From IMG/VR virus record IMGVR_UViG_3300027833_000015, positions 64,001-128,000 of that record: DNA of 64,000 bases; one strand, written 5' to 3'. The notes beneath the pieces were generated by a model that worked only from the letters and a program-made list of their open reading frames with translations, did no database searches and was not told where the DNA came from. Both the position numbers and the translations under genes were made by a program. The stretch comes from a virus. This document shows, in pieces, positions 1 through 64,000 of the stretch (positions are counted from its first letter, which is position 1; each line of letters starts with the position of its first letter).

Positions 1-3000
1 GTACTGCTGTTCCTCTTCATTATTGACCCATGTGTTCTTCAAAGGGAAGTTTTGACTATTCATCTGTGTCCAAGATTTATTATACAGATCCTCATCACTT
101 GTAACACCAGTACGATAGTACAGAGTGATGCTCGCCAATGGAGGCACATACGCATCAATGAATACACGTACACCGCCAGAACCCTGACCCAGTTGAACAG
201 TCTTGGTTATGTGCTTCGAAGGACTCGAACCAGATAAAGAGGCAGTCTCAGAGACCCAATCAGCAGGTTTGTTACGGACACCAGGATAGGCAACCTCACT
301 ATCTGAATCAACCTGATTGTCGATAACATTATCTATGAGCAGCATGCTGAGATTCTGTGCGTCGATTATAGGAGTTATATCAGAAACATACCCAAACTCC
401 TTGGCAATGGAACCTGTTAATCCACCGAAGTTCGAACGTTGGAGAGACGACAAGTTTGCTCCTACAACAACCGATGCCGTGTTGCCGCCCAGTGGGAACA
501 ATTTCTTCAGTACTTGGTCGTCGTTGCCAAGGTATCTTGGTTTGTTGAAGTAGTGCGTAACCTGATTACCAAGCGGTGTATTAACATTGTCGATGTCAAA
601 CCGTGGGTCGCCACCTGCTTCACCAGTGTTACTGACCTCTGCGTGACTCATACCAGTTACGAAAGATCCTTGATAAGATATTTTCGTAGCATCGAAGAGT
701 TCGTCTGCGAAGTCCACCGTTGCTTCACTGAAAGACATTGCTCGGTTTGTTTCTATGACTGATGCACCGAACCCACCTTTGCTTGTAAATAGAGCACTAG
801 AATTCGCGCCAAGTGGGTCTGCTAAGTCCACATAATACCCTTGTGTGTCTGGGTCTGTGACTCTGTTTTGTGGATGTTGTATCACATTATCAGCAACGCC
901 TCTGTAAATTCCTGCTGGAAGGTTTTCCATACCCACGGAGTCACCAGTACCCAGACCATGATTCGCATGATGAACCCTATAGCGTGAATTCGACAGATTA
1001 TCTACAGTCAATGATCTGGCACGGTTGTGCAAGAATTTTTCCGCGTTTTGACTATAGAAGTTCGCTGAACCTGCTGGTTTGAACTTTGCAGTATAGATAC
1101 GATATGCCATATCCTGATTCTGCTTTGGAGTCCATGTAGAACCATTCTGCGACAAGAACAACGAACCAGTGGCAGGTTGTTTGCTTACTCGCTTGGTGGT
1201 TGAACCCAATACTTCATCGTATGTTGACGCAACATATGCTTCATACTCGTCACAATCAGAGAGGAGGACGATAGCATATTCTTCACCGTTTCTGATGAAT
1301 ACAGGTTCTTCTAATTCGAATGTTACAGGGCGTGCCAATACGCTTGACAAGTTGTTTTTGTTCATACCGCTTATCGCTTGTCGCACAGAAGAAGCAGATT
1401 TATATACTCTGTGTTGGTTGCTGATCGAGTCACGTTCTGGAACACCAGAAGTAGTGCCCCTTATCTGAAGTTGGATAGCAGTGTTCTCGAACTGACTGCC
1501 TACTGCTGGAGCACTACGCAGGAAGACGTCAACCTTGGTAATGAATACACCAGGAACATCGTTTGCAGCAGCGAGAGCGAAGGTCTGTGCCAGAGGGTCG
1601 CAGTATTGATAATATCCTGTAACATTAACTACAGGATCTCCAACTGGTTGCGGGTTGCTGCTGGCATAGTATGCGTCCGAGTATGTAAGAGTTCGGGTCG
1701 AATGCATCTGGTTCTGTCTTACCTTTCGTGTACCATTTGCATCATAAAAAGACCGTGCAGTGCTTAGTGGTTTTGCGTTGTCGTTATCGACAGAAATATC
1801 AAGGAGTTTCACCTCGGTTTGTTTTGCCGCAAATTTCCACCCGATGGCATCATATGTTGCTGCGCTCTTCCCACCATAGGTAAGTGCCGCATTCTTTTGC
1901 GCCCTCTGCCAGTTTCGCCATTCATTTTCAGATGAAAACCGAGTAGAAAGAGGTACAGAAATGCTTGATGTATTCGGAATCCACATCTCGAAATACAACT
2001 CTCCATTCAGGTCACTCACCAAACGTTGTGCAGATGCACTTGTTGTTGGGTGGCCAGTAAGGTTAACATTGGTTGATGGCAGTGGCAGATTTTGAACTCC
2101 TGCTGCTTTATCATTTAACCAATCTGCCTTGGTGCGTGTCTTGATCCACTGCGACATTGGCGTGCCATCAAAGAACATGTAGTATCGGTGATTGGAGCGC
2201 AAACCTTTTGCATGACAGAACACACGCTTCTGGCGCATCCAAGGCATGGACATCGAAAGAACTATCTTATCCTGTCTCCTTGTCACGACGGTGGAATCAC
2301 CGACCTTACGGGTTGTGACACTCTGTCGCTGCGATGAATATTGTTTCGAAGTGATTGTGATAACAGGGCGTCTACGTCGACCAGACTTGGGGTCGATTGC
2401 CCAATTGCCATAATATCTCTTGGACGATGTTCTGCTGTATGTTACGTTCCTTGGATAAAGAGTTTGTCCACTCTTACGGGTGATTGTTGACGCTGATACA
2501 ATCTTGTCTGGTAATCGAGTTGTGTCACTCCAGTTATCAACTGCTGGGTGTAACGCTAATATACCCTCACCCGTGAAGACATTGAATGGGTTTACATTAT
2601 AGTATCCAAATTCTTCATAGGCACTTCCTGGACCACGCCAAGAAATAACTTCCTGTTTCATGCTGGGGTCAAGAACCTCGAAGTAATCCAACATAACCAA
2701 TTCGCCCTTTTGAACCACATTTGCATTCAAGACAGGTCGTCTGGAGGCAGGCAAGAAGTTTGTCTTCTCATACTCAAACCCAACATGTTCAACATTAAAC
2801 TTGCTATTCAATGTATGCAGGTCTTCGTTCATAGAAGATGTTGCAAATGACTCATCATCAATGAATGCGTTTTGCACAGAGGTTGCAGTAAATGCGTACC
2901 CTTGAGAGAAGTCCTCAATAAAGAATCCAGTCTTTGAGCGTATCGCACCTTCAGAAGTCACCTCTACAAGATTACTTGCTTCTGCTTCCATTGCAGTGAG

Positions 3001-5553
3001 GGTGACTGTCTCTTCGAGGTTAGAAAGTCTATCTTCGAGTTCAGCAACGTCGGACATCTTATATCCGCGATACTTCCGACGGTTGAACCTAACGTCATTC
3101 TGATCCTTGACGTTTCCTGGAAGGAGCACATCAAACAATACCATCTGCTTATCGTATTCAGTTGGAGGAACCGCTTGTTGTCCTTCTTCACCCTTGTTGA
3201 CAACAATAATAGGTTTGAAGTCTTCGCCATATGTTAAGGCGATATGGTCGAGGCGCATGTTATAGAAAACCACATCATACACAATACCATCACCATCGCG
3301 TGGCATATCAAAGCGATCAGTTGCGCCCATATTGTTTGCGTTTGGGTCTAACTTTGGTCGAAAGTCGATGTAATCATGCATCTCATATTCTTCTCCGCTG
3401 ATGGGAGATTTGTATGTCGGGATATCACCGTAGTCGAACAAAGGCAGGGTTGGTGTTGCAGTAGTTCGAAGTGCGTATGAATTAACAGAGAAGTAGTCAC
3501 CTGTTGTTCCGTGATCAAAATACCCAACCTTACATGTTAGTGTTGTCACCGCATCACCAATTCCGTCTGGGGTCAATTGTATTGGACCATAGAAGTTGTC
3601 GCGCTGACCGCCATCAAAGATAACCTCTTCGAGATAATCTATAGTGCCATCAAGTGCTTCTAAGAGTTCAACACCATCATAGAGGTCGGTGAACTTAAAG
3701 ACGTCACCAGCAGGGTCACCAGCAGATGTTCTTGTTGCAGTAAAAGTTTCTGTCTTATAAACCTTTGTTCTGTGAGCAGGGGCAGACTTGGTTACATAGA
3801 AATAAACGTGACATACATCCCCAGCGGTGCCAGTTGTCGTAATTGTCGCTTGGTTGTTGACGATGATGATATTGCCACTAGGAACTCGATCGACTTTGTC
3901 CTGAGTGGTGTTTATAATTATCCACTCGCCTTTATCAACGAGGTCTTCATTCGCGCCACAGGAGACAACGATCTTGAGGTTTGCTGCTACGGTATCTGTA
4001 TCGAAGCGTTGAACCGTTATTGCAGTCGGAAGCATAGAACTCACACGACCTCCAGGAACCTCAAAAAGAGAGATACTGGTTGACGGGTCTTTGATATACA
4101 ACTGATTATCTTCAAGACCGACCACTGCACCTGGAGTCGATGCGCCAGTGCTATTGATCTTTCGAACATCTCTAAAGTTGTTAGAACCGATCATCTTCGT
4201 ATCGTACAGGTACATGCGATATGCGTCACTGTCTTCAGTGTTACGGGAAACAAGCGACTTCAACCGAGTGTTACCGATAACAGAACCACCTGAATTCAGG
4301 AGAGATAATTTCTCCTGCTGATTGAGCGTTGTGGTGAATGAACCCAGTGAGGTGTCACCAGCAGCATCGGTCGGAGCATCGAAAGTGACATAGTTTTTAT
4401 ACCCAACCTGCATGCCTTGATCGATCTCTGCTTTGGTCGATAATGGTTTTGGTGCAGAGAAACTAGACCACTGGGTGTGCTCAAGATAATAACCATCAAG
4501 GTATGCGAGAGGTGGAGTACCAAACATTGCCCCAGGAATATTATAGAGTATCTTCTCTGCGGAGTCAGCGTTACGGAATTGAACAACAAAGTCGTTGACA
4601 ATGAAATCACCGTGGGTGGCACTATGCCTTTGCGCCATGCGCTTTTCGATCATATTATAGTCTTGGTTGCCTTCTTTGATCTGTACGATCTTTGAAGAAC
4701 GAACTGTGGCAAACGTCACAAAAGAAGTGTCGTCAGCGACGGTGGCACGAGTGTTCAGTATCATGCTTATACGATATCGGTCTGCTCCTGGAGCAGAAAG
4801 GTTTGGTCGAGAACCTTGGTTGTCGTATAACCTAACATCATCAGAAACAGTTACGATATCTTGCACTACTTCAAAACCAACCTCACAATCAACAAGACCT
4901 TCGTACTTGCTGATTACAGCAGTTTGTTTAGGGACATATACGAAGTGACCTTGTGTATAGAACTCTGCGCTCTGCAATGAGAAGAGGACACCAAGACCGA
5001 CAGACAGCAATTCGGATTCTGCTGGTTGTGTGTATACAGTCAATGTTGGCATTCCACTGCCACCGATAGCAGTAAGAGTATCACCTTCGAGGGCAACCAG
5101 AGGAGATGCTTGAACGTCATTGGATGTCGCATTCGTTTGGTTGTATGATATATAACGACCGTACAGAGTTGCTTGATCATCACCTGTGGCGTCGACAACC
5201 CATGTTACTTGAAACTGAAGACCGAGGGTGCCGCTTTGCGGTGGAGTTTGGAATGCTGTGCCGATAAAACTTTCGACAGTTATACCAGCAGAGAGGTTCA
5301 AACTTTCTACAATGATGTAGTCGGAGATGTCCGTACTGGCACCAGATGACTTCGGGGATACAGCAGCACCATCCATGAAGATGTTGTCTGCCATACGAGT
5401 GACCTGTTTTTGCAGAATAGTCTGCAACTGGTTCAACTCTCGTCCTTGAAGTGCACGCCCAGAATTAAATAAGACTTTGTGATAACCATCGCTATCCCTG
5501 TAGTCGTCTTTATATGTTCCTGAGAATGTTGTTCCTGTAAACTGGTTTGCCAT
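1..5553 (-). CDS. Large virion structural protein, DUF4815/VrlC-like (3' end runs off window start)
   Basis: Absent from the ORF track because it has no stop in the window. ATG at 5553 (MANQFTGTTFSGTYKDDY...LFNSGRALQGRELNQLQT). Family motifs APGADRY, FDGGQRDNFY, DYIDFRP, VNPFNVF and DPLAQTF can be read along it; spot-checked as open at position 1. Confidence 0.85.
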   Translation of the reverse strand, partial: MANQFTGTTFSGTYKDDYRDSDGYHKVLFNSGRALQGRELNQLQTILQKQVTRMADNIFMDGAAVSPKSSGASTDISDYIIVESLNLSAGITVESFIGTAFQTPPQSGTLGLQFQVTWVVDATGDDQATLYGRYISYNQTNATSNDVQASPLVALEGDTLTAIGGSGMPTLTVYTQPAESELLSVGLGVLFSLQSAEFYTQGHFVYVPKQTAVISKYEGLVDCEVGFEVVQDIVTVSDDVRLYDNQGSRPNLSAPGADRYRISMILNTRATVADDTSFVTFATVRSSKIVQIKEGNQDYNMIEKRMAQRHSATHGDFIVNDFVVQFRNADSAEKILYNIPGAMFGTPPLAYLDGYYLEHTQWSSFSAPKPLSTKAEIDQGMQVGYKNYVTFDAPTDAAGDTSLGSFTTTLNQQEKLSLLNSGGSVIGNTRLKSLVSRNTEDSDAYRMYLYDTKMIGSNNFRDVRKINSTGASTPGAVVGLEDNQLYIKDPSTSISLFEVPGGRVSSMLPTAITVQRFDTDTVAANLKIVVSCGANEDLVDKGEWIIINTTQDKVDRVPSGNIIIVNNQATITTTGTAGDVCHVYFYVTKSAPAHRTKVYKTETFTATRTSAGDPAGDVFKFTDLYDGVELLEALDGTIDYLEEVIFDGGQRDNFYGPIQLTPDGIGDAVTTLTCKVGYFDHGTTGDYFSVNSYALRTTATPTLPLFDYGDIPTYKSPISGEEYEMHDYIDFRPKLDPNANNMGATDRFDMPRDGDGIVYDVVFYNMRLDHIALTYGEDFKPIIVVNKGEEGQQAVPPTEYDKQMVLFDVLLPGNVKDQNDVRFNRRKYRGYKMSDVAELEDRLSNLEETVTLTAMEAEASNLVEVTSEGAIRSKTGFFIEDFSQGYAFTATSVQNAFIDDESFATSSMNEDLHTLNSKFNVEHVGFEYEKTNFLPASRRPVLNANVVQKGELVMLDYFEVLDPSMKQEVISWRGPGSAYEEFGYYNVNPFNVFTGEGILALHPAVDNWSDTTRLPDKIVSASTITRKSGQTLYPRNVTYSRTSSKRYYGNWAIDPKSGRRRRPVITITSKQYSSQRQSVTTRKVGDSTVVTRRQDKIVLSMSMPWMRQKRVFCHAKGLRSNHRYYMFFDGTPMSQWIKTRTKADWLNDKAAGVQNLPLPSTNVNLTGHPTTSASAQRLVSDLNGELYFEMWIPNTSSISVPLSTRFSSENEWRNWQRAQKNAALTYGGKSAATYDAIGWKFAAKQTEVKLLDISVDNDNAKPLSTARSFYDANGTRKVRQNQMHSTRTLTYSDAYYASSNPQPVGDPVVNVTGYYQYCDPLAQTFALAAANDVPGVFITKVDVFLRSAPAVGSQFENTAIQLQIRGTTSGVPERDSISNQHRVYKSASSVRQAISGMNKNNLSSVLARPVTFELEEPVFIRNGEEYAIVLLSDCDEYEAYVASTYDEVLGSTTKRVSKQPATGSLFLSQNGSTWTPKQNQDMAYRIYTAKFKPAGSANFYSQNAEKFLHNRARSLTVDNLSNSRYRVHHANHGLGTGDSVGMENLPAGIYRGVADNVIQHPQNRVTDPDTQGYYVDLADPLGANSSALFTSKGGFGASVIETNRAMSFSEATVDFADELFDATKISYQGSFVTGMSHAEVSNTGEAGGDPRFDIDNVNTPLGNQVTHYFNKPRYLGNDDQVLKKLFPLGGNTASVVVGANLSSLQRSNFGGLTGSIAKEFGYVSDITPIIDAQNLSMLLIDNVIDNQVDSDSEVAYPGVRNKPADWVSETASLSGSSPSKHITKTVQLGQGSGGVRVFIDAYVPPLASITLYYRTGVTSDEDLYNKSWTQMNSQNFPLKNTWVNNEEEQQY

Positions 5554-5566
5554 TTCTTACTTTCCT

Positions 5567-7063
5567 TTAGAGGTCAATTACTACCTTGATATCTTCTATT
5601 TGATCAGCGTCACGAGAAACTGCTATTCTGTTATCTATGTATATAACTTCTCCGCTGTATACATCAACCTCTGATGGACGAAGAACTGGTTGAAGGTTGA
5701 TACCGATTGGTGTTGCTGTACCGCCACCACCGCTGATCTGACATACTGAATAACTATCAAAGGCAGAGTAACCAGTTTCTCTTGTTTGGTGTACGAACAT
5801 TATTCCGCGAGCAGCATCGTAGAAGTCTATGATTGCTACAGAACCTGCTTGTGTGATCGTTTGATCGCCTGTGATGTTTTCAGGTACTAGACTTGCTGTG
5901 TTTACATACAACCTCTTGAAAGCAGACAGAGTTGGTGCCGTACACTCAGGGACTTCAACAAATGAAGCAAACTGAGCAGAGTCTTTCACTGGGTTGCGGA
6001 CGATTCCGATTTGTCGGAAGTCATTAGTTGTTTGGAAGTCGTCGTTCTCGTTTCCATTCAACTGCGAATTAAACATCATGGCAGAAGAATGAAGATCAAG
6101 TGTACTGTTGCCGCCCATGCCCGAGTCACCAGAAATAAGAGCGCGAAGTATTGCACCAGATCCAGAACCACCAGAGACCTTAATGGAAGCATCAGCATAG
6201 TCTCGACCGAATACGAAATCGGCATCGTCAGAGTTATTCTTCATGAAGATGTCGGTTATCCCGCCATTAAAAATCTTCGCAGAAGCAGTTGCAGGAGTGG
6301 GGACTTGGCCAAATCCCTGTCGTGCGCGACCAGTTATAGTGATGGTCGGAGCACTGGTATAACCAGTTCCAGGGTTTTCAATATGAATGCCAATGAGTTG
6401 TCCAGGGATTGCTCCTGCCTGTATACCACGTTGTTGTAGTCTAGACACAGAAAGATCCTCATCCGCTGGACCACCTGCTGCTTCATCGACAACTCGCTCG
6501 ACTGGCATGTAGGTTGATGTCAGGAACTTTCGTGCTTCAGCGGCACCGATGTTGTATAGGAACTTCCAGTAGTATCCGTCTTGTCCAGCACTGAATACTT
6601 CTGTGCTATTATTGGTTGGTTTAAATAAAGATGCGCGAGGAGTTCCACCAACAGTCCTGCCTTGTTTAATGCAAACATACACGTTGTTATCGTCTGTTAG
6701 TACATAATATGGGTTTGGGGCAAATGCGCCACTGGCAGTTGTGCCACTTTTAATTTCGGTATTTGAACCATACTCTGATGACCATCCTTCATAGAAGTTG
6801 CCAGCAATCCAAGAGAAACGAGGAACAACGTATGAGACGTCAGGCACCTGTTTCATTGATTGGATAGATGAGCGGAACACCAAACTCTCCTCAGTTCCAG
6901 AGTATGGAGTAGGTGGGAGGGATTCTTCATTCCATTCCTCAGAACGCCCAATAGCAATGTAGTGTCTGTCAGAATCCCCAAGAGCGACGCCAACGTTCTG
7001 TGTGCGGTCGAATATACTTACCAGCATTTCGCGTTTGAGTACATCTGTAATTGTTGCTGCCAT
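5567..7063 (-). CDS. 8: Baseplate wedge subunit gp8
   Basis: YIAIGRSEEW, YVVPRFSW, YVLTDDNNVYVCI, DGYYWKFLY, NDFRQIGIVRNP, C-terminal YIDNR...EDIKVVIDL. Confidence 0.9.
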   Translation of the reverse strand: MAATITDVLKREMLVSIFDRTQNVGVALGDSDRHYIAIGRSEEWNEESLPPTPYSGTEESLVFRSSIQSMKQVPDVSYVVPRFSWIAGNFYEGWSSEYGSNTEIKSGTTASGAFAPNPYYVLTDDNNVYVCIKQGRTVGGTPRASLFKPTNNSTEVFSAGQDGYYWKFLYNIGAAEARKFLTSTYMPVERVVDEAAGGPADEDLSVSRLQQRGIQAGAIPGQLIGIHIENPGTGYTSAPTITITGRARQGFGQVPTPATASAKIFNGGITDIFMKNNSDDADFVFGRDYADASIKVSGGSGSGAILRALISGDSGMGGNSTLDLHSSAMMFNSQLNGNENDDFQTTNDFRQIGIVRNPVKDSAQFASFVEVPECTAPTLSAFKRLYVNTASLVPENITGDQTITQAGSVAIIDFYDAARGIMFVHQTRETGYSAFDSYSVCQISGGGGTATPIGINLQPVLRPSEVDVYSGEVIYIDNRIAVSRDADQIEDIKVVIDL

Positions 7064-7115
7064 ACTTTGTCCCTTTACAACTTGCCTTGTTGTTTACAAT
7101 TGTTTAATATAGATC

Positions 7116-7123
7116 TATTTATA
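7116..7123 (-). promoter_or_regulatory. T4-type late promoter TATAAATA upstream of gp8
   Basis: Exact TATAAATA on the minus strand in the intergenic gap. Confidence 0.75.
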
Positions 7124-7145
7124 CTCTTCTCGGGAGCGTATAAAA

Positions 7146-10100
7146 TTATTGTTCAACCCAATCAGTACCGTCGAATAGATAAACATCACCATCCGTTTCG
7201 AGTCGGACAGGATGACCAGCAGCATATGTGCCTGTGCGCCAAGATTCTGTTCCACCTGTGCCGTCATCATAGTACCATTTCTCATTAAGATCACGAAGAC
7301 CAGTATTGACATCTATGTCCCATAATGTCTCTTCTGTCTTAATTCCCGCAGCGTCACCATTGAATATTTCTTCACTCACCATGAGGTTGTCCCTGTAGTA
7401 TTCTTGCTTGATACGGAAACCGCTGGTGTTATAATATATCTTGCGCGTGATCGGTGCGTTCAAGGTCGGTGTGTCCACTGCCTTGACAAAATTACGCTGG
7501 GTCACCAAACCATTCGCATAAATATCTTGCTGAGTCATTGCGAATAAAGCGTAGATGTTTGGCACTTCGCCTAAGTGAACCGTCGAAGATACCCCTGTTG
7601 CTGTTGCTGGATCCAATACAATTGCCTCGGTATTTCCGTCTGGGGAACTCCATATTTTGTAAGTCCAATCAAAATTGGCAGGTTTTGCTGACAGTACATC
7701 AATAGAATTACTTGTCGTTGTTACAATCAATTGGTTGCTGATTCTTCCTTTCAATCCACTGTGCTCTACCGCACGTGCGGTGTATGTACCAGCGTCTCCT
7801 ACAGAAACAGTAGTTCCGCTTATCGAAAGGGCACTACCGATTGGAACATTGTCTTTGAAGATCTCGTATCCTTTTGTTTCGTAGTGGTTTTCTCCAGGAA
7901 TAAGTTCAATCGAACCACCTTCTATCCGCAGATATGGGGAGTCTGGTAATCTAACAACCGAGACAAACAGGTCAGTTTGTCTTTGGTGTATAAGGTCGCC
8001 AGAATCAGGTTCAGCACCTGTGCCATCTGGGAATTTAGTAGCACTCATCCAATTTGGTGGGGTTCCAGTTCCCCTCAAGGCAGGTGGTATGAGACGAGAC
8101 TCTAGGTCGGTGATGATCTTATCTTTATCAATGCCACGTGCCTGTGTGCCCAATTCTCCTCGTGTAATTCCAGTGAAGGTAGTTGATGTTATGCCCGTAT
8201 ATCCTATGACTTCGCCATTGGGTGATGCTATATAACCACTTGTCGGGAACCCAGCAGTACTGCTAACATTTAATGGCGAAGTGCTTGTGGTGCTTGCCAC
8301 ATGAGTTGTGAGTCTAGTAGACTGGCCATTTTCAATATCAAAGTTGCTTACGAAAGCAACCTTGGTTCCATCTGGACTACCCTTTCCGTCGTAGTCCCAT
8401 GGTTCCGACTGGTCGCCTTGAGTGTTTCCATTAGCATCGAGTATAGGATATATGAGGCGTGTACGAGAAGCGGGAACGAATTTTGTGGCACCTGTTCTGA
8501 GGTCAAGAATTTTACCGTCACTAAAAATCCACCGACCGCTCTTGCCGCATGCGCCTGGATCTGACACACGAGAGTTTGCAAGTCGTTCCATGTTACTTGG
8601 CCACGGTTCGTCCCACTTACGACCAACCAATTGCTGGTTGCCGATCAGATGCCACATACCATCGCCAGACCAGCACTGGTGGCCATCGCCCAAGAAAGTT
8701 GTCGCCTTGCGGATGTTACCGCCATCAAGGTCAGACCAACTACGACTTTGCCCGAATGGTGCAGTAGTCTCGTTCTCTCCTGCTGTTTTATTTCTCATCA
8801 TAACAACAGGGCGGTTGACGTCGGGGTTGGGTAGTGGTCGCTTGCCAGATCCATCGCCCAACTGAGTCGGGATATTAACAGTTCCGTCATTTTCAAGTCG
8901 GACTGATTTATATTCTCCCGACAGTATCGGGTTGTGGACATTGATATCGTCCCAATCGCGGTAACGCTGAACACCATAGAGGTGTGAATCGTTTGCGCTA
9001 GTTTCACCCAAATTCTCTATACCATAACCGATAGTTTCTATAGTATCGGTCGCGACAGTGTATCGTTTAACTGCTGCACCTGAGTTGGATGATGTGTCAT
9101 ACTTCGCGCCACCTGTGTCGGTGTATTCGACGAAGAATAATGTGTTGTCGGTCTTGCCCCAGCGAGGTTCGGTACCAAAAGCAACAAATTGGTCGGAGTC
9201 ATTGGCCAAGTCTAGTAATCGTACTTGTCTTTGCCTGTCCAATGAACCGCTGGTCCATCTATCAACAAGCAGGTACTGGCCATCGTGACTCCAAGACTGA
9301 GTATTGTGATAGTTGTGGTAGTCTCTCATGGTTGGGTTGTTGGTCATCCTCCACATGGGTGATGCAATAGCGGTGTCGGGGTCAATGAATTCAGACCTGC
9401 TCAGCAACCCAGAAACAGTCAGGGTAGCAGTGACATCAATGGTGGGATCTGTTGACACTACGGTGCCACGTATGAGTAAGGAATGACCTCCCCCACTTCC
9501 GTCTCCCCCTGCAAATCGGTCATTGTACCCGTATATCGGAACATTTTCAATTGGGTGTACATAGTCGTAGTGCCAAACATCTTCGTCCATCAGGTTGATG
9601 ATGTTAGACATATCAATGTATGTCTCATCCATTGTACGAGCGTTGATGTCATCTGCGTTTGCCATATTCTCGTACTGGGTATGCCAGTTCGCCACTGTTT
9701 GTGGTTTGAATTGATCGTTAATACGAGACAGTACCTTATATCCATTTGGACCTGGACCAATCTCTGCATAGGAAGTTGAATGTAAACCCAGATTGTTCTG
9801 AGCAAGCATTACTCTTGCTGTTCCTTCTAATACGATAGGTGGCGGTGGTTGTATAATGGCATCTGGCATTGCTCCCAATCCACTACTGATCTGCCATATT
9901 GCACGCTGCGCGAGCGGAATGTCACGAATCATCAAGTAGGTAGACGACAATGCCACTTGGCCAGAGAGGTACATACCTGCTGGGTGGACGAATGTCTTAT
10001 ATGCTTCTTGCCATAAGTTGACAGACAATGGTGTTGAAACCAACAAACCATACAGTTGGTAGAATTTGTTATCAGTTATGCGCTTGTCCGTTACATCAGC

Positions 10101-10826
10101 ACCAATAGATGTAAAGGTAGATAAGTTTGTCTGTATGCGTATTGTTACTCCATCTGGAAGAACACCCGTTTGTGTGTTAACCACACCGAGAGCGGGATCG
10201 TCGTGTACGAGGAGGACAACCTTGTTGTTCGCGTAGTCAATTCTGAAGTGAACGCCTTCTAACAACTGGGCGGTCTTCGTCAGCGAGTCAGAGGGGTCAA
10301 CGTATGGGGTGGTGACTTCAACAGTACCATTCGGGAAAGTCAAATCGAAGTCTGAATCGGAAATAGAACCAGAACCAGTATACTCTACAGTTTCTGCTGT
10401 GGGTTCTCCCACGATAAACATTTCATCACGACCATAACCTACTTCGATGTCCACACCAAAGAAGATACGGAAGAATTGTTTGATCGAAAACTCAGTACCC
10501 TTCGACCGATACAACAGACTGGAGTACTGAAGAGCAGATCGTTTGTCGTTGAAAGACTCGAAGTATGGTTTGCCTAACAACAGTTCGTTGGATATGTATG
10601 AGAGAAATTCTTCTCTTGTTTGTACTATGTCCCGAGCGACCATCAGGTCTTTGATATCAGAGACAGGGTTTGATGAGTCTTCTAGACTCTTATAATATGC
10701 CTTGAGGAAAGCAACGAGTTTTGGATATCGTTCCAGATAGTGTTCAGGGAGAACAGTCTCGACTTCGTAGCGATCGAATTTAAGATCGCGACGATAGATA
10801 TCTGTTAGCGTTTTATCAAGGGACAT
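7146..10826 (-). CDS. Baseplate wedge protein (gp7-like N-terminus) fused to a beta-propeller/Fn3-like C-terminal extension
   Basis: N-terminal LPEHY..YPKLVAFLKAYY, LYRSKGT..SIKQFFRIFF and YKTFVHPAG motifs; lies between gp6 and gp8; Gly linker followed by about 780 extra aa. Confidence 0.7.
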   Translation of the reverse strand: MSLDKTLTDIYRRDLKFDRYEVETVLPEHYLERYPKLVAFLKAYYKSLEDSSNPVSDIKDLMVARDIVQTREEFLSYISNELLLGKPYFESFNDKRSALQYSSLLYRSKGTEFSIKQFFRIFFGVDIEVGYGRDEMFIVGEPTAETVEYTGSGSISDSDFDLTFPNGTVEVTTPYVDPSDSLTKTAQLLEGVHFRIDYANNKVVLLVHDDPALGVVNTQTGVLPDGVTIRIQTNLSTFTSIGADVTDKRITDNKFYQLYGLLVSTPLSVNLWQEAYKTFVHPAGMYLSGQVALSSTYLMIRDIPLAQRAIWQISSGLGAMPDAIIQPPPPIVLEGTARVMLAQNNLGLHSTSYAEIGPGPNGYKVLSRINDQFKPQTVANWHTQYENMANADDINARTMDETYIDMSNIINLMDEDVWHYDYVHPIENVPIYGYNDRFAGGDGSGGGHSLLIRGTVVSTDPTIDVTATLTVSGLLSRSEFIDPDTAIASPMWRMTNNPTMRDYHNYHNTQSWSHDGQYLLVDRWTSGSLDRQRQVRLLDLANDSDQFVAFGTEPRWGKTDNTLFFVEYTDTGGAKYDTSSNSGAAVKRYTVATDTIETIGYGIENLGETSANDSHLYGVQRYRDWDDINVHNPILSGEYKSVRLENDGTVNIPTQLGDGSGKRPLPNPDVNRPVVMMRNKTAGENETTAPFGQSRSWSDLDGGNIRKATTFLGDGHQCWSGDGMWHLIGNQQLVGRKWDEPWPSNMERLANSRVSDPGACGKSGRWIFSDGKILDLRTGATKFVPASRTRLIYPILDANGNTQGDQSEPWDYDGKGSPDGTKVAFVSNFDIENGQSTRLTTHVASTTSTSPLNVSSTAGFPTSGYIASPNGEVIGYTGITSTTFTGITRGELGTQARGIDKDKIITDLESRLIPPALRGTGTPPNWMSATKFPDGTGAEPDSGDLIHQRQTDLFVSVVRLPDSPYLRIEGGSIELIPGENHYETKGYEIFKDNVPIGSALSISGTTVSVGDAGTYTARAVEHSGLKGRISNQLIVTTTSNSIDVLSAKPANFDWTYKIWSSPDGNTEAIVLDPATATGVSSTVHLGEVPNIYALFAMTQQDIYANGLVTQRNFVKAVDTPTLNAPITRKIYYNTSGFRIKQEYYRDNLMVSEEIFNGDAAGIKTEETLWDIDVNTGLRDLNEKWYYDDGTGGTESWRTGTYAAGHPVRLETDGDVYLFDGTDWVEQ

Positions 10827-10831
10827 ATATT

Positions 10832-12736
10832 CTACCTAGTGTCGACAATTACTGCTTGAGTGAATGATTGGTCTGCATCATACTTCACGATATTATTCCG
10901 CACAGAGTTAATAACAGACTGGTTGGCAGGAACTGCGAATACCTTTATATAGTTCACCGAGTTGGGCACTGATTGCACAGTCAGTGATGTGATAGTCACG
11001 TTGCCTGTTAACTTATCATATGACCCCACGTTGTCGAGAACAATTTCGCCTTCTGTATCAATCATCTCAAGAGTGTTTGTTGCCTGTACTTGAAAGATGA
11101 CAGGGGTCACACCTGGACCAGAGATCTGAGTCCTTTGATCGAGTTTGTTTCGTATTGTGACAGTCTTGTTCTCATAAGAAAACTGCGAAGAGTATACGGA
11201 CGCAGAAGTAGATTGTTGGGCATCCCTTATAGGTGTTGGGAAAGAAACTGTATAGTCTCTTGTTGTTGCCAACTGTGGAACAATGCGTCTGTTGATAATA
11301 ACGTTCGCGCGAGATGATAACACAGAAGGATCCGTGGCATCGATATCAGTCAGTAAGTTGGACAGGCGAAATACTTGGGCAAACTTTCCTGTATTCTCTA
11401 TGAAGTAATCAGCAATAGACTGATCGACTGCTGCGCGAATGGAAGACGGAGACGCTCCAGACAGTGCAGGGTTGAACTGAAAGAACACCTCAGTAGAAAT
11501 ATATGTTACGACAGGGTCGGTGAATGTCAAAGAGAAAGAAGCAATCTGAAACTGGTCAGCAAGTGCAATAATGCCTTGTCGCGTGTTAGAGATTGCTGTG
11601 GCATTAAGGTTCTCTTTCCATACAATGGAAGTGAACACCGTACCGTAATCAGGTTCTGGGTTATCTTCACCACCCCAAGACTGAATGTCGGTGATGAATG
11701 TCGAATACTTCTTCAGTATCAGTGTAGAGTAGTCGTCAGAAGTTACCATTCTATTCTGTGCAGCAAACTGGTATGGTGCGTTCTTACGAATCGACTCAAT
11801 ACCTTCTTTTTCACCACCACCTGCTGCTCTCTGTATAACACTCACGGATAAATTATTCGGTGGAATTATAACCGAACCCAGTTTCACGTCAGATATAACT
11901 TCTACTGAAGAGATACCATTCGCCAAGTCTCCAGAGGTTCGAAGATAATCTACTTCGACAACCTGTCCTCCAGTCGGTGCAACACCAAGGGAAGTGCCAT
12001 TACCAAAAGACACTTCATAGTATGCATTGGGCGATTCGCGAAGAACATATAACCGAGAGGTAGAACTAACTGTTGATGCGTCAAGCAGATTTGTGTATAA
12101 GGAGAACTCACCACCATCTGTGATGGCAGAACTTTGGTCTTCAAACACTTTTATGATTGCTGTTGCAATATCAATTTCTTGGTCAGGAAGAACATAGACA
12201 GCATCGTTCGAATTACCGACTATAAATTGTAGACTGCGGTTGTCACCTTCGTGAAGTACGATTGGATTGTCTGGTGATGCTACAGGAAAAAATGTATAGA
12301 TGCCATTACTTCTTGTTGCTTTAAGGGCGAGTCTATTAGAGAACGTATAGTCAATGTCGTCTCTCGTTCCACGACAAATCAGTTCTCCAGGTTGTATAGA
12401 ATAGTTTTCGTCAAGTGATGGGATACCAACAGCATTCACTGCAAATGATATAGTCATTTCTGATGACTTCTTGGAGTCAGGAATATAACCCAATGACTCG
12501 GAAAGGGATATGACAGAAGGACGCAACTGTGCGGTGACAAGGAAAGATTCGTTCAGCGCAAAGTTTGTTTGCAATGCATTGTAGTGCGTGTTGTATGCAA
12601 GAACGTCGAGCACACTGCTTATGCCAGAACCCTCAAAGTCGTAGTCGTTGAATTCTCCAGTCGTCTTCAGGTACGTCTTGAGGTTTTCTTTGATCGTCTG
12701 AAAGTCTAGTTCAGTTGATTTGATTGTTGTGGTCAT
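10832..12736 (-). CDS. 6: Baseplate wedge subunit gp6
   Basis: LDFQTIKENLKTYL..FNDYDFEGS..LDVLAYNTHYN, AQNRMVTSDDY, WGGEDN. Confidence 0.95.
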   Translation of the reverse strand: MTTTIKSTELDFQTIKENLKTYLKTTGEFNDYDFEGSGISSVLDVLAYNTHYNALQTNFALNESFLVTAQLRPSVISLSESLGYIPDSKKSSEMTISFAVNAVGIPSLDENYSIQPGELICRGTRDDIDYTFSNRLALKATRSNGIYTFFPVASPDNPIVLHEGDNRSLQFIVGNSNDAVYVLPDQEIDIATAIIKVFEDQSSAITDGGEFSLYTNLLDASTVSSTSRLYVLRESPNAYYEVSFGNGTSLGVAPTGGQVVEVDYLRTSGDLANGISSVEVISDVKLGSVIIPPNNLSVSVIQRAAGGGEKEGIESIRKNAPYQFAAQNRMVTSDDYSTLILKKYSTFITDIQSWGGEDNPEPDYGTVFTSIVWKENLNATAISNTRQGIIALADQFQIASFSLTFTDPVVTYISTEVFFQFNPALSGASPSSIRAAVDQSIADYFIENTGKFAQVFRLSNLLTDIDATDPSVLSSRANVIINRRIVPQLATTRDYTVSFPTPIRDAQQSTSASVYSSQFSYENKTVTIRNKLDQRTQISGPGVTPVIFQVQATNTLEMIDTEGEIVLDNVGSYDKLTGNVTITSLTVQSVPNSVNYIKVFAVPANQSVINSVRNNIVKYDADQSFTQAVIVDTR

Positions 12737-13230
12737 TATCGAAACCTATTTAGATTAATGGTCGTTGTGAATCCATTATTATTTATTGTCAGTTCAACTA
12801 TGATGCGGACAGTATTGAGTACACGTTCGCCAAAGTTTGAGATACCCTGCTCTATAAGTTGATCACCAACGTAGTATTGTACCTTTTCTACATGCGCCCT
12901 TGGTTCCCAGCGTTTGATTTCTGTTTCTATTCTGGTTGTCAGTACAGATTCTGAGAAGTTAAGGTGCATATCAAAGAGCATTGCAGATATGTTTGCACCA
13001 AACGTTGGTTCGAATGGTTTTTCAAGGGTGTTTGTCATTAGGATATTTTGCACTGCTTGTTCAACAGCGCGGATATCTAACTTTTTATATATGTCTCCAG
13101 TGTATACACCATTCTCATCTGGACTACCCGTCTTGGGGGTGAACGAAAGGTCGATGTCAGAATAAAATTTCTTCTTCGTTGTAACCTTTGTCGACGGTGT
13201 CAGTCCAGGTGATATTCTTTGTAGTGCCAT
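12736..13230 (-). CDS. 25: Baseplate wedge subunit gp25
   Basis: YSDIDLSF, AVEQAVQNILMT..EKPFEPTFG, IKRWEPR. Confidence 0.9.
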   Translation of the reverse strand: MALQRISPGLTPSTKVTTKKKFYSDIDLSFTPKTGSPDENGVYTGDIYKKLDIRAVEQAVQNILMTNTLEKPFEPTFGANISAMLFDMHLNFSESVLTTRIETEIKRWEPRAHVEKVQYYVGDQLIEQGISNFGERVLNTVRIIVELTINNNGFTTTINLNRFR

Positions 13231-13257
13231 GGTGCGCTCCAGTTGATCTACTGGATC

Positions 13258-13265
13258 TATTTATA
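13258..13265 (-). promoter_or_regulatory. Late promoter TATAAATA upstream of gp25
   Basis: Exact consensus, intergenic. Confidence 0.75.
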
Positions 13266-13276
13266 CGCCTTCCAAC

Positions 13277-15721
13277 CTATGTTTCACCTATGTGAACAAG
13301 TTCGTTGCTCGAGTAGACTTTGCGGTTGAAATACGTGCACGCATACATACGATAAATTGCCTCAAAAGAAGGAGTCACTTCTGGCATGATAACGATCAAC
13401 TGTTGAGTCATTGTTCCATCTGGACGAGTTGTATCGTAATCCAATGACAACTGCTCATAGAACAGGTGGTCGCGAATGTATAATGCGAGGTCATATGTTG
13501 CTGCAAAATCGATCTTACCATGAGCATCATATAATGTGTACACAACCGCACGACCACTGTGCTTCAATTCACTTATGGTTTGTGGTATCGTGTTTCGAGA
13601 TTTTTGTATTTGCAAACCACCCAACTCATACTTAAATGGTTCTGTCCAGTATCGAGATCTCGTCGAAACTGATGGGTCGTACTGTTCGCGAATACCAGTG
13701 GCAGGTTTGTAATACCCTTCGGTAACTTGTAATCGATACGATGAGAATTCCTTTACAGCAGCGACTGCTTCCATCAACTCTGCATGCAAGTACCATTGCC
13801 GTGCAAGGTTTTGTCTGTCAGTAAGCATTGGTACTGAATCAATGGAGCACTTAGATCCAGGTGCACCAAAGAATTTAGATATAGTCGTTGACCTAGACAA
13901 CTTGGTCGAACTACTTATTGGGGCAGTTTGCGTGTCTGGGTTGTATATTGGATCTGCGACTATAGTCCGTGTGACTCCCTTTCTATTTTTTGGCATGAAT
14001 GTCTTTGAAATCCTTTCTATTGGATTACCAAGGAGAGTCTTACCGAACGCAGGAGTGGGAGATGCACCGCTGCGTCTCAACACGCCATAAGTTCCTGTAG
14101 GTGAACCTAAGAAATATCTCGGGTTCAATCTATTTTCAGTCACAAGGGAAACGATGCATTGTTCCCCATTAAGTTGGCCATCTGGTGCCGACTTACTATC
14201 CTGAGCACCCTCAAGAGTCCTCAGTTTCGAGCGTATCTCTGCTGTACTTGGAGTGTGCTTGAAGTAATGTGTATACTGATCGAGTTTAGATATCTTATTT
14301 TCAATAGTGTTATCCTTATCGACAACAACTTGCCGCACAGCATACGGTGAAATTTTATTCCACAATTCCCACCAGTTTCTTGTAGTGCTGAATTCATATG
14401 GAGTATCTACCCCACAGCGTGCTTTAGCAAGATCGTGGGAGGTGTCCAAGTCTTCATGGTTGAAGATCATGTATCGTATGTCTTCGTCCCAGAACATTTG
14501 ATACACGGGCGTTTCATAATTTTTATATTCTGACTCCCCGATAAAATCCTGTATGTCTGGCAGGTTAGAATATCCCTCATAAGGTTTTGAAACCGCATCG
14601 ATTATAATTTGCGCTGCTGTGCCTGCTTCGCCAGTGCTATCAGGAGTTGCTGATACCGCAAGTGCCGCTGACCCTGCTATTGCAGCAGATGTGGCATAAA
14701 TTGAATGCAGTGCTTCTGTTGCCATAAGTGAACGGTGAGCAGATTGTGCGTACTGAGCAAAATTAGATGTGTGTGCCTCGGACGCTTTGCCTATGAGGTT
14801 GCCTTGGAATACAGTTTTTCTACCGTTGTCATCGTCTGGACCAGTGTATAGTTTGCCAGTGTATATGAAATTCTCACCACCAATCTTTCCCGTTGCTCCT
14901 GTGACGACAACGTCATCACCAGAGATAACAGTGTTCGCACCAGATGAGGTAGTGAATTTCTGTTGTGCTGTGAATCGATTGTGTCTGGCAGAGTTCACAA
15001 TGAAGTCTCTGGCACTAATCATCCGTATGTCTTTCTTCGAAACAAATTTCACTTCCGAAGAATAGAAGTTAAACACGTCACCCCAGACCTTCACGTCTTG
15101 GTTGCCACGAACCAGTGTGCTGTGTATGTCAGCAACTTCTGTCAGGTGAGATCCGTTTACAGTGTGGTTGAAGTTTGCACCAACCCTCAAGTTATACGTG
15201 CCGCCCACGTCGACATTGTAGTCGCCATTGACAGTCAGGTTCAGGTCACCGTTGTATGTCAGGTTTCCTGCTCCACTTACGACCAACTCATGGTCTGCTC
15301 CAACAACCTGGATTTGGTGTGAACGTGATGCAATGGCAACAGAACCGTCTTGCTTCAACTCTACACCAGCACCTGTGTGGTGCTTGATCAGTATGCGCTC
15401 GTTTCCTGGAGTGTCGTCAATCTCGAACGAGTGGCCAGAAGGAGTGGTGTTTGCTTGGTTGAATGGATATATCGAAGACGTGGCGAATGGAACGTCAAAA
15501 CTGACACCCATAGTTGATCCACCCATCCAGAGATCGTTTATAATAATCCCACGAGCAGCACCACTTACGCTTGACTGGAACCAGTTATCTCTTTTCGGAT
15601 ATTCACCAGTCGGGTCAGCGTATCCATCTTGTGGGACGCCTGTAGTAGACTCTGCTTCGATCCCCCACACCCCTGCAGAAGTGTTTAGACGATCACCAAT
15701 CTTTGAATTATTCGTTGTCAA
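13277..15721 (-). CDS. gp5-like baseplate spike, C-terminal part (beta-helix) with a degenerate peptidase-M15-like tail domain
   Basis: DPTGEYP, YPFNQ..TPSGHSFEIDDTPGNERI..HHTG and V-x-G-x repeats (NLTVNGDYNVDVGG). Confidence 0.8.
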   Translation of the reverse strand: MTTNNSKIGDRLNTSAGVWGIEAESTTGVPQDGYADPTGEYPKRDNWFQSSVSGAARGIIINDLWMGGSTMGVSFDVPFATSSIYPFNQANTTPSGHSFEIDDTPGNERILIKHHTGAGVELKQDGSVAIASRSHQIQVVGADHELVVSGAGNLTYNGDLNLTVNGDYNVDVGGTYNLRVGANFNHTVNGSHLTEVADIHSTLVRGNQDVKVWGDVFNFYSSEVKFVSKKDIRMISARDFIVNSARHNRFTAQQKFTTSSGANTVISGDDVVVTGATGKIGGENFIYTGKLYTGPDDDNGRKTVFQGNLIGKASEAHTSNFAQYAQSAHRSLMATEALHSIYATSAAIAGSAALAVSATPDSTGEAGTAAQIIIDAVSKPYEGYSNLPDIQDFIGESEYKNYETPVYQMFWDEDIRYMIFNHEDLDTSHDLAKARCGVDTPYEFSTTRNWWELWNKISPYAVRQVVVDKDNTIENKISKLDQYTHYFKHTPSTAEIRSKLRTLEGAQDSKSAPDGQLNGEQCIVSLVTENRLNPRYFLGSPTGTYGVLRRSGASPTPAFGKTLLGNPIERISKTFMPKNRKGVTRTIVADPIYNPDTQTAPISSSTKLSRSTTISKFFGAPGSKCSIDSVPMLTDRQNLARQWYLHAELMEAVAAVKEFSSYRLQVTEGYYKPATGIREQYDPSVSTRSRYWTEPFKYELGGLQIQKSRNTIPQTISELKHSGRAVVYTLYDAHGKIDFAATYDLALYIRDHLFYEQLSLDYDTTRPDGTMTQQLIVIMPEVTPSFEAIYRMYACTYFNRKVYSSNELVHIGET

Positions 15722-17226
15722 AAGTTTTGCTCCACTATATCGATATTCTTATTTAGTGGTTCTAGAGTACTGGATATCCCTTTGCCCTCGAGTATCTCAA
15801 GGAGGTCTGTCGGAGACAGTGCTGACTGTTCGTATGAATTACTGTACATAGTTTGTTTACTGAAGTTATTTAAAGCATACTCTCTCACGTCAAATCCAGG
15901 GTCTACCTGCTCAGGGTCAATGTCCATGTGACCCAGAACCTGACCTCCAGGAAAATGGACAAAGAAAGTTTGCATTATTTGATAGAACGAATTATACTGA
16001 GACAGAGTCAGTGAACGGGCAGAAGCAACTTCGTACAGATCGTCAGAACCACTCGACACATTAAGACCTCCGACAAAACAAACACCAATAGAATATGCGT
16101 TATGGTTGTTGGTGGGGCAGTGTCTGCCTGGATAGTTTAAAGGCATCCCGCGTTCCACAGAACCATCCCTGCGGATGAGCAGGTGGTATGTATACTGGTC
16201 ATCATACATACTGAATCCGTTTAGGTATGCATTGGTGTATGTCTCCGTCCAATGCACGATCATCTCACTGACAGGTCTTGTGATGGTCGCCATGTCAGCA
16301 GAGAGTTCTTCAACAGAAGTAATGTCCTGTGAAAATTCTAAGTAGAACTCATTACCATCTACCACATATGGGTTGGGTCCAGGAAGTGGGGTTTCCTGAC
16401 TGATGGTGCCTGCGATGGTGCCTCTTGTTTGTGCCGAGGTATCCTTTAGTTGCCGTATAGATGCAGGAGACCCAGACGCCTGCTTCACATATATGGCAAC
16501 CAGTTCATCTCTTCCCTCACCCGAAAGTGTATCCAAGTCGAGGGCAAGTGGTGGTGGTTCTATGTCTGATGTGGGGTCTGGAATCAGCGTATCGCTGAAA
16601 AATGGGTTTGTCAGTGATGCTGGGGGCAGGTTAGGGATATCTCGTAATGGTTGAATAAAACCACTTCCCTCCATGAACGTGTATATGACATCTGCGGATA
16701 CTTTACTCAACTCTGATACTGATAAAATACCGCTGAATGATGATGAGATAAGCAACCTTGTGCCGCCAGTCAACTCCTCGGTTATCGATGCGAGTTGGTC
16801 GCTGATGCCGAATGCGCCAAGTACCGCATCAAACCCACCTGTGACTGCCAGTAGTTTTTGCTCATACAGGTTCACAAAACCATCAAGTTGATTTGTTATG
16901 ATAGCATCAACATTGAAGTCGCCTGCATTGATTGAACCGAATACGCTGTTCGACTGTAACACAGCAGACAGGGATTCTTTTGTCAAGGAAGGTGTGAAAG
17001 GCAACATCATATCTGCGACAGTGGTATACATTTCCAGAGGAATGTTTCCTGCGATGTCAGGGTCGAGACCCTTCATCACACCTGCCACATAACTGGCGAT
17101 TCCAGTGCGCACTGATTCGGGCATCGTGCCGCCACTCAAAGATGCGATGTTGTCCGCAGTCCCTTTGGCATTCTGTATGCCAGTTGCGACCATATTATTG
17201 AGGTTTGATTGAAAGGGTATTGCCAT
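15718..17226 (-). CDS. Virion-associated N-acetylmuramoyl-L-alanine amidase (Amidase_2/T7-lysozyme type) with long N-terminal region
   Basis: IVHWTE, YHLLIRRDGSVERG, HNAYSIGVCFVGG, GHMD..DPGFDV; start placed at MAIPF (17226) to avoid overlap with the upstream gene. Confidence 0.8.
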   Translation of the reverse strand: MAIPFQSNLNNMVATGIQNAKGTADNIASLSGGTMPESVRTGIASYVAGVMKGLDPDIAGNIPLEMYTTVADMMLPFTPSLTKESLSAVLQSNSVFGSINAGDFNVDAIITNQLDGFVNLYEQKLLAVTGGFDAVLGAFGISDQLASITEELTGGTRLLISSSFSGILSVSELSKVSADVIYTFMEGSGFIQPLRDIPNLPPASLTNPFFSDTLIPDPTSDIEPPPLALDLDTLSGEGRDELVAIYVKQASGSPASIRQLKDTSAQTRGTIAGTISQETPLPGPNPYVVDGNEFYLEFSQDITSVEELSADMATITRPVSEMIVHWTETYTNAYLNGFSMYDDQYTYHLLIRRDGSVERGMPLNYPGRHCPTNNHNAYSIGVCFVGGLNVSSGSDDLYEVASARSLTLSQYNSFYQIMQTFFVHFPGGQVLGHMDIDPEQVDPGFDVREYALNNFSKQTMYSNSYEQSALSPTDLLEILEGKGISSTLEPLNKNIDIVEQNF

Positions 17227-17242
17227 GATTGTGCCTAATCTA

Positions 17243-18616
17243 TTAAGGTGCGTTTTGGACACCAAAGAATGGTTGGTCGTATCCAAACCATTGTCGGTGG
17301 TATAGACTGCGCTTTAGCACTCCATTAAAGTATTTTGGTTTTGGTGCTGGTCTGTTAAAAAATGACTGAGAACTATTCGACTGCAACTTTCCGTCCCAAG
17401 GTTCTTTTGCAATGTTTCCCCTCTTGTAATCAACCCGACCAAGTCTTACTTCTCTTCTTCCCGTATATACTTCGCGCTGGCCAGCGACTTTTCCTCGGAC
17501 GGTATAATCAACAAACTCATAAGCGTTCGGGTCATCTTTATCTATCGACTGCATAGTTGCATATGCGATGTTGAGATGGTAAGAACCACCTGCGTCAAGG
17601 AGAGGTATCTCAGGTGTGGTCCGTCCCTCAGCGGATTCATCAAAGATTTCTTTTGACGTTGTATAGTCTAAAAAGAATCCTCTTACCGCAGGTGCCGTAA
17701 CAACACCATCAATTGCTTCCATTCCAGGATCTCGCGAGAACCAGAGGACTGCCTGTTCTGTTATAACCCCTGTTGGTACGATGAACTGCATCGTGGCGAA
17801 ATAGTCTGTATAGTTCGGCATTGTTATAGGCATCGAAAGAACCTGATCTGGTCGCACAAAGATAAAGTCTATCTCGTTGGGGATTCCCGCCCAAGTTGGC
17901 GTGTCGAAGTATGATGGCGAGTATCCATTAGCAGGATGAAAGCACATACCAAGCGAGGGAACAGCACTACTTCCAAAACCGCAAGTAGGGTTGGGGAATT
18001 TACCATTAACCGAACCAGGATATGCAGACGGGAGGATTAGTGCATCGTCTATGACAATGGGAGTGTCATTCCATTCTGGAGGGTACTGAAATTGTGGTGT
18101 ACTCGAATACACTGGTGGTGGGTTGGGCACTTCAGGCGTAGGTGCTGGTGCGGGGATTATGCTGCCCGATCCAGAGGTAGCGATATTTGGAGTGGTCTCG
18201 ATAGTGAGCATAAGTTCTGGTACACCGACTTCGTCGTCAAACTTCTCGATGTTGATGAAGTAGTCTGTTGATGTATTCAACTTTGCAACGCGAGTGTCGA
18301 CAGCACTTTCACCGCCTTGATCATAATCTATAACAAAGTATCCTGAACGATTCTGCACCAGAGAATTGCCAGATATTGGTGGGTCTCCTGGATTATCTTT
18401 AGATATCCATGCATTATAACTTGGCGCAATACCAGCACCCAAATGAGCATGAATGATCTCGCCTACATCGCCATCAAATGGAGTGGTAGAGAACTTCACA
18501 CTACGAATCTTGTCTGTCGGTACTGTGATCTTCTCTTGATAATCAGTACCAATACCGAGGGTTGCTGAGTCGAGCGCGCCCGCATATAAGACTGTGTCTG
18601 GGATAATGAATGTCAT
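17243..18616 (-). CDS. Hypothetical structural protein (two similar beta-rich domains joined by a Pro-rich linker)
   Basis: 457-aa ORF translationally coupled within the baseplate operon. Confidence 0.55.
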   Translation of the reverse strand: MTFIIPDTVLYAGALDSATLGIGTDYQEKITVPTDKIRSVKFSTTPFDGDVGEIIHAHLGAGIAPSYNAWISKDNPGDPPISGNSLVQNRSGYFVIDYDQGGESAVDTRVAKLNTSTDYFINIEKFDDEVGVPELMLTIETTPNIATSGSGSIIPAPAPTPEVPNPPPVYSSTPQFQYPPEWNDTPIVIDDALILPSAYPGSVNGKFPNPTCGFGSSAVPSLGMCFHPANGYSPSYFDTPTWAGIPNEIDFIFVRPDQVLSMPITMPNYTDYFATMQFIVPTGVITEQAVLWFSRDPGMEAIDGVVTAPAVRGFFLDYTTSKEIFDESAEGRTTPEIPLLDAGGSYHLNIAYATMQSIDKDDPNAYEFVDYTVRGKVAGQREVYTGRREVRLGRVDYKRGNIAKEPWDGKLQSNSSQSFFNRPAPKPKYFNGVLKRSLYHRQWFGYDQPFFGVQNAP

Positions 18617-19542
18617 AATTTTTTATCGTACGTGGGATCTGTAGACAATGGGGAAATATATTCCATGATCCTTTTCTTATCAGATGAAGACACTTGCATA
18701 CGATTCTTTGGTGCCCAGTTTCCTCTGCGCTTGGCGACTTGCGGTATGCCCCCGACGCCATCGCTATTATTAAACGTTTGGTCCAGCATGGTAGAAATGC
18801 TTTCAGGTTGTGCAGAGTTGATGACAATGAGGGGGAAGTTGTGTCTCTCATTGTCTACATCGTAGACTTGCGAGTCATTGAATGTTGCAGTGACACCACT
18901 GTATGCTCGGGGACGAGTTACCGAATATGTACCATTGCCGTTATGCGTGCGGGGTGCAATTCCACCCACTGATGACATTATGTTATGATACCCGATCCTG
19001 CCTTCATCCTGAGCAAACGTTCTCCTTTCTATCCATCCCCACAAGAACCCTGGTGCTGGAGGCAGATTTTGAGGGTCATAGGTTTCGCCTTCTTCCAGTT
19101 TCGGAAGTTCGATAATTAGTTCCCGCTCCACCCGAGCATAATATGGTCCAGGATATACATTCGGACGTTCGTCATATATCTGATCTTCACCATTTTCGTC
19201 GCAGTTACGGAAACAACTGTTTTTTATGGTTGCCTGTCTTGTCGGTAGTTGCATCTCACCGTTAATGAATAATATCCCAGTACCATATGTAATGTGATCG
19301 ATCTCTGTAACTTCTTCTGTGACTGCAATCCAACCGTCTTGACGACCTTGCTTGCTCGCGGAACCATTGAGTCTTCCAAACCGTTCGAAGTCTCTGTTCG
19401 AGTATCTACCGATAATTGACATGTTGGCAAGGAACCATGAGCGTATTGCACCTGCTGCGTTGGCGGTCAGATCCTTTACATCAAGTTGTTCATATAGGTT
19501 TGATACAAAAGTATTTACCTCATCTAATCTAACTTTAAGCAT
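18613..19542 (-). CDS. Hypothetical protein in the gp5 region
   Basis: 309-aa ORF with overlapping start/stop codons at both neighbours. Confidence 0.55.
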   Translation of the reverse strand: MLKVRLDEVNTFVSNLYEQLDVKDLTANAAGAIRSWFLANMSIIGRYSNRDFERFGRLNGSASKQGRQDGWIAVTEEVTEIDHITYGTGILFINGEMQLPTRQATIKNSCFRNCDENGEDQIYDERPNVYPGPYYARVERELIIELPKLEEGETYDPQNLPPAPGFLWGWIERRTFAQDEGRIGYHNIMSSVGGIAPRTHNGNGTYSVTRPRAYSGVTATFNDSQVYDVDNERHNFPLIVINSAQPESISTMLDQTFNNSDGVGGIPQVAKRRGNWAPKNRMQVSSSDKKRIMEYISPLSTDPTYDKKL

Positions 19543-20414
19543 TATCTTCCTCCGATCGTATCGCGGTATTGGTGCGCCAAAGCAATGGCGTCTGCTATGT
19601 TGACGGGTGTTAATGGGTGTAGATAGTATTTAGCGAGATACAAAACATGCTGGTCCATATCCCGAGTTCGTATCATTTTAGAATATGCTATTGACCGACT
19701 CGTCTTCAATTCATGCAAGACATACATCAACTGCCCTTGGTAGTCGGTAGTTTGACGAGAAGGAGAAAGTCTTTGTATGTATGAAACAAAGCGAGCATAG
19801 CGAGATGAGTCGGTGGGATATCCAACAATACCAAAACCGTTGCTCTCATTGTATTGGTCTAGTCCAGTGGCAGCATACAGCACAGCAGTAATGGAACATG
19901 CCTCGTATGATGTCATTCCGTTGTCTATAAAGAATCGTACCACACCAGCGGGATCTGAACCTAATGGTGCACCTACAGTTCCTGGGTTGTTGATATAGAA
20001 GACTGGGTCTTGCATCTGCGAGTTAGACTGCACGAAGTCGTACGCGAATGAATTAGTTGAGATATCTTGTCTTTGTGCTGCTTGTACACTTGTCGGATAT
20101 TCTACCCTCGGCAAAGAACCAAGTACCATAGGCAACTGTGAGTGTGTTCCATCAAGGAACATGCCAAAGACAAGAGTTGATGGTAATATCTGGCAGTGTG
20201 TACCGAACCCAGAACCACCAAATGTATCACTCGGTGTCATGACCTGCGCCCATGGTAGATCTTTTTGCGGGATGTCGTTCGTGTCGCCTGAGTGTATGCC
20301 GTGGATACGAACTTGCACTCGACCTTCCAGACCATATGGTGGAGAATTATCTATTACAGTTGCAACAAACCATCGGAAGTCGTCACCGTAATATTCTTTA
20401 TTCAAGATGCTCAT
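19542..20414 (-). CDS. 5: gp5 N-terminal OB-fold protein with a tail-lysozyme-like C-terminal domain
   Basis: FRWFVATV..GRVQVRIHGIH..DLPWAQV..VFGMFLDG..QLPMVLGS; the C-terminal half resembles Phage_lysozyme2 (QLMYVLHEL). Confidence 0.8.
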   Translation of the reverse strand: MSILNKEYYGDDFRWFVATVIDNSPPYGLEGRVQVRIHGIHSGDTNDIPQKDLPWAQVMTPSDTFGGSGFGTHCQILPSTLVFGMFLDGTHSQLPMVLGSLPRVEYPTSVQAAQRQDISTNSFAYDFVQSNSQMQDPVFYINNPGTVGAPLGSDPAGVVRFFIDNGMTSYEACSITAVLYAATGLDQYNESNGFGIVGYPTDSSRYARFVSYIQRLSPSRQTTDYQGQLMYVLHELKTSRSIAYSKMIRTRDMDQHVLYLAKYYLHPLTPVNIADAIALAHQYRDTIGGR

Positions 20415-21790
20415 ACTAGGCGTGGACCCCTTGATGCGAATTTAGAAATAGTCACGACAATTTCGTGTGTGGTGCCTTTGAATATATTTCTACATCTATG
20501 TATCAAATACTTCCCCGACAGTTCTTCATTAAAAGCATCGGGAGAGTCTTCGTCTGTATTAGAATTCAAGAAGTCGATCATAACTGTATCGCCCACAGAG
20601 ACACCAGAGTTACCATCGCGCAGTGCCTGCATGAAAGCAATTCCTGGTATTACTATATCAAACATATTCTTGTTTAGCATACTTTTGACAGCGGGTCCAC
20701 GAAGTTTGTTTACATTGTCAGACGCATCCTGCGTGTCGTGATAACTATTCACGGAACCATATGTACCATAGGATGTTATCGTGCAGTATTCACGAGAGTT
20801 CAATTCATGCATGGACTTTTCTTTGCCACCAACTCTTAGTTTATTGTCTTCGTCATAGATGTTTTGGTTCGCGCCAAACGGAACCACTCGCATTTTCTCC
20901 AATCTCGAAAGGTGTTCTTTGATGGAGTAATGTTTCCTATCCACATCACTTGTGTATGTGTCGACAGTTTTTATAGAAGAACCGATAGAACCTTCGTACA
21001 CCATCTTCAGCGTGTCTTGTATATTCTCAACCTTGATGCCCTTGACTGTGACCCCCTGTTCCGACAGGTTGCTCCCCCCTACATCTGCTGCTGCTGCTGC
21101 GGAGTAGATGAGAGGGACATCTTCATTGTAGGTTGGCGCGTTCATCATTTGCTCAAGGTTGCCAAAACGAACAGTGTCTCTGCCATCTACTTGGTCGTAG
21201 ATAGTTTGCCAAGTATAGAACGGGGAACCAATCAAAGTTGTGGCGCGATCGAGCAACCACTCAACTGTCTCGAGAGGAGTGAGGTATGGGATAAGAACCT
21301 TCACTGGACCTTGTAGGGAAGACCACCCACCTGTATATGATATATCAACGTCAACGTCAAGATGGTTCTTCAACACTGCCTCGGCAGTCAGTTCGAGTTT
21401 TCCTGTATACGATCGAGATACCCTTATGTTGGGATCGCGATATGCGTGAGGAGAGATAAGGTTGATGTGATATATTTCTGTTCGGTCAGTCACCTTGTTC
21501 GTCAGTATAATTGAAACGAGATTGAGTACGATAGTGAAACTCAAATTACCAACAGACTCATCAGCAGACTCAATAGTGAACCGAATCTGTTCTGTGCCGA
21601 GAGGTTTTATCTCATCAAAGACTCCAATGTCATCCATGCAAACGAGTTGCGCGGTCACATAAGGTCGCTCGATGTCTTCAAAGAAGGACAACTCACCGAT
21701 GTAGTTGGTGATATTATATTCTTTATCGAGTCTGTCAGCAAATATCACTGCTTCGGTGATCTTATACTCTTGTGCTCGCTGCAACGCCAT
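20411..21790 (-). CDS. Baseplate hub protein (gp27-like)
   Basis: Position, size, FFEDIERPYVT, and C-terminal VGDTV..SGKYLIHRCRN..F. Confidence 0.65.
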   Translation of the reverse strand: MALQRAQEYKITEAVIFADRLDKEYNITNYIGELSFFEDIERPYVTAQLVCMDDIGVFDEIKPLGTEQIRFTIESADESVGNLSFTIVLNLVSIILTNKVTDRTEIYHINLISPHAYRDPNIRVSRSYTGKLELTAEAVLKNHLDVDVDISYTGGWSSLQGPVKVLIPYLTPLETVEWLLDRATTLIGSPFYTWQTIYDQVDGRDTVRFGNLEQMMNAPTYNEDVPLIYSAAAAADVGGSNLSEQGVTVKGIKVENIQDTLKMVYEGSIGSSIKTVDTYTSDVDRKHYSIKEHLSRLEKMRVVPFGANQNIYDEDNKLRVGGKEKSMHELNSREYCTITSYGTYGSVNSYHDTQDASDNVNKLRGPAVKSMLNKNMFDIVIPGIAFMQALRDGNSGVSVGDTVMIDFLNSNTDEDSPDAFNEELSGKYLIHRCRNIFKGTTHEIVVTISKFASRGPRLV

Positions 21791-22659
21791 TACAATCTCT
21801 GCTTCAATAGCATGTTGAATTCAGAGATAACAGTGAGTACTGTTTCGGGACGAAGAATCGAGATGGTACGTTTTTCGTCATTGAGATCTTGGAGTCTCTG
21901 GAGGTATGATATAGACTGCATGGTGCTCACTGAAGTCCAGTCGAACGCATACGGTGCTGTTGCAGAGAATGATGGAAACACCCAATCTTTTTTGGAATCT
22001 TCATAGTGGTGTATTGCATCATGACCAGCGTATGATTTCTCTATTGAAGTTGTCTCGATAACCTGTGGTTCGAACGTGGGGTTTGCTGTTAATTGATCAG
22101 CGATATATGTTGAGGCATCAGCAGCAGAGATAACATGCAATGCGTCTCCCCGTCCGAGTGGAGCGCAACCAGTACAATCCAACCATAAAGTTGCGAGGTT
22201 ATCATCTATTCGAATTATCTGAGCAGCAAATTTTGTTTCTGGGGCATACACCCAAGACCCCACTAGAAAATTGTCCGAGGAGCAAAGCGGTGCCTCAGAG
22301 ACACCCCCAAACTGTTGTATTATACTAATACCGTTGGTGCTCAACGCCATGTTCGGGTAATACTCTATTGAGCGTTCATAAACTTCCCAGTCAGCAAGTG
22401 GCCAACCGTTCGTTCTTAGATGTTCGTTGTTGAGGAACAATGTCCAATAGTAGTCGGTTGTACCATAAACCTCGTACGAGAGTTGGTCTGGTCGCTGGTT
22501 GCTCTTGATATAATACGACTGATAATATATGTGCTCCTCGCGGAGTTGGTCGAATGTATCAATGAACACCGATAAGTTTTGGAAAGAAACAGGTGCTTCA
22601 TGATCTCCAAAATTATAATCGACGGTGGGAAACTTTTCAAAAAACTTAGTACCTGACAT
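21790..22659 (-). CDS. 53: Baseplate wedge subunit gp53
   Basis: FFEKFPTVDY, RPDQLSYEVYG..YYWT..WPL, HHYED, NDEKRTISILRP. Confidence 0.9.
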   Translation of the reverse strand: MSGTKFFEKFPTVDYNFGDHEAPVSFQNLSVFIDTFDQLREEHIYYQSYYIKSNQRPDQLSYEVYGTTDYYWTLFLNNEHLRTNGWPLADWEVYERSIEYYPNMALSTNGISIIQQFGGVSEAPLCSSDNFLVGSWVYAPETKFAAQIIRIDDNLATLWLDCTGCAPLGRGDALHVISAADASTYIADQLTANPTFEPQVIETTSIEKSYAGHDAIHHYEDSKKDWVFPSFSATAPYAFDWTSVSTMQSISYLQRLQDLNDEKRTISILRPETVLTVISEFNMLLKQRL

Positions 22660-23423
22660 TAGAATCCGAATCCTATATCTTTTCTGCTTAGTGGTTTAGA
22701 CTCCATAAAGGTCATGGCGATGTCTATCTCTGCGAAATATGGTTTGCCGTTCTTTCCGCGCAGGAATGTTTGATTCGCTGAGTTGTAACTTGTCGTGAAC
22801 GAATCCAGATATGCGGGTGCTATCTTTTGTGCTGGGAGTTCTTTGTTGCCATAGAATTGCTGTATAAAGAACCTGTCTGGAAAGTTATAACCAGCACTGG
22901 CGTTGATGCCGAGACCCTGTGCTTGTATCATAGAAGGATACAACTCAGTCCTGAAAACTTTGATTATCCGTCCAATCATTTCTGCTTCTGCTTCAGACAC
23001 AGGTTGTAATTTGAATTGGAAAGAGAATGAGCGCAGATTGACCTGCTTAAATAATGCGCGAGTGTTTGGGTTTGGTGCCACCTTGTTTCTTGCCCTTGCT
23101 ACCTCTGCTGCTCCTGGAGAGAAAGTCTTCGTGATACCGTTGACAAGCAGTCCCTGAATACCTTTGTCGGCAAGTTGCTCGGAAGGTATACTGAAATCAG
23201 GGGCAGCATTTCCGTCAGCAATTGCACCACCTACTGCACCGAGTTCAGCGTTCTCATATTCTACCTTGTCGGCATACTGGACGCCTTGAGGGAGGAACAA
23301 GTGTATTGTGTTACCTTTAAACTTCGCATTGTCAGTATCACTACGCTCAAGTGAGTCAACCAATGAGAATCGGATTTCTCCTTTATACGACTCAGCGTCG
23401 AGGGGGAACCTTAATTCTGCCAT
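22659..23423 (-). CDS. 48: Baseplate tail-tube cap gp48
   Basis: LRFPLD, NPNTRALFKQVNLRSFSFQFKLQP. Confidence 0.85.
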   Translation of the reverse strand: MAELRFPLDAESYKGEIRFSLVDSLERSDTDNAKFKGNTIHLFLPQGVQYADKVEYENAELGAVGGAIADGNAAPDFSIPSEQLADKGIQGLLVNGITKTFSPGAAEVARARNKVAPNPNTRALFKQVNLRSFSFQFKLQPVSEAEAEMIGRIIKVFRTELYPSMIQAQGLGINASAGYNFPDRFFIQQFYGNKELPAQKIAPAYLDSFTTSYNSANQTFLRGKNGKPYFAEIDIAMTFMESKPLSRKDIGFGF

Positions 23424-23456
23424 CTTCTTCTGCCTAAATAGGTTTATCTTTCAATC

Positions 23457-23464
23457 TATTTATA
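23457..23464 (-). promoter_or_regulatory. Late promoter TATAAATA upstream of gp48; a divergent CTAAATA variant near 23434 may serve gp4
   Basis: Exact consensus in the divergent intergenic gap. Confidence 0.7.
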
Positions 23465-23468
23465 CACC

Positions 23469-23978
23469 ATGAACAAGACTTATAAAGGCAAATACAAAGT
23501 CAAGAACCCAAAGAAGTATAAAGGGGACGTGAACAACGTTGTCTATAGAAGTGGTTGGGAACGTGATGTGATGGTATACCTTGACGACCACACTGGTGTT
23601 GCTGAGTGGAACAGTGAAGATTTTATAATAAGATACTTCTATGAAGTTGATAAGAAGAACCACAACTACCACATGGACTTCTGGATAAAGTTCACCAACG
23701 GAACTATCCTACTTGTTGAAGTCAAACCCAAACGTCAGACAGAACCACCCAAGTCTAAGAACCCTCGGTCAAAGAGGGGACTCACAGAAGCGTTCGCGTA
23801 CATAAAGAACCGCAACAAGTGGGATGCAGCAGAGAAGGTTGCCAAGGATAATGGTTATGGTTTTGTTATCTGGACAGAAGTCGAGTTGACAGAAATGGGC
23901 ATCCTCAAGAAAACTCCTGGCACCATCAAGAAACTGAAACCGATGGCACCTTACCGCAAGAAGAAGAAAAAGACTTAA
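23469..23978 (+). CDS. 4: Head completion nuclease gp4
   Basis: YKGKYKVKNPKKYKGD..YRSGWE, YHMDF, LVEVKP, NKWDAA. Confidence 0.92.
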   Translation: MNKTYKGKYKVKNPKKYKGDVNNVVYRSGWERDVMVYLDDHTGVAEWNSEDFIIRYFYEVDKKNHNYHMDFWIKFTNGTILLVEVKPKRQTEPPKSKNPRSKRGLTEAFAYIKNRNKWDAAEKVAKDNGYGFVIWTEVELTEMGILKKTPGTIKKLKPMAPYRKKKKKT

Positions 23979-25834
23979 CCTCTTCGTCTCCTGTCGGTTC
24001 GATCGCTGGCATCCATAGCATTCGGCATAGCACCACGGTGAGTCGTGTTGCTCACATTCGTTGTGGTTGACGGTGCGTTGACCGCGACAGCAGCACCCCC
24101 TCCAGCACCTGCAAGATCAGACTTACCATCATTCATCTTTGTTGTGCTTTGCTGCATTTGAGCAGAGGCAGCAAGGGAAGTGCCAGAACCTGCCATGGAA
24201 GGTCTAACTGTCTCCACTTCCTGTCCATATGTATCAGCAAACATAGATGCCTTTTCAAAATCATCGAATGTCTCAACTTGTCCAGACATAGGGTCAAACA
24301 CCCTGAACGTAGATCCTTCACTACCTGCTGGTGCTTTGATCGAACCTGACATTGGGAGACCAGTTACAGGGTCGCGTTGCATGGCAGTAGCGACAGTTGC
24401 CGTCTTCGAAGACGGTTCGCTAATACCCATCTCTGCTTGGATCTGAGCGAGTTCTTCGGGTGGGATTGATGCCAAAAATGCATCGCTTTTTGCCTTTGAT
24501 GCTGCTGCATTCACTTTTGCTTGTGCTGCCTCATCTGGTGTCATTTCAGGCGAGACCTGCTTTATTGCAGCAAGTAGTGAGTCATCACCAGACGGTGCCG
24601 ACCCTCCTGTCATTTGCCTCAACATGTCTTTGACCAACTTCATCTGGTCGTCAGAGAGGTCATCGTCGTTTACGATTGCCTGTAGTTGTTCTGGTGTGGC
24701 ACTCGCAAGCATGCTCTCATCTACCACTGAGTCAACGTTACCAGTAAGTCCTACTGTGTTCTTCTCATACAGACCAGAGTTTTTCGCTGCTCTCTCAGCA
24801 TCATTTTGTTGCCCTTGATCTAATTCTATCACAGGTGCTTCGGGTTCAGTCGATTCGGGAAATGATATACCCAAGAACTTTGCTGCGGTGGCACCGATGT
24901 CTATGATCCAATCGATGAATGCACCAATCCCGTCGAACATTGCTGCCATACCTTTCCGTGCAGGTTCAAAGTTTTCCCAGACTTTCATGACATATCCCCC
25001 TACCGTCTTTGCGATGTCGACGAAAACGTCTTGAATGTCACCCATAAGAGAGAAGAAGTCACTGACAATAGCAGACAAAGTATCAAAGATGGTGAATGAA
25101 TCGAGGAAATCACTGACGAAGTTTCCTTCACCAAGTATAGAAGTTGCAATGTAAGACAGTCCGTCTTTGAGGAAGTCGAGAGGCAATGTGACAACTTTCA
25201 AGATACCTTGAAAGAATCCCTCAATTCCTGCCATAAGTTTTTCGGCAAAGGATCCTTCGTTGGCGTTAAAATAATCGAATGCTTGCATCAACCCATATAC
25301 AACTGCACCAATTGCAACACCAACTGCCAGTATGACAGGGATGAGGGGAATTATTACTGCTGTCATGGTACCAAACGCTGCACCAAGTCCACCCATCATT
25401 GCCGAGATAGGGAGAAAACTATCGAGCAGTCCTTCAACACCATCTTCACCCGCACCCTCTTTGCCTTTGTTGAATTCAGAAAGAAACTTGCTGCCCTTCT
25501 TTTCATCTTCCCCTTCGGGGTCTTTGTTTCTCTTTTTCTTTTTGGCGGCAAGTGCATCTGCGTCCAGTTCAGCATCTGACATTTCGAGCGCAGTAGCGAT
25601 TTGATTTTGACTGGCAATTTCAATGGTAGCAGGTATCACATCTAAGAAAGTCAACAGGATTCCTTCGATACGCAGGAGGGTCTGTGACATGAGATCCATC
25701 GAGTTGCCGTTGACTTCCTCAAGACTCTCAAACGTGCCTTCGATACTCTCGAATTGCGCGTCCATCAAAGCAGGAAGGTTTTGATTGAACAAAACCAACT
25801 CCTTTGATACACCTTCCAATATACTGTCTGCCAT
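23975..25834 (-). CDS. Putative tape-measure/baseplate hub protein (gp29-like)
   Basis: Helical N-terminus, hydrophobic Gly/Ala-rich stretch with F/W spacing, C-terminal VAVNAP-S-TTTN; ATG at 25834 is coupled (TAATG) to the upstream ORF. Confidence 0.55.
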   Translation of the reverse strand: MADSILEGVSKELVLFNQNLPALMDAQFESIEGTFESLEEVNGNSMDLMSQTLLRIEGILLTFLDVIPATIEIASQNQIATALEMSDAELDADALAAKKKKRNKDPEGEDEKKGSKFLSEFNKGKEGAGEDGVEGLLDSFLPISAMMGGLGAAFGTMTAVIIPLIPVILAVGVAIGAVVYGLMQAFDYFNANEGSFAEKLMAGIEGFFQGILKVVTLPLDFLKDGLSYIATSILGEGNFVSDFLDSFTIFDTLSAIVSDFFSLMGDIQDVFVDIAKTVGGYVMKVWENFEPARKGMAAMFDGIGAFIDWIIDIGATAAKFLGISFPESTEPEAPVIELDQGQQNDAERAAKNSGLYEKNTVGLTGNVDSVVDESMLASATPEQLQAIVNDDDLSDDQMKLVKDMLRQMTGGSAPSGDDSLLAAIKQVSPEMTPDEAAQAKVNAAASKAKSDAFLASIPPEELAQIQAEMGISEPSSKTATVATAMQRDPVTGLPMSGSIKAPAGSEGSTFRVFDPMSGQVETFDDFEKASMFADTYGQEVETVRPSMAGSGTSLAASAQMQQSTTKMNDGKSDLAGAGGGAAVAVNAPSTTTNVSNTTHRGAMPNAMDASDRTDRRRRG

Positions 25835-26025
25835 TATCGTGCCGCCTTTCTCTGTTCCGCTTTCTCGTTTTCTTCTTTTATGTACTGAGTAAGCAACGCA
25901 ATGTAGATTGCCCTCTCCCACGGTAACATATTATCCAACTCCGTCAAACTATAATTATGGTGTTGCATCAAAGCGAAATTGGTCTTGTAATGGTTTACAA
26001 GGTTATCATGAGACAGGGTTATTAG
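25834..26025 (-). CDS. gp51-like baseplate assembly ORF, in the -1 frame of gp26
   Basis: Translated by hand: LITLSHDNLVNHYKTNFALMQHHNYSLTELDNMLPWERAIYIALLTQYIKEENEKAEQRKAAR*; resembles the short T4-like ORF usually annotated gp51. Confidence 0.8.
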   Translation of the reverse strand, partial: LITLSHDNLVNHYKTNFALMQHHNYSLTELDNMLPWERAIYIALLTQYIKEENEKAEQRKAAR

Positions 26026-26771
26026 AAAAAATCAGATAACCCTTTCAACTCTACAGCGTTTTTGCTTCCACATTTAGTACACTCGAATTCCGCATTGTGT
26101 TTCAATGCAGGCATATTTTCTAAAAAGTCTGTCATCACCTTTAACTGATTCGCTGTCATATTATCGACAAACGCGATCATGTCTTCTAAGGATTCGTTTT
26201 TCGAATCAATTCTTTCGTCCTGTGTCAGAACAGCACCGATACAACTCGCCAGCAGTTCAATTACATTGGTGGACTTTTTCTCTTCTGCTTGAGAGACGCC
26301 CTCGCGTATCATAGTCTCATACGTGGGATACTTCATCTCCACAGATATTTCTGGTGTTATAACGACAACATTACCACCATCAGCAGCAGAGACAGATAAC
26401 TGGTCGAGGTCTATCGTGTATTCATTTTGCTCACCACAAGTTGTTCGCTTTGGGTTTATACCATCAATCAATGAAGTGCACGAGATCATTATCGTGGATG
26501 TTTCCCCTACAGACTTTGACCGTAGTTGGGTAAACATAAACTCGATGTCGAACGTGGCGAGTTGCTCTACATTTAAGTTTGCCTTTGGATCCACGCATGC
26601 GTTCAGAGTATCTGCCATGGCAGACAAACACATATGCATATCCTTTGACTCAAACGCTTGTAGTAATATCTTCTCTTCTTTGACCAAGTATGGTCGGTAT
26701 TTGACACGCTGCCCAGTTGAGGGGATTGTCATATTAAAATTCAGCGTTTCGTTAATCTTGGGTAATGCCAT
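26022..26771 (-). CDS. 26: Baseplate hub assembly protein gp26
   Basis: MALPKI..IPSTG..YRPYLVKEEKILL, FDIEFMFTQLRSKSVGE, CxxC, ends GLSDFF. Confidence 0.9.
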   Translation of the reverse strand: MALPKINETLNFNMTIPSTGQRVKYRPYLVKEEKILLQAFESKDMHMCLSAMADTLNACVDPKANLNVEQLATFDIEFMFTQLRSKSVGETSTIMISCTSLIDGINPKRTTCGEQNEYTIDLDQLSVSAADGGNVVVITPEISVEMKYPTYETMIREGVSQAEEKKSTNVIELLASCIGAVLTQDERIDSKNESLEDMIAFVDNMTANQLKVMTDFLENMPALKHNAEFECTKCGSKNAVELKGLSDFF

Positions 26772-26816
26772 TATATTAAACTCCAGTTCAATTGTGTAAT
26801 AAAGTATGTATGTATA

Positions 26817-27407
26817 TCAAAGCAAATCAAATCGATCGATTTGATCCTGCTTCTTCACAAGGTAATTTGAGTATGTAAAGTTTACAGTCAATTCCATTCC
26901 TGCTGTCTGTGCTTGATTATTTAGGTCTATCTCCGACATAGATATTGGATATGCCTTTATCAACTCCGTTTCGAATACGACAGAACCTGTCTTGTCCTTA
27001 TTCAGTTGGTATATGGTGACACTCTTCGCATAGTTTTCGTGGAACCCTGCCTCGAATGGTGGTGTTGGTGTTACTATACAATCCATCCACTCTTGGAAAT
27101 ATGTGCGAGCAGAATAGTCATTAGTCATATAGAAGGTTAGGTTGACCTCTTGGAAGTTGAATCCGTTGGCGACCTTGATCTGTTCCATACCGATCACCCT
27201 CTCCGCTGTGGTGATATTCTTTCCAGGAATTTTAGCAGCAGTACAAAGGTCACTCAGGTCTCGTCTGTCGACCAAATCATTTGCTGTGCCGCCAGCAGGT
27301 TTTACTGTACCCGAAAGTGTAGGGAGCAGTATTTTATATCGGTTTGACGATGCAAGTCCACCACTGGCGTCTATAACTCCCCTCAGTCTGTCTGTACTAA
27401 ATCTCAT
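26817..27407 (-). CDS. Tail tube-like protein (gp54/gp19 family)
   Basis: GGLASSNRY, LCTAAKIPG, VNLTFY, YFQEW, AYPISMSEIDL, VNFTY. Confidence 0.75.
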   Translation of the reverse strand: MRFSTDRLRGVIDASGGLASSNRYKILLPTLSGTVKPAGGTANDLVDRRDLSDLCTAAKIPGKNITTAERVIGMEQIKVANGFNFQEVNLTFYMTNDYSARTYFQEWMDCIVTPTPPFEAGFHENYAKSVTIYQLNKDKTGSVVFETELIKAYPISMSEIDLNNQAQTAGMELTVNFTYSNYLVKKQDQIDRFDLL

Positions 27408-28009
27408 ATTGGTTTCCTTGCCATTATCCTGCTCTCTTTATGCACTTTGCTTTCAGTTGCCTTCCTAAAGTATGCTGTTGGGAGATGCACTGCAACTTCC
27501 CATTCATTGGCAGGTACATTAGCAACCCTTCCTATCATATTCGAATACCGATACCGTTTGATGCAGGGTCTGTGTGCCTTCAGAAACGTCTTGCCTTGCA
27601 GATAGTCATAGTTGATCTTGAGTCTTGTCTTTGGTCCAAAATTATCTAACTGCGTAGTCGCTCGAGGTAGAAGGTTGTAGTACAACCGTTGCCTCAAGTC
27701 TATCGGGAGATAGTGCAGGTTGAGTCCAAGAAACCCTTCCTTGTATAATTCCAACATTATAACCAGAGGGAACCTGTCGTAGTATCTCAATGTCATTATG
27801 TTCTTCGGTTTATAGAAGAACATGTACATCCTACCGATGAAGTAAGTTGCCGCCACTGGCATCTGCGTCTTTATCTTGTTTCGGTTGACGTCCAGACCAT
27901 TTATCTCATCCATCTTATCAAAGAACCAATCACGGGATGCCTTTGTGTTAGCATCCAGACCTTCTGCTTCGAGTTGTTGCTTGTATATTTCGAATTGGTT
28001 CTCATCCAT
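27404..28009 (-). CDS. 2: DNA end protector protein gp2
   Basis: GRMYMFFYKPK..YYDRFPL..GFLGLNLHYLP, PCIKRY, LPTAYF. Confidence 0.92.
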   Translation of the reverse strand: MDENQFEIYKQQLEAEGLDANTKASRDWFFDKMDEINGLDVNRNKIKTQMPVAATYFIGRMYMFFYKPKNIMTLRYYDRFPLVIMLELYKEGFLGLNLHYLPIDLRQRLYYNLLPRATTQLDNFGPKTRLKINYDYLQGKTFLKAHRPCIKRYRYSNMIGRVANVPANEWEVAVHLPTAYFRKATESKVHKESRIMARKPI

Positions 28010-28015
28010 ACTGTT

Positions 28016-28023
28016 TATTTATA
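28016..28023 (-). promoter_or_regulatory. Late promoter TATAAATA upstream of gp2
   Basis: Exact consensus. Confidence 0.7.
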
Positions 28024-28050
28024 TAGATCGGAAGACTGTTTTTGAGGAAT

Positions 28051-28075
28051 AAAAAAAGCACCCCGCAGGGTGCTT
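28051..28075 (-). terminator. Rho-independent terminator after gene 32
   Basis: AAGCACCC-TGCG-GGGTGCTT followed by a T tract on the minus strand. Confidence 0.9.
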
Positions 28076-28098
28076 GCATAATCGAACAGATCTAGATG

Positions 28099-29013
28099 TT
28101 AGTCAGCGTTGGCCAACTTCTGGAAGTATGAGAAAGCATCCTCATCACCACCGTCGCCTGCTTCTTCAGCAGTGGCAGCAGCACTTACAGCAACCTCTGG
28201 TTCACGAGCAGTCGGGGCAGAAGGTGCCTCTTCAACTTTATCGATAGCAACGTCACCAGCAATTGTGGTTGGTGCAGTCTGTCCTAACACTTCAAACAGT
28301 TTAGTCTGTAGTGCGTCGAAAGACTTGTAGTTTGCTGGATCGATATACTGGTTGATATCGTGCAGACCATTCATAGTGGTTTGCAGTTCAGTTTCATTAC
28401 CACCGTGGAGTTCAGATGCTGCCTTGAACTCAGAACGATCGTAGTTGCGGTATCCCTCAACCTGACGGATCTTCAACTGGAAGTCAGCACCGTTCCAAAG
28501 ATCGAAAGGATCTACAGGAGTTTCTCCTGGGAACTGAGGTGACATCATGTCTTGGATCTTATCAAAGATCTTCTTACCGAACTGATACATGAAGACTTTG
28601 CCTTCGTTCTCAGGGGCAGATGGATCTGATACAACAAGGATGTTGCAGACGTAGTGAAGTCGACGCTTCTGTTTACGAACAGTCTCGCGGTCTTCCTCGT
28701 TGCCAGAGTTCCACAGTTTGGTGTTGTACTCGCCAAGAGGGTCTTGGTTGCCGAGGGAAGTCAGTGACTTCTCGATGTACCACTTACCAGTTGGTCCTTT
28801 GAAACCGTGGTCCCAGTATCGTACCCAAGGCACTTCGTTTTCAGAAGGGAGGAATCGGATGACAGCATAACCATTCTGCGCTTTGTCTACAGTTGGTTTC
28901 CAGATGTCTGGGTTGTCTTTGCGATCGGTTTTATCACCGCCACCTGCTTCTTGTGCAGCAGAGACGAGTTTGTTGATGTCATAACGACGTGATTTTAATT
29001 TACTAATATCCAT
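28099..29013 (-). CDS. 32: Single-stranded DNA-binding protein gp32
   Basis: WKPTVDKAQNGYAVIRFLP, HGFKGPTGKWYIEKS, FGKKIFDKI, YRNYDRSEF, acidic tail ending SYFQKLA. Confidence 0.97.
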   Translation of the reverse strand: MDISKLKSRRYDINKLVSAAQEAGGGDKTDRKDNPDIWKPTVDKAQNGYAVIRFLPSENEVPWVRYWDHGFKGPTGKWYIEKSLTSLGNQDPLGEYNTKLWNSGNEEDRETVRKQKRRLHYVCNILVVSDPSAPENEGKVFMYQFGKKIFDKIQDMMSPQFPGETPVDPFDLWNGADFQLKIRQVEGYRNYDRSEFKAASELHGGNETELQTTMNGLHDINQYIDPANYKSFDALQTKLFEVLGQTAPTTIAGDVAIDKVEEAPSAPTAREPEVAVSAAATAEEAGDGGDEDAFSYFQKLANAD

Positions 29014-29099
29014 ATTGGATCCTTATATTGCTGAAGTATGATTGTATTCGCCCGACAGTATTAGTCGAACATGCTTGGCAGTATGCGCCAAGAGTATCT

Positions 29100-29128
29100 A
29101 TAATAACCGAACGGGATTGATATGTCAA
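29100..29128 (-). promoter_or_regulatory. Sigma70-type promoter for gene 32
   Basis: TTGACA-17 nt-TATTAT. Confidence 0.7.
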
Positions 29129-29138
29129 CAGATGATTA

Positions 29139-29383
29139 TTATTCAAATGGCAACTCTGCTGATTTCTCTAAAAAGTTTAGACTCATCGCTTCTGCTTCCA
29201 ACTTTGCCTTGATGACAGTTGATACATACTTGCGAGCATCTTCCACTTCGATCTTATTTTCTTCACAGCAATGAATGACCGCATCGATGTACGACAGTCG
29301 GTGTTCTTGAACTGCTACTTCAACAAGTTTGCTGAACTTTGACTTGGTCAAGAACTCAAGAGCAGGATTGACTTCTTCAGTCA
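29139..29383 (-). CDS. 33: Late-transcription coactivator gp33
   Basis: SYIDAVIHCCEENKIEVE..IKAKLEAEAMSLNFL..LPF; start at MTEEV. Confidence 0.85.
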
Positions 29384-29553
29384 TCTGCTTCTCCGTCTTT
29401 CTGCTCGGGTGCAACCGTAATGACCTGTGAATCTTTTTGCAGATCTTGAATCATTTTCGATACTTGACCGTATGGTTGCGACATAAGATAGTCGACTATA
29501 CTGTTGAACATTGGGCGGGATAAACCAACCAGTGTGTTTTCTTCGCTTTCCAT
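29376..29553 (-). CDS. Small hypothetical protein (about 58 aa)
   Basis: MESEENTLVGLSRPMFNSIVDYLMSQPYGQVS...; GGAG RBS; boundaries approximate. Confidence 0.55.
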
Positions 29554-29561
29554 ATTATCTC

Positions 29562-30137
29562 CTAATTGTACTCAGCGGCAAGTTCTTCTGTCCAGACTTC
29601 GTCGAGGTCAGGGTAGAACATACCCAGTGTGCGCTTGACAGACCCATCAGGGTTGTACGCATTCACGATTGATATGATGTTCATAGTTCCTTCTCTATTT
29701 GCACCATACTTGTGGTCAAGGTAGATACCGTCCTTGATGTATATTGCGAGGTTCTTTACATATGCCTCTGCGACCTGATACTCACGACGAGCGTTTGTAT
29801 CTTTTGAATCTTTCTGGTCACGCATTGCTCGCAGTTTATCTCGCCAATCTTTGAGTATCACCTTGGTGTTATTATAACTCAGCGGATGTGCGTCATCGAG
29901 AGCAGCAACGTCAGGGTGGCAGTTAGGTGCCTTGCCTGCATTCTTCTTCTCTCGTGCTGCTGCCAACCTTGCAACTGCTGCTGCTTTCTGCTCAGGGGAC
30001 ATCGGTTTACGAGTCCTCTTCACTTTGGTTGGTTTACGAGGAGCAACACCCATTTGTTCGAGCATTGCTACTTGTTTCTCTTCCTTCTTCTTGGCGCGTT
30101 TCTGCGCTGGAGTCAGGAGGTGGTCCATATCACTCAT
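29562..30137 (-). CDS. Hypothetical protein
   Basis: Basic N-terminus RKPMSPEQKAAAVARLAAARE; ATG coupled to the upstream stop. Confidence 0.65.
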   Translation of the reverse strand: MSDMDHLLTPAQKRAKKKEEKQVAMLEQMGVAPRKPTKVKRTRKPMSPEQKAAAVARLAAAREKKNAGKAPNCHPDVAALDDAHPLSYNNTKVILKDWRDKLRAMRDQKDSKDTNARREYQVAEAYVKNLAIYIKDGIYLDHKYGANREGTMNIISIVNAYNPDGSVKRTLGMFYPDLDEVWTEELAAEYN

Positions 30138-30406
30138 TATGATTTCCCGTTGTATTCGGTCAATGTGCTCAGGTTGAAAGACCTCCAACCAGCAGCATCA
30201 ATATCCCAGCAGACAACAAGGTCATCGGAGTTTGAAGGTGGGTTGGGAGAAGTCTCTTTGTGCTGGAGAGGAGAGATGAATGTGTTTAACAATGTCCCGT
30301 TCATCTCACGGAGTTCACCGTTCTTCTTTTCAAATTTAAAATTGACTGGACCCAGTTTCATTTGGGCAATGACAGTTTCTTTCTTTGGTATAAGTTGTTT
30401 CTTCAT
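30137..30406 (-). CDS. WYL_2/SH3-like beta-barrel protein
   Basis: FKFEKKNGELREMNGTL..VCWDIDAAGWRSF. Confidence 0.7.
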   Translation of the reverse strand: MKKQLIPKKETVIAQMKLGPVNFKFEKKNGELREMNGTLLNTFISPLQHKETSPNPPSNSDDLVVCWDIDAAGWRSFNLSTLTEYNGKS

Positions 30407-30561
30407 GATACGTCCTTCGTCTCAATGTTCCATTTACGATCAGGATACTCGCGCTCGAGTCTCTCGACCATCTCTAAGGCAGCAGAGTATGTACTCGCTT
30501 GCCTTTTGTACGGGGACTCTTCTTGTCCTTCGTAGGTGATCAGTATTACTTCAGTTGCCAT
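30403..30561 (-). CDS. Small hypothetical protein (52 aa)
   Basis: MATEVILITYEGQEESPYKRQ...; GAGG RBS, ATGA overlap with the next gene. Confidence 0.55.
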   Translation of the reverse strand: MATEVILITYEGQEESPYKRQASTYSAALEMVERLEREYPDRKWNIETKDVS

Positions 30562-30584
30562 GTTATTCCTCGAGTGCAGACTCT

Positions 30585-30613
30585 ATTATCGTTCAAACGG
30601 ATTCAGATGTCAA
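30585..30613 (-). promoter_or_regulatory. Sigma70-type early promoter
   Basis: TTGACA-17 nt-GATAAT. Confidence 0.65.
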
Positions 30614-30826
30614 GCGACTGCGTGGAGTGATCGGCATGCTCCTCAAACGATACTCCCCGACGCTTGTTGCAAATATAGCATTGTCTTCATCAGTCCACTC
30701 TATTTTTACCTTCTCGGTGAGAGAGACTTCTGAGTGATTGAAGAGAAACTCTTCCTTCGCCTGTTGTAATGTGGCAAACCAAATGCTGTCATCGGGACTG
30801 TCGACAAAATACACTTTATCTCTCAT
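30593..30826 (-). CDS. Small hypothetical protein
   Basis: ORF in a tightly packed early operon. Confidence 0.55.
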   Translation of the reverse strand: MRDKVYFVDSPDDSIWFATLQQAKEEFLFNHSEVSLTEKVKIEWTDEDNAIFATSVGEYRLRSMPITPRSRLTSESV

Positions 30827-30829
30827 GGT

Positions 30830-31078
30830 CTATGCCTCCAGTGTTTTCTCTGACATATAGAAACCACCATTGCGAAAACGGAAGTATGCTGATTTCACGT
30901 GCTGATCGTTTTTATCCAGTGTGAGTTGCATCTCTCCAAGATGTTCCGTACCCAACTCTGCCATGTGGGCATACCTGCGATGCAGTTCACGCATTGCACC
31001 CTCAAGGGTGGCGTGTATGGTTTGAAGGTAATCGCCTTCATAATCAACATTTTCTTCTATAACAAATACAGTGTTCAT
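30830..31078 (-). CDS. Small hypothetical protein
   Basis: MNTVFVIEENVDYEGD; packed operon. Confidence 0.6.
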   Translation of the reverse strand: MNTVFVIEENVDYEGDYLQTIHATLEGAMRELHRRYAHMAELGTEHLGEMQLTLDKNDQHVKSAYFRFRNGGFYMSEKTLEA

Positions 31079-31080
31079 TT

Positions 31081-31335
31081 CTATCTTCCTTGCTTTGAAA
31101 GTTGTTCAACGTCTGACTCGTCTTCGGCAAAAATGCTTTCGAGTTTCCTTTGTGCGTCCTCGGCAGCAGCACGCTCTATCTGGAGTTTCCTTTGTGCTTG
31201 CTTCTGCATAGACTCGATGATACGCTGCTGGTCATCGCAAAGTTCGCGCAGTGCTTCGAGTTCTTGACGTGCCTGTTTCTTGGCATCGTCTGCGCCTTGG
31301 AGGTATGCTTGACTCATTTTATCTGCTACTGACAT
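31081..31335 (-). CDS. Small coiled-coil hypothetical protein
   Basis: First gene after the repeated promoter. Confidence 0.6.
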   Translation of the reverse strand: MSVADKMSQAYLQGADDAKKQARQELEALRELCDDQQRIIESMQKQAQRKLQIERAAAEDAQRKLESIFAEDESDVEQLSKQGR

Positions 31336-31351
31336 AATCTCTTCCTTTTGG

Positions 31352-31433
31352 TTTCTCTCTCAACTTGCAACCATTATACCGCGATGAGGGTACAAAGGCA
31401 AAGTCTAAAAAAGTGAATAGAATCAACAACTTA
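31352..31433 (-). promoter_or_regulatory. Repeated early promoter cassette, copy A (IHF-consensus site plus sigma70 promoter)
   Basis: TTGCCT-17-TATAAT; AATCAACAACTTA at 31421-31433. Confidence 0.8.
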
Positions 31434-31655
31434 GACAACAACCCTGAACCATGGTTGGTTACGGTTGCGAGCAGTATTGACCGCCACGAACCCCAGATCA
31501 GCGAAGTCGTACAATTCGTCTTTGATCTTCTGGAGATTTTCGCTGGTGGTATCGATGTTCGCCAACACTGCGATGCTATGTGCATTCAAAGACGAGTTGG
31601 ACTCGCTCAGTGCTTTCAGGATACCATATGCTGTTACTTCGTTTTTCATACTCAC
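31431..31655 (-). CDS. Small hypothetical protein, possibly winged-helix-like
   Basis: 74-aa ORF flanked by two copies of the promoter repeat. Confidence 0.55.
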   Translation of the reverse strand: MSMKNEVTAYGILKALSESNSSLNAHSIAVLANIDTTSENLQKIKDELYDFADLGFVAVNTARNRNQPWFRVVV

Positions 31656-31665
31656 TTCCTCTTGT

Positions 31666-31746
31666 GTTCTCTCTCAACTGCAACCATTATAGCGCGATGA
31701 GGGTACAAAGACAAAGTCTGAAAAACTGAATAGAATCAACAACTTA
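31666..31746 (-). promoter_or_regulatory. Repeated early promoter cassette, copy B
   Basis: TTGTCT-17-TATAAT; AATCAACAACTTA at 31734-31746; near-identical to copy A. Confidence 0.8.
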
Positions 31747-32370
31747 CGTTGATGTGACGAATTCCACATTGGAGGGTGTGGGTATTTTGGTGTTGGGGTG
31801 CTTGTGATATAGGACGAATTTGGTGTCCTTGAACTCATTGAATATCCCCGTCCAGATCGGACGCCAGATATCAAGCAGTCTGTGGTTGTTGATACCACTA
31901 CGGTCACTGTTCAGGACAACGTCCGTGTACGAGCGCATGTTGTGGTCAAAGATCGAGTCGAATCCATACATGTGGATCTCGTCGGGTTGATGCCGTGTGG
32001 CGGCATAGTGAGTTGCGAGGTGTCCGCAATTGAAGTTTGTTGCACCGAGGTCGCCTTCGCCTGCATAAGAAGGAACTGTTGTATAGAATTCCCTGATGTG
32101 CGATGCATGCTTCATGGCAAATACTGGGCGAGATTCCATAAACATCTTCGGGCGAGTGCCACAGATCCAGTGAAATCCATTCAGATCAATCGAACCTTCT
32201 TCGAGAGCAAAGCACATCTTGAAGTCAACAATGCAGGTGGCATAAGGTCGGACAACTTCGAACGGTGGCATGTTACACACAATCAACTTGTCTGCGCGTT
32301 CGTACCGAATTGCTTCTGGCATCATCTGTGCCATGTCACCGTTGCCGAGTATGTGTAACTTCTTTGTCAT
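31744..32370 (-). CDS. Rossmann-like protein of the glycan cluster (possible sugar transferase)
   Basis: HILGNG, NCGHLA, IHMYGFD pattern reminiscent of GT29/GT42/MAF-like folds. Confidence 0.45.
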   Translation of the reverse strand: MTKKLHILGNGDMAQMMPEAIRYERADKLIVCNMPPFEVVRPYATCIVDFKMCFALEEGSIDLNGFHWICGTRPKMFMESRPVFAMKHASHIREFYTTVPSYAGEGDLGATNFNCGHLATHYAATRHQPDEIHMYGFDSIFDHNMRSYTDVVLNSDRSGINNHRLLDIWRPIWTGIFNEFKDTKFVLYHKHPNTKIPTPSNVEFVTST

Positions 32371-33014
32371 AGTTTCATCTGTTTACGAATTTCTAGATTA
32401 CCTTTCTCACCAGTCCAATGCATTATGACTGGATTGTTTGGAACGTTATTATCTATATGGTCTATTCTAAGCACATTAAACCTATGGGGGACGTCTGCTA
32501 TCATCATCACCTTACGCATAGCGTCACCACCTATCATAGCATGCAGAACTTCTTGGTCTCCGCGATGCTCCTTCTTCCCAGCAACATTCATCCACTGGCG
32601 TAGAACTGGGGGTCTTCCTTCAAACGCAATAACTCCAGTGTTGTACCAGTCGCCTTTCTCTGGTCTGCGCAAACTCCAAGGGTGATCTTTTATCATTGCC
32701 AGTTTGTTGTGGACAACATAGTTGAATATTTCTTTGGGGTCTGACATTACTTGGCAGTCTGTGTCTAACCAACAAACTCTGTTAAACTCTTGGTCTGACG
32801 CTTCAAGCATTGCTTCTATCTTCGAGAACCAACCATTTGATTTACAGGCGATAATACGATGAGCAAAACTAGACACGCTCTTCAGCATCTCTTCGCTCAT
32901 ACCAAAGTCGGCAATGATTAACGGAGTCTTGCTGTGCTTTGAATAGTTATCGATGAACCAAGGCAATTGCCACTCAGTGTTCTTATCACAACCTGTTAGG
33001 TAACATGCGGTCAT
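32367..33014 (-). CDS. GT-A fold glycosyltransferase (GT8-like)
   Basis: WLDTD, YNTGV, GDQEVL, HWTG. Confidence 0.75.
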   Translation of the reverse strand: MTACYLTGCDKNTEWQLPWFIDNYSKHSKTPLIIADFGMSEEMLKSVSSFAHRIIACKSNGWFSKIEAMLEASDQEFNRVCWLDTDCQVMSDPKEIFNYVVHNKLAMIKDHPWSLRRPEKGDWYNTGVIAFEGRPPVLRQWMNVAGKKEHRGDQEVLHAMIGGDAMRKVMMIADVPHRFNVLRIDHIDNNVPNNPVIMHWTGEKGNLEIRKQMKL

Positions 33015-33655
33015 AGTATCCTATAGGTCTCCCCGTAGTTATGTTTCGCTATGCATCCTGCTGTGGTCTGCATGGTGCTAAAATCATCTCTCGCCTCAAC
33101 TGGCCAAGGATAATACTCTTCGACAAAATCAAAGTTGCTATTGCATATGAATAGGTCTGTAGTTTGACCCAGAGTTTTCGCCTTCTCTATCAGAACCTTT
33201 GCTGCTTTAGGTTTTACGATATATGCGTGTGCTCCAGGAAGGTACTGTTTCGAGACGAGAGTATTGACACCAAGTATCGGAGGAGTAATAAACTTGCCAT
33301 AACTTGGTGCACCCAGAGATAGCACTCCTTTGAAGTTAAGCGTGGTCGGGAGAAAGTTTGTGAAGACAGCATCGTGTTCAAGAACAAAAACATCGACGTT
33401 TTGTTCTACAGAGTATTGCCAAAGTTTGTGATGTGAAAGGAAAGCAGAAAGGCATGGTTCTAATCGGGAATACACTTCCCTAAATCCGTTGGTCTCTATT
33501 CCGAGGTTTTTGGCGATAGAAAGTGGATCATCTTTCGGAGTGTACGCTGGTGAAACTTCTACTTCTACACCATATTTTTTACCAGACCGCACACACCTCT
33601 GTGCGACTTGTACCGACTCTTCCATTCCAGTGATCGTTATAACAAATGCTTTCAT
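33011..33655 (-). CDS. Glycosyltransferase family 25-like
   Basis: MKAFVI, FLSHHKLW, VLEHDA, GAHAYIVKPKAAKVL. Confidence 0.8.
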   Translation of the reverse strand: MKAFVITITGMEESVQVAQRCVRSGKKYGVEVEVSPAYTPKDDPLSIAKNLGIETNGFREVYSRLEPCLSAFLSHHKLWQYSVEQNVDVFVLEHDAVFTNFLPTTLNFKGVLSLGAPSYGKFITPPILGVNTLVSKQYLPGAHAYIVKPKAAKVLIEKAKTLGQTTDLFICNSNFDFVEEYYPWPVEARDDFSTMQTTAGCIAKHNYGETYRIL

Positions 33656-33783
33656 AACTTATGTCTTTTCTTCGGTTTACAATTATATAGTTGTGCTGCT
33701 GTTGTCTGATTACACGGAGACAAACGGAGACCAATCATGGAACCCAATACGTTAAGAGGAATATACTTTCCTCTCCATGTGCC

Positions 33784-34512
33784 CTAGTTTGTTGTAGTAG
33801 AAATTATCTTCCTGGCATAAGTTGCATATGGATACAACACTTTTAGTTCGGGAAATAACTGTCGGCACATAACAGCATCATTTGGCCACATCCCTATGCG
33901 TTGAACTTCAGCAAGAAGTTTCTTTGCGAGTGCGGGTCTGATGAGATACGCACTGTTGCCAGCAAGTCCCATTGGAAAAGGTGGTTCTGTCGGTTCGTCG
34001 ATGATGGGTACTCGGTGAATCCCGTCCCCACACGCTGCGACTTTTGCATGGAACAATTGTCCCTTGCGAGTATTGCCCCTCGGGTCATTTAACCCGACAG
34101 CACCCCATTTTGTATCTTCCATGATAACAGATATATCTATATCACGGATGAATTCTGCATCGTGCTCGAGTACCATGATTGGTTCGTTGGACTCAGCACA
34201 TAATTTCCATAGACGGTAATGACTCAGCGCACACGCTACGACCTTGTTCTGGTCTGCTGCTTGGTAAGTCCTCTTGTGCAACCCAGTGTACAAGCAGTAT
34301 CCGTCATCTTCTGTTCGGGTTGGCCATGACCATGCTATCTGTTTCCCGAACACATCCTGTATATGTTTATATATGTCTATTGGTTGCGTTGCCTCAAATG
34401 TATTAAACTTGACTGCTTGGGCGATCCAACAATTTCCACTAGATTGCGTGGCGTGACTTCCCAGCAAAGATAGAGGATGGTCTGACATTGTTATGATGTG
34501 TGCGTTTATCAT
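33784..34512 (-). CDS. Glycosyltransferase family 25-like
   Basis: CALSHYRLW, VLEHDA, GNSAYLIRP. Confidence 0.8.
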   Translation of the reverse strand: MINAHIITMSDHPLSLLGSHATQSSGNCWIAQAVKFNTFEATQPIDIYKHIQDVFGKQIAWSWPTRTEDDGYCLYTGLHKRTYQAADQNKVVACALSHYRLWKLCAESNEPIMVLEHDAEFIRDIDISVIMEDTKWGAVGLNDPRGNTRKGQLFHAKVAACGDGIHRVPIIDEPTEPPFPMGLAGNSAYLIRPALAKKLLAEVQRIGMWPNDAVMCRQLFPELKVLYPYATYARKIISTTTN

Positions 34513-35196
34513 TTAGAATCCGTGGGATGTCTTCAGGTTCTTGCTATTAAACTTCACGGGAGCAGGAGAAATATAATCCATACTCACGTTCATACTATTT
34601 ATGAAGAAATCAGACTGGTCGATTCCGTGAGTTTCTAATGCATCCAATAACCTTCTAGCACCTTTCGGTGTGAGCGCATACGCAGCAGTTCCAGGTGCCA
34701 TGTCGCTAAATTTAAAAACATTGTCTTTGTAATATTTTAGTGGGTACGATATCGGAAACTTTCCTGCGCCTACAGGAAATTCATATCCCAAGAATTGTCT
34801 CAGCGCGAGTGGACTTGGTGCTTTGAACACGTGGTCGCAGTTTAGCAGAAGATATTCCGAGAATTTGATTTTGGGTGGAGGAGACACGCATATAGAATCG
34901 TGTTCGAAGAAACACATTCTCTTCTTGCCTCCAGCGACTTCTTGCCAGAAGTTAATGTGGTTGGTGAAGCAACTCATCTTGGTGTCGAATATTGCTTTGT
35001 CCTGTTTCTTAAAACCATCCAGTCTACCATTGGGGACGGGAGGTTTGTTATAGTGTTCGCTTTGAGAAACTGTCTTCGGTGTTACACCTGCGTGGAGTTC
35101 AACGTCCCAACCGTGGGAAATAAAACTCTTCAGCGAGTCATTTGCTTGCTGAGTAGATTCTGCATGACCTTCGATGTATATGATACGACCTTTCAC
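34513..35196 (-). CDS. Glycosyltransferase family 25-like
   Basis: CFTNHINFW, FFEHDS, GTAAYALTPKGARRLL. Confidence 0.75.
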   Translation of the reverse strand: MKGRIIYIEGHAESTQQANDSLKSFISHGWDVELHAGVTPKTVSQSEHYNKPPVPNGRLDGFKKQDKAIFDTKMSCFTNHINFWQEVAGGKKRMCFFEHDSICVSPPPKIKFSEYLLLNCDHVFKAPSPLALRQFLGYEFPVGAGKFPISYPLKYYKDNVFKFSDMAPGTAAYALTPKGARRLLDALETHGIDQSDFFINSMNVSMDYISPAPVKFNSKNLKTSHGF

Positions 35197-35743
35197 TTTC
35201 GCACCACCACAGTGGACTTCATAAAATACAAAGACTTATCGACGCCAACCTGTTGCGCCATAGACAGGAACTGAGAACTGCTTCTATCGTTTGGGTGATC
35301 TATGGCATGCTTCACCATGTCTGCGTTTCCAGATCTATGCTTCAATAGGACTTCTTCGAACCCAGCATTTTCAGTCAGACAGAGAAGTCCTTCTGGGGTA
35401 AACCTAAAGAAGTCTCCTGGCCAGTCATGAACCTGATACATGAAAGGGGATGACGCGATGAGCATGCCACCTTTATTGAGAACTCGGTACGCTTCCTCTA
35501 CGCACAACCATGGTTTCTTGCAGTGTTCGAGAACCTGATTCATTATAACGCAATCGAAAGACTCGTCTTCGTACGGAAGATCATCTGCGCTGACTTCAGG
35601 GAATTGCGAGATAGTAACCTCATCAAACTTGGACAACCATTCTTTGGTCTGACCGCTGATCTCGAGGACGGAGTTGTTCGGGTATTGGTTGTTTTCGAGA
35701 AACGACCCAACAACCCGCATGTACTCGAGTCGAGTCGCTTTCA
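35193..35743 (-). CDS. Class I SAM-dependent methyltransferase (Methyltransf_11-like)
   Basis: LPYEDESFDCVIMNQVLEH, RVLNKGG, HDWPGDFFRFTPEGL; probable start MKATR. Confidence 0.8.
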
Positions 35744-36322
35744 TGCAATTCTCTCGATGACAGTACATCCACACTTTCCGAGAGGAAGATCAGCAACAAC
35801 CTTCCATGTGTTGGGTTGCACCTTTTCGATAAACTGGGTCACAACCATGAACAGTTCCCTGCCCTTTTGGTTCACGTCATGGAATGCAATCCTTTTTGAA
35901 ACACTGCTGGCGTGAAGCATGAGTTCGTTCATCAGATAAACTGGATCGTGTAGACTGTCGATGTGCAGAAAGTCGCAGGGAGTAACGGAAGCGGTGTCTG
36001 TTGAACTCATCTCAAGTAGCGTGACCGTCTTACCAGAAGACTCTGCATAATCGTCGACAAACTTCTGCACAGATTGCCGATACTTGTTGTATGAAATGTC
36101 AACACCGACAACTTCTTCTACGCCATCCAGCGCGAGGAACATGGCGAATGTACCGCCTTGCCATACGCCCAACTCTTTCACAACGGCACAACCAGTGGCA
36201 TACTCTGCGAGCATTTTGTCACGATCGTTTTCATATACGTTGTGGGACATACAGTGTTGTAGTCTGACTTCGAAGCAATCTTCGAGGGTCTTGCACTTTG
36301 AATAATCTAATGGTGCTGCCAT
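35741..36322 (-). CDS. SAM-dependent methyltransferase (Methyltransf_24-like)
   Basis: ELGVWQGGT, DFLHIDSLH, IAFHD. Confidence 0.75.
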   Translation of the reverse strand: MAAPLDYSKCKTLEDCFEVRLQHCMSHNVYENDRDKMLAEYATGCAVVKELGVWQGGTFAMFLALDGVEEVVGVDISYNKYRQSVQKFVDDYAESSGKTVTLLEMSSTDTASVTPCDFLHIDSLHDPVYLMNELMLHASSVSKRIAFHDVNQKGRELFMVVTQFIEKVQPNTWKVVADLPLGKCGCTVIERIA

Positions 36323-36330
36323 GGTAGTAC

Positions 36331-37116
36331 CTATATTTGACTCATTAATGTATCGACGTCTTCACCGCGATCAGGCAGTTTGTTCTTGAGGAAGAAGTGT
36401 ACGAAATATGCATTAACTATGCTTTTTTCAGTCACACCATTATATAGTGCGTTGAATTTCCACTCCATATCCTGCACCTGCAATGGGACTTTCTTCACCC
36501 ACCAGTTGAGCAGGGTCTGGTCGGTCGACCATTTCCACGCACCGTCACCGTCTACAAATCGTTTGAACTCGACTCGGTTCAAGAACTCTCGAGCGTTCTG
36601 TCCTTTGAAGTGTTTGACGATTGACTTGTTCATAACAATCATGCCCATGTTATAGAACTTCGCGCCAAGGGTGTTCCATTGCCAATCAACGTCAGACAAA
36701 TTGCTATACTGCATGCGCGAGTAGTTGTATATCTTCTGCGCGTACTCGGGTGTGATCGGCATTTCTCTTTCAGCACAAGCACCGAAGTCGTATGCATAAC
36801 TATCAAAGTGCTCGAAGATGTTTGGCGCGTCTGGACGAATGTAGATGTCTGCGTCGATTATCGCAATGTCGTCGAATCGATAGAAGTAATCGAATGCGTT
36901 TTCTTTTTCAAAGATGGGGAGATACCCACCGTATTTCTTGTAGGATTCAGTAGACCTATTCGTGGCGAATATGTCGGGGCATATCCGAAGGATAGGTTGA
37001 CGTTGTACGATGTGTTCGATGCCATACTTCTTGCAGTAGTTGGCAACAGAATCTATGCAGTGTTCGTAGAGTTTAGACTTTGGTCCAACCGCGACTTGAT
37101 ATATCATTTGCTTCAT
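36331..37116 (-). CDS. GT-A fold glycosyltransferase (GT8/GT34-like)
   Basis: IIDADIY, YNMGMIV, DQTLLN, FVHFF. Confidence 0.75.
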   Translation of the reverse strand: MKQMIYQVAVGPKSKLYEHCIDSVANYCKKYGIEHIVQRQPILRICPDIFATNRSTESYKKYGGYLPIFEKENAFDYFYRFDDIAIIDADIYIRPDAPNIFEHFDSYAYDFGACAEREMPITPEYAQKIYNYSRMQYSNLSDVDWQWNTLGAKFYNMGMIVMNKSIVKHFKGQNAREFLNRVEFKRFVDGDGAWKWSTDQTLLNWWVKKVPLQVQDMEWKFNALYNGVTEKSIVNAYFVHFFLKNKLPDRGEDVDTLMSQI

Positions 37117-37125
37117 TTACTTCCC

Positions 37126-38664
37126 TCAAGATGTCCATACATTGACACCGTATCTCATAGTGAAATCTTTTGCATCGTGCTCATCGTTTACCATGGGCAT
37201 CCCGCGTATGTTCAGAGAAGTATTTAGCAACATCGGAACACCTGTCCTTTTGTAGTAGCATTCGATGACTTGACGAAAGACGGACTGACAATCCTTCGGG
37301 ACTAACTGTACCCTGCCTGTACCATCAACGTGGGTGACGGATTTATAGTCGTGCTTGGCAATTGCGCAGTATTGCATCCACTGATTCATCGGTCCAGAGA
37401 AATATTCTTCTGCGTGTTCCTCGAGTATAGCAGGAGCAAACGGACGAAACTCTTGTCTCCGTTTGATTCTATTCACAGTCCCTTGTACGTCATACCGCAC
37501 ATCTGCTATCAGGGATCGGTTGCCGTATGCGCGTGTGCTGAACTCTGCGCGACCGTTGGCGATACCACAGACTTTATTCTTCATCAGGTCATCAACAACT
37601 TTCTCTGGGTCAAGATCGCCTTCAATATTGTATCCCAGAAACGGACTCGTCCAGTTGAGTCGGTCAATGCCAGTGTCTTGCATCAACTTCCAACCTGCTG
37701 CTCCCAAAGAGGCACCGCCATCTCCAGGGTTCACGTCAACCCACACATCATCAAACAACTCTTGTACGCGAGTGTTCGCCACGATGTTTTGCGCAACGCC
37801 ACCAGAGTAACACAGGTGTGTGCCGTACTTTCTCGCTTCACGCATTATATCAAGGATCATTTCCTCAACTGCGTACTGTAGTGATGCTGCTGCATCTGGT
37901 ATACTTTTACATTCTCTAATCAGCATGCTGACAATGGCGCGGAGTGGTTGCAGTTTAAACGCATACATCCGCTGCCAGTCTATTTCTATTTTTTCTGTTG
38001 GATCTATGCCAACGGTGCATTCGAACATGTCATACACTTTCTCCCAATGAGTCGGTTCACCATAACTGGCGAGACCCATGACCACATACTCATCCTCATT
38101 TGCCTTGAGGTTCATTTCAGGAATTTCGGTAGTGAAGAATGCGTAGAGATATCCAATTGATTTCGGAAATGTCATTTGCCAGACAAGTTTGAGATCGGAG
38201 TTGTATATTGCAGCAGAACGATATTCTCCGACACCATCGATAACCACGGTGACGCAATCACTTCGCTTGAAGTGCTCGGGTCTGGTCATAAAGGCACCAC
38301 AACCGTGGGACATATGGTGTTCGTTGGAAACTACGTTGGTTATGCTTCGGTGAAAATTCCAAGGCATGGTCTGACTGAGGACTTCGCCTGTCCACTTGTG
38401 GTGTTCCTTAACGAAACCTCTCCTGAATTCCTCACGTTTCTCCCAATCATCATTGAGTACCACCCAAATATTTGGATCTAGGTCAGCAATGATTTCGGTT
38501 CCACAGGTATCGATCCACTGTTGGGTGGGAATTAACCAGTCGTGTTTTTTCTTCGTGTAGCGTTCAGAAAGCGAGGCAAATTCTATATTGCCCTTATCAT
38601 CTATGCATGTAACTCCTGCATCGTGTAGAGTAAATCCACCGACGCCCACATACTTCTTGCCCAT
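37126..38664 (-). CDS. O-carbamoyltransferase (NodU/CmcH/TobZ family)
   Basis: HDAG, ERYTKKKHD, HHMSH, IDGVGE, VMGLASYG, SGGVAQN, PGDGG, RQEFRPFAP, HVDGTGRVQ, LLNTSLN. Confidence 0.92.
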   Translation of the reverse strand: MGKKYVGVGGFTLHDAGVTCIDDKGNIEFASLSERYTKKKHDWLIPTQQWIDTCGTEIIADLDPNIWVVLNDDWEKREEFRRGFVKEHHKWTGEVLSQTMPWNFHRSITNVVSNEHHMSHGCGAFMTRPEHFKRSDCVTVVIDGVGEYRSAAIYNSDLKLVWQMTFPKSIGYLYAFFTTEIPEMNLKANEDEYVVMGLASYGEPTHWEKVYDMFECTVGIDPTEKIEIDWQRMYAFKLQPLRAIVSMLIRECKSIPDAAASLQYAVEEMILDIMREARKYGTHLCYSGGVAQNIVANTRVQELFDDVWVDVNPGDGGASLGAAGWKLMQDTGIDRLNWTSPFLGYNIEGDLDPEKVVDDLMKNKVCGIANGRAEFSTRAYGNRSLIADVRYDVQGTVNRIKRRQEFRPFAPAILEEHAEEYFSGPMNQWMQYCAIAKHDYKSVTHVDGTGRVQLVPKDCQSVFRQVIECYYKRTGVPMLLNTSLNIRGMPMVNDEHDAKDFTMRYGVNVWTS

Positions 38665-39035
38665 TACTTATCACCATCTCCGCTTGATCGAGTGTACAGA
38701 CCAAACCATGCTGCACCTGCTCCGACAACTGTACTTATAAGACCTGCTTGGGCGAGGTCTGGAGAGTCGAGTTCCATGAACCACATTGTAGAGAAGTATA
38801 ACAGAACCATATACACGGAGATGAATGCTCGCGGAAATAGACGCCATGCGTCGATAGTCTTTGCTGCGTGTACCCATTTCTGCCATGGGTTGATCGCATG
38901 TTCCATTTTCAGTTCGCGGATCTGATCTTTGAGATCGGAGTTCTCATGTAAGATCGCCATGAACCTGTCGAGGTCAACTTCGACCTCGTTGCGATCAAAG
39001 TCGCCATGGAAATGCTGTTTCTTATCAGGCACCAA
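38664..39035 (-). CDS. Two-TM membrane protein, putative holin
   Basis: Two hydrophobic helices; overlaps the lysozyme gene. Confidence 0.5.
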   Translation of the reverse strand: MVPDKKQHFHGDFDRNEVEVDLDRFMAILHENSDLKDQIRELKMEHAINPWQKWVHAAKTIDAWRLFPRAFISVYMVLLYFSTMWFMELDSPDLAQAGLISTVVGAGAAWFGLYTRSSGDGDK

Positions 39036-39489
39036 GGTACTCCATTCGAATCATCAGGCGTTCTGCTCTCTGACCAACCTGCTTGTACCAGCGAGAGTCC
39101 CTTCCCTCTTTCCCTGCTTCGTTCCAGTCTTGTCGAGCGATTGCTGCGTTCATCTTCCTGAACTTTGACAACCGTGTGCGTCCGAGGTTGAACATCATGT
39201 TGACAAGTATTGCCTTTAGTTCACCGCTGAACTCCCACCACTCTGAACCATACAGCGCAGCACATTCCATCTCTGCTTCACCGATGTCATGATCGAAACA
39301 CTCATCAACCCTGTCTGCGTCGACGTCTGTTCCTGCTGGCCAGTTGTACTCTGGGTCTGTCTCAAGCACAAGGTGTCCGATACCAAACGTCTTGTGACCC
39401 AGCGAGTCGATGTATATCTCTTCAACTCTACCTTCGTCCCACTCAAGGTCTTGTCGGAGTTTTGTCATATTAATTGTTGGGCATGTCAT
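39025..39489 (-). CDS. e: Lysozyme/endolysin (GH24, T4 gene e-like)
   Basis: DEG..IYIDSLGHKTFGIGHL, NMMFNLG, DSRWYKQVGQRAERL. Confidence 0.9.
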   Translation of the reverse strand: MTCPTINMTKLRQDLEWDEGRVEEIYIDSLGHKTFGIGHLVLETDPEYNWPAGTDVDADRVDECFDHDIGEAEMECAALYGSEWWEFSGELKAILVNMMFNLGRTRLSKFRKMNAAIARQDWNEAGKEGRDSRWYKQVGQRAERLMIRMEYLGA

Positions 39490-40199
39490 TATTTCGATTC
39501 CTTTGCAAGCATCTCTTTCGTCATTATATAGTCACGAACGAAGTCCGACCGTATAATGTCCTGCCAACCAAACTCTACGATAGTGAAGTTCTTCATGACT
39601 TCGAGTATGCGTAGAAATTGATGTATACCGTTCTTGTCTCCCTGCTTGACAAAGTCAGACTGGTAGTAGTCACCTGCAAACATAATCCTTGAGTCTATAC
39701 CAATCCTTGTTACGACTGAGTCGAGTTCATGGAATGTTAAGTTCTGCATTTCGTCAACGACTATGATAGCATTGTCGAATGTTGTACCACGGATAAAGGA
39801 TGTAGAGTGAAACTCAATTATGCCTTGCTCGACCAATTGATTGTACGACCCACCCTGCCCGAACATATCGTTTGTTAGTGACATGTATGGAGTGATGAAT
39901 GGTAGGAGTTTCTCTTCTGCTGTTCCAGGGAGGAAACCTACTTCTCTTGTTGGTACCACTGATCGTATAATGTGAATCTTCTCCCAAGGAGTAGACTTAT
40001 CCATTACGTCTTGTAGAGCAAGGTACAATGCAGTGAACGTCTTACCTGTTCCTGCTGAACCACTCAGTACCAAATGGTCGCCTTCTTTCCATGCGTCCCT
40101 TGCCTTCTTTTGATTATCTGTTAGTGCTTCAAACGTACCAAGGTCTTCGATCTTTAACCTACGAGGAGAGTCGTGGCGATGTCTCTTTGTTGATTGCAT
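39489..40199 (-). CDS. phoH: PhoH-family ATPase
   Basis: GSAGTGKT, GFLPG, FIRGTTF, VDEMQN, GDYYQSD. Confidence 0.95.
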   Translation of the reverse strand: MQSTKRHRHDSPRRLKIEDLGTFEALTDNQKKARDAWKEGDHLVLSGSAGTGKTFTALYLALQDVMDKSTPWEKIHIIRSVVPTREVGFLPGTAEEKLLPFITPYMSLTNDMFGQGGSYNQLVEQGIIEFHSTSFIRGTTFDNAIIVVDEMQNLTFHELDSVVTRIGIDSRIMFAGDYYQSDFVKQGDKNGIHQFLRILEVMKNFTIVEFGWQDIIRSDFVRDYIMTKEMLAKESK

Positions 40200-40201
40200 T
40201 G

Positions 40202-40435
40202 TCAGACCTTTATTGTGTTGCCGCGACCAGAATACTTCTTGGTCTGTTTAAGAATATCCTTCCATCCATCAGAAGTTTGTTTGAGAGTACCACCAACATG
40301 TGTTACTAACATAGGGGATCTCTTGTGCAGTATTTCTACTTCACCTGTATCAATCTTTTCTTTTATAGAAGAATACGAACACAGAAGTTCCTTCTCTTCT
40401 CCAGTCTCTATAACTCGAACATCATACAATGGCAT
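40202..40435 (-). CDS. Small FmdB-like protein
   Basis: MPLYD...DGWKDILK pattern, typical upstream of phage phoH. Confidence 0.55.
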   Translation of the reverse strand: MPLYDVRVIETGEEKELLCSYSSIKEKIDTGEVEILHKRSPMLVTHVGGTLKQTSDGWKDILKQTKKYSGRGNTIKV

Positions 40436-40554
40436 TAAAACAACTCCGATTAAATTTAAAGGTACACCTATAGTTAGTACAAACGTTATCTGTAGTATAA
40501 GTATTAGTGTGTTGAGAAAGAGTAGAATGTAGCAGGAGGCAGACGATGTTCTTT

Positions 40555-40582
40555 ATTATAAGCATCTCGAGTGAGAAAGCAA
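40555..40582 (-). promoter_or_regulatory. Sigma70-type promoter
   Basis: TTGCTT-16 nt-TATAAT with an AT-rich upstream tract. Confidence 0.5.
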
Positions 40583-40611
40583 CACCTTTTGTAAATTATT
40601 TTAAAATAGAT

Positions 40612-40667
40612 AAAAAGAGGTGACGTAACCCTGTCCGAAGACAGGGCACGAGATGCGATCACCTCCT
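40612..40667 (-). terminator. Extended stem-loop with cUUCGg tetraloop and U tract
   Basis: GAGGTGA...GCCCTGTC-TTCG-GACAGGGT...TCACCTC-TTTTT. Confidence 0.7.
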
Positions 40668-40845
40668 AATTACTTATCCGATTAGATTGGAGTTCGAGTT
40701 CATTGATGTAGTCATCAAGGAATGCTCGTTTCTTTTCCACCTTATGGGCAAGTTCCTCCTTGCCCTTTCTCGTTAGTTTATGAACATAATTCGATAATTC
40801 TGCGCTATCCTTGCGCAAACGTTCAAGTTGGTTTGATGTTACCAT
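40666..40845 (-). CDS. Small hypothetical protein (59 aa)
   Basis: MVTSNQLERLRKDSAELSNYVHKL...; GGAG RBS. Confidence 0.65.
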   Translation of the reverse strand: MVTSNQLERLRKDSAELSNYVHKLTRKGKEELAHKVEKKRAFLDDYINELELQSNRISN

Positions 40846-40882
40846 AGGCGACTCCGATCTTAAGATAAGTGTTAAGGACGTG

Positions 40883-41332
40883 TCATAACAAATTAGGGAT
40901 TGCCTCCTTCACTCTTTTTACTGTCAACCCTTTGCATGGAGTTTTCTTCGCGACCATGTCGACCAGAATTTCAGCATCTTTTGGGTGGACAGATTCTAGC
41001 ATGCCAATAAAGATAGACTCTCTGCGCATAGCATTCATTTGATCTGCTTTGAGTCCCTTGACAAAATATGTTAATTTCATGTTCTGCTTGTGCCAACTGG
41101 AAGGTGCAGTCTCAGCAACCGATGGAGTAAATGGGGGTCTACTATCGGGGAGAAGAAACTGTATCTTTTCGTCGAACACACAACGAACGTAATCTGCGAA
41201 TGAGGTGTATGTTGTAAGGTAGTATCTGATCAGTTCTACCTTCTTAGCAGGTTTGGTTTCACTGCTAATTGATTCAATTATTTCATACAGTTCAAATCTC
41301 TTTGACCTGCCTTGTTGTGTTTCGGTTATCAT
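40883..41332 (-). CDS. Conserved T4-like hypothetical protein
   Basis: FDEKIQFLLP..PPF, RRESIFIGMLESVHPKDAEIL. Confidence 0.7.
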   Translation of the reverse strand: MITETQQGRSKRFELYEIIESISSETKPAKKVELIRYYLTTYTSFADYVRCVFDEKIQFLLPDSRPPFTPSVAETAPSSWHKQNMKLTYFVKGLKADQMNAMRRESIFIGMLESVHPKDAEILVDMVAKKTPCKGLTVKRVKEAIPNLL

Positions 41333-41422
41333 AAAAGTTTCCTCATAGTTTTATATAGGACTGGCGGCACGGTTTTCGGTGAATCATATACGTCATTATA
41401 CCTATAGGTTTATCATTTCAAA

Positions 41423-41848
41423 CTATGCTTTCTTATTGACAGAAAGATGCGTTCGATTGATTCTACAGTTGATGATGCCGTTGTAATAATCATCGTTGTG
41501 TAAGACCCCACGGTCGAACTGCTCCTTCGTTTCATAATAAGCACAGTCTCCTTTGGTTGCACATAAGCGAATAATCTCTCGCTTGAATGCATCTGCGCCA
41601 TACTGCTCACGCAACTCTTGAACCTTGACTGAACTTCCGAAGTAGTCTTTCCAGTCTGATTCGACCCGAGTGTGCTTCCTGCGCTTACGGGTCTTGGTGA
41701 TTGGCAGTGTCTTCTTTCTGTGGAAGAACTTCTTGCCGACATACTTCATGTCAGTGTTCAGTTCCGTTATGACATAGACGAAACCAACCCAGTGTTCAAG
41801 GGACTCGTACTCTGGCGCAAATTCCTCGCCTTCATAGATCCAGTTCAT
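41423..41848 (-). CDS. GIY-YIG-like nuclease-fold protein
   Basis: GFVYVIT..KYVGKK..WKDYFGSS..FKREI..YYNG; start MNWIY. Confidence 0.7.
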   Translation of the reverse strand: MNWIYEGEEFAPEYESLEHWVGFVYVITELNTDMKYVGKKFFHRKKTLPITKTRKRRKHTRVESDWKDYFGSSVKVQELREQYGADAFKREIIRLCATKGDCAYYETKEQFDRGVLHNDDYYNGIINCRINRTHLSVNKKA

Positions 41849-41970
41849 TGGGCAATAATTGGAGTGCCACACATCGGGCAATACTCGGGTTCAGTCCCGT
41901 CCATCGAATCAACAATCACTTCGGTGACGGATTCGCAGAGGTCGCACTCTATATTATAGTGGTCATCCAT
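41845..41970 (-). CDS. Small zinc-ribbon protein (41 aa)
   Basis: MDDHYNIECDLCES...YCPMCG. Confidence 0.6.
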   Translation of the reverse strand: MDDHYNIECDLCESVTEVIVDSMDGTEPEYCPMCGTPIIAQ

Positions 41971-42008
41971 TATCATAACTCTTTTCGTTCATAGTATTAT
42001 ATAGGCAG

Positions 42009-42989
42009 TCACTTAACTGCCCCCCAGACGTTCTTCCAGTCTCCGCTTATCGCGCCACGAGCATAGTCTGTAGACCTGTTCTCGAAGAAGTTGGTATGTG
42101 TTGGTGCGTTGATCATTTCTTCAACCCAGAGCAGTGGATTCTTCTTAACTTTAAAGATCCCCTTCATACCCAAACTGATTAGTCGACGGTCAGCGATGTA
42201 GCGGATATACTTCTTCACTTCTTCTGATGTCAACCCTTCCATTGGACCCATTGCAAACGCAAGGTCGATAAACTTGTCTTCCAGTTCTACCATGCGCTCA
42301 GCAATTGCGTAGATCTTTCCTTTCAGGTCATCGTTCCATATCTCTAGGTTTTCTTCGATGTATGTGCGAAACAGTTTGATCATTGACTCAGCGTGCATAG
42401 TTTCGTCGACGATAGACCAAGTGACAATCTGTCCCATGCCTTTCATCTTACCATGACGCGGAAAGTTCAGCAACATGATGAACGAGGAGAACAACTGCAT
42501 ACCTTCAGTGAATGCGGAGAACGCTGCTATGTTAGTGGCCACTGTTTCTTTCGTGCCGTCATTGGCAGACAGATCCATGAAGTAGTCGTGCTTCTCGCGC
42601 ATTGCCTCATACTCGAAGAATTCGTTGTACGTTGACTCGGGCATACCCAGAGTTTCGATTAGGTGCGAGTATGCAGCAACGTGCAGTGCTTCGCGTGCAG
42701 CGAAACCCATAAGCATCATGCGTACTTCAGGTTGTGGGAAGTGTGGCAGGTAGTTGTTGACATAACCACCAGCAACGTCGATGTCACCCTGCGTGAAGAA
42801 GCGAAATATGTTTGTCAGGAAACCCTTCTCTTCTGGAGTAACCTTACGCTGCCAGTCCTTGACATCTTCTGCCATAGCGACTTCTGTGTGCAACCAATGC
42901 GACTGCTCATGCTTCAACCAAGCATCATATGCCCATGGGTAATTGAATGGTTTGAAATATTCTCTTTCGTCTGTCAACTTTAACTTCAT
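42009..42989 (-). CDS. nrdB: Ribonucleotide reductase class Ia beta subunit
   Basis: FFTQGD, EALHVAAYS, TEGMQLFSSF, DETMH, NFFE. Confidence 0.96.
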   Translation of the reverse strand: MKLKLTDEREYFKPFNYPWAYDAWLKHEQSHWLHTEVAMAEDVKDWQRKVTPEEKGFLTNIFRFFTQGDIDVAGGYVNNYLPHFPQPEVRMMLMGFAAREALHVAAYSHLIETLGMPESTYNEFFEYEAMREKHDYFMDLSANDGTKETVATNIAAFSAFTEGMQLFSSFIMLLNFPRHGKMKGMGQIVTWSIVDETMHAESMIKLFRTYIEENLEIWNDDLKGKIYAIAERMVELEDKFIDLAFAMGPMEGLTSEEVKKYIRYIADRRLISLGMKGIFKVKKNPLLWVEEMINAPTHTNFFENRSTDYARGAISGDWKNVWGAVK

Positions 42990-43549
42990 TCTCTTTCTTC
43001 CTTGCTTTTATCTGAAAACCATGCGACTAATACTAATCGCTCTCCTTCGTATACTTTTGAAACTCCGTGTTTCAGGTCTGGACCATAAATCAAACTCTCG
43101 CCTACGGTCACTGGTAGAACATCTGGGGTTATCTCCCGTCCATAGGGTGGGTGTGTTTCTTCGCCTCCGTTTCTGACGCAGTACTCGTTTGATGGTCTTG
43201 CTCTTTGGTCGTATCTTTCCATGACAAGAGAGTGGCCACCAACAAGATCGACATCGTCGAGGAGGGTGACTATGGTAAGGTCTGTGTTGTTATCATGGTG
43301 CATTCTCGTAAACGATCCTTTTACATATCGCAGAAAGTATACACCAATACAATGTTTGTGTTTAGAATATTTCATCAAAGTGTCTAAGAAACCAAACTCG
43401 AACTCATCACTAACCTTGAGATCTGCCCTTTCCATATCAAAAAGGTTATACATCTGAAACAATTTAAAGAAATCGAGACTTGCTGCCAAGTCCCTTGCAT
43501 CATTCAGTTCTTCCTCAGAAAGAACATTGTCCATTATATATCCTGACAT
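42986..43549 (-). CDS. 2OG-Fe(II) oxygenase
   Basis: HxD (MHHD), distal H (KHGVSKV) and R (GERLVLVAWF). Confidence 0.8.
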   Translation of the reverse strand: MSGYIMDNVLSEEELNDARDLAASLDFFKLFQMYNLFDMERADLKVSDEFEFGFLDTLMKYSKHKHCIGVYFLRYVKGSFTRMHHDNNTDLTIVTLLDDVDLVGGHSLVMERYDQRARPSNEYCVRNGGEETHPPYGREITPDVLPVTVGESLIYGPDLKHGVSKVYEGERLVLVAWFSDKSKEERE

Positions 43550-43551
43550 AC

Positions 43552-45354
43552 CTATCCCTCGCAGGCGCGACACTCGCTGTCATCAATAACAGCAGCGAGG
43601 TCGATCTCTTTGATCACGTCACGTTCGATACGCGCACTTACTTTGTCTGCCTTGCCGAGTTTCTCAGAACGACAGTAGTACATGGTCTTCACTCCGCGCT
43701 TCCACGCAAGGAAGTGTACCGTGTGAATGTATATGATGTTTGCATCTGGACGGAAGAACACATTGAGCGATTGTGCTTGATCGACGTGTGCTTGTCGGTC
43801 TGCTGCATGGTCGATAATCCAACGCTGATCTATTTCCATAGCAGTTTTGAACACATCCTTCTCCTCTGGTTGCAACCAACGCAGATGTTGAACCGAACCA
43901 TCGTTGGCGATAATGCTTGACCAAATTTCATCAGCATCCAGTTTGGTCGCCCCGAGTTCGATCTTGCGATCAATCAACTCAACAAGGTGCTTATTCTTAT
44001 TTAGAAATGCTCCTGAGAGGGTGTCCTGCCTGTATGCATTGGCGCGATATGGTTCAATGCTAGGCGAGGTGTTGCCCATGATGATGCTGCTGGATGCGTT
44101 TGGTGCGATCGCCATTGTGTGACTAAATCGTTGCCCTGTGCCTTCAGCGTCAGGTGCTTCACCACGTTCCGTGCCCAACTGAATGCTCGCCTCTGTCACT
44201 TTAGTCTTGATGTGAGAGAAGATGCGGTTGTTCAGTACCTTCGCCATAGCGCACTCGAATGGCATCGACTTCTTCTGGAGGTATGCGTGGAAACCCAGCG
44301 CACCGATACCGATTGACCGTTCGCGCATAGCAGAGAACCTTGCTCGCTTCACTGTATCTGGCGCGTTGTCGATGAAGAACTGTAGCACGTTGTCAAGCAT
44401 CTCTGCCATGTCACGCAGGAACATCGTGTTCTTGCTCCATGAGTCGTAGTGCTCAAGGTTGACAGATGACAAGCAACATACAGCAGTCCGTTCTTCGTTT
44501 GTTGGCAGGATGATCTCCGAACACAGGTTAGACTGGTGAATCTTCAGACCCAAGTCTTTCTGGAACTGAGGCATTGCTCGATTGCTTGTGTCGATATAGT
44601 GGATGTACGGTTCACCCGTTTCCATACGCAGTTCAAGTATCTTCTGCCATAGTTCTTTTGCTGAGACTGTTTCGCGAATCTCTCCGCTTGATGGGTCGGT
44701 CAGGTTCCAACCGTCATCTGCATCTTCGTCTTGCATACAGCGTTCGATAATCTCCATGAACCTATCGGAGATATTGATGCCGTGGTGCAGATTCAAGCAT
44801 CGACGATTGGGGTCACCTGTCGGTTTACGCATCTCGAGGAACTCTATTACATCTGGATGACTGATGTCAAGATAAGCAGCGTATGACCCTCGTCTTGTTT
44901 TACCTTGCCTGTACGCGAGCGAGGAGGCGTCGTATGTCTTGAGGTGTGGAATGACGCCAGTTGACTTGTCGTCTGAAGAACGGATACCAAACCCAATACC
45001 AACACCACCACCAAACATAGACAACCAGTTTGTCTCGGATAGATTGTCGACTAATCCTTCAGCAGTATCTTCGATGTAGTTTAGGAAGCAAGAGATTGGC
45101 ATCCCTTTGTTGGTGCGTCCGTATGCGAGGATTGGAGTTGAGTACGACAACCAGTGCTTTGAGGCATACTCGTAGAGTCTTTGCGCGTGTTCAGGATTGG
45201 AAGAGAAGGTCTTTGAAACAAAAGCGAATCTTTGTTGCGGAGAAGATTCATCTTCTCGCATATACGATTCTTTTAGTCTTGCCAGACCGAGAGGGTCAAA
45301 AAGTTCGTCACGTGTTATATCAATCTCGATACCGAGATAAGTTTCTTTAGGCAC
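43552..45354 (-). CDS. nrdA: Ribonucleotide reductase class Ia alpha subunit (no ATP cone)
   Basis: ISCFL, SNLCSEI, AIAPNASSS, DQAQSLN, C-terminal CRACEG. Confidence 0.96.
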   Translation of the reverse strand: MPKETYLGIEIDITRDELFDPLGLARLKESYMREDESSPQQRFAFVSKTFSSNPEHAQRLYEYASKHWLSYSTPILAYGRTNKGMPISCFLNYIEDTAEGLVDNLSETNWLSMFGGGVGIGFGIRSSDDKSTGVIPHLKTYDASSLAYRQGKTRRGSYAAYLDISHPDVIEFLEMRKPTGDPNRRCLNLHHGINISDRFMEIIERCMQDEDADDGWNLTDPSSGEIRETVSAKELWQKILELRMETGEPYIHYIDTSNRAMPQFQKDLGLKIHQSNLCSEIILPTNEERTAVCCLSSVNLEHYDSWSKNTMFLRDMAEMLDNVLQFFIDNAPDTVKRARFSAMRERSIGIGALGFHAYLQKKSMPFECAMAKVLNNRIFSHIKTKVTEASIQLGTERGEAPDAEGTGQRFSHTMAIAPNASSSIIMGNTSPSIEPYRANAYRQDTLSGAFLNKNKHLVELIDRKIELGATKLDADEIWSSIIANDGSVQHLRWLQPEEKDVFKTAMEIDQRWIIDHAADRQAHVDQAQSLNVFFRPDANIIYIHTVHFLAWKRGVKTMYYCRSEKLGKADKVSARIERDVIKEIDLAAVIDDSECRACEG

Positions 45355-45423
45355 TGGGCATATTCCTTATATAATTCTCTGGGGGTAGAGTTATATAGGC
45401 GTATGCTCAGTGGTAAAATATAG

Positions 45424-45446
45424 TACCCTAAAAATATTTTAGGGTA
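45424..45446. repeat. Inverted repeat upstream of nrdA
   Basis: TACCCTAAAA-ATA-TTTTAGGGTA. Confidence 0.6.
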
Positions 45447-45459
45447 GTATTAACTGACG

Positions 45460-47070
45460 TTATGACCACTTATAATCAGACGCTTTGTAGGTCTTGCTGA
45501 ACTTGGCAAAGTCTTTCTTGATGTATCCTTTGTCTTGTTCTTTGCCTACGAGGTGACGTCCGCGCTTGGAGTCAAGGTAGTCTCTGACGTGAGTATCTTG
45601 TCCACCAGTATGCTTCTTGACATCAGCGTGGGTCTTCGCATATCCTGCTTTGGTCTTCGTTTCGTTACCGCCATGCTTGACGTTATGAGAAGTGTTGTAG
45701 TATCCACCACCTTCGTTTCCGCTCTTGACAGCAAGACCTTCTTGCATAGTCTTCTTGACGATCTTACCCACTGCCTTGTTGTTACCCTTGGCGCGTTTCG
45801 GGTCTTTAGATGCCTTGTTGTTGTAGCGAGTCAGAAGATCTGTGCTCAACTCATCAACCTGCTCGACAGATTCTTTGCGCACTCGATCATACAAGTCGCC
45901 ATTCCACTTCCAGTCTTTCTTATTGAAAGACTTTTTCTTCTTTTCCTTTTGATATTCTGCACTAGACAATTTATTAGTCTTACCAGCATTAGCACGTCCA
46001 GATTCTTCAACCTGCTCGACAGATTCTTTATGACTCAGGCGTGGTTTCTTTCGGGTATCTTTACGACCCTTCATGAAGTCTGCTTTGGACTTAACCTGCT
46101 TGACAGAAGAGTCGCGACTTGTGCTCTGGCCATCGGTAGGATTGATCGTTGATTCTTTCTGTGCGCGTTTGAGTTGTATCTGTTGTGAACGATCAGCACC
46201 GTCCATACGGTTGCTGTGCTTATCCATTGCCTTGGTGAATCGTGCTGCTTGCTTTTGAGTTGCTACACCACTTGCGCTCTTACGAACAGTGGCGATAGTT
46301 TTGTCCATTGTCTTACGCAGGTTCCTTCCACTTGTGGCATTCTTCCTGTCATAACGCTTCAGGAGTTTATTGCTCAACTCATCAACCTGCTCGACAGATT
46401 CGTTTTTCTTTGCGTAACGTGCTTTTTTGACAAGCGCAAACCCTTTAGTTCTATGGCGCAACTTATCGAGTTTAGTCAGACCACCTTTCTTATTGATATT
46501 ATTTGCTGCCCTTGACATACCAAATTCACGGTTCATAGATTTGTGAGAAAGAGTATCAGACCTAGAGTTTTGATCCTTATTCGCTTTCTTCAAATATGAT
46601 ATGCTGGTCGCTTTAGAGAGTTCATCAACTTGCTCGACAGATTCTTTGACTGGTTTGCGATTGAGGATATGTCTGCTGAATGAATCTTTGGAAATATTCT
46701 TATGAGCGGCATCTGCTGCTTTAGGATCTCTGCCATGCTTGACGACGATAGTTTCTTTCTTACCGTTCTTCTGTATACCAGTGCTGTGGGTAGAATACTC
46801 GTACTCTTGCTTCGCTGGTTTTGCTTTCGCTAATGCTGCTTTCTTCGCTTTCTTTTTTGCATTCGCTGCTATTTTGAGATAGTTGGAAGGGATCTTTGCT
46901 TCATCGACTTCAACTTCTTCTTTCTGTTGAATCCTTTTCTTGCCCATGATCTCGATGTAACGTCGAGTGACGGGAGCACGCTTCTTCTTTGAACCCATGT
47001 CAACGGTGTCTTGTGGAATACCAGCATCACCTGCTGTCATTGTTTCTGAGAAGTCACTAAACTTTTTCAT
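45460..47070 (-). CDS. Lys-rich modular polyprotein, putative internal head protein
   Basis: N-terminus MKKFSDFSE; four ESVEQV(D/E)E linkers separating basic modules. Confidence 0.7.
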   Translation of the reverse strand: MKKFSDFSETMTAGDAGIPQDTVDMGSKKKRAPVTRRYIEIMGKKRIQQKEEVEVDEAKIPSNYLKIAANAKKKAKKAALAKAKPAKQEYEYSTHSTGIQKNGKKETIVVKHGRDPKAADAAHKNISKDSFSRHILNRKPVKESVEQVDELSKATSISYLKKANKDQNSRSDTLSHKSMNREFGMSRAANNINKKGGLTKLDKLRHRTKGFALVKKARYAKKNESVEQVDELSNKLLKRYDRKNATSGRNLRKTMDKTIATVRKSASGVATQKQAARFTKAMDKHSNRMDGADRSQQIQLKRAQKESTINPTDGQSTSRDSSVKQVKSKADFMKGRKDTRKKPRLSHKESVEQVEESGRANAGKTNKLSSAEYQKEKKKKSFNKKDWKWNGDLYDRVRKESVEQVDELSTDLLTRYNNKASKDPKRAKGNNKAVGKIVKKTMQEGLAVKSGNEGGGYYNTSHNVKHGGNETKTKAGYAKTHADVKKHTGGQDTHVRDYLDSKRGRHLVGKEQDKGYIKKDFAKFSKTYKASDYKWS

Positions 47071-47127
47071 TACTCTATCCTAGTATTAAACTTATGCATC
47101 TATTTAGTCCAGCAGAGATCTGTGTCT

Positions 47128-47655
47128 CTACTTTCTTTCCAAGTAGAACACTGATTGTTGCGGAGTGGATTTTACTATTATCTTGAATTTCTTTCCGAAG
47201 AATTTCTTCGACATGCGGAGATAGAGTTTCTCTCTACTCGCCAGTGTCTTTGGGTTTGATCCTTTCGGTTTCTCTGCACCGAACGAAACATATTTTGGAT
47301 TTTCTTTCTTTATGAAGTCATCGCATATCTTCATAACAGTAGAGAATATCTTCAGAGCATCTCCACCGCCAGTAACATCATATGATGCTTTTCCGAGGGT
47401 AGTGTATTCCTTGCCGAATTTCGTCAAGACCTGCTTCGACCTTCGACTAAATCCGAGATCCCACATATAATAATCATCATCGTCTGCGTTTTCAGAACCG
47501 ACTATATCGACATCGAGTCGACTTCTTTCTGTCTTTCCGTCTTTGCCTGTGAATTCAGAATCGAACCCGTATGAGTATTCGTCTTCGGCAACCTTCCTGC
47601 CAGTGAACTTATATGAGGAATCAAACGCTTCGTTGAATTGTGAGAATGTTTTCAT
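47128..47655 (-). CDS. Hypothetical protein with capsid-targeting-like leader
   Basis: MKTFSQFNE; GDALKIFSTV...SREKLY. Confidence 0.65.
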   Translation of the reverse strand: MKTFSQFNEAFDSSYKFTGRKVAEDEYSYGFDSEFTGKDGKTERSRLDVDIVGSENADDDDYYMWDLGFSRRSKQVLTKFGKEYTTLGKASYDVTGGGDALKIFSTVMKICDDFIKKENPKYVSFGAEKPKGSNPKTLASREKLYLRMSKKFFGKKFKIIVKSTPQQSVFYLERK

Positions 47656-48239
47656 TATACCTTTCCGTATGAAAACATTATGGGCATCTGCTTGATGCCG
47701 ACTGCCTTTGCAATTCCAAGTCTATGATTGCCTTCCCCCAGAAGAACTTCAACGTCACCGTTCTTTCTTCGGTCGATGGAAACATAACCGTGTTCTTTGA
47801 TTCCGTTCTTCTTGATGTCAGCAGTCAGTTTCTTCATCTCTGCTTCGGTGTTCTTACCAGTGTATCCACCAATCATCTTGCGGTCGTATTCTCTTATCTT
47901 CCACAACTCGCTTACGTCAATCATCGGTGTAAAGTTATCAGCAACCTTTAGGTTACCATTCGCAAATATCTTGATGATGTTCTCAAGTGTTACCTTACCA
48001 CCACATGCTTTTTTCAGTTCGCCTTGTGAACGGACATACTCAGAAAACCCTTCTTGTTTCTGCCCACTGTACTTCCGTGGTCTGTATTGTTTGTACGGAC
48101 TCTTTGGTTTGGCATACTTTGCGAGGACAGCATCCGACTTCTTCATCACCTTATTGATTTCTGCCTGAGAGACAGGTTCAAAGTCTGCGAGTAAGTCGTC
48201 GAGGAAACCCTCTTCGATAAACTGGGAAAATGATTTCAT
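47655..48239 (-). CDS. ParB/Srx-fold protein with capsid-targeting-like leader
   Basis: MKSFSQFIEE; LTADIKKNGIKE..LGEGNHRLGIAKAVG. Confidence 0.7.
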   Translation of the reverse strand: MKSFSQFIEEGFLDDLLADFEPVSQAEINKVMKKSDAVLAKYAKPKSPYKQYRPRKYSGQKQEGFSEYVRSQGELKKACGGKVTLENIIKIFANGNLKVADNFTPMIDVSELWKIREYDRKMIGGYTGKNTEAEMKKLTADIKKNGIKEHGYVSIDRRKNGDVEVLLGEGNHRLGIAKAVGIKQMPIMFSYGKV

Positions 48240-48817
48240 CGTCTCAGTTCTTCACTGGCGACGTAGATCTTTTGGTTAGTGCGAATATGCACTGCTTCGA
48301 ATATGTCCAACCCGAGAATGTTGTCGAGTGGATATGCATTATCAAGCACACGGACTTTATCACCTGCCTTGCAGACTTCTTCGCACGTGCTCGCGAGGAC
48401 TTTGGGTTCAGCGAGTGTATACATGCCACTGGAGAGCATCCCGTCCTTGGCGCAAAACCAAGAGGTGTGTTCTACCAAGTCCAGTGTCGAGTCTAGGTCA
48501 CACGCCTCTACAATTCTCTCCACCCCTGCTTCCCCAAGGTCAAGGTGTTCTTTTATGAGGTAGAGTGCGGACGCATAGGAGGCGAGTTTGGATTTGCCTC
48601 CAGGGACTTTGGCGAGTAATTTCTTGAGGTTGAAGACCAGACGGTGGAATAAGTTGTATGCACTTTTCTCGTCATTGCCTTCGGGCGAGCGGAGTTTCTT
48701 TCCGTCTTTGTCTATAAGACCCATCTTGAATGCATTGCTATCTTCGAAACTGGTTGTCAGCAAACGCAAGAAGCGCAGCGTGTAGACCAAATCAGCAGTT
48801 TTAGAAAGTATACCCAT
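48236..48817 (-). CDS. Conserved T4-like hypothetical protein
   Basis: YTLRFLRLL..AFKMGLIDKDG..FHRLVFNLKK..SYASALYLIKE. Confidence 0.7.
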   Translation of the reverse strand: MGILSKTADLVYTLRFLRLLTTSFEDSNAFKMGLIDKDGKKLRSPEGNDEKSAYNLFHRLVFNLKKLLAKVPGGKSKLASYASALYLIKEHLDLGEAGVERIVEACDLDSTLDLVEHTSWFCAKDGMLSSGMYTLAEPKVLASTCEEVCKAGDKVRVLDNAYPLDNILGLDIFEAVHIRTNQKIYVASEELRR

Positions 48818-49182
48818 TAAATTGTTTCCAGTCTGGCGACCACTACAGGGTCTCCTATAATTCCTTCAAGATCGCCTTCTTTCAATGCAACAAGGTGTTC
48901 AAGAAATGGTTTTATCACACTGAGATTGTCTGGACCCAACTTGAACAGCAGCATAAGTATTGCTGGTTCATTACCAAACACATTCAATAATATGATAACA
49001 TGATTCAGTATCAATCGTTCACAGAGTTCACCGCCTCTGGTGTATCTGTTTATCAATCTCTTGATGTACTTAAAACGATTAAGTTCTTCGTAAAAATCTT
49101 CCGCATCTATCGCGCGAGGACTATAATAATTATTCGCAGCGTAGATGAGGAAGATTTCATCGTTTAGTTCTTTGACGATCAT
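48817..49182 (-). CDS. Conserved T4-like hypothetical protein
   Basis: FYEELNRFKYIKRL..ERLILNHVIILLNVFG. Confidence 0.7.
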   Translation of the reverse strand: MIVKELNDEIFLIYAANNYYSPRAIDAEDFYEELNRFKYIKRLINRYTRGGELCERLILNHVIILLNVFGNEPAILMLLFKLGPDNLSVIKPFLEHLVALKEGDLEGIIGDPVVVARLETI

Positions 49183-49218
49183 GCAGATTCCTCTATAGTA
49201 TAGAGTTATCTATAACTT

Positions 49219-49557
49219 CTATTCGGAACGCAGTTCCAAGTCAGCAATCATGTTCACCTTAGTCATCCTTCGATCAAGTTCGATATCCAGAGTTCGACCA
49301 TAGTGTTCAATCTGCGACTTATTCATACGCATCAGAGTAGCAGCACTCTTTCGATCATCCTTGACCACTTCAACTTTATCAGAATGGTGCTCTGCTTCCA
49401 CTTTATCCATCTCGTCTTCGATATCAACCAGACTCATAGTCTGATGGTGGATGATACCTAGATCTTCGCTGTCACTCTTCATGAACTTGACAACAAAGGT
49501 GATGACGATACATGCTATTGCTCCGAGAGCAAGAACCTGTGGTGATAATAAATCCAT
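49219..49557 (-). CDS. Membrane-anchored protein with small C-terminal helical (Rho-N/HeH-like) domain
   Basis: N-terminal TM; MNKSQIEHYGRTLDIELDRRMTK. Confidence 0.55.
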   Translation of the reverse strand: MDLLSPQVLALGAIACIVITFVVKFMKSDSEDLGIIHHQTMSLVDIEDEMDKVEAEHHSDKVEVVKDDRKSAATLMRMNKSQIEHYGRTLDIELDRRMTKVNMIADLELRSE

Positions 49558-49578
49558 AATAATTTCCTTAGTTTACGT

Positions 49579-51048
49579 TTAATCGTGATGAGTTTTTTGA
49601 CCAAGATTATCTTTTGTGTACCCTGTTGCCTTCATGTGCGCCTTATATGCTTTGTGGGAGTCACTACCCTTTCCACCAAGATGCTTCTTGACAAAATCAC
49701 CGTGAAACCCCTTCTTGCTACCCGACACCATGCCATTATCGTGGTTATTAGCATCTGCTGAGTGTTGCTTTACAGCGGATGCAGCGGATGCACCGTGAAC
49801 CTTTTTAATTCGGTTCAGAGTCGCCTTTGCCGCATGTCCTGCGCGTTCTGGGTCGGGGTGACCCATATCTGGATCTGAGTTACCATGGTGCTCAAAATGC
49901 TTTGCTGCAAGATGCCCCAAATCACTATTACTAGACTCCAGAATTTGACGAAGTTCTTCGATCTCCGTCTTCAGTGCATCAACTTCTTCAGTTACTTTTT
50001 TTTTAACAGGATTGACAACTGCCTTGTCGCCATTCTTGAGTTGATCAGAATTACCACGTGCTGGAGATGCTTTAGTAGCACGACCTGCTTTGGATACATC
50101 CTTGTGTCCCTGCTCTTCTTTGTCTTCGATGTCTTTCTCAGACTTCTTGTGCATAGCAATGAAGTCTTTTGACTTGTTAGACTCTTTATCAGCAATGCCT
50201 TCAGGGTTAGTTGCGCCCTTGGTGTGCTCGTCTGATTTCTCATCAAGACCTTGAAGGATAACAGCGAGGTCTTGCAACCATGCAGACTCTTCAACAGATT
50301 CTTTTCGAGTCGCTGGAACCTTTGCATACTTGCCTTTGATCTTGTCACCTGCCCAACCAGATCCAGTAACACGCTTGTCGAATTTTGCGTGAGAAGAGGC
50401 AGGTGGTTTCTTACCGCCATGATCAAACTTTGACATATGGTCTGTTGTTTGAGCGTCTGCTTTTTTCTTATATCGGGTCAACAGTTTCTTTGATAGTTCG
50501 TCCAGTTGCTCTTCGCACAGTCCATCGACAATATCTTCAACAGATTCTTTTCGAGTCGCTGGAACCTTTGCATACTTGCCTTTGATCTTGTCACCTGCCC
50601 AACCAGATCCAGTAACACGCTTGTCGAATTTTGCGTGGGATCCTGCTGGTGGTTTCTTACCGCCATGGTCGTACTTTGACATATGATCTGTTGTTTGAGC
50701 GTCTGCTTTTTTCTTGTATCGGGTCAACAGTTTCTTCGATAGTTCGTCCAGTTGCTCTTCGTCCAGACTCCCGACAAAATCTTCAACAGATTCTTTCTTG
50801 ACGCTTGGCAGGTCAGAGGCATCAGGGTTAGACTTGTCGCCTTTGCGCACTGGTGCTTTCTTGTTATGAGCAGCAGGTGCTTCTTCAACAACGTCTGCTT
50901 TGTTCTTCTTATTGCGGAGGTCAGCAAGGTCGTCGCCTTCGATGTCACCATCGTTATCGACGTCGAGTGCTTTCTGCTTGTCAGAAAGTTTCTTCTCTTG
51001 TACTTCCTGGAACGCAGTCCAGATTGCTTCGATTTCTTTAATGTCCAT
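49579..51048 (-). CDS. Modular putative internal head protein with tandem duplication
   Basis: LDVDNDGDIEGDDL motif; KESVE linkers; 82-aa duplicated module. Confidence 0.7.
   Translation of the reverse strand: MDIKEIEAIWTAFQEVQEKKLSDKQKALDVDNDGDIEGDDLADLRNKKNKADVVEEAPAAHNKKAPVRKGDKSNPDASDLPSVKKESVEDFVGSLDEEQLDELSKKLLTRYKKKADAQTTDHMSKYDHGGKKPPAGSHAKFDKRVTGSGWAGDKIKGKYAKVPATRKESVEDIVDGLCEEQLDELSKKLLTRYKKKADAQTTDHMSKFDHGGKKPPASSHAKFDKRVTGSGWAGDKIKGKYAKVPATRKESVEESAWLQDLAVILQGLDEKSDEHTKGATNPEGIADKESNKSKDFIAMHKKSEKDIEDKEEQGHKDVSKAGRATKASPARGNSDQLKNGDKAVVNPVKKKVTEEVDALKTEIEELRQILESSNSDLGHLAAKHFEHHGNSDPDMGHPDPERAGHAAKATLNRIKKVHGASAASAVKQHSADANNHDNGMVSGSKKGFHGDFVKKHLGGKGSDSHKAYKAHMKATGYTKDNLGQKTHHD
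50288..50795 (-). repeat. Tandem 246-bp direct repeat (two copies plus a linker)
   Basis: TCTTCAACAGATTCTTT recurs at 50288, 50534 and 50780; the two units are nearly identical. Confidence 0.95.
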
Positions 51049-51064
51049 CTTGATACCTATTGTA

Positions 51065-51418
51065 TTATTCGTTTGAGTCGGTTCTATTTATACTATCTTC
51101 ATAGTACACTATTATACTTTGTTGCTGCTCGATGTATCTTCTTATTTCTGCCATGTTTAGTGACAAATTCTCATAGTCAGGAACCGAGATAGCGATATAG
51201 ACGTTGTCACCAGTTTCTTTCCTAAACTCCACCTTGAACTGTTCTTCGTTCTGAGGAGTAACAACGCGCCACTCTATGTCTTGCATTACGACAGCACGTG
51301 GACGACCCTTTGGTTCTATAACCTGATCGACATATTCAATTTTAGTTATTGTCTTTCCAGCACATCCGCTAATTAGCAGTAATAGACTCAAGGTTATCAA
51401 ATACCTTACGTGTACCAT
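51065..51418 (-). CDS. Outer-membrane spanin (Rz1-like lipoprotein)
   Basis: Lipobox LISGC; overlaps the upstream coiled-coil membrane gene. Confidence 0.75.
   Translation of the reverse strand: MVHVRYLITLSLLLLISGCAGKTITKIEYVDQVIEPKGRPRAVVMQDIEWRVVTPQNEEQFKVEFRKETGDNVYIAISVPDYENLSLNMAEIRRYIEQQQSIIVYYEDSINRTDSNE
51085..51092 (-). promoter_or_regulatory. Late promoter TATAAATA upstream of the 489-aa gene
   Basis: Exact consensus 37 nt upstream of the ATG. Confidence 0.6.
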
Positions 51419-51749
51419 TGTTTATAATCCTTTCTATCATTTCAGGTTTCCGTGTAGCAAGATTAGTCAGTTGATGATCCCTGAATATCTGCAACACCTC
51501 TTCGCGTTTCTCTTCAGCACTAAGCATGTTGGCAGAAAGTTCAACGTTCAACTCTGCCTGTGCTCTTGCTTGCTCGAGCAACTGCCCAACAGCAGCAGCG
51601 TTAGCAATTGCTGTTTCTTCAAGCACAGCGTTCTCTGCTATAAGGTTGTCTATCTTCTTGACCTGCCACCACACAATACCAGAAACACCACCAACTATAG
51701 TGGTGATGACAACTGCTATGATTGCATACTTCTGTACTGCACCAAACAT
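51369..51749 (-). CDS. Inner-membrane spanin (Rz-like)
   Basis: N-terminal TM followed by coiled coil, KPEMIERIINNGT. Confidence 0.75.
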   Translation of the reverse strand: MFGAVQKYAIIAVVITTIVGGVSGIVWWQVKKIDNLIAENAVLEETAIANAAAVGQLLEQARAQAELNVELSANMLSAEEKREEVLQIFRDHQLTNLATRKPEMIERIINNGTRKVFDNLESITAN

Positions 51750-51750
51750 T

Positions 51751-54726
51751 TTACTTCATTCCTCTCAGTGCTTTGGTCATCAACACGACGAACTTACGCT
51801 TGTCGACAGGTTTCTGTATAGCATCATGCTTCTTCAGAAGAGCATCGATCTTACCTTTGCTCAACGCCACAGTACGAGTTGGCGAGACGAGAACATCGCC
51901 AGTTTTGTCGCCATGGTTCATAGAGTCTTGCGCGATACGGAGTTGCATGATGATGTTACGATCAGAAGCATCAGCAGAACCTTTGTGGGTTTTGCCCTTG
52001 GCAGTCTTTGTAGTAGTCTTCGCCTTTGGTGCTGCTTTCTTCGCTTTCTTCTCTGCTGCAACTGCTGCTTGTGCCTTTGCTTTCAGAGCGCGGAACTCTG
52101 GACCACGTGGTATGTTCTTTGGACCACCAACCATATCTTGCATCTTCTTGACTACAACATCAGACAGTGCTTCGTTGACTTTGCCCCAGTTACCTGAGAT
52201 TGAATCTGTCATAGTATCTTCTCCAAGTGATTTCTTTTTCTTCCTCAGCGCGACCAGTTTTTCGAGGTAGTGCTTACGCTGCCAGTGCTGGTCTGCTTGT
52301 GTTGGGTTCATTGGTCGTCTTTTGTGATCTGCCTGACCCTGTTTGATTTCTTGGGTAGTGTCTTTGATTTCACGGTTGACCTCTTTCATAGACCACTTTG
52401 GGTTTATATTGAGGACTAACTTTCTGCCTTCTTCAACTTGCCTGAAAGATTCGTTTTTCTGTTCTTTCTTTGCGTCATCGTATGCGCGTCTTGCTACCTG
52501 TTTGATTATCTTGCCTATGGCATGTGTAGTTTGACGTTGCGTTGAAGACATATCGTCCCCGTACACTATTTTGCCCTGCTCCTTCGCCTTTTTTTCTCCC
52601 TTGTTAAAACGAGGGTTTTGGCCAAGATTCCTCTTCTCTCCACTGGCCATTGTTCTTATATAACCTTTCTGTAGAGTTCCGAGTTTCGCTGCCACCTTTG
52701 CATCAACTGTCTTGAAAACATACTTATCAAGTTTGTCTCGACCACCTTGTTTAAATGCAGCAACGCCATCTTTCCTGACGAAGACGACAGACCTGACGAT
52801 CTTATCAAACTCGGGGTCTGCTTCCATTGCCATACGAATTTGATCTTCTAGTGCTTTGTCTTTCGCTTTTCTCTTATTTTTCTTGGTTGGTATTGCGGCA
52901 CCGACAGCAACAATAAAATCACGAATATCGTTCAACACGCCTTCATCAACTTGCTCGACAGATTCCATTCGACCTTGTACCTTATTCGTTGTATAACTAC
53001 CAACCTTGGTAGTCTTATTTGCGTTGTCAGCATACTTCTTTGCTGCTGATGCTGATTTGAAATTCTTTGAAGACGAATCTGCTTTGCCTTTCTCGTCGCG
53101 GAACTGGACGGAGAAATATGCTTCTTCAACTTGCTCAACAGATTCTTTGACACCCTTATACTTCTTTATTCCTTTTGCTACTTCCTTCTTCGCAGCGGTT
53201 TTACTAGAAATCCTCTCGATTTGTTGTATTGCACTTTGGTAAAAATTACTATCATATCTACTGAGAGTTTTTGGGAGTCCTCCAGATTTCTTGAGGTAGT
53301 GGTTTATGGTGTCTTTTGCATCATCAAGTAGTTCTGGTTCTTTCTCTTTTCGCGCTTGCGAACGATCCGCATCGTTCTGTTTACGGATACGCATAACGGA
53401 CGACCTTGTTGGTCCCCAAGTATTGAGACCGTGCACGCCACCGCCACGCGTGGACTCATCAACTTGCTGGACTGCTTCCCTGATGCTGACGTTTGGTGCA
53501 GGGTGTACGCTCGCAGACGGGTGGATCTCGATGAACTTTTCTCTGCCCGTCTCCATGTCCATTATCCTGCCTACAAAATCTTCGTCATTGTTATCTCTAC
53601 CCAGTTCAACATAGACAAAATACTTCTTTCCAACCAGTTCGACGGAAAGTCTTACGATCTTCTTCTTCTTTGACTTCGCCAGTTTGAATATGTTAGTCAC
53701 GACTCGTTTTACTTTTGCTGGTAAGTCGTCTTTGGACAGATAATTAGAAGATGCTTCGAGAACCTGCTGGTATGACTCAGTAGATGCGACCTTCGCTGTA
53801 CCAGTCTGCTTCTTGAGTCCTAACTTGATTCCTTTCTCTCGCTTGGCGCGGAGTTTAGAATCGCCTCTGGTCTTTGCATCGTCAGACTGATGCATAGACT
53901 TCGACAAGTAGTTGTGGACTTTGTCGTTTGACAACTCATCCAACTTGCTTGATTCTTTAGGGACACAATTCGGTACGGTCTTACCACCTTTCTTCTTGGT
54001 GCCTACCTGCTTGTGCGAGTCCCAACATGCTTCTGTTTGGACATCTTGGTGTGCGGGAACCATCTTGACACCAGTAGTGCCATCTGGTTTCTTGAATTTT
54101 ACTGGTTTCTTTGCAGAAGAATTTGGGTCACCTGCGTCTTCAGATACCCGATCATTCTCGCGCTCTTGCTTCTTGGCGAGTCGAACCTTTTGATTCGCGT
54201 GTCGCAGTTTCATTCTTGCTGAGTCCTTTTCTGATTTGGCGTTTTCGACAGATTCCTTTTGCAGTTCCGAACTTTGCATTCTATGCGATACGAGCGAGGA
54301 ATTATCTGCGAGACTAACACCATGAATGCCTTTCTTAGCAAGACCAGTCGCAGTACGATTGACTTTAACTTTCTTTCCATGTAACTCATGACCTTTCTTG
54401 TTCACTACACGAGTTGATCCCATCGGGTGTGGGTTCTTTGCTTCATCAACTTGCTCGACAGATTCGTTCTTGCTGTGTGTCCAACCTCTTGCCTTCAATA
54501 CAAGGTGGGTCGCTTTGCTATCTGCGCGCTTCGTCTCGCCTGTGTCTGGATGGAACATATCATGGGGTACAAACTCGTCAGCAGACTCATACCTGTTCGA
54601 GTGCTTGCTGTAACCACGCTTGTCGTCTTTCTTACGGTCGCGTTGGACAGTTGCCTTGTTGAAAGTTCTCATGTGTTTCGCAACTGGGTTGCCTTTGTTT
54701 GACGGTGGTGTGCTTTTATCTTTCAT
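51751..54726 (-). CDS. Large Lys-rich modular polyprotein, putative internal head protein
   Basis: Repeated ESVEQV(D/E)E-type linkers; modules include CWDSHKQVGTKKKGGKTVPNCV. Confidence 0.7.
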   Translation of the reverse strand: MKDKSTPPSNKGNPVAKHMRTFNKATVQRDRKKDDKRGYSKHSNRYESADEFVPHDMFHPDTGETKRADSKATHLVLKARGWTHSKNESVEQVDEAKNPHPMGSTRVVNKKGHELHGKKVKVNRTATGLAKKGIHGVSLADNSSLVSHRMQSSELQKESVENAKSEKDSARMKLRHANQKVRLAKKQERENDRVSEDAGDPNSSAKKPVKFKKPDGTTGVKMVPAHQDVQTEACWDSHKQVGTKKKGGKTVPNCVPKESSKLDELSNDKVHNYLSKSMHQSDDAKTRGDSKLRAKREKGIKLGLKKQTGTAKVASTESYQQVLEASSNYLSKDDLPAKVKRVVTNIFKLAKSKKKKIVRLSVELVGKKYFVYVELGRDNNDEDFVGRIMDMETGREKFIEIHPSASVHPAPNVSIREAVQQVDESTRGGGVHGLNTWGPTRSSVMRIRKQNDADRSQARKEKEPELLDDAKDTINHYLKKSGGLPKTLSRYDSNFYQSAIQQIERISSKTAAKKEVAKGIKKYKGVKESVEQVEEAYFSVQFRDEKGKADSSSKNFKSASAAKKYADNANKTTKVGSYTTNKVQGRMESVEQVDEGVLNDIRDFIVAVGAAIPTKKNKRKAKDKALEDQIRMAMEADPEFDKIVRSVVFVRKDGVAAFKQGGRDKLDKYVFKTVDAKVAAKLGTLQKGYIRTMASGEKRNLGQNPRFNKGEKKAKEQGKIVYGDDMSSTQRQTTHAIGKIIKQVARRAYDDAKKEQKNESFRQVEEGRKLVLNINPKWSMKEVNREIKDTTQEIKQGQADHKRRPMNPTQADQHWQRKHYLEKLVALRKKKKSLGEDTMTDSISGNWGKVNEALSDVVVKKMQDMVGGPKNIPRGPEFRALKAKAQAAVAAEKKAKKAAPKAKTTTKTAKGKTHKGSADASDRNIIMQLRIAQDSMNHGDKTGDVLVSPTRTVALSKGKIDALLKKHDAIQKPVDKRKFVVLMTKALRGMK

Positions 54727-54911
54727 GGGTTGCCTTTGTAATTTAGTGTAACTTCTTTACCCTGATATGTTGCTTCGGTGAACTCTTTAAACGACTTCAT
54801 GCCCGTCTCATTTGGCGTCAACTTCTTTGCTCGACGAACAGAGGCATCCGTGCCCCACTCATGCTTACATGGATCATACTGATCTGATTTCTTGTCCGTC
54901 TTTTTTCGCAT
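54723..54911 (-). CDS. Small basic protein
   Basis: HEWGTD..KKLTP then MKSFKEFTE; coupled to neighbours. Confidence 0.55.
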   Translation of the reverse strand: MRKKTDKKSDQYDPCKHEWGTDASVRRAKKLTPNETGMKSFKEFTEATYQGKEVTLNYKGNP

Positions 54912-55061
54912 TTATCTTAACTTCTTCAACTCAAGTTCGTGGTGCTTGACTTTCTTCTTATCGAAGAACCGTGTACCCTTCAAGGCATGCAGTTTCATAA
55001 GAGCATCTTGATGAAACTTCTTATCTTCTTTGCCCTCATTAAACTCTCTGAACCTTATCAT
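54912..55061 (-). CDS. Small basic protein (49 aa) with capsid-targeting-like leader
   Basis: MIRFREFNEGKEDKKFHQDALMKL...KKLR*; follows a late promoter. Confidence 0.6.
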   Translation of the reverse strand: MIRFREFNEGKEDKKFHQDALMKLHALKGTRFFDKKKVKHHELELKKLR

Positions 55062-55085
55062 ACTACACCTTTATTGTTGTGGTTG

Positions 55086-55093
55086 TATTTATA
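55086..55093 (-). promoter_or_regulatory. Late promoter TATAAATA
   Basis: Exact consensus. Confidence 0.7.
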
Positions 55094-55097
55094 TATA

Positions 55098-55274
55098 CTA
55101 ATCATCAACATACTGTTCTGGGAATTGTGCTCGATGAGCGAGATTCATGAGTTCCTCAGTAGTAAATTGTTGTACGGGTGTGTCATCGGGATAGGAAACG
55201 ACGGTCATATCATTCAAACCGAACGCTGCGCTTCCTATTATTACCCATCCAAAACCTGCTGGTCTAGTTATCAT
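55098..55274 (-). CDS. Small hypothetical protein
   Basis: MITRPAGFGW...; ATGA overlap with the upstream gene. Confidence 0.5.
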   Translation of the reverse strand: MITRPAGFGWVIIGSAAFGLNDMTVVSYPDDTPVQQFTTEELMNLAHRAQFPEQYVDD

Positions 55275-56368
55275 GCTGTGCCTCCGTCGGCAATAATCCA
55301 ACCATAAGTGTCCACCAGCGTCTGTCGCGCTGCTGCTGCTGCGCCACCAGCAGTATATGTACTGCCACCAAACTTTACGTTATCTACATCAAACGGTGCT
55401 TGCGCTGCCCATGCAATTAACAAGGCATCGTATGTTGCGGTCGACATTTTTGCGGGTGCATCAAGAAAGCGATTGTCGAGAGAATTAGAACTATTTAAAG
55501 ATGATATATCCCATGTCTCTATTCCAGAAAGGTCGACAATATTGTCGAGATCTCTAAACATACTATTCATAGACTCTGCACTCGATGTATCAAGATTCGA
55601 CACATCTACAGTAGTTAATGCTGACGGTGCGAGCGAGGATCTAAAGAATGCGTTAAAATTTGTGATGCCACTTGTGTCAAATCCAGAACCAGAAAAGTCG
55701 ACATTGACTAACAGAGGGCAGTCGCGTAAAAATTCTTGCATTTTGTTTCCAACCATATTCATCGTAGTTGAACCTACGGTGAAGTCTGTTAGGTTACTGC
55801 AACCCTTGAATCCTCTTTTCAGGTTTCTCCAGTTTACATTACCCAACTGAAGAACCTTCTTGATTTTATCTTTGCTTACGGCATTGCCACCAAATCCGAG
55901 TCCTGGAAAACTTCCTGTAATGCGAACAGTATACTCGCCAGCAGTAGCATAAGTGTGTGTAAGACCAGAATCATTGAATGCGGTTACTGTTGTGTTGGCA
56001 GTACCGTCACCCCAATCAATGACTGCATTGACTGTTCCTATATTTCCTCCTATACTGGACATATCACATGGCCATGTAATACTTTCTCCGTCTGCTGTAG
56101 TTTCCCATAAAGTTTTGAATGATAGGTCGGGGTCGACCTCATCATATAATGCGCCTTGAGCATCCCAGAAATTCTTGCTGAGTTCGCCCATGTCTTCGCT
56201 CGTAGAACCCTTCCTTCGAACTCGGGTGTACGTTGAGAATATGCCGTTGACACGAATGCCGCCAGATTGTTTTAACCACAAAGGGCGCATTCTACTCTTT
56301 GGTCCTGGATCTACAGGTGAGTCGTTATACTCCCAATGGGGATTATTTGGGATGTCTCTCCACGCCAT
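55271..56368 (-). CDS. PKD-like plus BspA/DUF285 leucine-rich-repeat protein
   Basis: IDWGDGT..HTYATAGEYTVRITG; DTSSAESMNSMF, ETWDISS; YDALLIAWA; YGWIIADGG. Confidence 0.8.
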   Translation of the reverse strand: MAWRDIPNNPHWEYNDSPVDPGPKSRMRPLWLKQSGGIRVNGIFSTYTRVRRKGSTSEDMGELSKNFWDAQGALYDEVDPDLSFKTLWETTADGESITWPCDMSSIGGNIGTVNAVIDWGDGTANTTVTAFNDSGLTHTYATAGEYTVRITGSFPGLGFGGNAVSKDKIKKVLQLGNVNWRNLKRGFKGCSNLTDFTVGSTTMNMVGNKMQEFLRDCPLLVNVDFSGSGFDTSGITNFNAFFRSSLAPSALTTVDVSNLDTSSAESMNSMFRDLDNIVDLSGIETWDISSLNSSNSLDNRFLDAPAKMSTATYDALLIAWAAQAPFDVDNVKFGGSTYTAGGAAAAARQTLVDTYGWIIADGGTA

Positions 56369-56407
56369 TTACGGTCTATCCTTGTATTGTGAATGTAATC
56401 TTTCAAC

Positions 56408-56415
56408 TATTTATA
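56408..56415 (-). promoter_or_regulatory. Late promoter TATAAATA
   Basis: Exact consensus. Confidence 0.7.
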
Positions 56416-56449
56416 CAATTCACAATTTAGGATAGACACAAGGGGGAGT

Positions 56450-56836
56450 TTAGATTATGAACCAGTTTGTACCATTGCTTACGATAGTCACAGACTCCCA
56501 TTGGGCAGAAAGAACTTTAGTTGCATTACCATCAATCGTCTCTGCTGCATTAGCATCGAGCGTGACTGTGTTGGCAGCAGCAGTTTTCTTAACTATAAAC
56601 GTCTTGCCTTGATTAGCAACTGCTGTTGGGAGAACAATTGTAATCGAATTACTTGTTGTGTCCACGATAAAGATGCCATCGTCGTTTGTCGCAGTGGCAT
56701 TAGTGATTAAGTTTGTGACAGTATAGAGGGCAAAAATCTGTTCGAAGTTTGAATTCATTTTCATCCCAGCAGACCGAAGAGTGTCACCGTTTCCGTCGTT
56801 TCCAGTTTGACCAAGGTTCAGTAATTGTACGAGCAT
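56450..56836 (-). CDS. Small structural protein with gp9/gp10-like N-terminal motif
   Basis: LNLGQTGNDGNGDTLRSAGMKMNSNF; fibre-type domain ITIVLP..TIDG..SNGTNW. Confidence 0.7.
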   Translation of the reverse strand: MLVQLLNLGQTGNDGNGDTLRSAGMKMNSNFEQIFALYTVTNLITNATATNDDGIFIVDTTSNSITIVLPTAVANQGKTFIVKKTAAANTVTLDANAAETIDGNATKVLSAQWESVTIVSNGTNWFII

Positions 56837-56854
56837 GGGTATATTCCTAATTGA

Positions 56855-57853
56855 TTATTTGATTCGTGATGCGAATGGGGTTATTCTTTTCTTCATCGCT
56901 TTCTGAAGACCAGCATTCTTTGATGCGTTTACTGTGGCATATCGTTTCTTGCCGCCACGGACAGGGTTTGGTATAAACTCTGCGCCAGTTGGTGCAGGGA
57001 TAAACTCTGCGCTTGACGGTATGTCGCTTCCTTCCTCGACTTTCTCAACTGCGTCCAACCATTTACGCTTAAACGTCTCTTCGCCCAGTTGGACTATTAT
57101 ATAGTTGCTACCGAGGTGTGTTATAATACCGACTTCGTCAGACTCCCTGACAACCACTTGGTCGCCCAGTTCAAACAGTTCGCCTTTGACAAACTTCTCT
57201 CGAGTCTCTGATACTGGTTCCAGTTCAACGTGCCGACTGAATACTGTATTCTCTTTGAGTCCCATACCTGAGCGCACATCCATATAGAGTTTCTTGGCGT
57301 CCTTGTTATTCATGCCACCCAGACCCTGCGAGAAATCAGCAAAGTTGTTGTCAGCAGCATGCTTACGCATCTTAGATGCCGACATACCATCAACTCCATC
57401 TGAATCTGGATCACGTTCACCAGCAGAGACGATATTGATTGACTGGAAGTTATAGAAACCGTGGTTGCCCTTCACACCATTGTACTTGTCGAGCAAGGTC
57501 TTGAACTCACGGACTCGGTCAGAACCAACAACCATAGTGACGGTCTTGAACCCTTGGTCGTAGAGATACGATGCTGCGTCAAATGGAGTGCGGACTTTCT
57601 TGTTCACGATAATCCTTCGCGCGTGTCTCGGGAACATCTTACGAACGTGCTTGACTTTATCGGTGTATGATAGTGGGTTCTTCTTGGCGTCTTGCGACTG
57701 AGACAAGAATACGAAATATGGGTTCTTACCAGATGCCTTGCCGAGTTTGTCGAGAAGTTTCTCGTGCCCGACAGTCGGTGGGTTCATACGACCGAATGTG
57801 AAGTATGCTGCCTTGCCGTCTTCAATAAGGTAGTCTTTGAATGATATAGGCAT
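56855..57853 (-). CDS. HxGH-family nucleotidyltransferase (cytidyltransferase-like)
   Basis: FTFGRMNPPTVGH, KNPL, VVGSDR, SAGERDPD, MSASKMR. Confidence 0.85.
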   Translation of the reverse strand: MPISFKDYLIEDGKAAYFTFGRMNPPTVGHEKLLDKLGKASGKNPYFVFLSQSQDAKKNPLSYTDKVKHVRKMFPRHARRIIVNKKVRTPFDAASYLYDQGFKTVTMVVGSDRVREFKTLLDKYNGVKGNHGFYNFQSINIVSAGERDPDSDGVDGMSASKMRKHAADNNFADFSQGLGGMNNKDAKKLYMDVRSGMGLKENTVFSRHVELEPVSETREKFVKGELFELGDQVVVRESDEVGIITHLGSNYIIVQLGEETFKRKWLDAVEKVEEGSDIPSSAEFIPAPTGAEFIPNPVRGGKKRYATVNASKNAGLQKAMKKRITPFASRIK

Positions 57854-57854
57854 C

Positions 57855-58241
57855 TTACTTGTCGTCCTTACCTTTGTTTGCTTTGCGTTCTCTGTCCTGC
57901 TTGCGTATCGCTGGAATCATTTTCTTGGCCAGACGCGCAATGACTGCTGACTTCTTTGCCAGACGCTTTTCAATATCAGTCCGTCGAGAGAAAGACAATT
58001 CATCTTTGCCCGCACCCTTGGTCAACTTCTTCATCATTACAATTCTTGCTTGCCTGTTAGCGCGTTTCTTGACAGTGTCCATGTTAGGCGTTCTGCGCGC
58101 AGCACGTTCGCGACCAATCTTCATACGATTCTTCATCTTCTTCATGCGAAGAGATGCTTTGATTCTCTGTGAATGCGTGAGTGCCTCATCAGTCTGTTCG
58201 ACCTCTTGACTCTCCATAAACTCTATTAACGACTTCGGCAT
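57855..58241 (-). CDS. Basic hypothetical protein
   Basis: MPKSLIEFME..DEALTHSQRIK; Arg/Lys-rich. Confidence 0.65.
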   Translation of the reverse strand: MPKSLIEFMESQEVEQTDEALTHSQRIKASLRMKKMKNRMKIGRERAARRTPNMDTVKKRANRQARIVMMKKLTKGAGKDELSFSRRTDIEKRLAKKSAVIARLAKKMIPAIRKQDRERKANKGKDDK

Positions 58242-58242
58242 T

Positions 58243-59454
58243 CTACTTCCTGTTAGTATTCTCCCAACCCTTGAGGATATCAGGAGAGAAATTGTTGTAC
58301 GAGAATTCCATACGGTTGACCAGTTTGACAGCACCACCACCCAGTTTGTCTATAACGACAAAACCTTCTTGGTCAGTTACTCTATAACCTTTCTTGGTCC
58401 GTACAAAAGCATCGATTCCCGCTAACTTGCTCATTCTATTTATAAGGATCAATTTCGCTAATACTATTTTCTTTTGCAATTCGAACATTTGTATTAGTGC
58501 AGCAGTGTTACCTTTCGAGAAGAACTTCAACAGCAGGTTCAACTTCTGCTGTTGTGCCTTCTTGCCTTTCTCTGACTTACGCTTGCTGATCTCTTTGGTG
58601 TATTTAGTAGTCAACCAAGATTGTAGTTTGAGGACGTGAATCTTGCTATCAGGCAGAACTGTACCTGCTCGGACAAACGTGTTGTTGTATTGCTCGATCA
58701 ATTGGGGCAACTCGGGGTGCGCTTCCAACTCACGGAGCACACCACCTGAAATCTTGCGGAATATCTTTCCTGCGTCCTTGAGGTATGCGTCCACCTTCTT
58801 GGTGTTCTCAGCAGTCATGGTCGCTGTTCCGCTGAAATCGCGCAGCATGGCATCCTGTGACCAAATCTTCTTGGTCTTCTTCAGACGCTTCACGTCCACG
58901 CCATAAGACGCTGACATATTCTCGAATGAGTCGCCTTTGTATGTGGTGTGCCACACGATACCGATCTGCGCATCACGCACTGCCTTCGCTGCTGCGTCCT
59001 TATATGGGATTGCGTACACGAGTGTGTTCGGGTGGAATGTGGTGTATTTCTCACCGTCTATCCGAGTCGCCTCAACATCCGAGGCACTGAACAGGAAGTC
59101 GCCTTGTATGACACCTTTGATGCCAAGTAGTGGTAGCAACTCAAGAGCAGCATTCATCTTCTGGTTGAGGTCACCCGAGGTGTCTGCATCAACGTCTGCT
59201 TTGGTCTTATATACTTTGGGGTTCTTGTTGAAGATACCCTTCTTGGCGACAAAGAATTTGCCATCCGATGGATCTGTTCCAGCGAATATTGCTGGTGCGC
59301 CATCCCACTTCACTGAGACGTCACCTTTGTGTTTCCCGTGAAGCATGTTGCGCAATGAGACCAGACCAGCGATTGCTTGTCGAGTCCCGTCAACTCCACC
59401 ATAGAGGACTTTGTCCTCGATGTGGGTCATGTGAGTATTCTTGTCACCTGCCAT
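58243..59454 (-). CDS. DUF6267-like protein with ligase-type nucleotidyltransferase motifs
   Basis: KNTHMTHIED, SVKWDGAPA, QGD, EGFVV, VKLVNR.EFS. Confidence 0.7.
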   Translation of the reverse strand: MAGDKNTHMTHIEDKVLYGGVDGTRQAIAGLVSLRNMLHGKHKGDVSVKWDGAPAIFAGTDPSDGKFFVAKKGIFNKNPKVYKTKADVDADTSGDLNQKMNAALELLPLLGIKGVIQGDFLFSASDVEATRIDGEKYTTFHPNTLVYAIPYKDAAAKAVRDAQIGIVWHTTYKGDSFENMSASYGVDVKRLKKTKKIWSQDAMLRDFSGTATMTAENTKKVDAYLKDAGKIFRKISGGVLRELEAHPELPQLIEQYNNTFVRAGTVLPDSKIHVLKLQSWLTTKYTKEISKRKSEKGKKAQQQKLNLLLKFFSKGNTAALIQMFELQKKIVLAKLILINRMSKLAGIDAFVRTKKGYRVTDQEGFVVIDKLGGGAVKLVNRMEFSYNNFSPDILKGWENTNRK

Positions 59455-59640
59455 CTACATACGCTCTATGATTGCAGCGATCTCATCGACCACCTTGGTG
59501 TCACGGATTGTTGCTTCTGTTTTCTCACGATACTTGACTGCGTTCCATCGCGCCAGTGCCGCTTCATTGTGGGCACGTGACTCGTATCCTACATCCAGAT
59601 CGACTCCGAGTGCTTCTGCTTCTTCTAAACTCATTTTCAT
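59455..59640 (-). CDS. Small hypothetical protein
   Basis: Packed ORF downstream of an early promoter. Confidence 0.55.
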   Translation of the reverse strand: MKMSLEEAEALGVDLDVGYESRAHNEAALARWNAVKYREKTEATIRDTKVVDEIAAIIERM

Positions 59641-59849
59641 TTCAATTCTCCATTATCATCAAATTCCATCGTACCTTCAACCAGTCTGCGACATACCTCT
59701 TGCGAGACTGCTGTGGTTCGCCTAGACACGGATGCTTTAGTGTCGTGCATCCACCGCATATTCCGCGTTCGCATTTCTGCTTCATATGCGTTATCACGCA
59801 TAGTGGCCAGTTCTTGGTTGCTAATTTCTTTCAGGTTCAACATATTCAT
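59637..59849 (-). CDS. Small hypothetical protein
   Basis: GAGGAG RBS; first gene after promoter copy C. Confidence 0.6.
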   Translation of the reverse strand: MNMLNLKEISNQELATMRDNAYEAEMRTRNMRWMHDTKASVSRRTTAVSQEVCRRLVEGTMEFDDNGELK

Positions 59850-59854
59850 TTCTC

Positions 59855-59930
59855 CTCAATTCAGACTATATTATCTCGCAAATTGAGTACAAAAGCAAGT
59901 TCCGATAAACCTAATAGAATCAATGACTTA
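59855..59930 (-). promoter_or_regulatory. Repeated early promoter cassette, copy C
   Basis: TTGCTT-17-GATAAT; AATCAATGACTTA at 59918-59930. Confidence 0.7.
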
Positions 59931-60070
59931 CGGTAGGAGGCGAGAGACGCCCTCTCGCGCCCTCGAGAGGACTCCTTCGAGTCCCTTCCCCAGCGTATCC
60001 GTGACCCTCGAAACGCTCTCTCGCGTCCTCCTCGCGCCTCCCGAGAGGAGAAATGAGGAGAAATAGGGAA
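59931..60070. other. GC-rich, multi-hairpin non-coding element
   Basis: GCGAGAG-ACGCC-CTCTCGC; GGACTC-CTTC-GAGTCC; CTCCTC...GAGGAG. Confidence 0.5.
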
Positions 60071-60102
60071 ACTTGAATGGAATCAACAGGTTATGTTTAT
60101 GC

Positions 60103-61515
60103 TCAGAATACTTTGACAAAATAACTGGACTGGTCAACGTCCGACTGTGCATAGCGAAATAACTTGGTGGCGACATCGTCTCTCTTTGTAGCACTGCCTG
60201 CCTGTACACGATCAATGAATAGCATACATATCAATTTACTATTTTTGAATTTGTAATCCTTTGCAGCAAGTTCGGCATAGAAGTCTTCTTCTTTCAGAAT
60301 CTTCTTTGATAATTTTGATTTGGAGTTGTGTTTTTTATATAAGTCCCACAGCAACTCTTGGTATGCACCATTCTTTTCATTAGACTTTATCCATGACACA
60401 AGTCCCGACTCAGTATCATAACCATTGTAGATGCCTTTACTACTTCCAAACACTTCACGACAATAGAAGTCAATATTACCACCGCCAATCTTTCCACCAG
60501 CAGCATCACCACCTTTGACTTCCCCTTGCCAAGAAGTCTCACCACTAAATGTACGAAACTGCACATCACCAACATTGGTGTGTATGTAGATATCTTGAGA
60601 GTTGAAGAACTCGCCCGTCTGCCCGAAAGTGAATCCCTCGTACTTGTAAGACTTCTGTCCAGCACGCGACTTCGGAGTGCCATATTCTTTGACCATTGCC
60701 TTTGAATTTTTTCCAACCTTCTTTAGAGAGATACCCAGCAGCGAAACTTTGGTGCCAGATCCCAAATTCCAAACTTTAGCATTGAGTTCGCCCCAACTGC
60801 TTGTGCATCCATCAAGAGGTTTGCTTGTGGGTGGTTCTGTTGATGCCCATATGTCTCCAGGATTCCACTTGTCGTTTGAGAAACTTCCAGGTGCCTGCTG
60901 GTCTTCAGATTTTTTATCTATCTTATGTGTTGTCTTTTTTGCCTCATAGAGATTCTTCATGAAGGTAGAGTCACGATGAAAGTATACTGGTGATGTCATC
61001 TTCTTGCCGAATTTTTTAAACAGTTCGTTTGCCGACTTCAGATAAACATCAGTCTCTATCCAATCTGATGGACCATTCTTTTGACAATCTTTAAGGGATG
61101 CGGATGCTTTAACATACTGTTCACCCTTCTTTAAGTTGGCATCGGACACACAATCGACTTGCTTTTTTGCGACGTTGAAGACATATGAGCAATAGTAACA
61201 TTGAAGAGACTCCGTATATTGGGTGTCTTCTGCACCACCACCAGAACCTGCACCACCACCAAAATCTTTATCTTTGAAAACTTTATTGTATGAAACAGTA
61301 GTGATGACTGATTTTTTCTTGCCAACATAATAGGATAGGGTCTTTGCTTTCTTGTCATATCTAACACCATTGACAACCTTTCCAGACTTATTCTTACCTA
61401 TAATAAATGGTCGTTTATCATCTATCTTTCTCTGAAAAATATCAGGTCTCTTGGTTCCAGCATACGGACCACCAGATGCGATTTTTGTCATATCTCCTGA
61501 TTTCAATTCTGCCAT
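60103..61515 (-). CDS. Putative PD-(D/E)xK-type nuclease
   Basis: TESLQC, DKWNPGDIW, GISLKK. Confidence 0.5.
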   Translation of the reverse strand: MAELKSGDMTKIASGGPYAGTKRPDIFQRKIDDKRPFIIGKNKSGKVVNGVRYDKKAKTLSYYVGKKKSVITTVSYNKVFKDKDFGGGAGSGGGAEDTQYTESLQCYYCSYVFNVAKKQVDCVSDANLKKGEQYVKASASLKDCQKNGPSDWIETDVYLKSANELFKKFGKKMTSPVYFHRDSTFMKNLYEAKKTTHKIDKKSEDQQAPGSFSNDKWNPGDIWASTEPPTSKPLDGCTSSWGELNAKVWNLGSGTKVSLLGISLKKVGKNSKAMVKEYGTPKSRAGQKSYKYEGFTFGQTGEFFNSQDIYIHTNVGDVQFRTFSGETSWQGEVKGGDAAGGKIGGGNIDFYCREVFGSSKGIYNGYDTESGLVSWIKSNEKNGAYQELLWDLYKKHNSKSKLSKKILKEEDFYAELAAKDYKFKNSKLICMLFIDRVQAGSATKRDDVATKLFRYAQSDVDQSSYFVKVF

Positions 61516-61584
61516 GTTATACTCCTCATAATACCCGTCGATTGAGCAGAATGCTCCTCGTCATAGGAAATCTTATCTATAACC

Positions 61585-62253
61585 TCACTTCTTGCGTCTT
61601 GCGATCACGATCAATCCAAACAATGCAGAACCAAACATCCATACTGCTGCGGGAATAGGAACTGCGCTGACATAAGAATAATCCACTTGGACATATGGTG
61701 AGTCACCGAATGCCATACAGTCGCTCCCCGATGAACACCCAGTGAATAAACTATCTGATTCAACACAGTTGCTATAGTTCCACCACCCACACTGAGCGTC
61801 TACACCATCTGAAAAGTCAATGAACACAGTGCTGTTCTCCATAAAGAGCGATGTTTGTAGTGCGTCAAGGGCAAAATCTATCTTGTACCTGTATGCATTA
61901 GTATTGTTAAACCCTTTCATTTGAATGTCGTATGCACCCATAGGTGTTATACGATTGAAGTCAATGCTGTCGCCACCACCGATATTGATGGAGGCGAATT
62001 CTGTTTCTGTGTGGTCGAAGTCGCCTTGAAGGGTGAGCGTAAAATTGCTGGTGCTGCCAACTTTATGATCACCAGTGTTGAAGTCGAAATTGAAATGTTG
62101 TCCGTCAACCGTTTGATTTTGCGATTGAGACAGAGTCGTTTGTGTTGGATCATCAAACATGGTCGGTGTAGTGATACACAGAGTTGACCCGAAAGTGTTT
62201 CCCGAAATGGCAAGCAATATGCCTAATATTAGTATTTTATCGTACATCATCAT
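61585..62253 (-). CDS. Secreted protein with VPLPA-CTERM (PEP-CTERM class) sorting signal
   Basis: N-terminal signal peptide; C-terminus AVPIPAAVWMFGSALFGLIVIARRKK. Confidence 0.85.
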   Translation of the reverse strand: MMMYDKILILGILLAISGNTFGSTLCITTPTMFDDPTQTTLSQSQNQTVDGQHFNFDFNTGDHKVGSTSNFTLTLQGDFDHTETEFASINIGGGDSIDFNRITPMGAYDIQMKGFNNTNAYRYKIDFALDALQTSLFMENSTVFIDFSDGVDAQCGWWNYSNCVESDSLFTGCSSGSDCMAFGDSPYVQVDYSYVSAVPIPAAVWMFGSALFGLIVIARRKK

Positions 62254-62275
62254 TCCCCTTTGGTTGATTCACATC

Positions 62276-62283
62276 TATTTATA
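62276..62283 (-). promoter_or_regulatory. Late promoter TATAAATA upstream of the PEP-CTERM gene
   Basis: Exact consensus. Confidence 0.65.
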
Positions 62284-62725
62284 CAATACCCATGCGCTGC
62301 TCCCAAACATATGTCAACCATGCGTCATATATGGGTTGCTCTACTGATGCTGCTTCGACTTCCCATGGTGCTTCTGATTCGTTTTGTGGGTCATACCTGA
62401 ACAACCTGCCATGCCAGTTGCACTCATCGTCCTCTCCACCCAAGGACAATTCTCTTCGTAGAAACTGCCTTGCGTGGACGAGTTCGTGCGCCACGGTCTT
62501 CATCTTATCAATCTTGCTGACCTTGCGGTCTGACATCTTCGAGGCAATATGAATTTCTGCTTCCTTGCCATCACCCCAACACAATCCATAACTATCATTC
62601 TCGAGGGTTTGATAATATGACAAGTGGATCTCACCACGGAGTTTGTCAATTCCTAACCGTTGGGCAGCAAAGAAAGTAAACCTCTCCAAATAGAGAGGTG
62701 TTCGGTTGCAGAAGTCAATGTTCAT
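62279..62725 (-). CDS. Zincin-like metallopeptidase
   Basis: TVAHELVHARQ..PWEVEA; start MNIDF coupled to the upstream stop. Confidence 0.75.
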   Translation of the reverse strand: MNIDFCNRTPLYLERFTFFAAQRLGIDKLRGEIHLSYYQTLENDSYGLCWGDGKEAEIHIASKMSDRKVSKIDKMKTVAHELVHARQFLRRELSLGGEDDECNWHGRLFRYDPQNESEAPWEVEAASVEQPIYDAWLTYVWEQRMGIV

Positions 62726-63081
62726 TGTTGACCAGATCTCAACCAGTCTTGCATGCTCTGACCCAGTTTCCACGCCTGATAGTCTATGGCATTGCCGAGT
62801 TGATTCTCTACCGTGGTCGCAGCATCGTTGCCTGCACGTGAGACCAATCTCTCTATCATGTTTGGTGCCGCTGGACCTTGCTTCAATCTCCAGCATCGGG
62901 GAACGTACAACGTGTCACCCTGCATGATGGGTTCACAATAGGACGACTCAACCTCGACCACCTTCGTGTCCGCTGGGATGGTGATGGTGCGTGTCTGCTC
63001 TGCGTCTGCATCACTACTAACAAACATTGCCAGCAGTAGTGCACCACAAACAGCAACGGGTATGTATCTTGTTGGACTCAT
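62722..63081 (-). CDS. Secreted hypothetical protein
   Basis: Signal peptide ending ADA; GGAGG RBS. Confidence 0.6.
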   Translation of the reverse strand: MSPTRYIPVAVCGALLLAMFVSSDADAEQTRTITIPADTKVVEVESSYCEPIMQGDTLYVPRCWRLKQGPAAPNMIERLVSRAGNDAATTVENQLGNAIDYQAWKLGQSMQDWLRSGQQ

Positions 63082-63082
63082 A

Positions 63083-63364
63083 TTACAATCCTCCTAATTT
63101 TAGGTATTTAAGGTGAGTGGGTAGTGCAAAGGCACCACTCCACGTGCGTTGTGCAGCGCGACGCTGCTTGATTTTTCTGCGCAGGATATTCCTACGCAGG
63201 TTGGCGAAACTTCTGTTATTACTTATAACAGTGCGCTCGAATTTTGTGTTGAGAACTGGTGAGTTCCCAGCGTACTGGCATGAAGCGTCCAGCAGACGCC
63301 AGTCCCACTGAGCGGGATTGCGTGCTTCACTACGGTCTTGCAACTGTTCGATTGTAATGCTCAT
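63083..63364 (-). CDS. Hypothetical protein
   Basis: First gene after promoter copy D. Confidence 0.6.
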   Translation of the reverse strand: MSITIEQLQDRSEARNPAQWDWRLLDASCQYAGNSPVLNTKFERTVISNNRSFANLRRNILRRKIKQRRAAQRTWSGAFALPTHLKYLKLGGL

Positions 63365-63384
63365 ATCTACTTCCTTCTGGTTTC

Positions 63385-63461
63385 ACTCAATTCAGACTAT
63401 ATTATCGCGCAATCGAGGTACAAGGACAAGTTCGTAGAACCTGAATAGAATCAACAACCTA
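63385..63461 (-). promoter_or_regulatory. Repeated early promoter cassette, copy D
   Basis: TTGTCC-17-GATAAT; AATCAACAACCTA at 63449-63461. Confidence 0.7.
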
Positions 63462-63917
63462 CACAGTTTTCTTCTTCTTGTGTGCTTGGTATGCTGCCTG
63501 ATTCTGTTTCGCAGTCGTGTATTCTAGGTTGCTTGGGTGGTGGTTGTGCTGGTCGTGATCTTTGTGATTCACCTGAAACGAGAATCTCATTTGTTTTTTG
63601 ACCGAGACAGGCGTCCGCTTCCATTCTTTCTCAGTTACACCATCTGGTACGGGCATCGATTTTCGGTTGTATGTGTCACAAACTGCGATATGCAACAAGA
63701 CTGTGCGACTTTTCCTCATTGTGCCACCTATCCTCGAGTGGGGGTTGATTATAGTTTGCATCAAACCGAGGGTCGGATAAGAGTGATTCGGACCATCTTT
63801 GGGACGATAGTTGGGTTTCAACATCCTCCCCGTCTTCTTGTTGTAGACATTACCTTCCTCGCACATAACATAATCGGGGAAGGACTCGTTGTTGTATAGG
63901 ACTGTTTTGTATGTCAT
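63459..63917 (-). CDS. HNH homing endonuclease (NUMOD4-like N-terminus)
   Basis: FPDYVMCEEGNVY, LHIAV, QVNHKDHDQHNHHPSNLEYTTAKQN; probable start MTYKT. Confidence 0.85.
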   Translation of the reverse strand: MTYKTVLYNNESFPDYVMCEEGNVYNKKTGRMLKPNYRPKDGPNHSYPTLGLMQTIINPHSRIGGTMRKSRTVLLHIAVCDTYNRKSMPVPDGVTEKEWKRTPVSVKKQMRFSFQVNHKDHDQHNHHPSNLEYTTAKQNQAAYQAHKKKKTV

Positions 63918-64000
63918 AATTAGATCCCTGCCCAGCATAAACTCAGTTCCTCGTCATCAACGTGACCCCGAGCAAAGTTCAGTGCTGGAGCATGCCAAGA

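Follow-up and report, generated by a model that had tools for sequence, protein, structure and literature searches.

Comparison with related metagenomic phages shows that a 24-nt coding linker, repeated inside long genes of small Lys-rich modules, is a recombination joint, i.e., the DNA point where these phages swap modules. The window (the whole 64,000-nt stretch of viral DNA that was analysed) belongs to a 153,883-bp genome which, judging from its genes, is that of a T4-like myovirus with its own gp21-type prohead protease; the phage that carries the locus is aquatic and uncultured. We lean toward the view that the locus (45460-55061) is a hyperplastic internal-protein locus, in which the joint would be a recombination patch as well as an internal targeting and cleavage signal, and the modules would be injected cargo. 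The features of the locus, all on the minus strand, are as follows.

45460-47070, minus: 536-aa polyprotein P0001, with CTS-like leader MKKFSDFSE, a conserved N-terminal module, and cassettes with four canonical linkers
45850-45873, minus: linker ESVEQVDE (pattern match)
46003-46026, minus: linker ESVEQVEE (pattern match)
46378-46401, minus: linker ESVEQVDE (pattern match)
46621-46644, minus: linker ESVEQVDE (pattern match)
46900-46920, minus: degenerate first joint EEVEVDE (P0001 aa 51-57)
47128-47655, minus: 175-aa gene, leader MKTFSQFNE (leader pattern)
47655-48239, minus: 194-aa gene, leader MKSFSQFIEE (leader pattern; weak ParB_N-like lead)
49579-51048, minus: 489-aa polyprotein P0003; KESVE stands at aa 86, 168, and 250, and the first two are split joints completed by QLDE at aa 99 and 181
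50288-50796, minus: tandem duplication of 246 bp that keeps the frame (2.1 copies, 92% matches)
51085-51092, minus: T4 late-promoter consensus TATAAATA; the 489-aa gene lies about 37 nt downstream
51751-54726, minus: 991-aa polyprotein P0002, with an N-terminal DUF7230 module, five inner cassettes, and a conserved C-terminal module
52429-52452, minus: decayed linker ESFRQVEE (3-mismatch match)
52942-52965, minus: linker ESVEQVDE (pattern match)
53122-53145, minus: linker ESVEQVEE (pattern match)
53455-53478, minus: linker variant EAVQQVDE (3-mismatch match)
54244-54255, minus: half joint KESVEN, the start of module B, where homology to the closest relative begins
54442-54465, minus: linker ESVEQVDE (pattern match)
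54723-54911, minus: 62-aa remnant of the relatives' 117-119-aa gene, with internal MKSFKEFTE
54912-55061, minus: 49-aa gene, leader MIRFREFNE plus a module (leader; comparison with the closest relative)
55086-55093, minus: TATAAATA; the 49-aa gene lies about 25 nt downstream

The sequence-only reading had reported near-identical 24-bp units in two genes, and all seven proved to be exact matches to GAATCTGTYGAGCARGTTGAWGAR on the minus strand (45850, 46003, 46378, 46621, 52942, 53122, and 54442). The gene coordinates and lengths that it gave, the KESVE forms in the 489-aa gene, and the variants at 52429 and 53455 were likewise recovered, and a further variant that it placed at about 53935 corresponds to KESSKLDE (about 53935-53955). 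All copies of the unit are confined to the 536-aa and 991-aa genes; there were 0 matches in 100 shuffles of the sequence (0 expected), and the peptide motif ESVEQV(D/E)E was found in no frame elsewhere in the 153,883-bp genome. The Ser codon of the linker is invariably TCT, which accounts for 29% of Ser usage in the genome; the first and second Glu codons are fixed as GAA and GAG, respectively, and the second Val codon is GTT in every copy. The synonymous-codon difference among the copies is 0.15-0.18, compared to 0.59 expected from codon usage; thus, the silent-site conservation claimed from the sequence alone holds, and codon bias alone is insufficient to explain it. In the CTS-like leaders of the same genome, unlike in the linker, silent sites are not conserved; therefore, the DNA identity of the linker is not explained by peptide function alone.

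The conserved silent sites would also fit selection on the nucleic acid itself, with the unit acting as an RNA structure, as a site to which a protein binds, or as the target of some site-specific enzyme, and with the peptide as a by-product; the CAG variants of the unit are able to form a 7-bp hairpin (-5.3 kcal/mol). We regard this explanation as very improbable, because the hairpin is lost in the CAA variants, no consistent RNA structure was found at the joints by folding around the seven copies (mean z-score -0.1), the unit lies within open reading frames and in one constant frame throughout the genome, and more distant families retain E-[ED]-V-E-Q-V-D-E at the peptide level but not the DNA identity.

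Module number and module order were compared across about 80 metagenomic relatives; both differ, so that the order is not invariant. Compared to the closest relative (L004), the 991-aa gene has six homology breakpoints, every one of them located at or within the 24-nt unit. For the ends of internal homology blocks, 36% of 241 lie within 6 aa of a linker, a 3-fold excess over the 11.5% expected, and it should be noted that only this 36% map to recognised joints. Silent-site divergence is mosaic across blocks of one gene (0.058, 0.072, 0.224, and 0.429), and gene lengths at matching syntenic sites vary widely (475/991/1279 aa, 254/398/489 aa, and 53/314/536 aa). Cassettes accrete after a 53-aa leader gene, giving forms of 53, 314, and 405-740 aa; for example, the joint EEVEVDE comes immediately after the part of P0001 that equals the whole 53-aa gene in the relative L014. 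The 5' half of the EAVQQVDE variant moves with the upstream module B in the window and in L004 alike. The breakpoints, the module number and order, and the mosaic divergence strongly support the proposal that the linker is a joint for adding or swapping modules, and this half of the claim is already established by the genome comparisons. At the DNA level, the joint is a near-identical patch through which homologous recombination adds, deletes, duplicates, and reorders cassettes in frame, within and between genes as well as within and between phages.

Since the relatives are all metagenomic, the mosaics might be chimeric contigs joined at the repeat. This is hardly credible: a 24-nt repeat is far below assembler word sizes (k141 in one contig name), the architectures recur across independent samples and sources, and the reading frame is kept in all mosaics. 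GenBank phages were searched with the DNA of the locus and, by tblastn, with P0001 and P0002; neither search gave a match, and no close cultured relative was found; distant queries reached only gp064 of Caulobacter phage Cr30 and single modules in cyanophages and one pelagiphage. No published description was found, a full-text search for the motif, DUF7230, and DUF5824 having returned nothing, and the PhiM9 paper holds no relevant proteomics.

Modules were clustered after joint stripping and coverage filtering; single-linkage clustering with the joint left in merged all of them. The statement that the modules are mostly unrelated survives except for about one fifth, which begin with LSxxLLxRYxxKA, and for the tandem duplication in the 489-aa gene, the unit boundaries of which are KESVE joints.

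As to the protein-level role of the joint, the genome encodes a gp21-type protease (Peptidase_S77, PF03420; genome positions 40928-41356, E 1.3e-39), which is also present in the complete relative G001, and gp23, the propeptide of which aligns to the T4 cut site as FMTE↓T (FLTE↓T in G001; arrows mark a cut or the end of a leader or linker). The T4 CTS is MKTYQEFIAE, with residues 4 and 7 involved in targeting and residues 8 and 10 in processing, and the gp21 rule quoted in the sequence-only reading, L/I-x-E, is correct (PMC9026906). The leader pattern MKxFSxFxE was found in 5 of the 3,856 ATG-started frames of the genome, namely in P0001 and four neighbours, all within the locus; outside it, the leader pattern belongs to the prohead core protein gp68 and to the protease itself. 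In G001, four leader-bearing genes adjoin the polyproteins, and 9 of 9 linkers lie within that locus. Three modules recur elsewhere as stand-alone genes, in which a CTS-like leader stops exactly at the end position of the linker: (i) FNE↓GKEDKK in the leader versus VDE↓SKETKK in the linker; (ii) VDQLDE↓LTQREK versus VEQVDE↓LTQREK; and (iii) FAE↓ACWD versus QTE↓ACWD. The module of the 49-aa gene is flanked by two linkers in the L004 polyprotein. The coding strand has 17 copies of TATAAATA and the opposite strand 0, with sites upstream of two of the transcription units; the site at 55086-55093 heads the gene run that takes in the 991-aa polyprotein.

We propose that each of the three late genes strings together small cassettes that are basic and for the most part unstructured, and that every cassette follows an acidic joint, K-E-S-V-E-Q-V-D/E-E, which would be the internal equivalent of the N-terminal capsid-targeting/processing leader M-K-x-F-S-x-F-x-E of the stand-alone cassettes. 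Once inside the prohead core, the polyprotein would be cut by the gp21-type protease after the last Glu of the joint (V-D/E-E↓A/G/L), possibly with a second cut after S-V-E, and the released basic peptides would remain with the DNA and be injected, like IPI-III of T4. The head-cleavage reading is genuinely but indirectly supported by the gp21-type protease in the same genome, by the restriction of CTS-like leaders to the 536-aa gene and the genes next to it, by the register that leader and linker ends share on three modules, by linkers ending in V-D/E-E with A or G as the next residue in 48% (logo of 190 joints), and by the late-promoter consensus sites upstream. These comparisons support the joint as a putative targeting and cleavage signal, whereas cutting, packaging, and module functions are predicted from them, and roles of the modules in DNA condensation, anti-defence, or takeover are guesses. 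Position P3 of the joint is Val, versus Leu or Ile in the T4 rule, and within modules [LI]xE is only weakly depleted (observed/expected 0.78, z -1.7; control ORFs 1.17). Because decayed joints are tolerated (ESFRQVEE here, SSVELRKL in relatives), cutting at every joint cannot be essential.

This tolerance also fits uncleaved beads on a string, i.e., long disordered nucleic-acid-binding proteins that act whole, packaged or not, the acidic joint being only a spacer or intramolecular counter-charge plus a homology patch. The 991-aa and 489-aa genes, two of the three, lack an N-terminal leader, and the AlphaFold model of whole P0001 is mostly disordered or helical, with two of its four joints within low-confidence helices; the mean pLDDT is 40, so that the prediction says little about joint accessibility. 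We consider such intact proteins unlikely, though a serious contender, because stand-alone versions of three cassettes have a T4-like leader that ends in the joint register, and distant families keep the peptide motif without DNA identity, in every case with a hydrophobic-x-Glu end and a small residue after it, which a spacer would not need. Alternatively, the joints may be cut by a cytoplasmic phage or host protease that frees late-acting peptides, e.g., for lysis or host shut-off, rather than capsid cargo. Two spanin genes directly after the leaderless 991-aa gene are consistent with such processing; it is nevertheless quite improbable, given that the leader pattern is limited to the locus, gp68, and the protease, that the genes of the locus showed no further protease, and that the basic Lys-rich composition resembles that of T4 internal proteins.

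Internal proteins IPI, IPII, IPIII, and Alt of T4 and T-even phages (CTS-bearing and gp21-processed) are similar to the proposed cargo in several respects: a T4-like genome with a gp21 homologue, a leader pattern (on P0001 and four neighbours) with aromatic residues 4 and 7 and a hydrophobic-x-Glu end, basic Lys-rich products, a hypervariable non-core locus, and a late-promoter consensus upstream. The net charge (+64 for P0001, +84 for P0002) and the variation in gene length show a basic, non-core, hypervariable locus, as is typical of T4-type internal proteins. However, the T4 proteins are single and cut once, whereas here a single frame holds up to seven or more cassettes, each after an internal joint that has Val where T4 has Tyr/Phe and Leu/Ile and is near-identical in DNA between copies.

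In the polyvalent proteins of phages and conjugative elements, one polypeptide combines two to 15 domains that can be recognised as effectors or enzymes, often with a built-in peptidase (e.g., MPTase) or a MuF or portal fusion (Iyer et al. 2017, PMC5512222). They share with the present genes many modules per polypeptide, extensive mosaicism, and predicted virion packaging and co-delivery with DNA; unlike them, the modules here are basic peptides of 40-260 aa with Pfam hits at DUF level only (DUF7230, DUF5824), there is one standard, nucleotide-conserved joint, and no peptidase, MuF, or portal domain was found. PeSLs of T4-type phages combine an intergenic early promoter with a stem-loop and shuffle whole genes (Arbiol et al. 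2010, PMC2839356). They resemble the joint as short conserved flanks of variable hyperplastic-region units and as homology patches for the phage recombination system, to which <50 bp suffices, and their units are inserted, deleted, and replaced; the patch here, conversely, is coding and in frame and shuffles parts of proteins. In phiKZ, 201phi2-1, and SPN3US, a gp21-related protease cuts many inner-body and ejection proteins after Glu at S/A-x-E, at several sites per protein, and S-V-E, with which the joint opens, has the S-x-E form; these are giant phages of another lineage, with paralogue families instead of cassette chains with one DNA-conserved joint. Cr30 gp064 (YP_009098822.1, 682 aa), from a cultured T4-like phage, adjoins a cytidyltransferase gene, as does the polyprotein locus, and repeats ESE(E/N)(M/L)(I/N)E and ELDE↓ISKATLGSYIKKAS, like the ELSxxLLxRYxxKA heads here, but its joint sequence differs, its charge is near neutral (117 K+R versus 105 D+E), and the similarity is just 32% over 39% of a distant query.

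A broader idea, which we hold with slightly more doubt than belief, is an in-frame cassette system of T4-like phages (a "protein-level integron") in which one short sequence would be both capsid-targeting/protease signal and homologous-recombination site, with lineage-specific joints matched to the protease. Any small gene that gained a joint could become part of a polyprotein and be packaged with the other modules, in fixed stoichiometry, for injection. If head cleavage at the joints does take place, a single gene would bring a variety of small basic peptides into the capsid, and a phage population could re-deal this payload by simple homologous recombination with reading frames intact, so that counter-defence or DNA-handling cargo for injection would be diversified in a compact manner. 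This would account for the hundreds of small orphan proteins of aquatic phage metagenomes, and the combination of leader or joint with cargo would serve as a natural rule for designing multi-protein loads of T4-type capsids. The recombination finding takes the idea of a conserved "linker" in modular phage evolution from the boundaries between genes into the genes themselves.

Among the three polyproteins, the only Pfam assignment was DUF7230 in P0002; P0001 and P0003 had no significant hit. A further lead, the DUF7230 module as an ArfA-like ribosome rescue peptide, was rejected, since Pfam ArfA (PF03889) was unmatched genome-wide at E <= 10. The conserved C-terminal domain has an AlphaFold pLDDT of 76; no PDB match to its fold was found at E <= 0.001 (best, lambda gpW, E 1.4), and therefore no function was assigned. 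The 62-aa remnant gene overlaps the start of the 991-aa gene (ATGA).

The genes compared here are the following.

45460-47070, minus strand, 536-aa polyprotein gene
49579-51048, minus strand, 489-aa gene
51751-54726, minus strand, 991-aa polyprotein gene

Scanning the whole genome, we recovered the 24-nt unit encoding ESVEQV(D/E)E as the sequence-only reading had described it, in seven exact copies plus two that carry three mismatches, all on the minus strand, and none in shuffles; the encoded motif was found at no other place or frame of the genome. Codon usage of the genome is mildly biased (TCT, 29% of Ser; GTC, 28%, and GTT, 33% of Val; GAA, 58% of Glu), whereas codons in the linker copies are position-specific: Glu1 is always GAA, Ser always TCT, Glu4 always GAG, and Val6 always GTT. 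The claim that silent sites are conserved beyond codon usage is borne out, because the fraction of synonymous codons that differ is 0.15-0.18, within the genome and compared to a relative, against 0.59 under random codon choice. Five capsid-targeting-like leaders in the same locus keep the peptide but not the codons; thus, peptide function alone does not explain the DNA identity of the linker.

An exact-pattern scan of viral contigs gave eight loci, and protein searches yielded three sets of relatives: 36 long, 47 short, and 39 of the 536-aa gene. The long relatives, the first set, contain 77 copies of ESVEQVDE, and once the joints are stripped, 226 modules fall into 70 families. When module number and order were compared among relatives, as had been proposed, the inner cassettes varied in both, and the N-terminal DUF7230 and the C-terminal modules were common to the architectures. 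The closest relative of the 991-aa gene, in locus L004, is also 991 aa long, with 92-95% identity in the shared blocks; compared with the L004 gene, the window gene carries one cassette at position 5 instead of position 2, and has others replaced. In DNA, near-identity gives way to a lack of similarity at 6/6 junctions, each time at or within the 24 nt, and a crossover can be placed inside the joint, because its 5' half, EAVQ, remains with the upstream module in both genomes. The silent-site divergences of the shared blocks (0.058, 0.072, 0.224, and 0.429) differ, so these blocks have different histories. Across all long relatives, 86/241 internal homology-block ends (36%) are no more than 6 aa away from a recognised joint, compared to a random expectation of 27.7 +/- 5.1 (maximum 46 in 1000 trials); many ends map to no recognised joint. 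The 489-aa gene carries a 246-bp tandem duplication with KESVE at the unit boundaries. Homology of less than 50 bp suffices for T4-type recombination, and PeSL elements are shuffled at conserved patches between genes (PMC2839356). Chimeric assembly at the repeat, which would produce mosaics of this kind artificially, is not a credible cause, because the repeat is far below assembler word sizes. Given the junctions with L004, the excess of block ends at joints, and the mosaic silent-site divergence, the proposal that the linker is a recombination joint holds, and we regard it as very probable.

It should be noted that the 991-aa gene (51751-54726) and its L004 counterpart (636-3611) have exactly the same length, despite 241 aa of inner cassettes being swapped for a different 241 aa. 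This is probably a coincidence, since other relatives span 975-1193 aa.

Nearly all genes in the window are on the minus strand and, according to PHROG and Pfam, include T4-type baseplate wedge and hub proteins, gp32 single-strand binding protein, NrdA/NrdB, and T4-type spanins. By sequence, the gp6 homologue finds its best cultured relatives among aquatic T4-like phages (Phage C48C1, Methylophilales phage Melnitz, Pelagibacter phage HTVC008M, and cyanomyoviruses), with identity of just 30-34%. The window is bases 64001-128000 of one 153,883-bp virus record, and the same record holds, outside the window, a head module with gp20, a very acidic gp67, gp68, a Peptidase_S77 (gp21) protease (E 1.3e-39), gp22, and gp23 (E 4e-147). 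The gp21 homologue is encoded at genome 40760-41425, minus strand. The T4 protease cuts at L/I-x-E (PMC9026906). When the gp23 propeptide is aligned to the T4 cleavage point, it reads ..SQFMTE/TAAN here (a slash marks the boundary) and ..GFLTE/TAPT in a complete relative; therefore, this lineage's protease, like that of T4, would be expected to cleave behind hydrophobic-x-Glu.

In T4, MKTYQEFIAE serves as the capsid targeting sequence (PMC8442874); residues 4 and 7 are important in targeting, residues 8 and 10 in processing (PMC9026906). We scored the pattern M-x-x-[FYW]-x-[EDQ]-[FIL]-x(1-2)-E on the 3,856 ATG-started frames of the genome; the five fitting frames of the window all fall within 45460-55061, and a sixth, at genome 57978-58283, outside the window, has Trp and Ile at the key positions.

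Leaders and looser leader-like N-termini
MKKFSDFSE, 536-aa polyprotein
MKTFSQFNE, 175-aa gene
MKSFSQFIEE, 194-aa gene, 47655-48239, minus strand
MKSFKEFTE, 25-aa remnant
MIRFREFNE, 49-aa gene, 54912-55061
MKYFSEI (looser), prohead core protein gp68
MKLIAEFNE (looser), gp21 protease itself
MPISFKDYLIE (looser), cytidyltransferase-like gene
Looser leader with EVEQTDE immediately after it, basic protein, 57855-58340

Judged by these features, 45460-55061 is an internal-protein-like locus, which is new here. The relative G001, a complete genome of 138,622 bp with terminal repeats and its own S77 protease, has all nine joints in one 4-kb stretch, adjoined across the circular junction by four consecutive leader genes. 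Synteny with two further relatives reveals three sites that are variable but fixed in position: the DUF7230 polyprotein (475, 991, or 1279 aa), the gene like the 489-aa one (254, 398, or 489 aa), and the gene before nrdA (53, 314, or 536 aa), the 53-aa form of which consists of the leader and first module and nothing more. Close relatives of the 536-aa polyprotein (405-740 aa) keep its head and tail, and differ in the cassettes between. Counted as sequence matches across the whole genome, TATAAATA, the late-promoter consensus of T4, has 17 copies on the coding (minus) strand and none on the plus strand, including those at 51085-51092, ~37 nt upstream of the 489-aa gene, at 55086-55093, ~25 nt upstream of the 49-aa gene, the first in the run with the 991-aa gene, and just upstream of gp68, gp18, and a 365-aa gene. 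These copies are likely to be a late-promoter set.

At 56855-58340 (minus strand), in the frame that follows the cytidyltransferase-like enzyme, an internal start, MPKSLIEFMESQEVEQTDE/ALT, is followed by a very basic protein (net +27), so that a leader and a joint-like motif are found next to each other outside the polyproteins. At 54680-54760 (minus strand), the 62-aa ORF upstream of the 991-aa gene is what is left of a gene that has 117-119 aa in relatives and is there composed of a HEWGTDAS module, MKSFKEFTE, and a DUF5824-like module; in the L014 copy, the leader-like motif is internal and without Met (KRFKEFTE/ATYQ). The end of the truncated 62-aa ORF and codons 10-14 of the 991-aa gene share the 14-nt word ACAAAGGCAACCCA, suggesting that a deletion took place through microhomology.

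The joint is probably also a processing signal. Three cassettes were found both behind a leader, in stand-alone genes, and behind a joint, in polyproteins, and the boundaries coincide in 3/3.

Cassettes behind a leader and behind a joint
MIRFREFNE/GKEDKKFHQDALMKLH (window 54912-55061) and ..ESVEQVDE/SKETKKQHQDALMKLH (L004)
MTISFKGFVDQLDE/LTQREKEMIA (relative protein P0159) and ESVEQVDE/LTQREKEMIA (L010)
MSKTFKEFAE/ACWDSHK (relative protein P0198) and ..VQTE/ACWDSHK (inside the 991-aa polyprotein)

Leader and joint have in common S-hydrophobic-x-x-hydrophobic-x-E (SFSQFNE vs. SVEQVDE). The consensus of 190 joints is [K/N/R]-E-S-V-E-Q-V-[D/E]-E, and the next residue is A in 47, G in 45, L in 21, or I in 18; T4 gp21 was originally defined via a Glu-Ala cut (PMC9026906). 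In the 489-aa gene, 9 residues separate KESVE from QLDE, the two halves, which suggests that the joint comprises two elements, one closing a cassette and the other serving as leader of the cassette after it. Families at a greater distance retain E-[E/D]-[V/I]-E-Q-[V/I]-D-E without DNA identity, which argues for selection on the joint peptide. Conversely, the processing reading is weakened by the lack of a leader in the 991-aa and 489-aa genes, the decay of some joints, Val, not Leu or Ile, at P3 of the joint, and the many block ends without a recognised joint. It is also weakened in that the modules show weak internal avoidance of [LI]xE (0.78 vs. 1.17 in controls, z -1.7), and the AlphaFold model of the 536-aa polyprotein is of low confidence (mean pLDDT 40), so that joint accessibility cannot be judged from it. 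In favour of the processing reading, the modules are Lys-rich (net +64 and +84), resembling T4 internal proteins, the lysines of which touch packaged DNA (PMC3012670). Taken as a whole, the reading of these genes as packaged, protease-processed cargo polyproteins appears to us slightly better than an even bet.

Among known systems, the closest is that of the T-even internal proteins, which have a capsid targeting sequence and hypervariable loci; the genes described here differ in that many cassettes are chained in a single frame, behind a joint that is internal and conserved in its DNA. Polyvalent proteins (PMC5512222) are likewise conceived as packaged cargo of many modules, but have recognisable enzyme domains and their own peptidases, whereas PeSLs share the recombination logic but are intergenic. 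A full-text literature search found no paper naming the joint motif, DUF7230, or DUF5824. In the cultured, T4-like Caulobacter phage Cr30, gp064 (L023 2765-4813) is a 682-aa repeat protein adjoining a cytidyltransferase gene, with units ESE(E/N)(M/L)(I/N)E and ELDE/ISKATLGSYIKKAS; this comparable repeat architecture at a syntenic place makes it a possible culturable experimental model for the polyprotein class.

Among the modules, Pfam names DUF7230 alone; DUF5824 is a leader-bearing stand-alone gene in some relatives and a cassette in others. The Cys-containing module (ACWDSHKQVGTKKKGGKTVPNCVPK) is very widespread, accounting for many of the 800 representatives that a library of 1.84 billion proteins yields at E <= 0.001, and often lies between x-[D/A]-E/ and KESVE. 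The conserved C-terminal domain of the 991-aa protein (51751-52191) is modelled by AlphaFold with moderate confidence (pLDDT 76), the last 65 residues forming a helix, a beta-hairpin, and two helices; among solved structures (PDB) it has no match, the best and insignificant one being the lambda head-completion protein gpW (E 1.4, TM 0.45 on target). The 194-aa leader protein (47655-48239, minus strand) gives weak ParB_N-like signals (PHROG ParB-like, E 0.009), and ParB_N is found in 35% of the members of its language-model neighbour cluster (score 0.90); that it is ParB_N-like is a lead only. ParB-like domains occur in capsid-packaged proteins of phage P1. The two-Cys module ACWDxHKQVGTKxKGGKxVPNCVPK (25-30 aa), at 53950-54030 in the window (aa 232-258 of the 991-aa protein) and in P0196, P0198, P0214, and others, is extremely common in metagenomic phage proteins, where it is N-terminal, internal, or C-terminal, sometimes with two per protein. 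Some cassettes carry a DnaJ-like zinc motif, CPKCEGKGCxHCDG (L013 14545-15741; P0089, P0094, and P0097).
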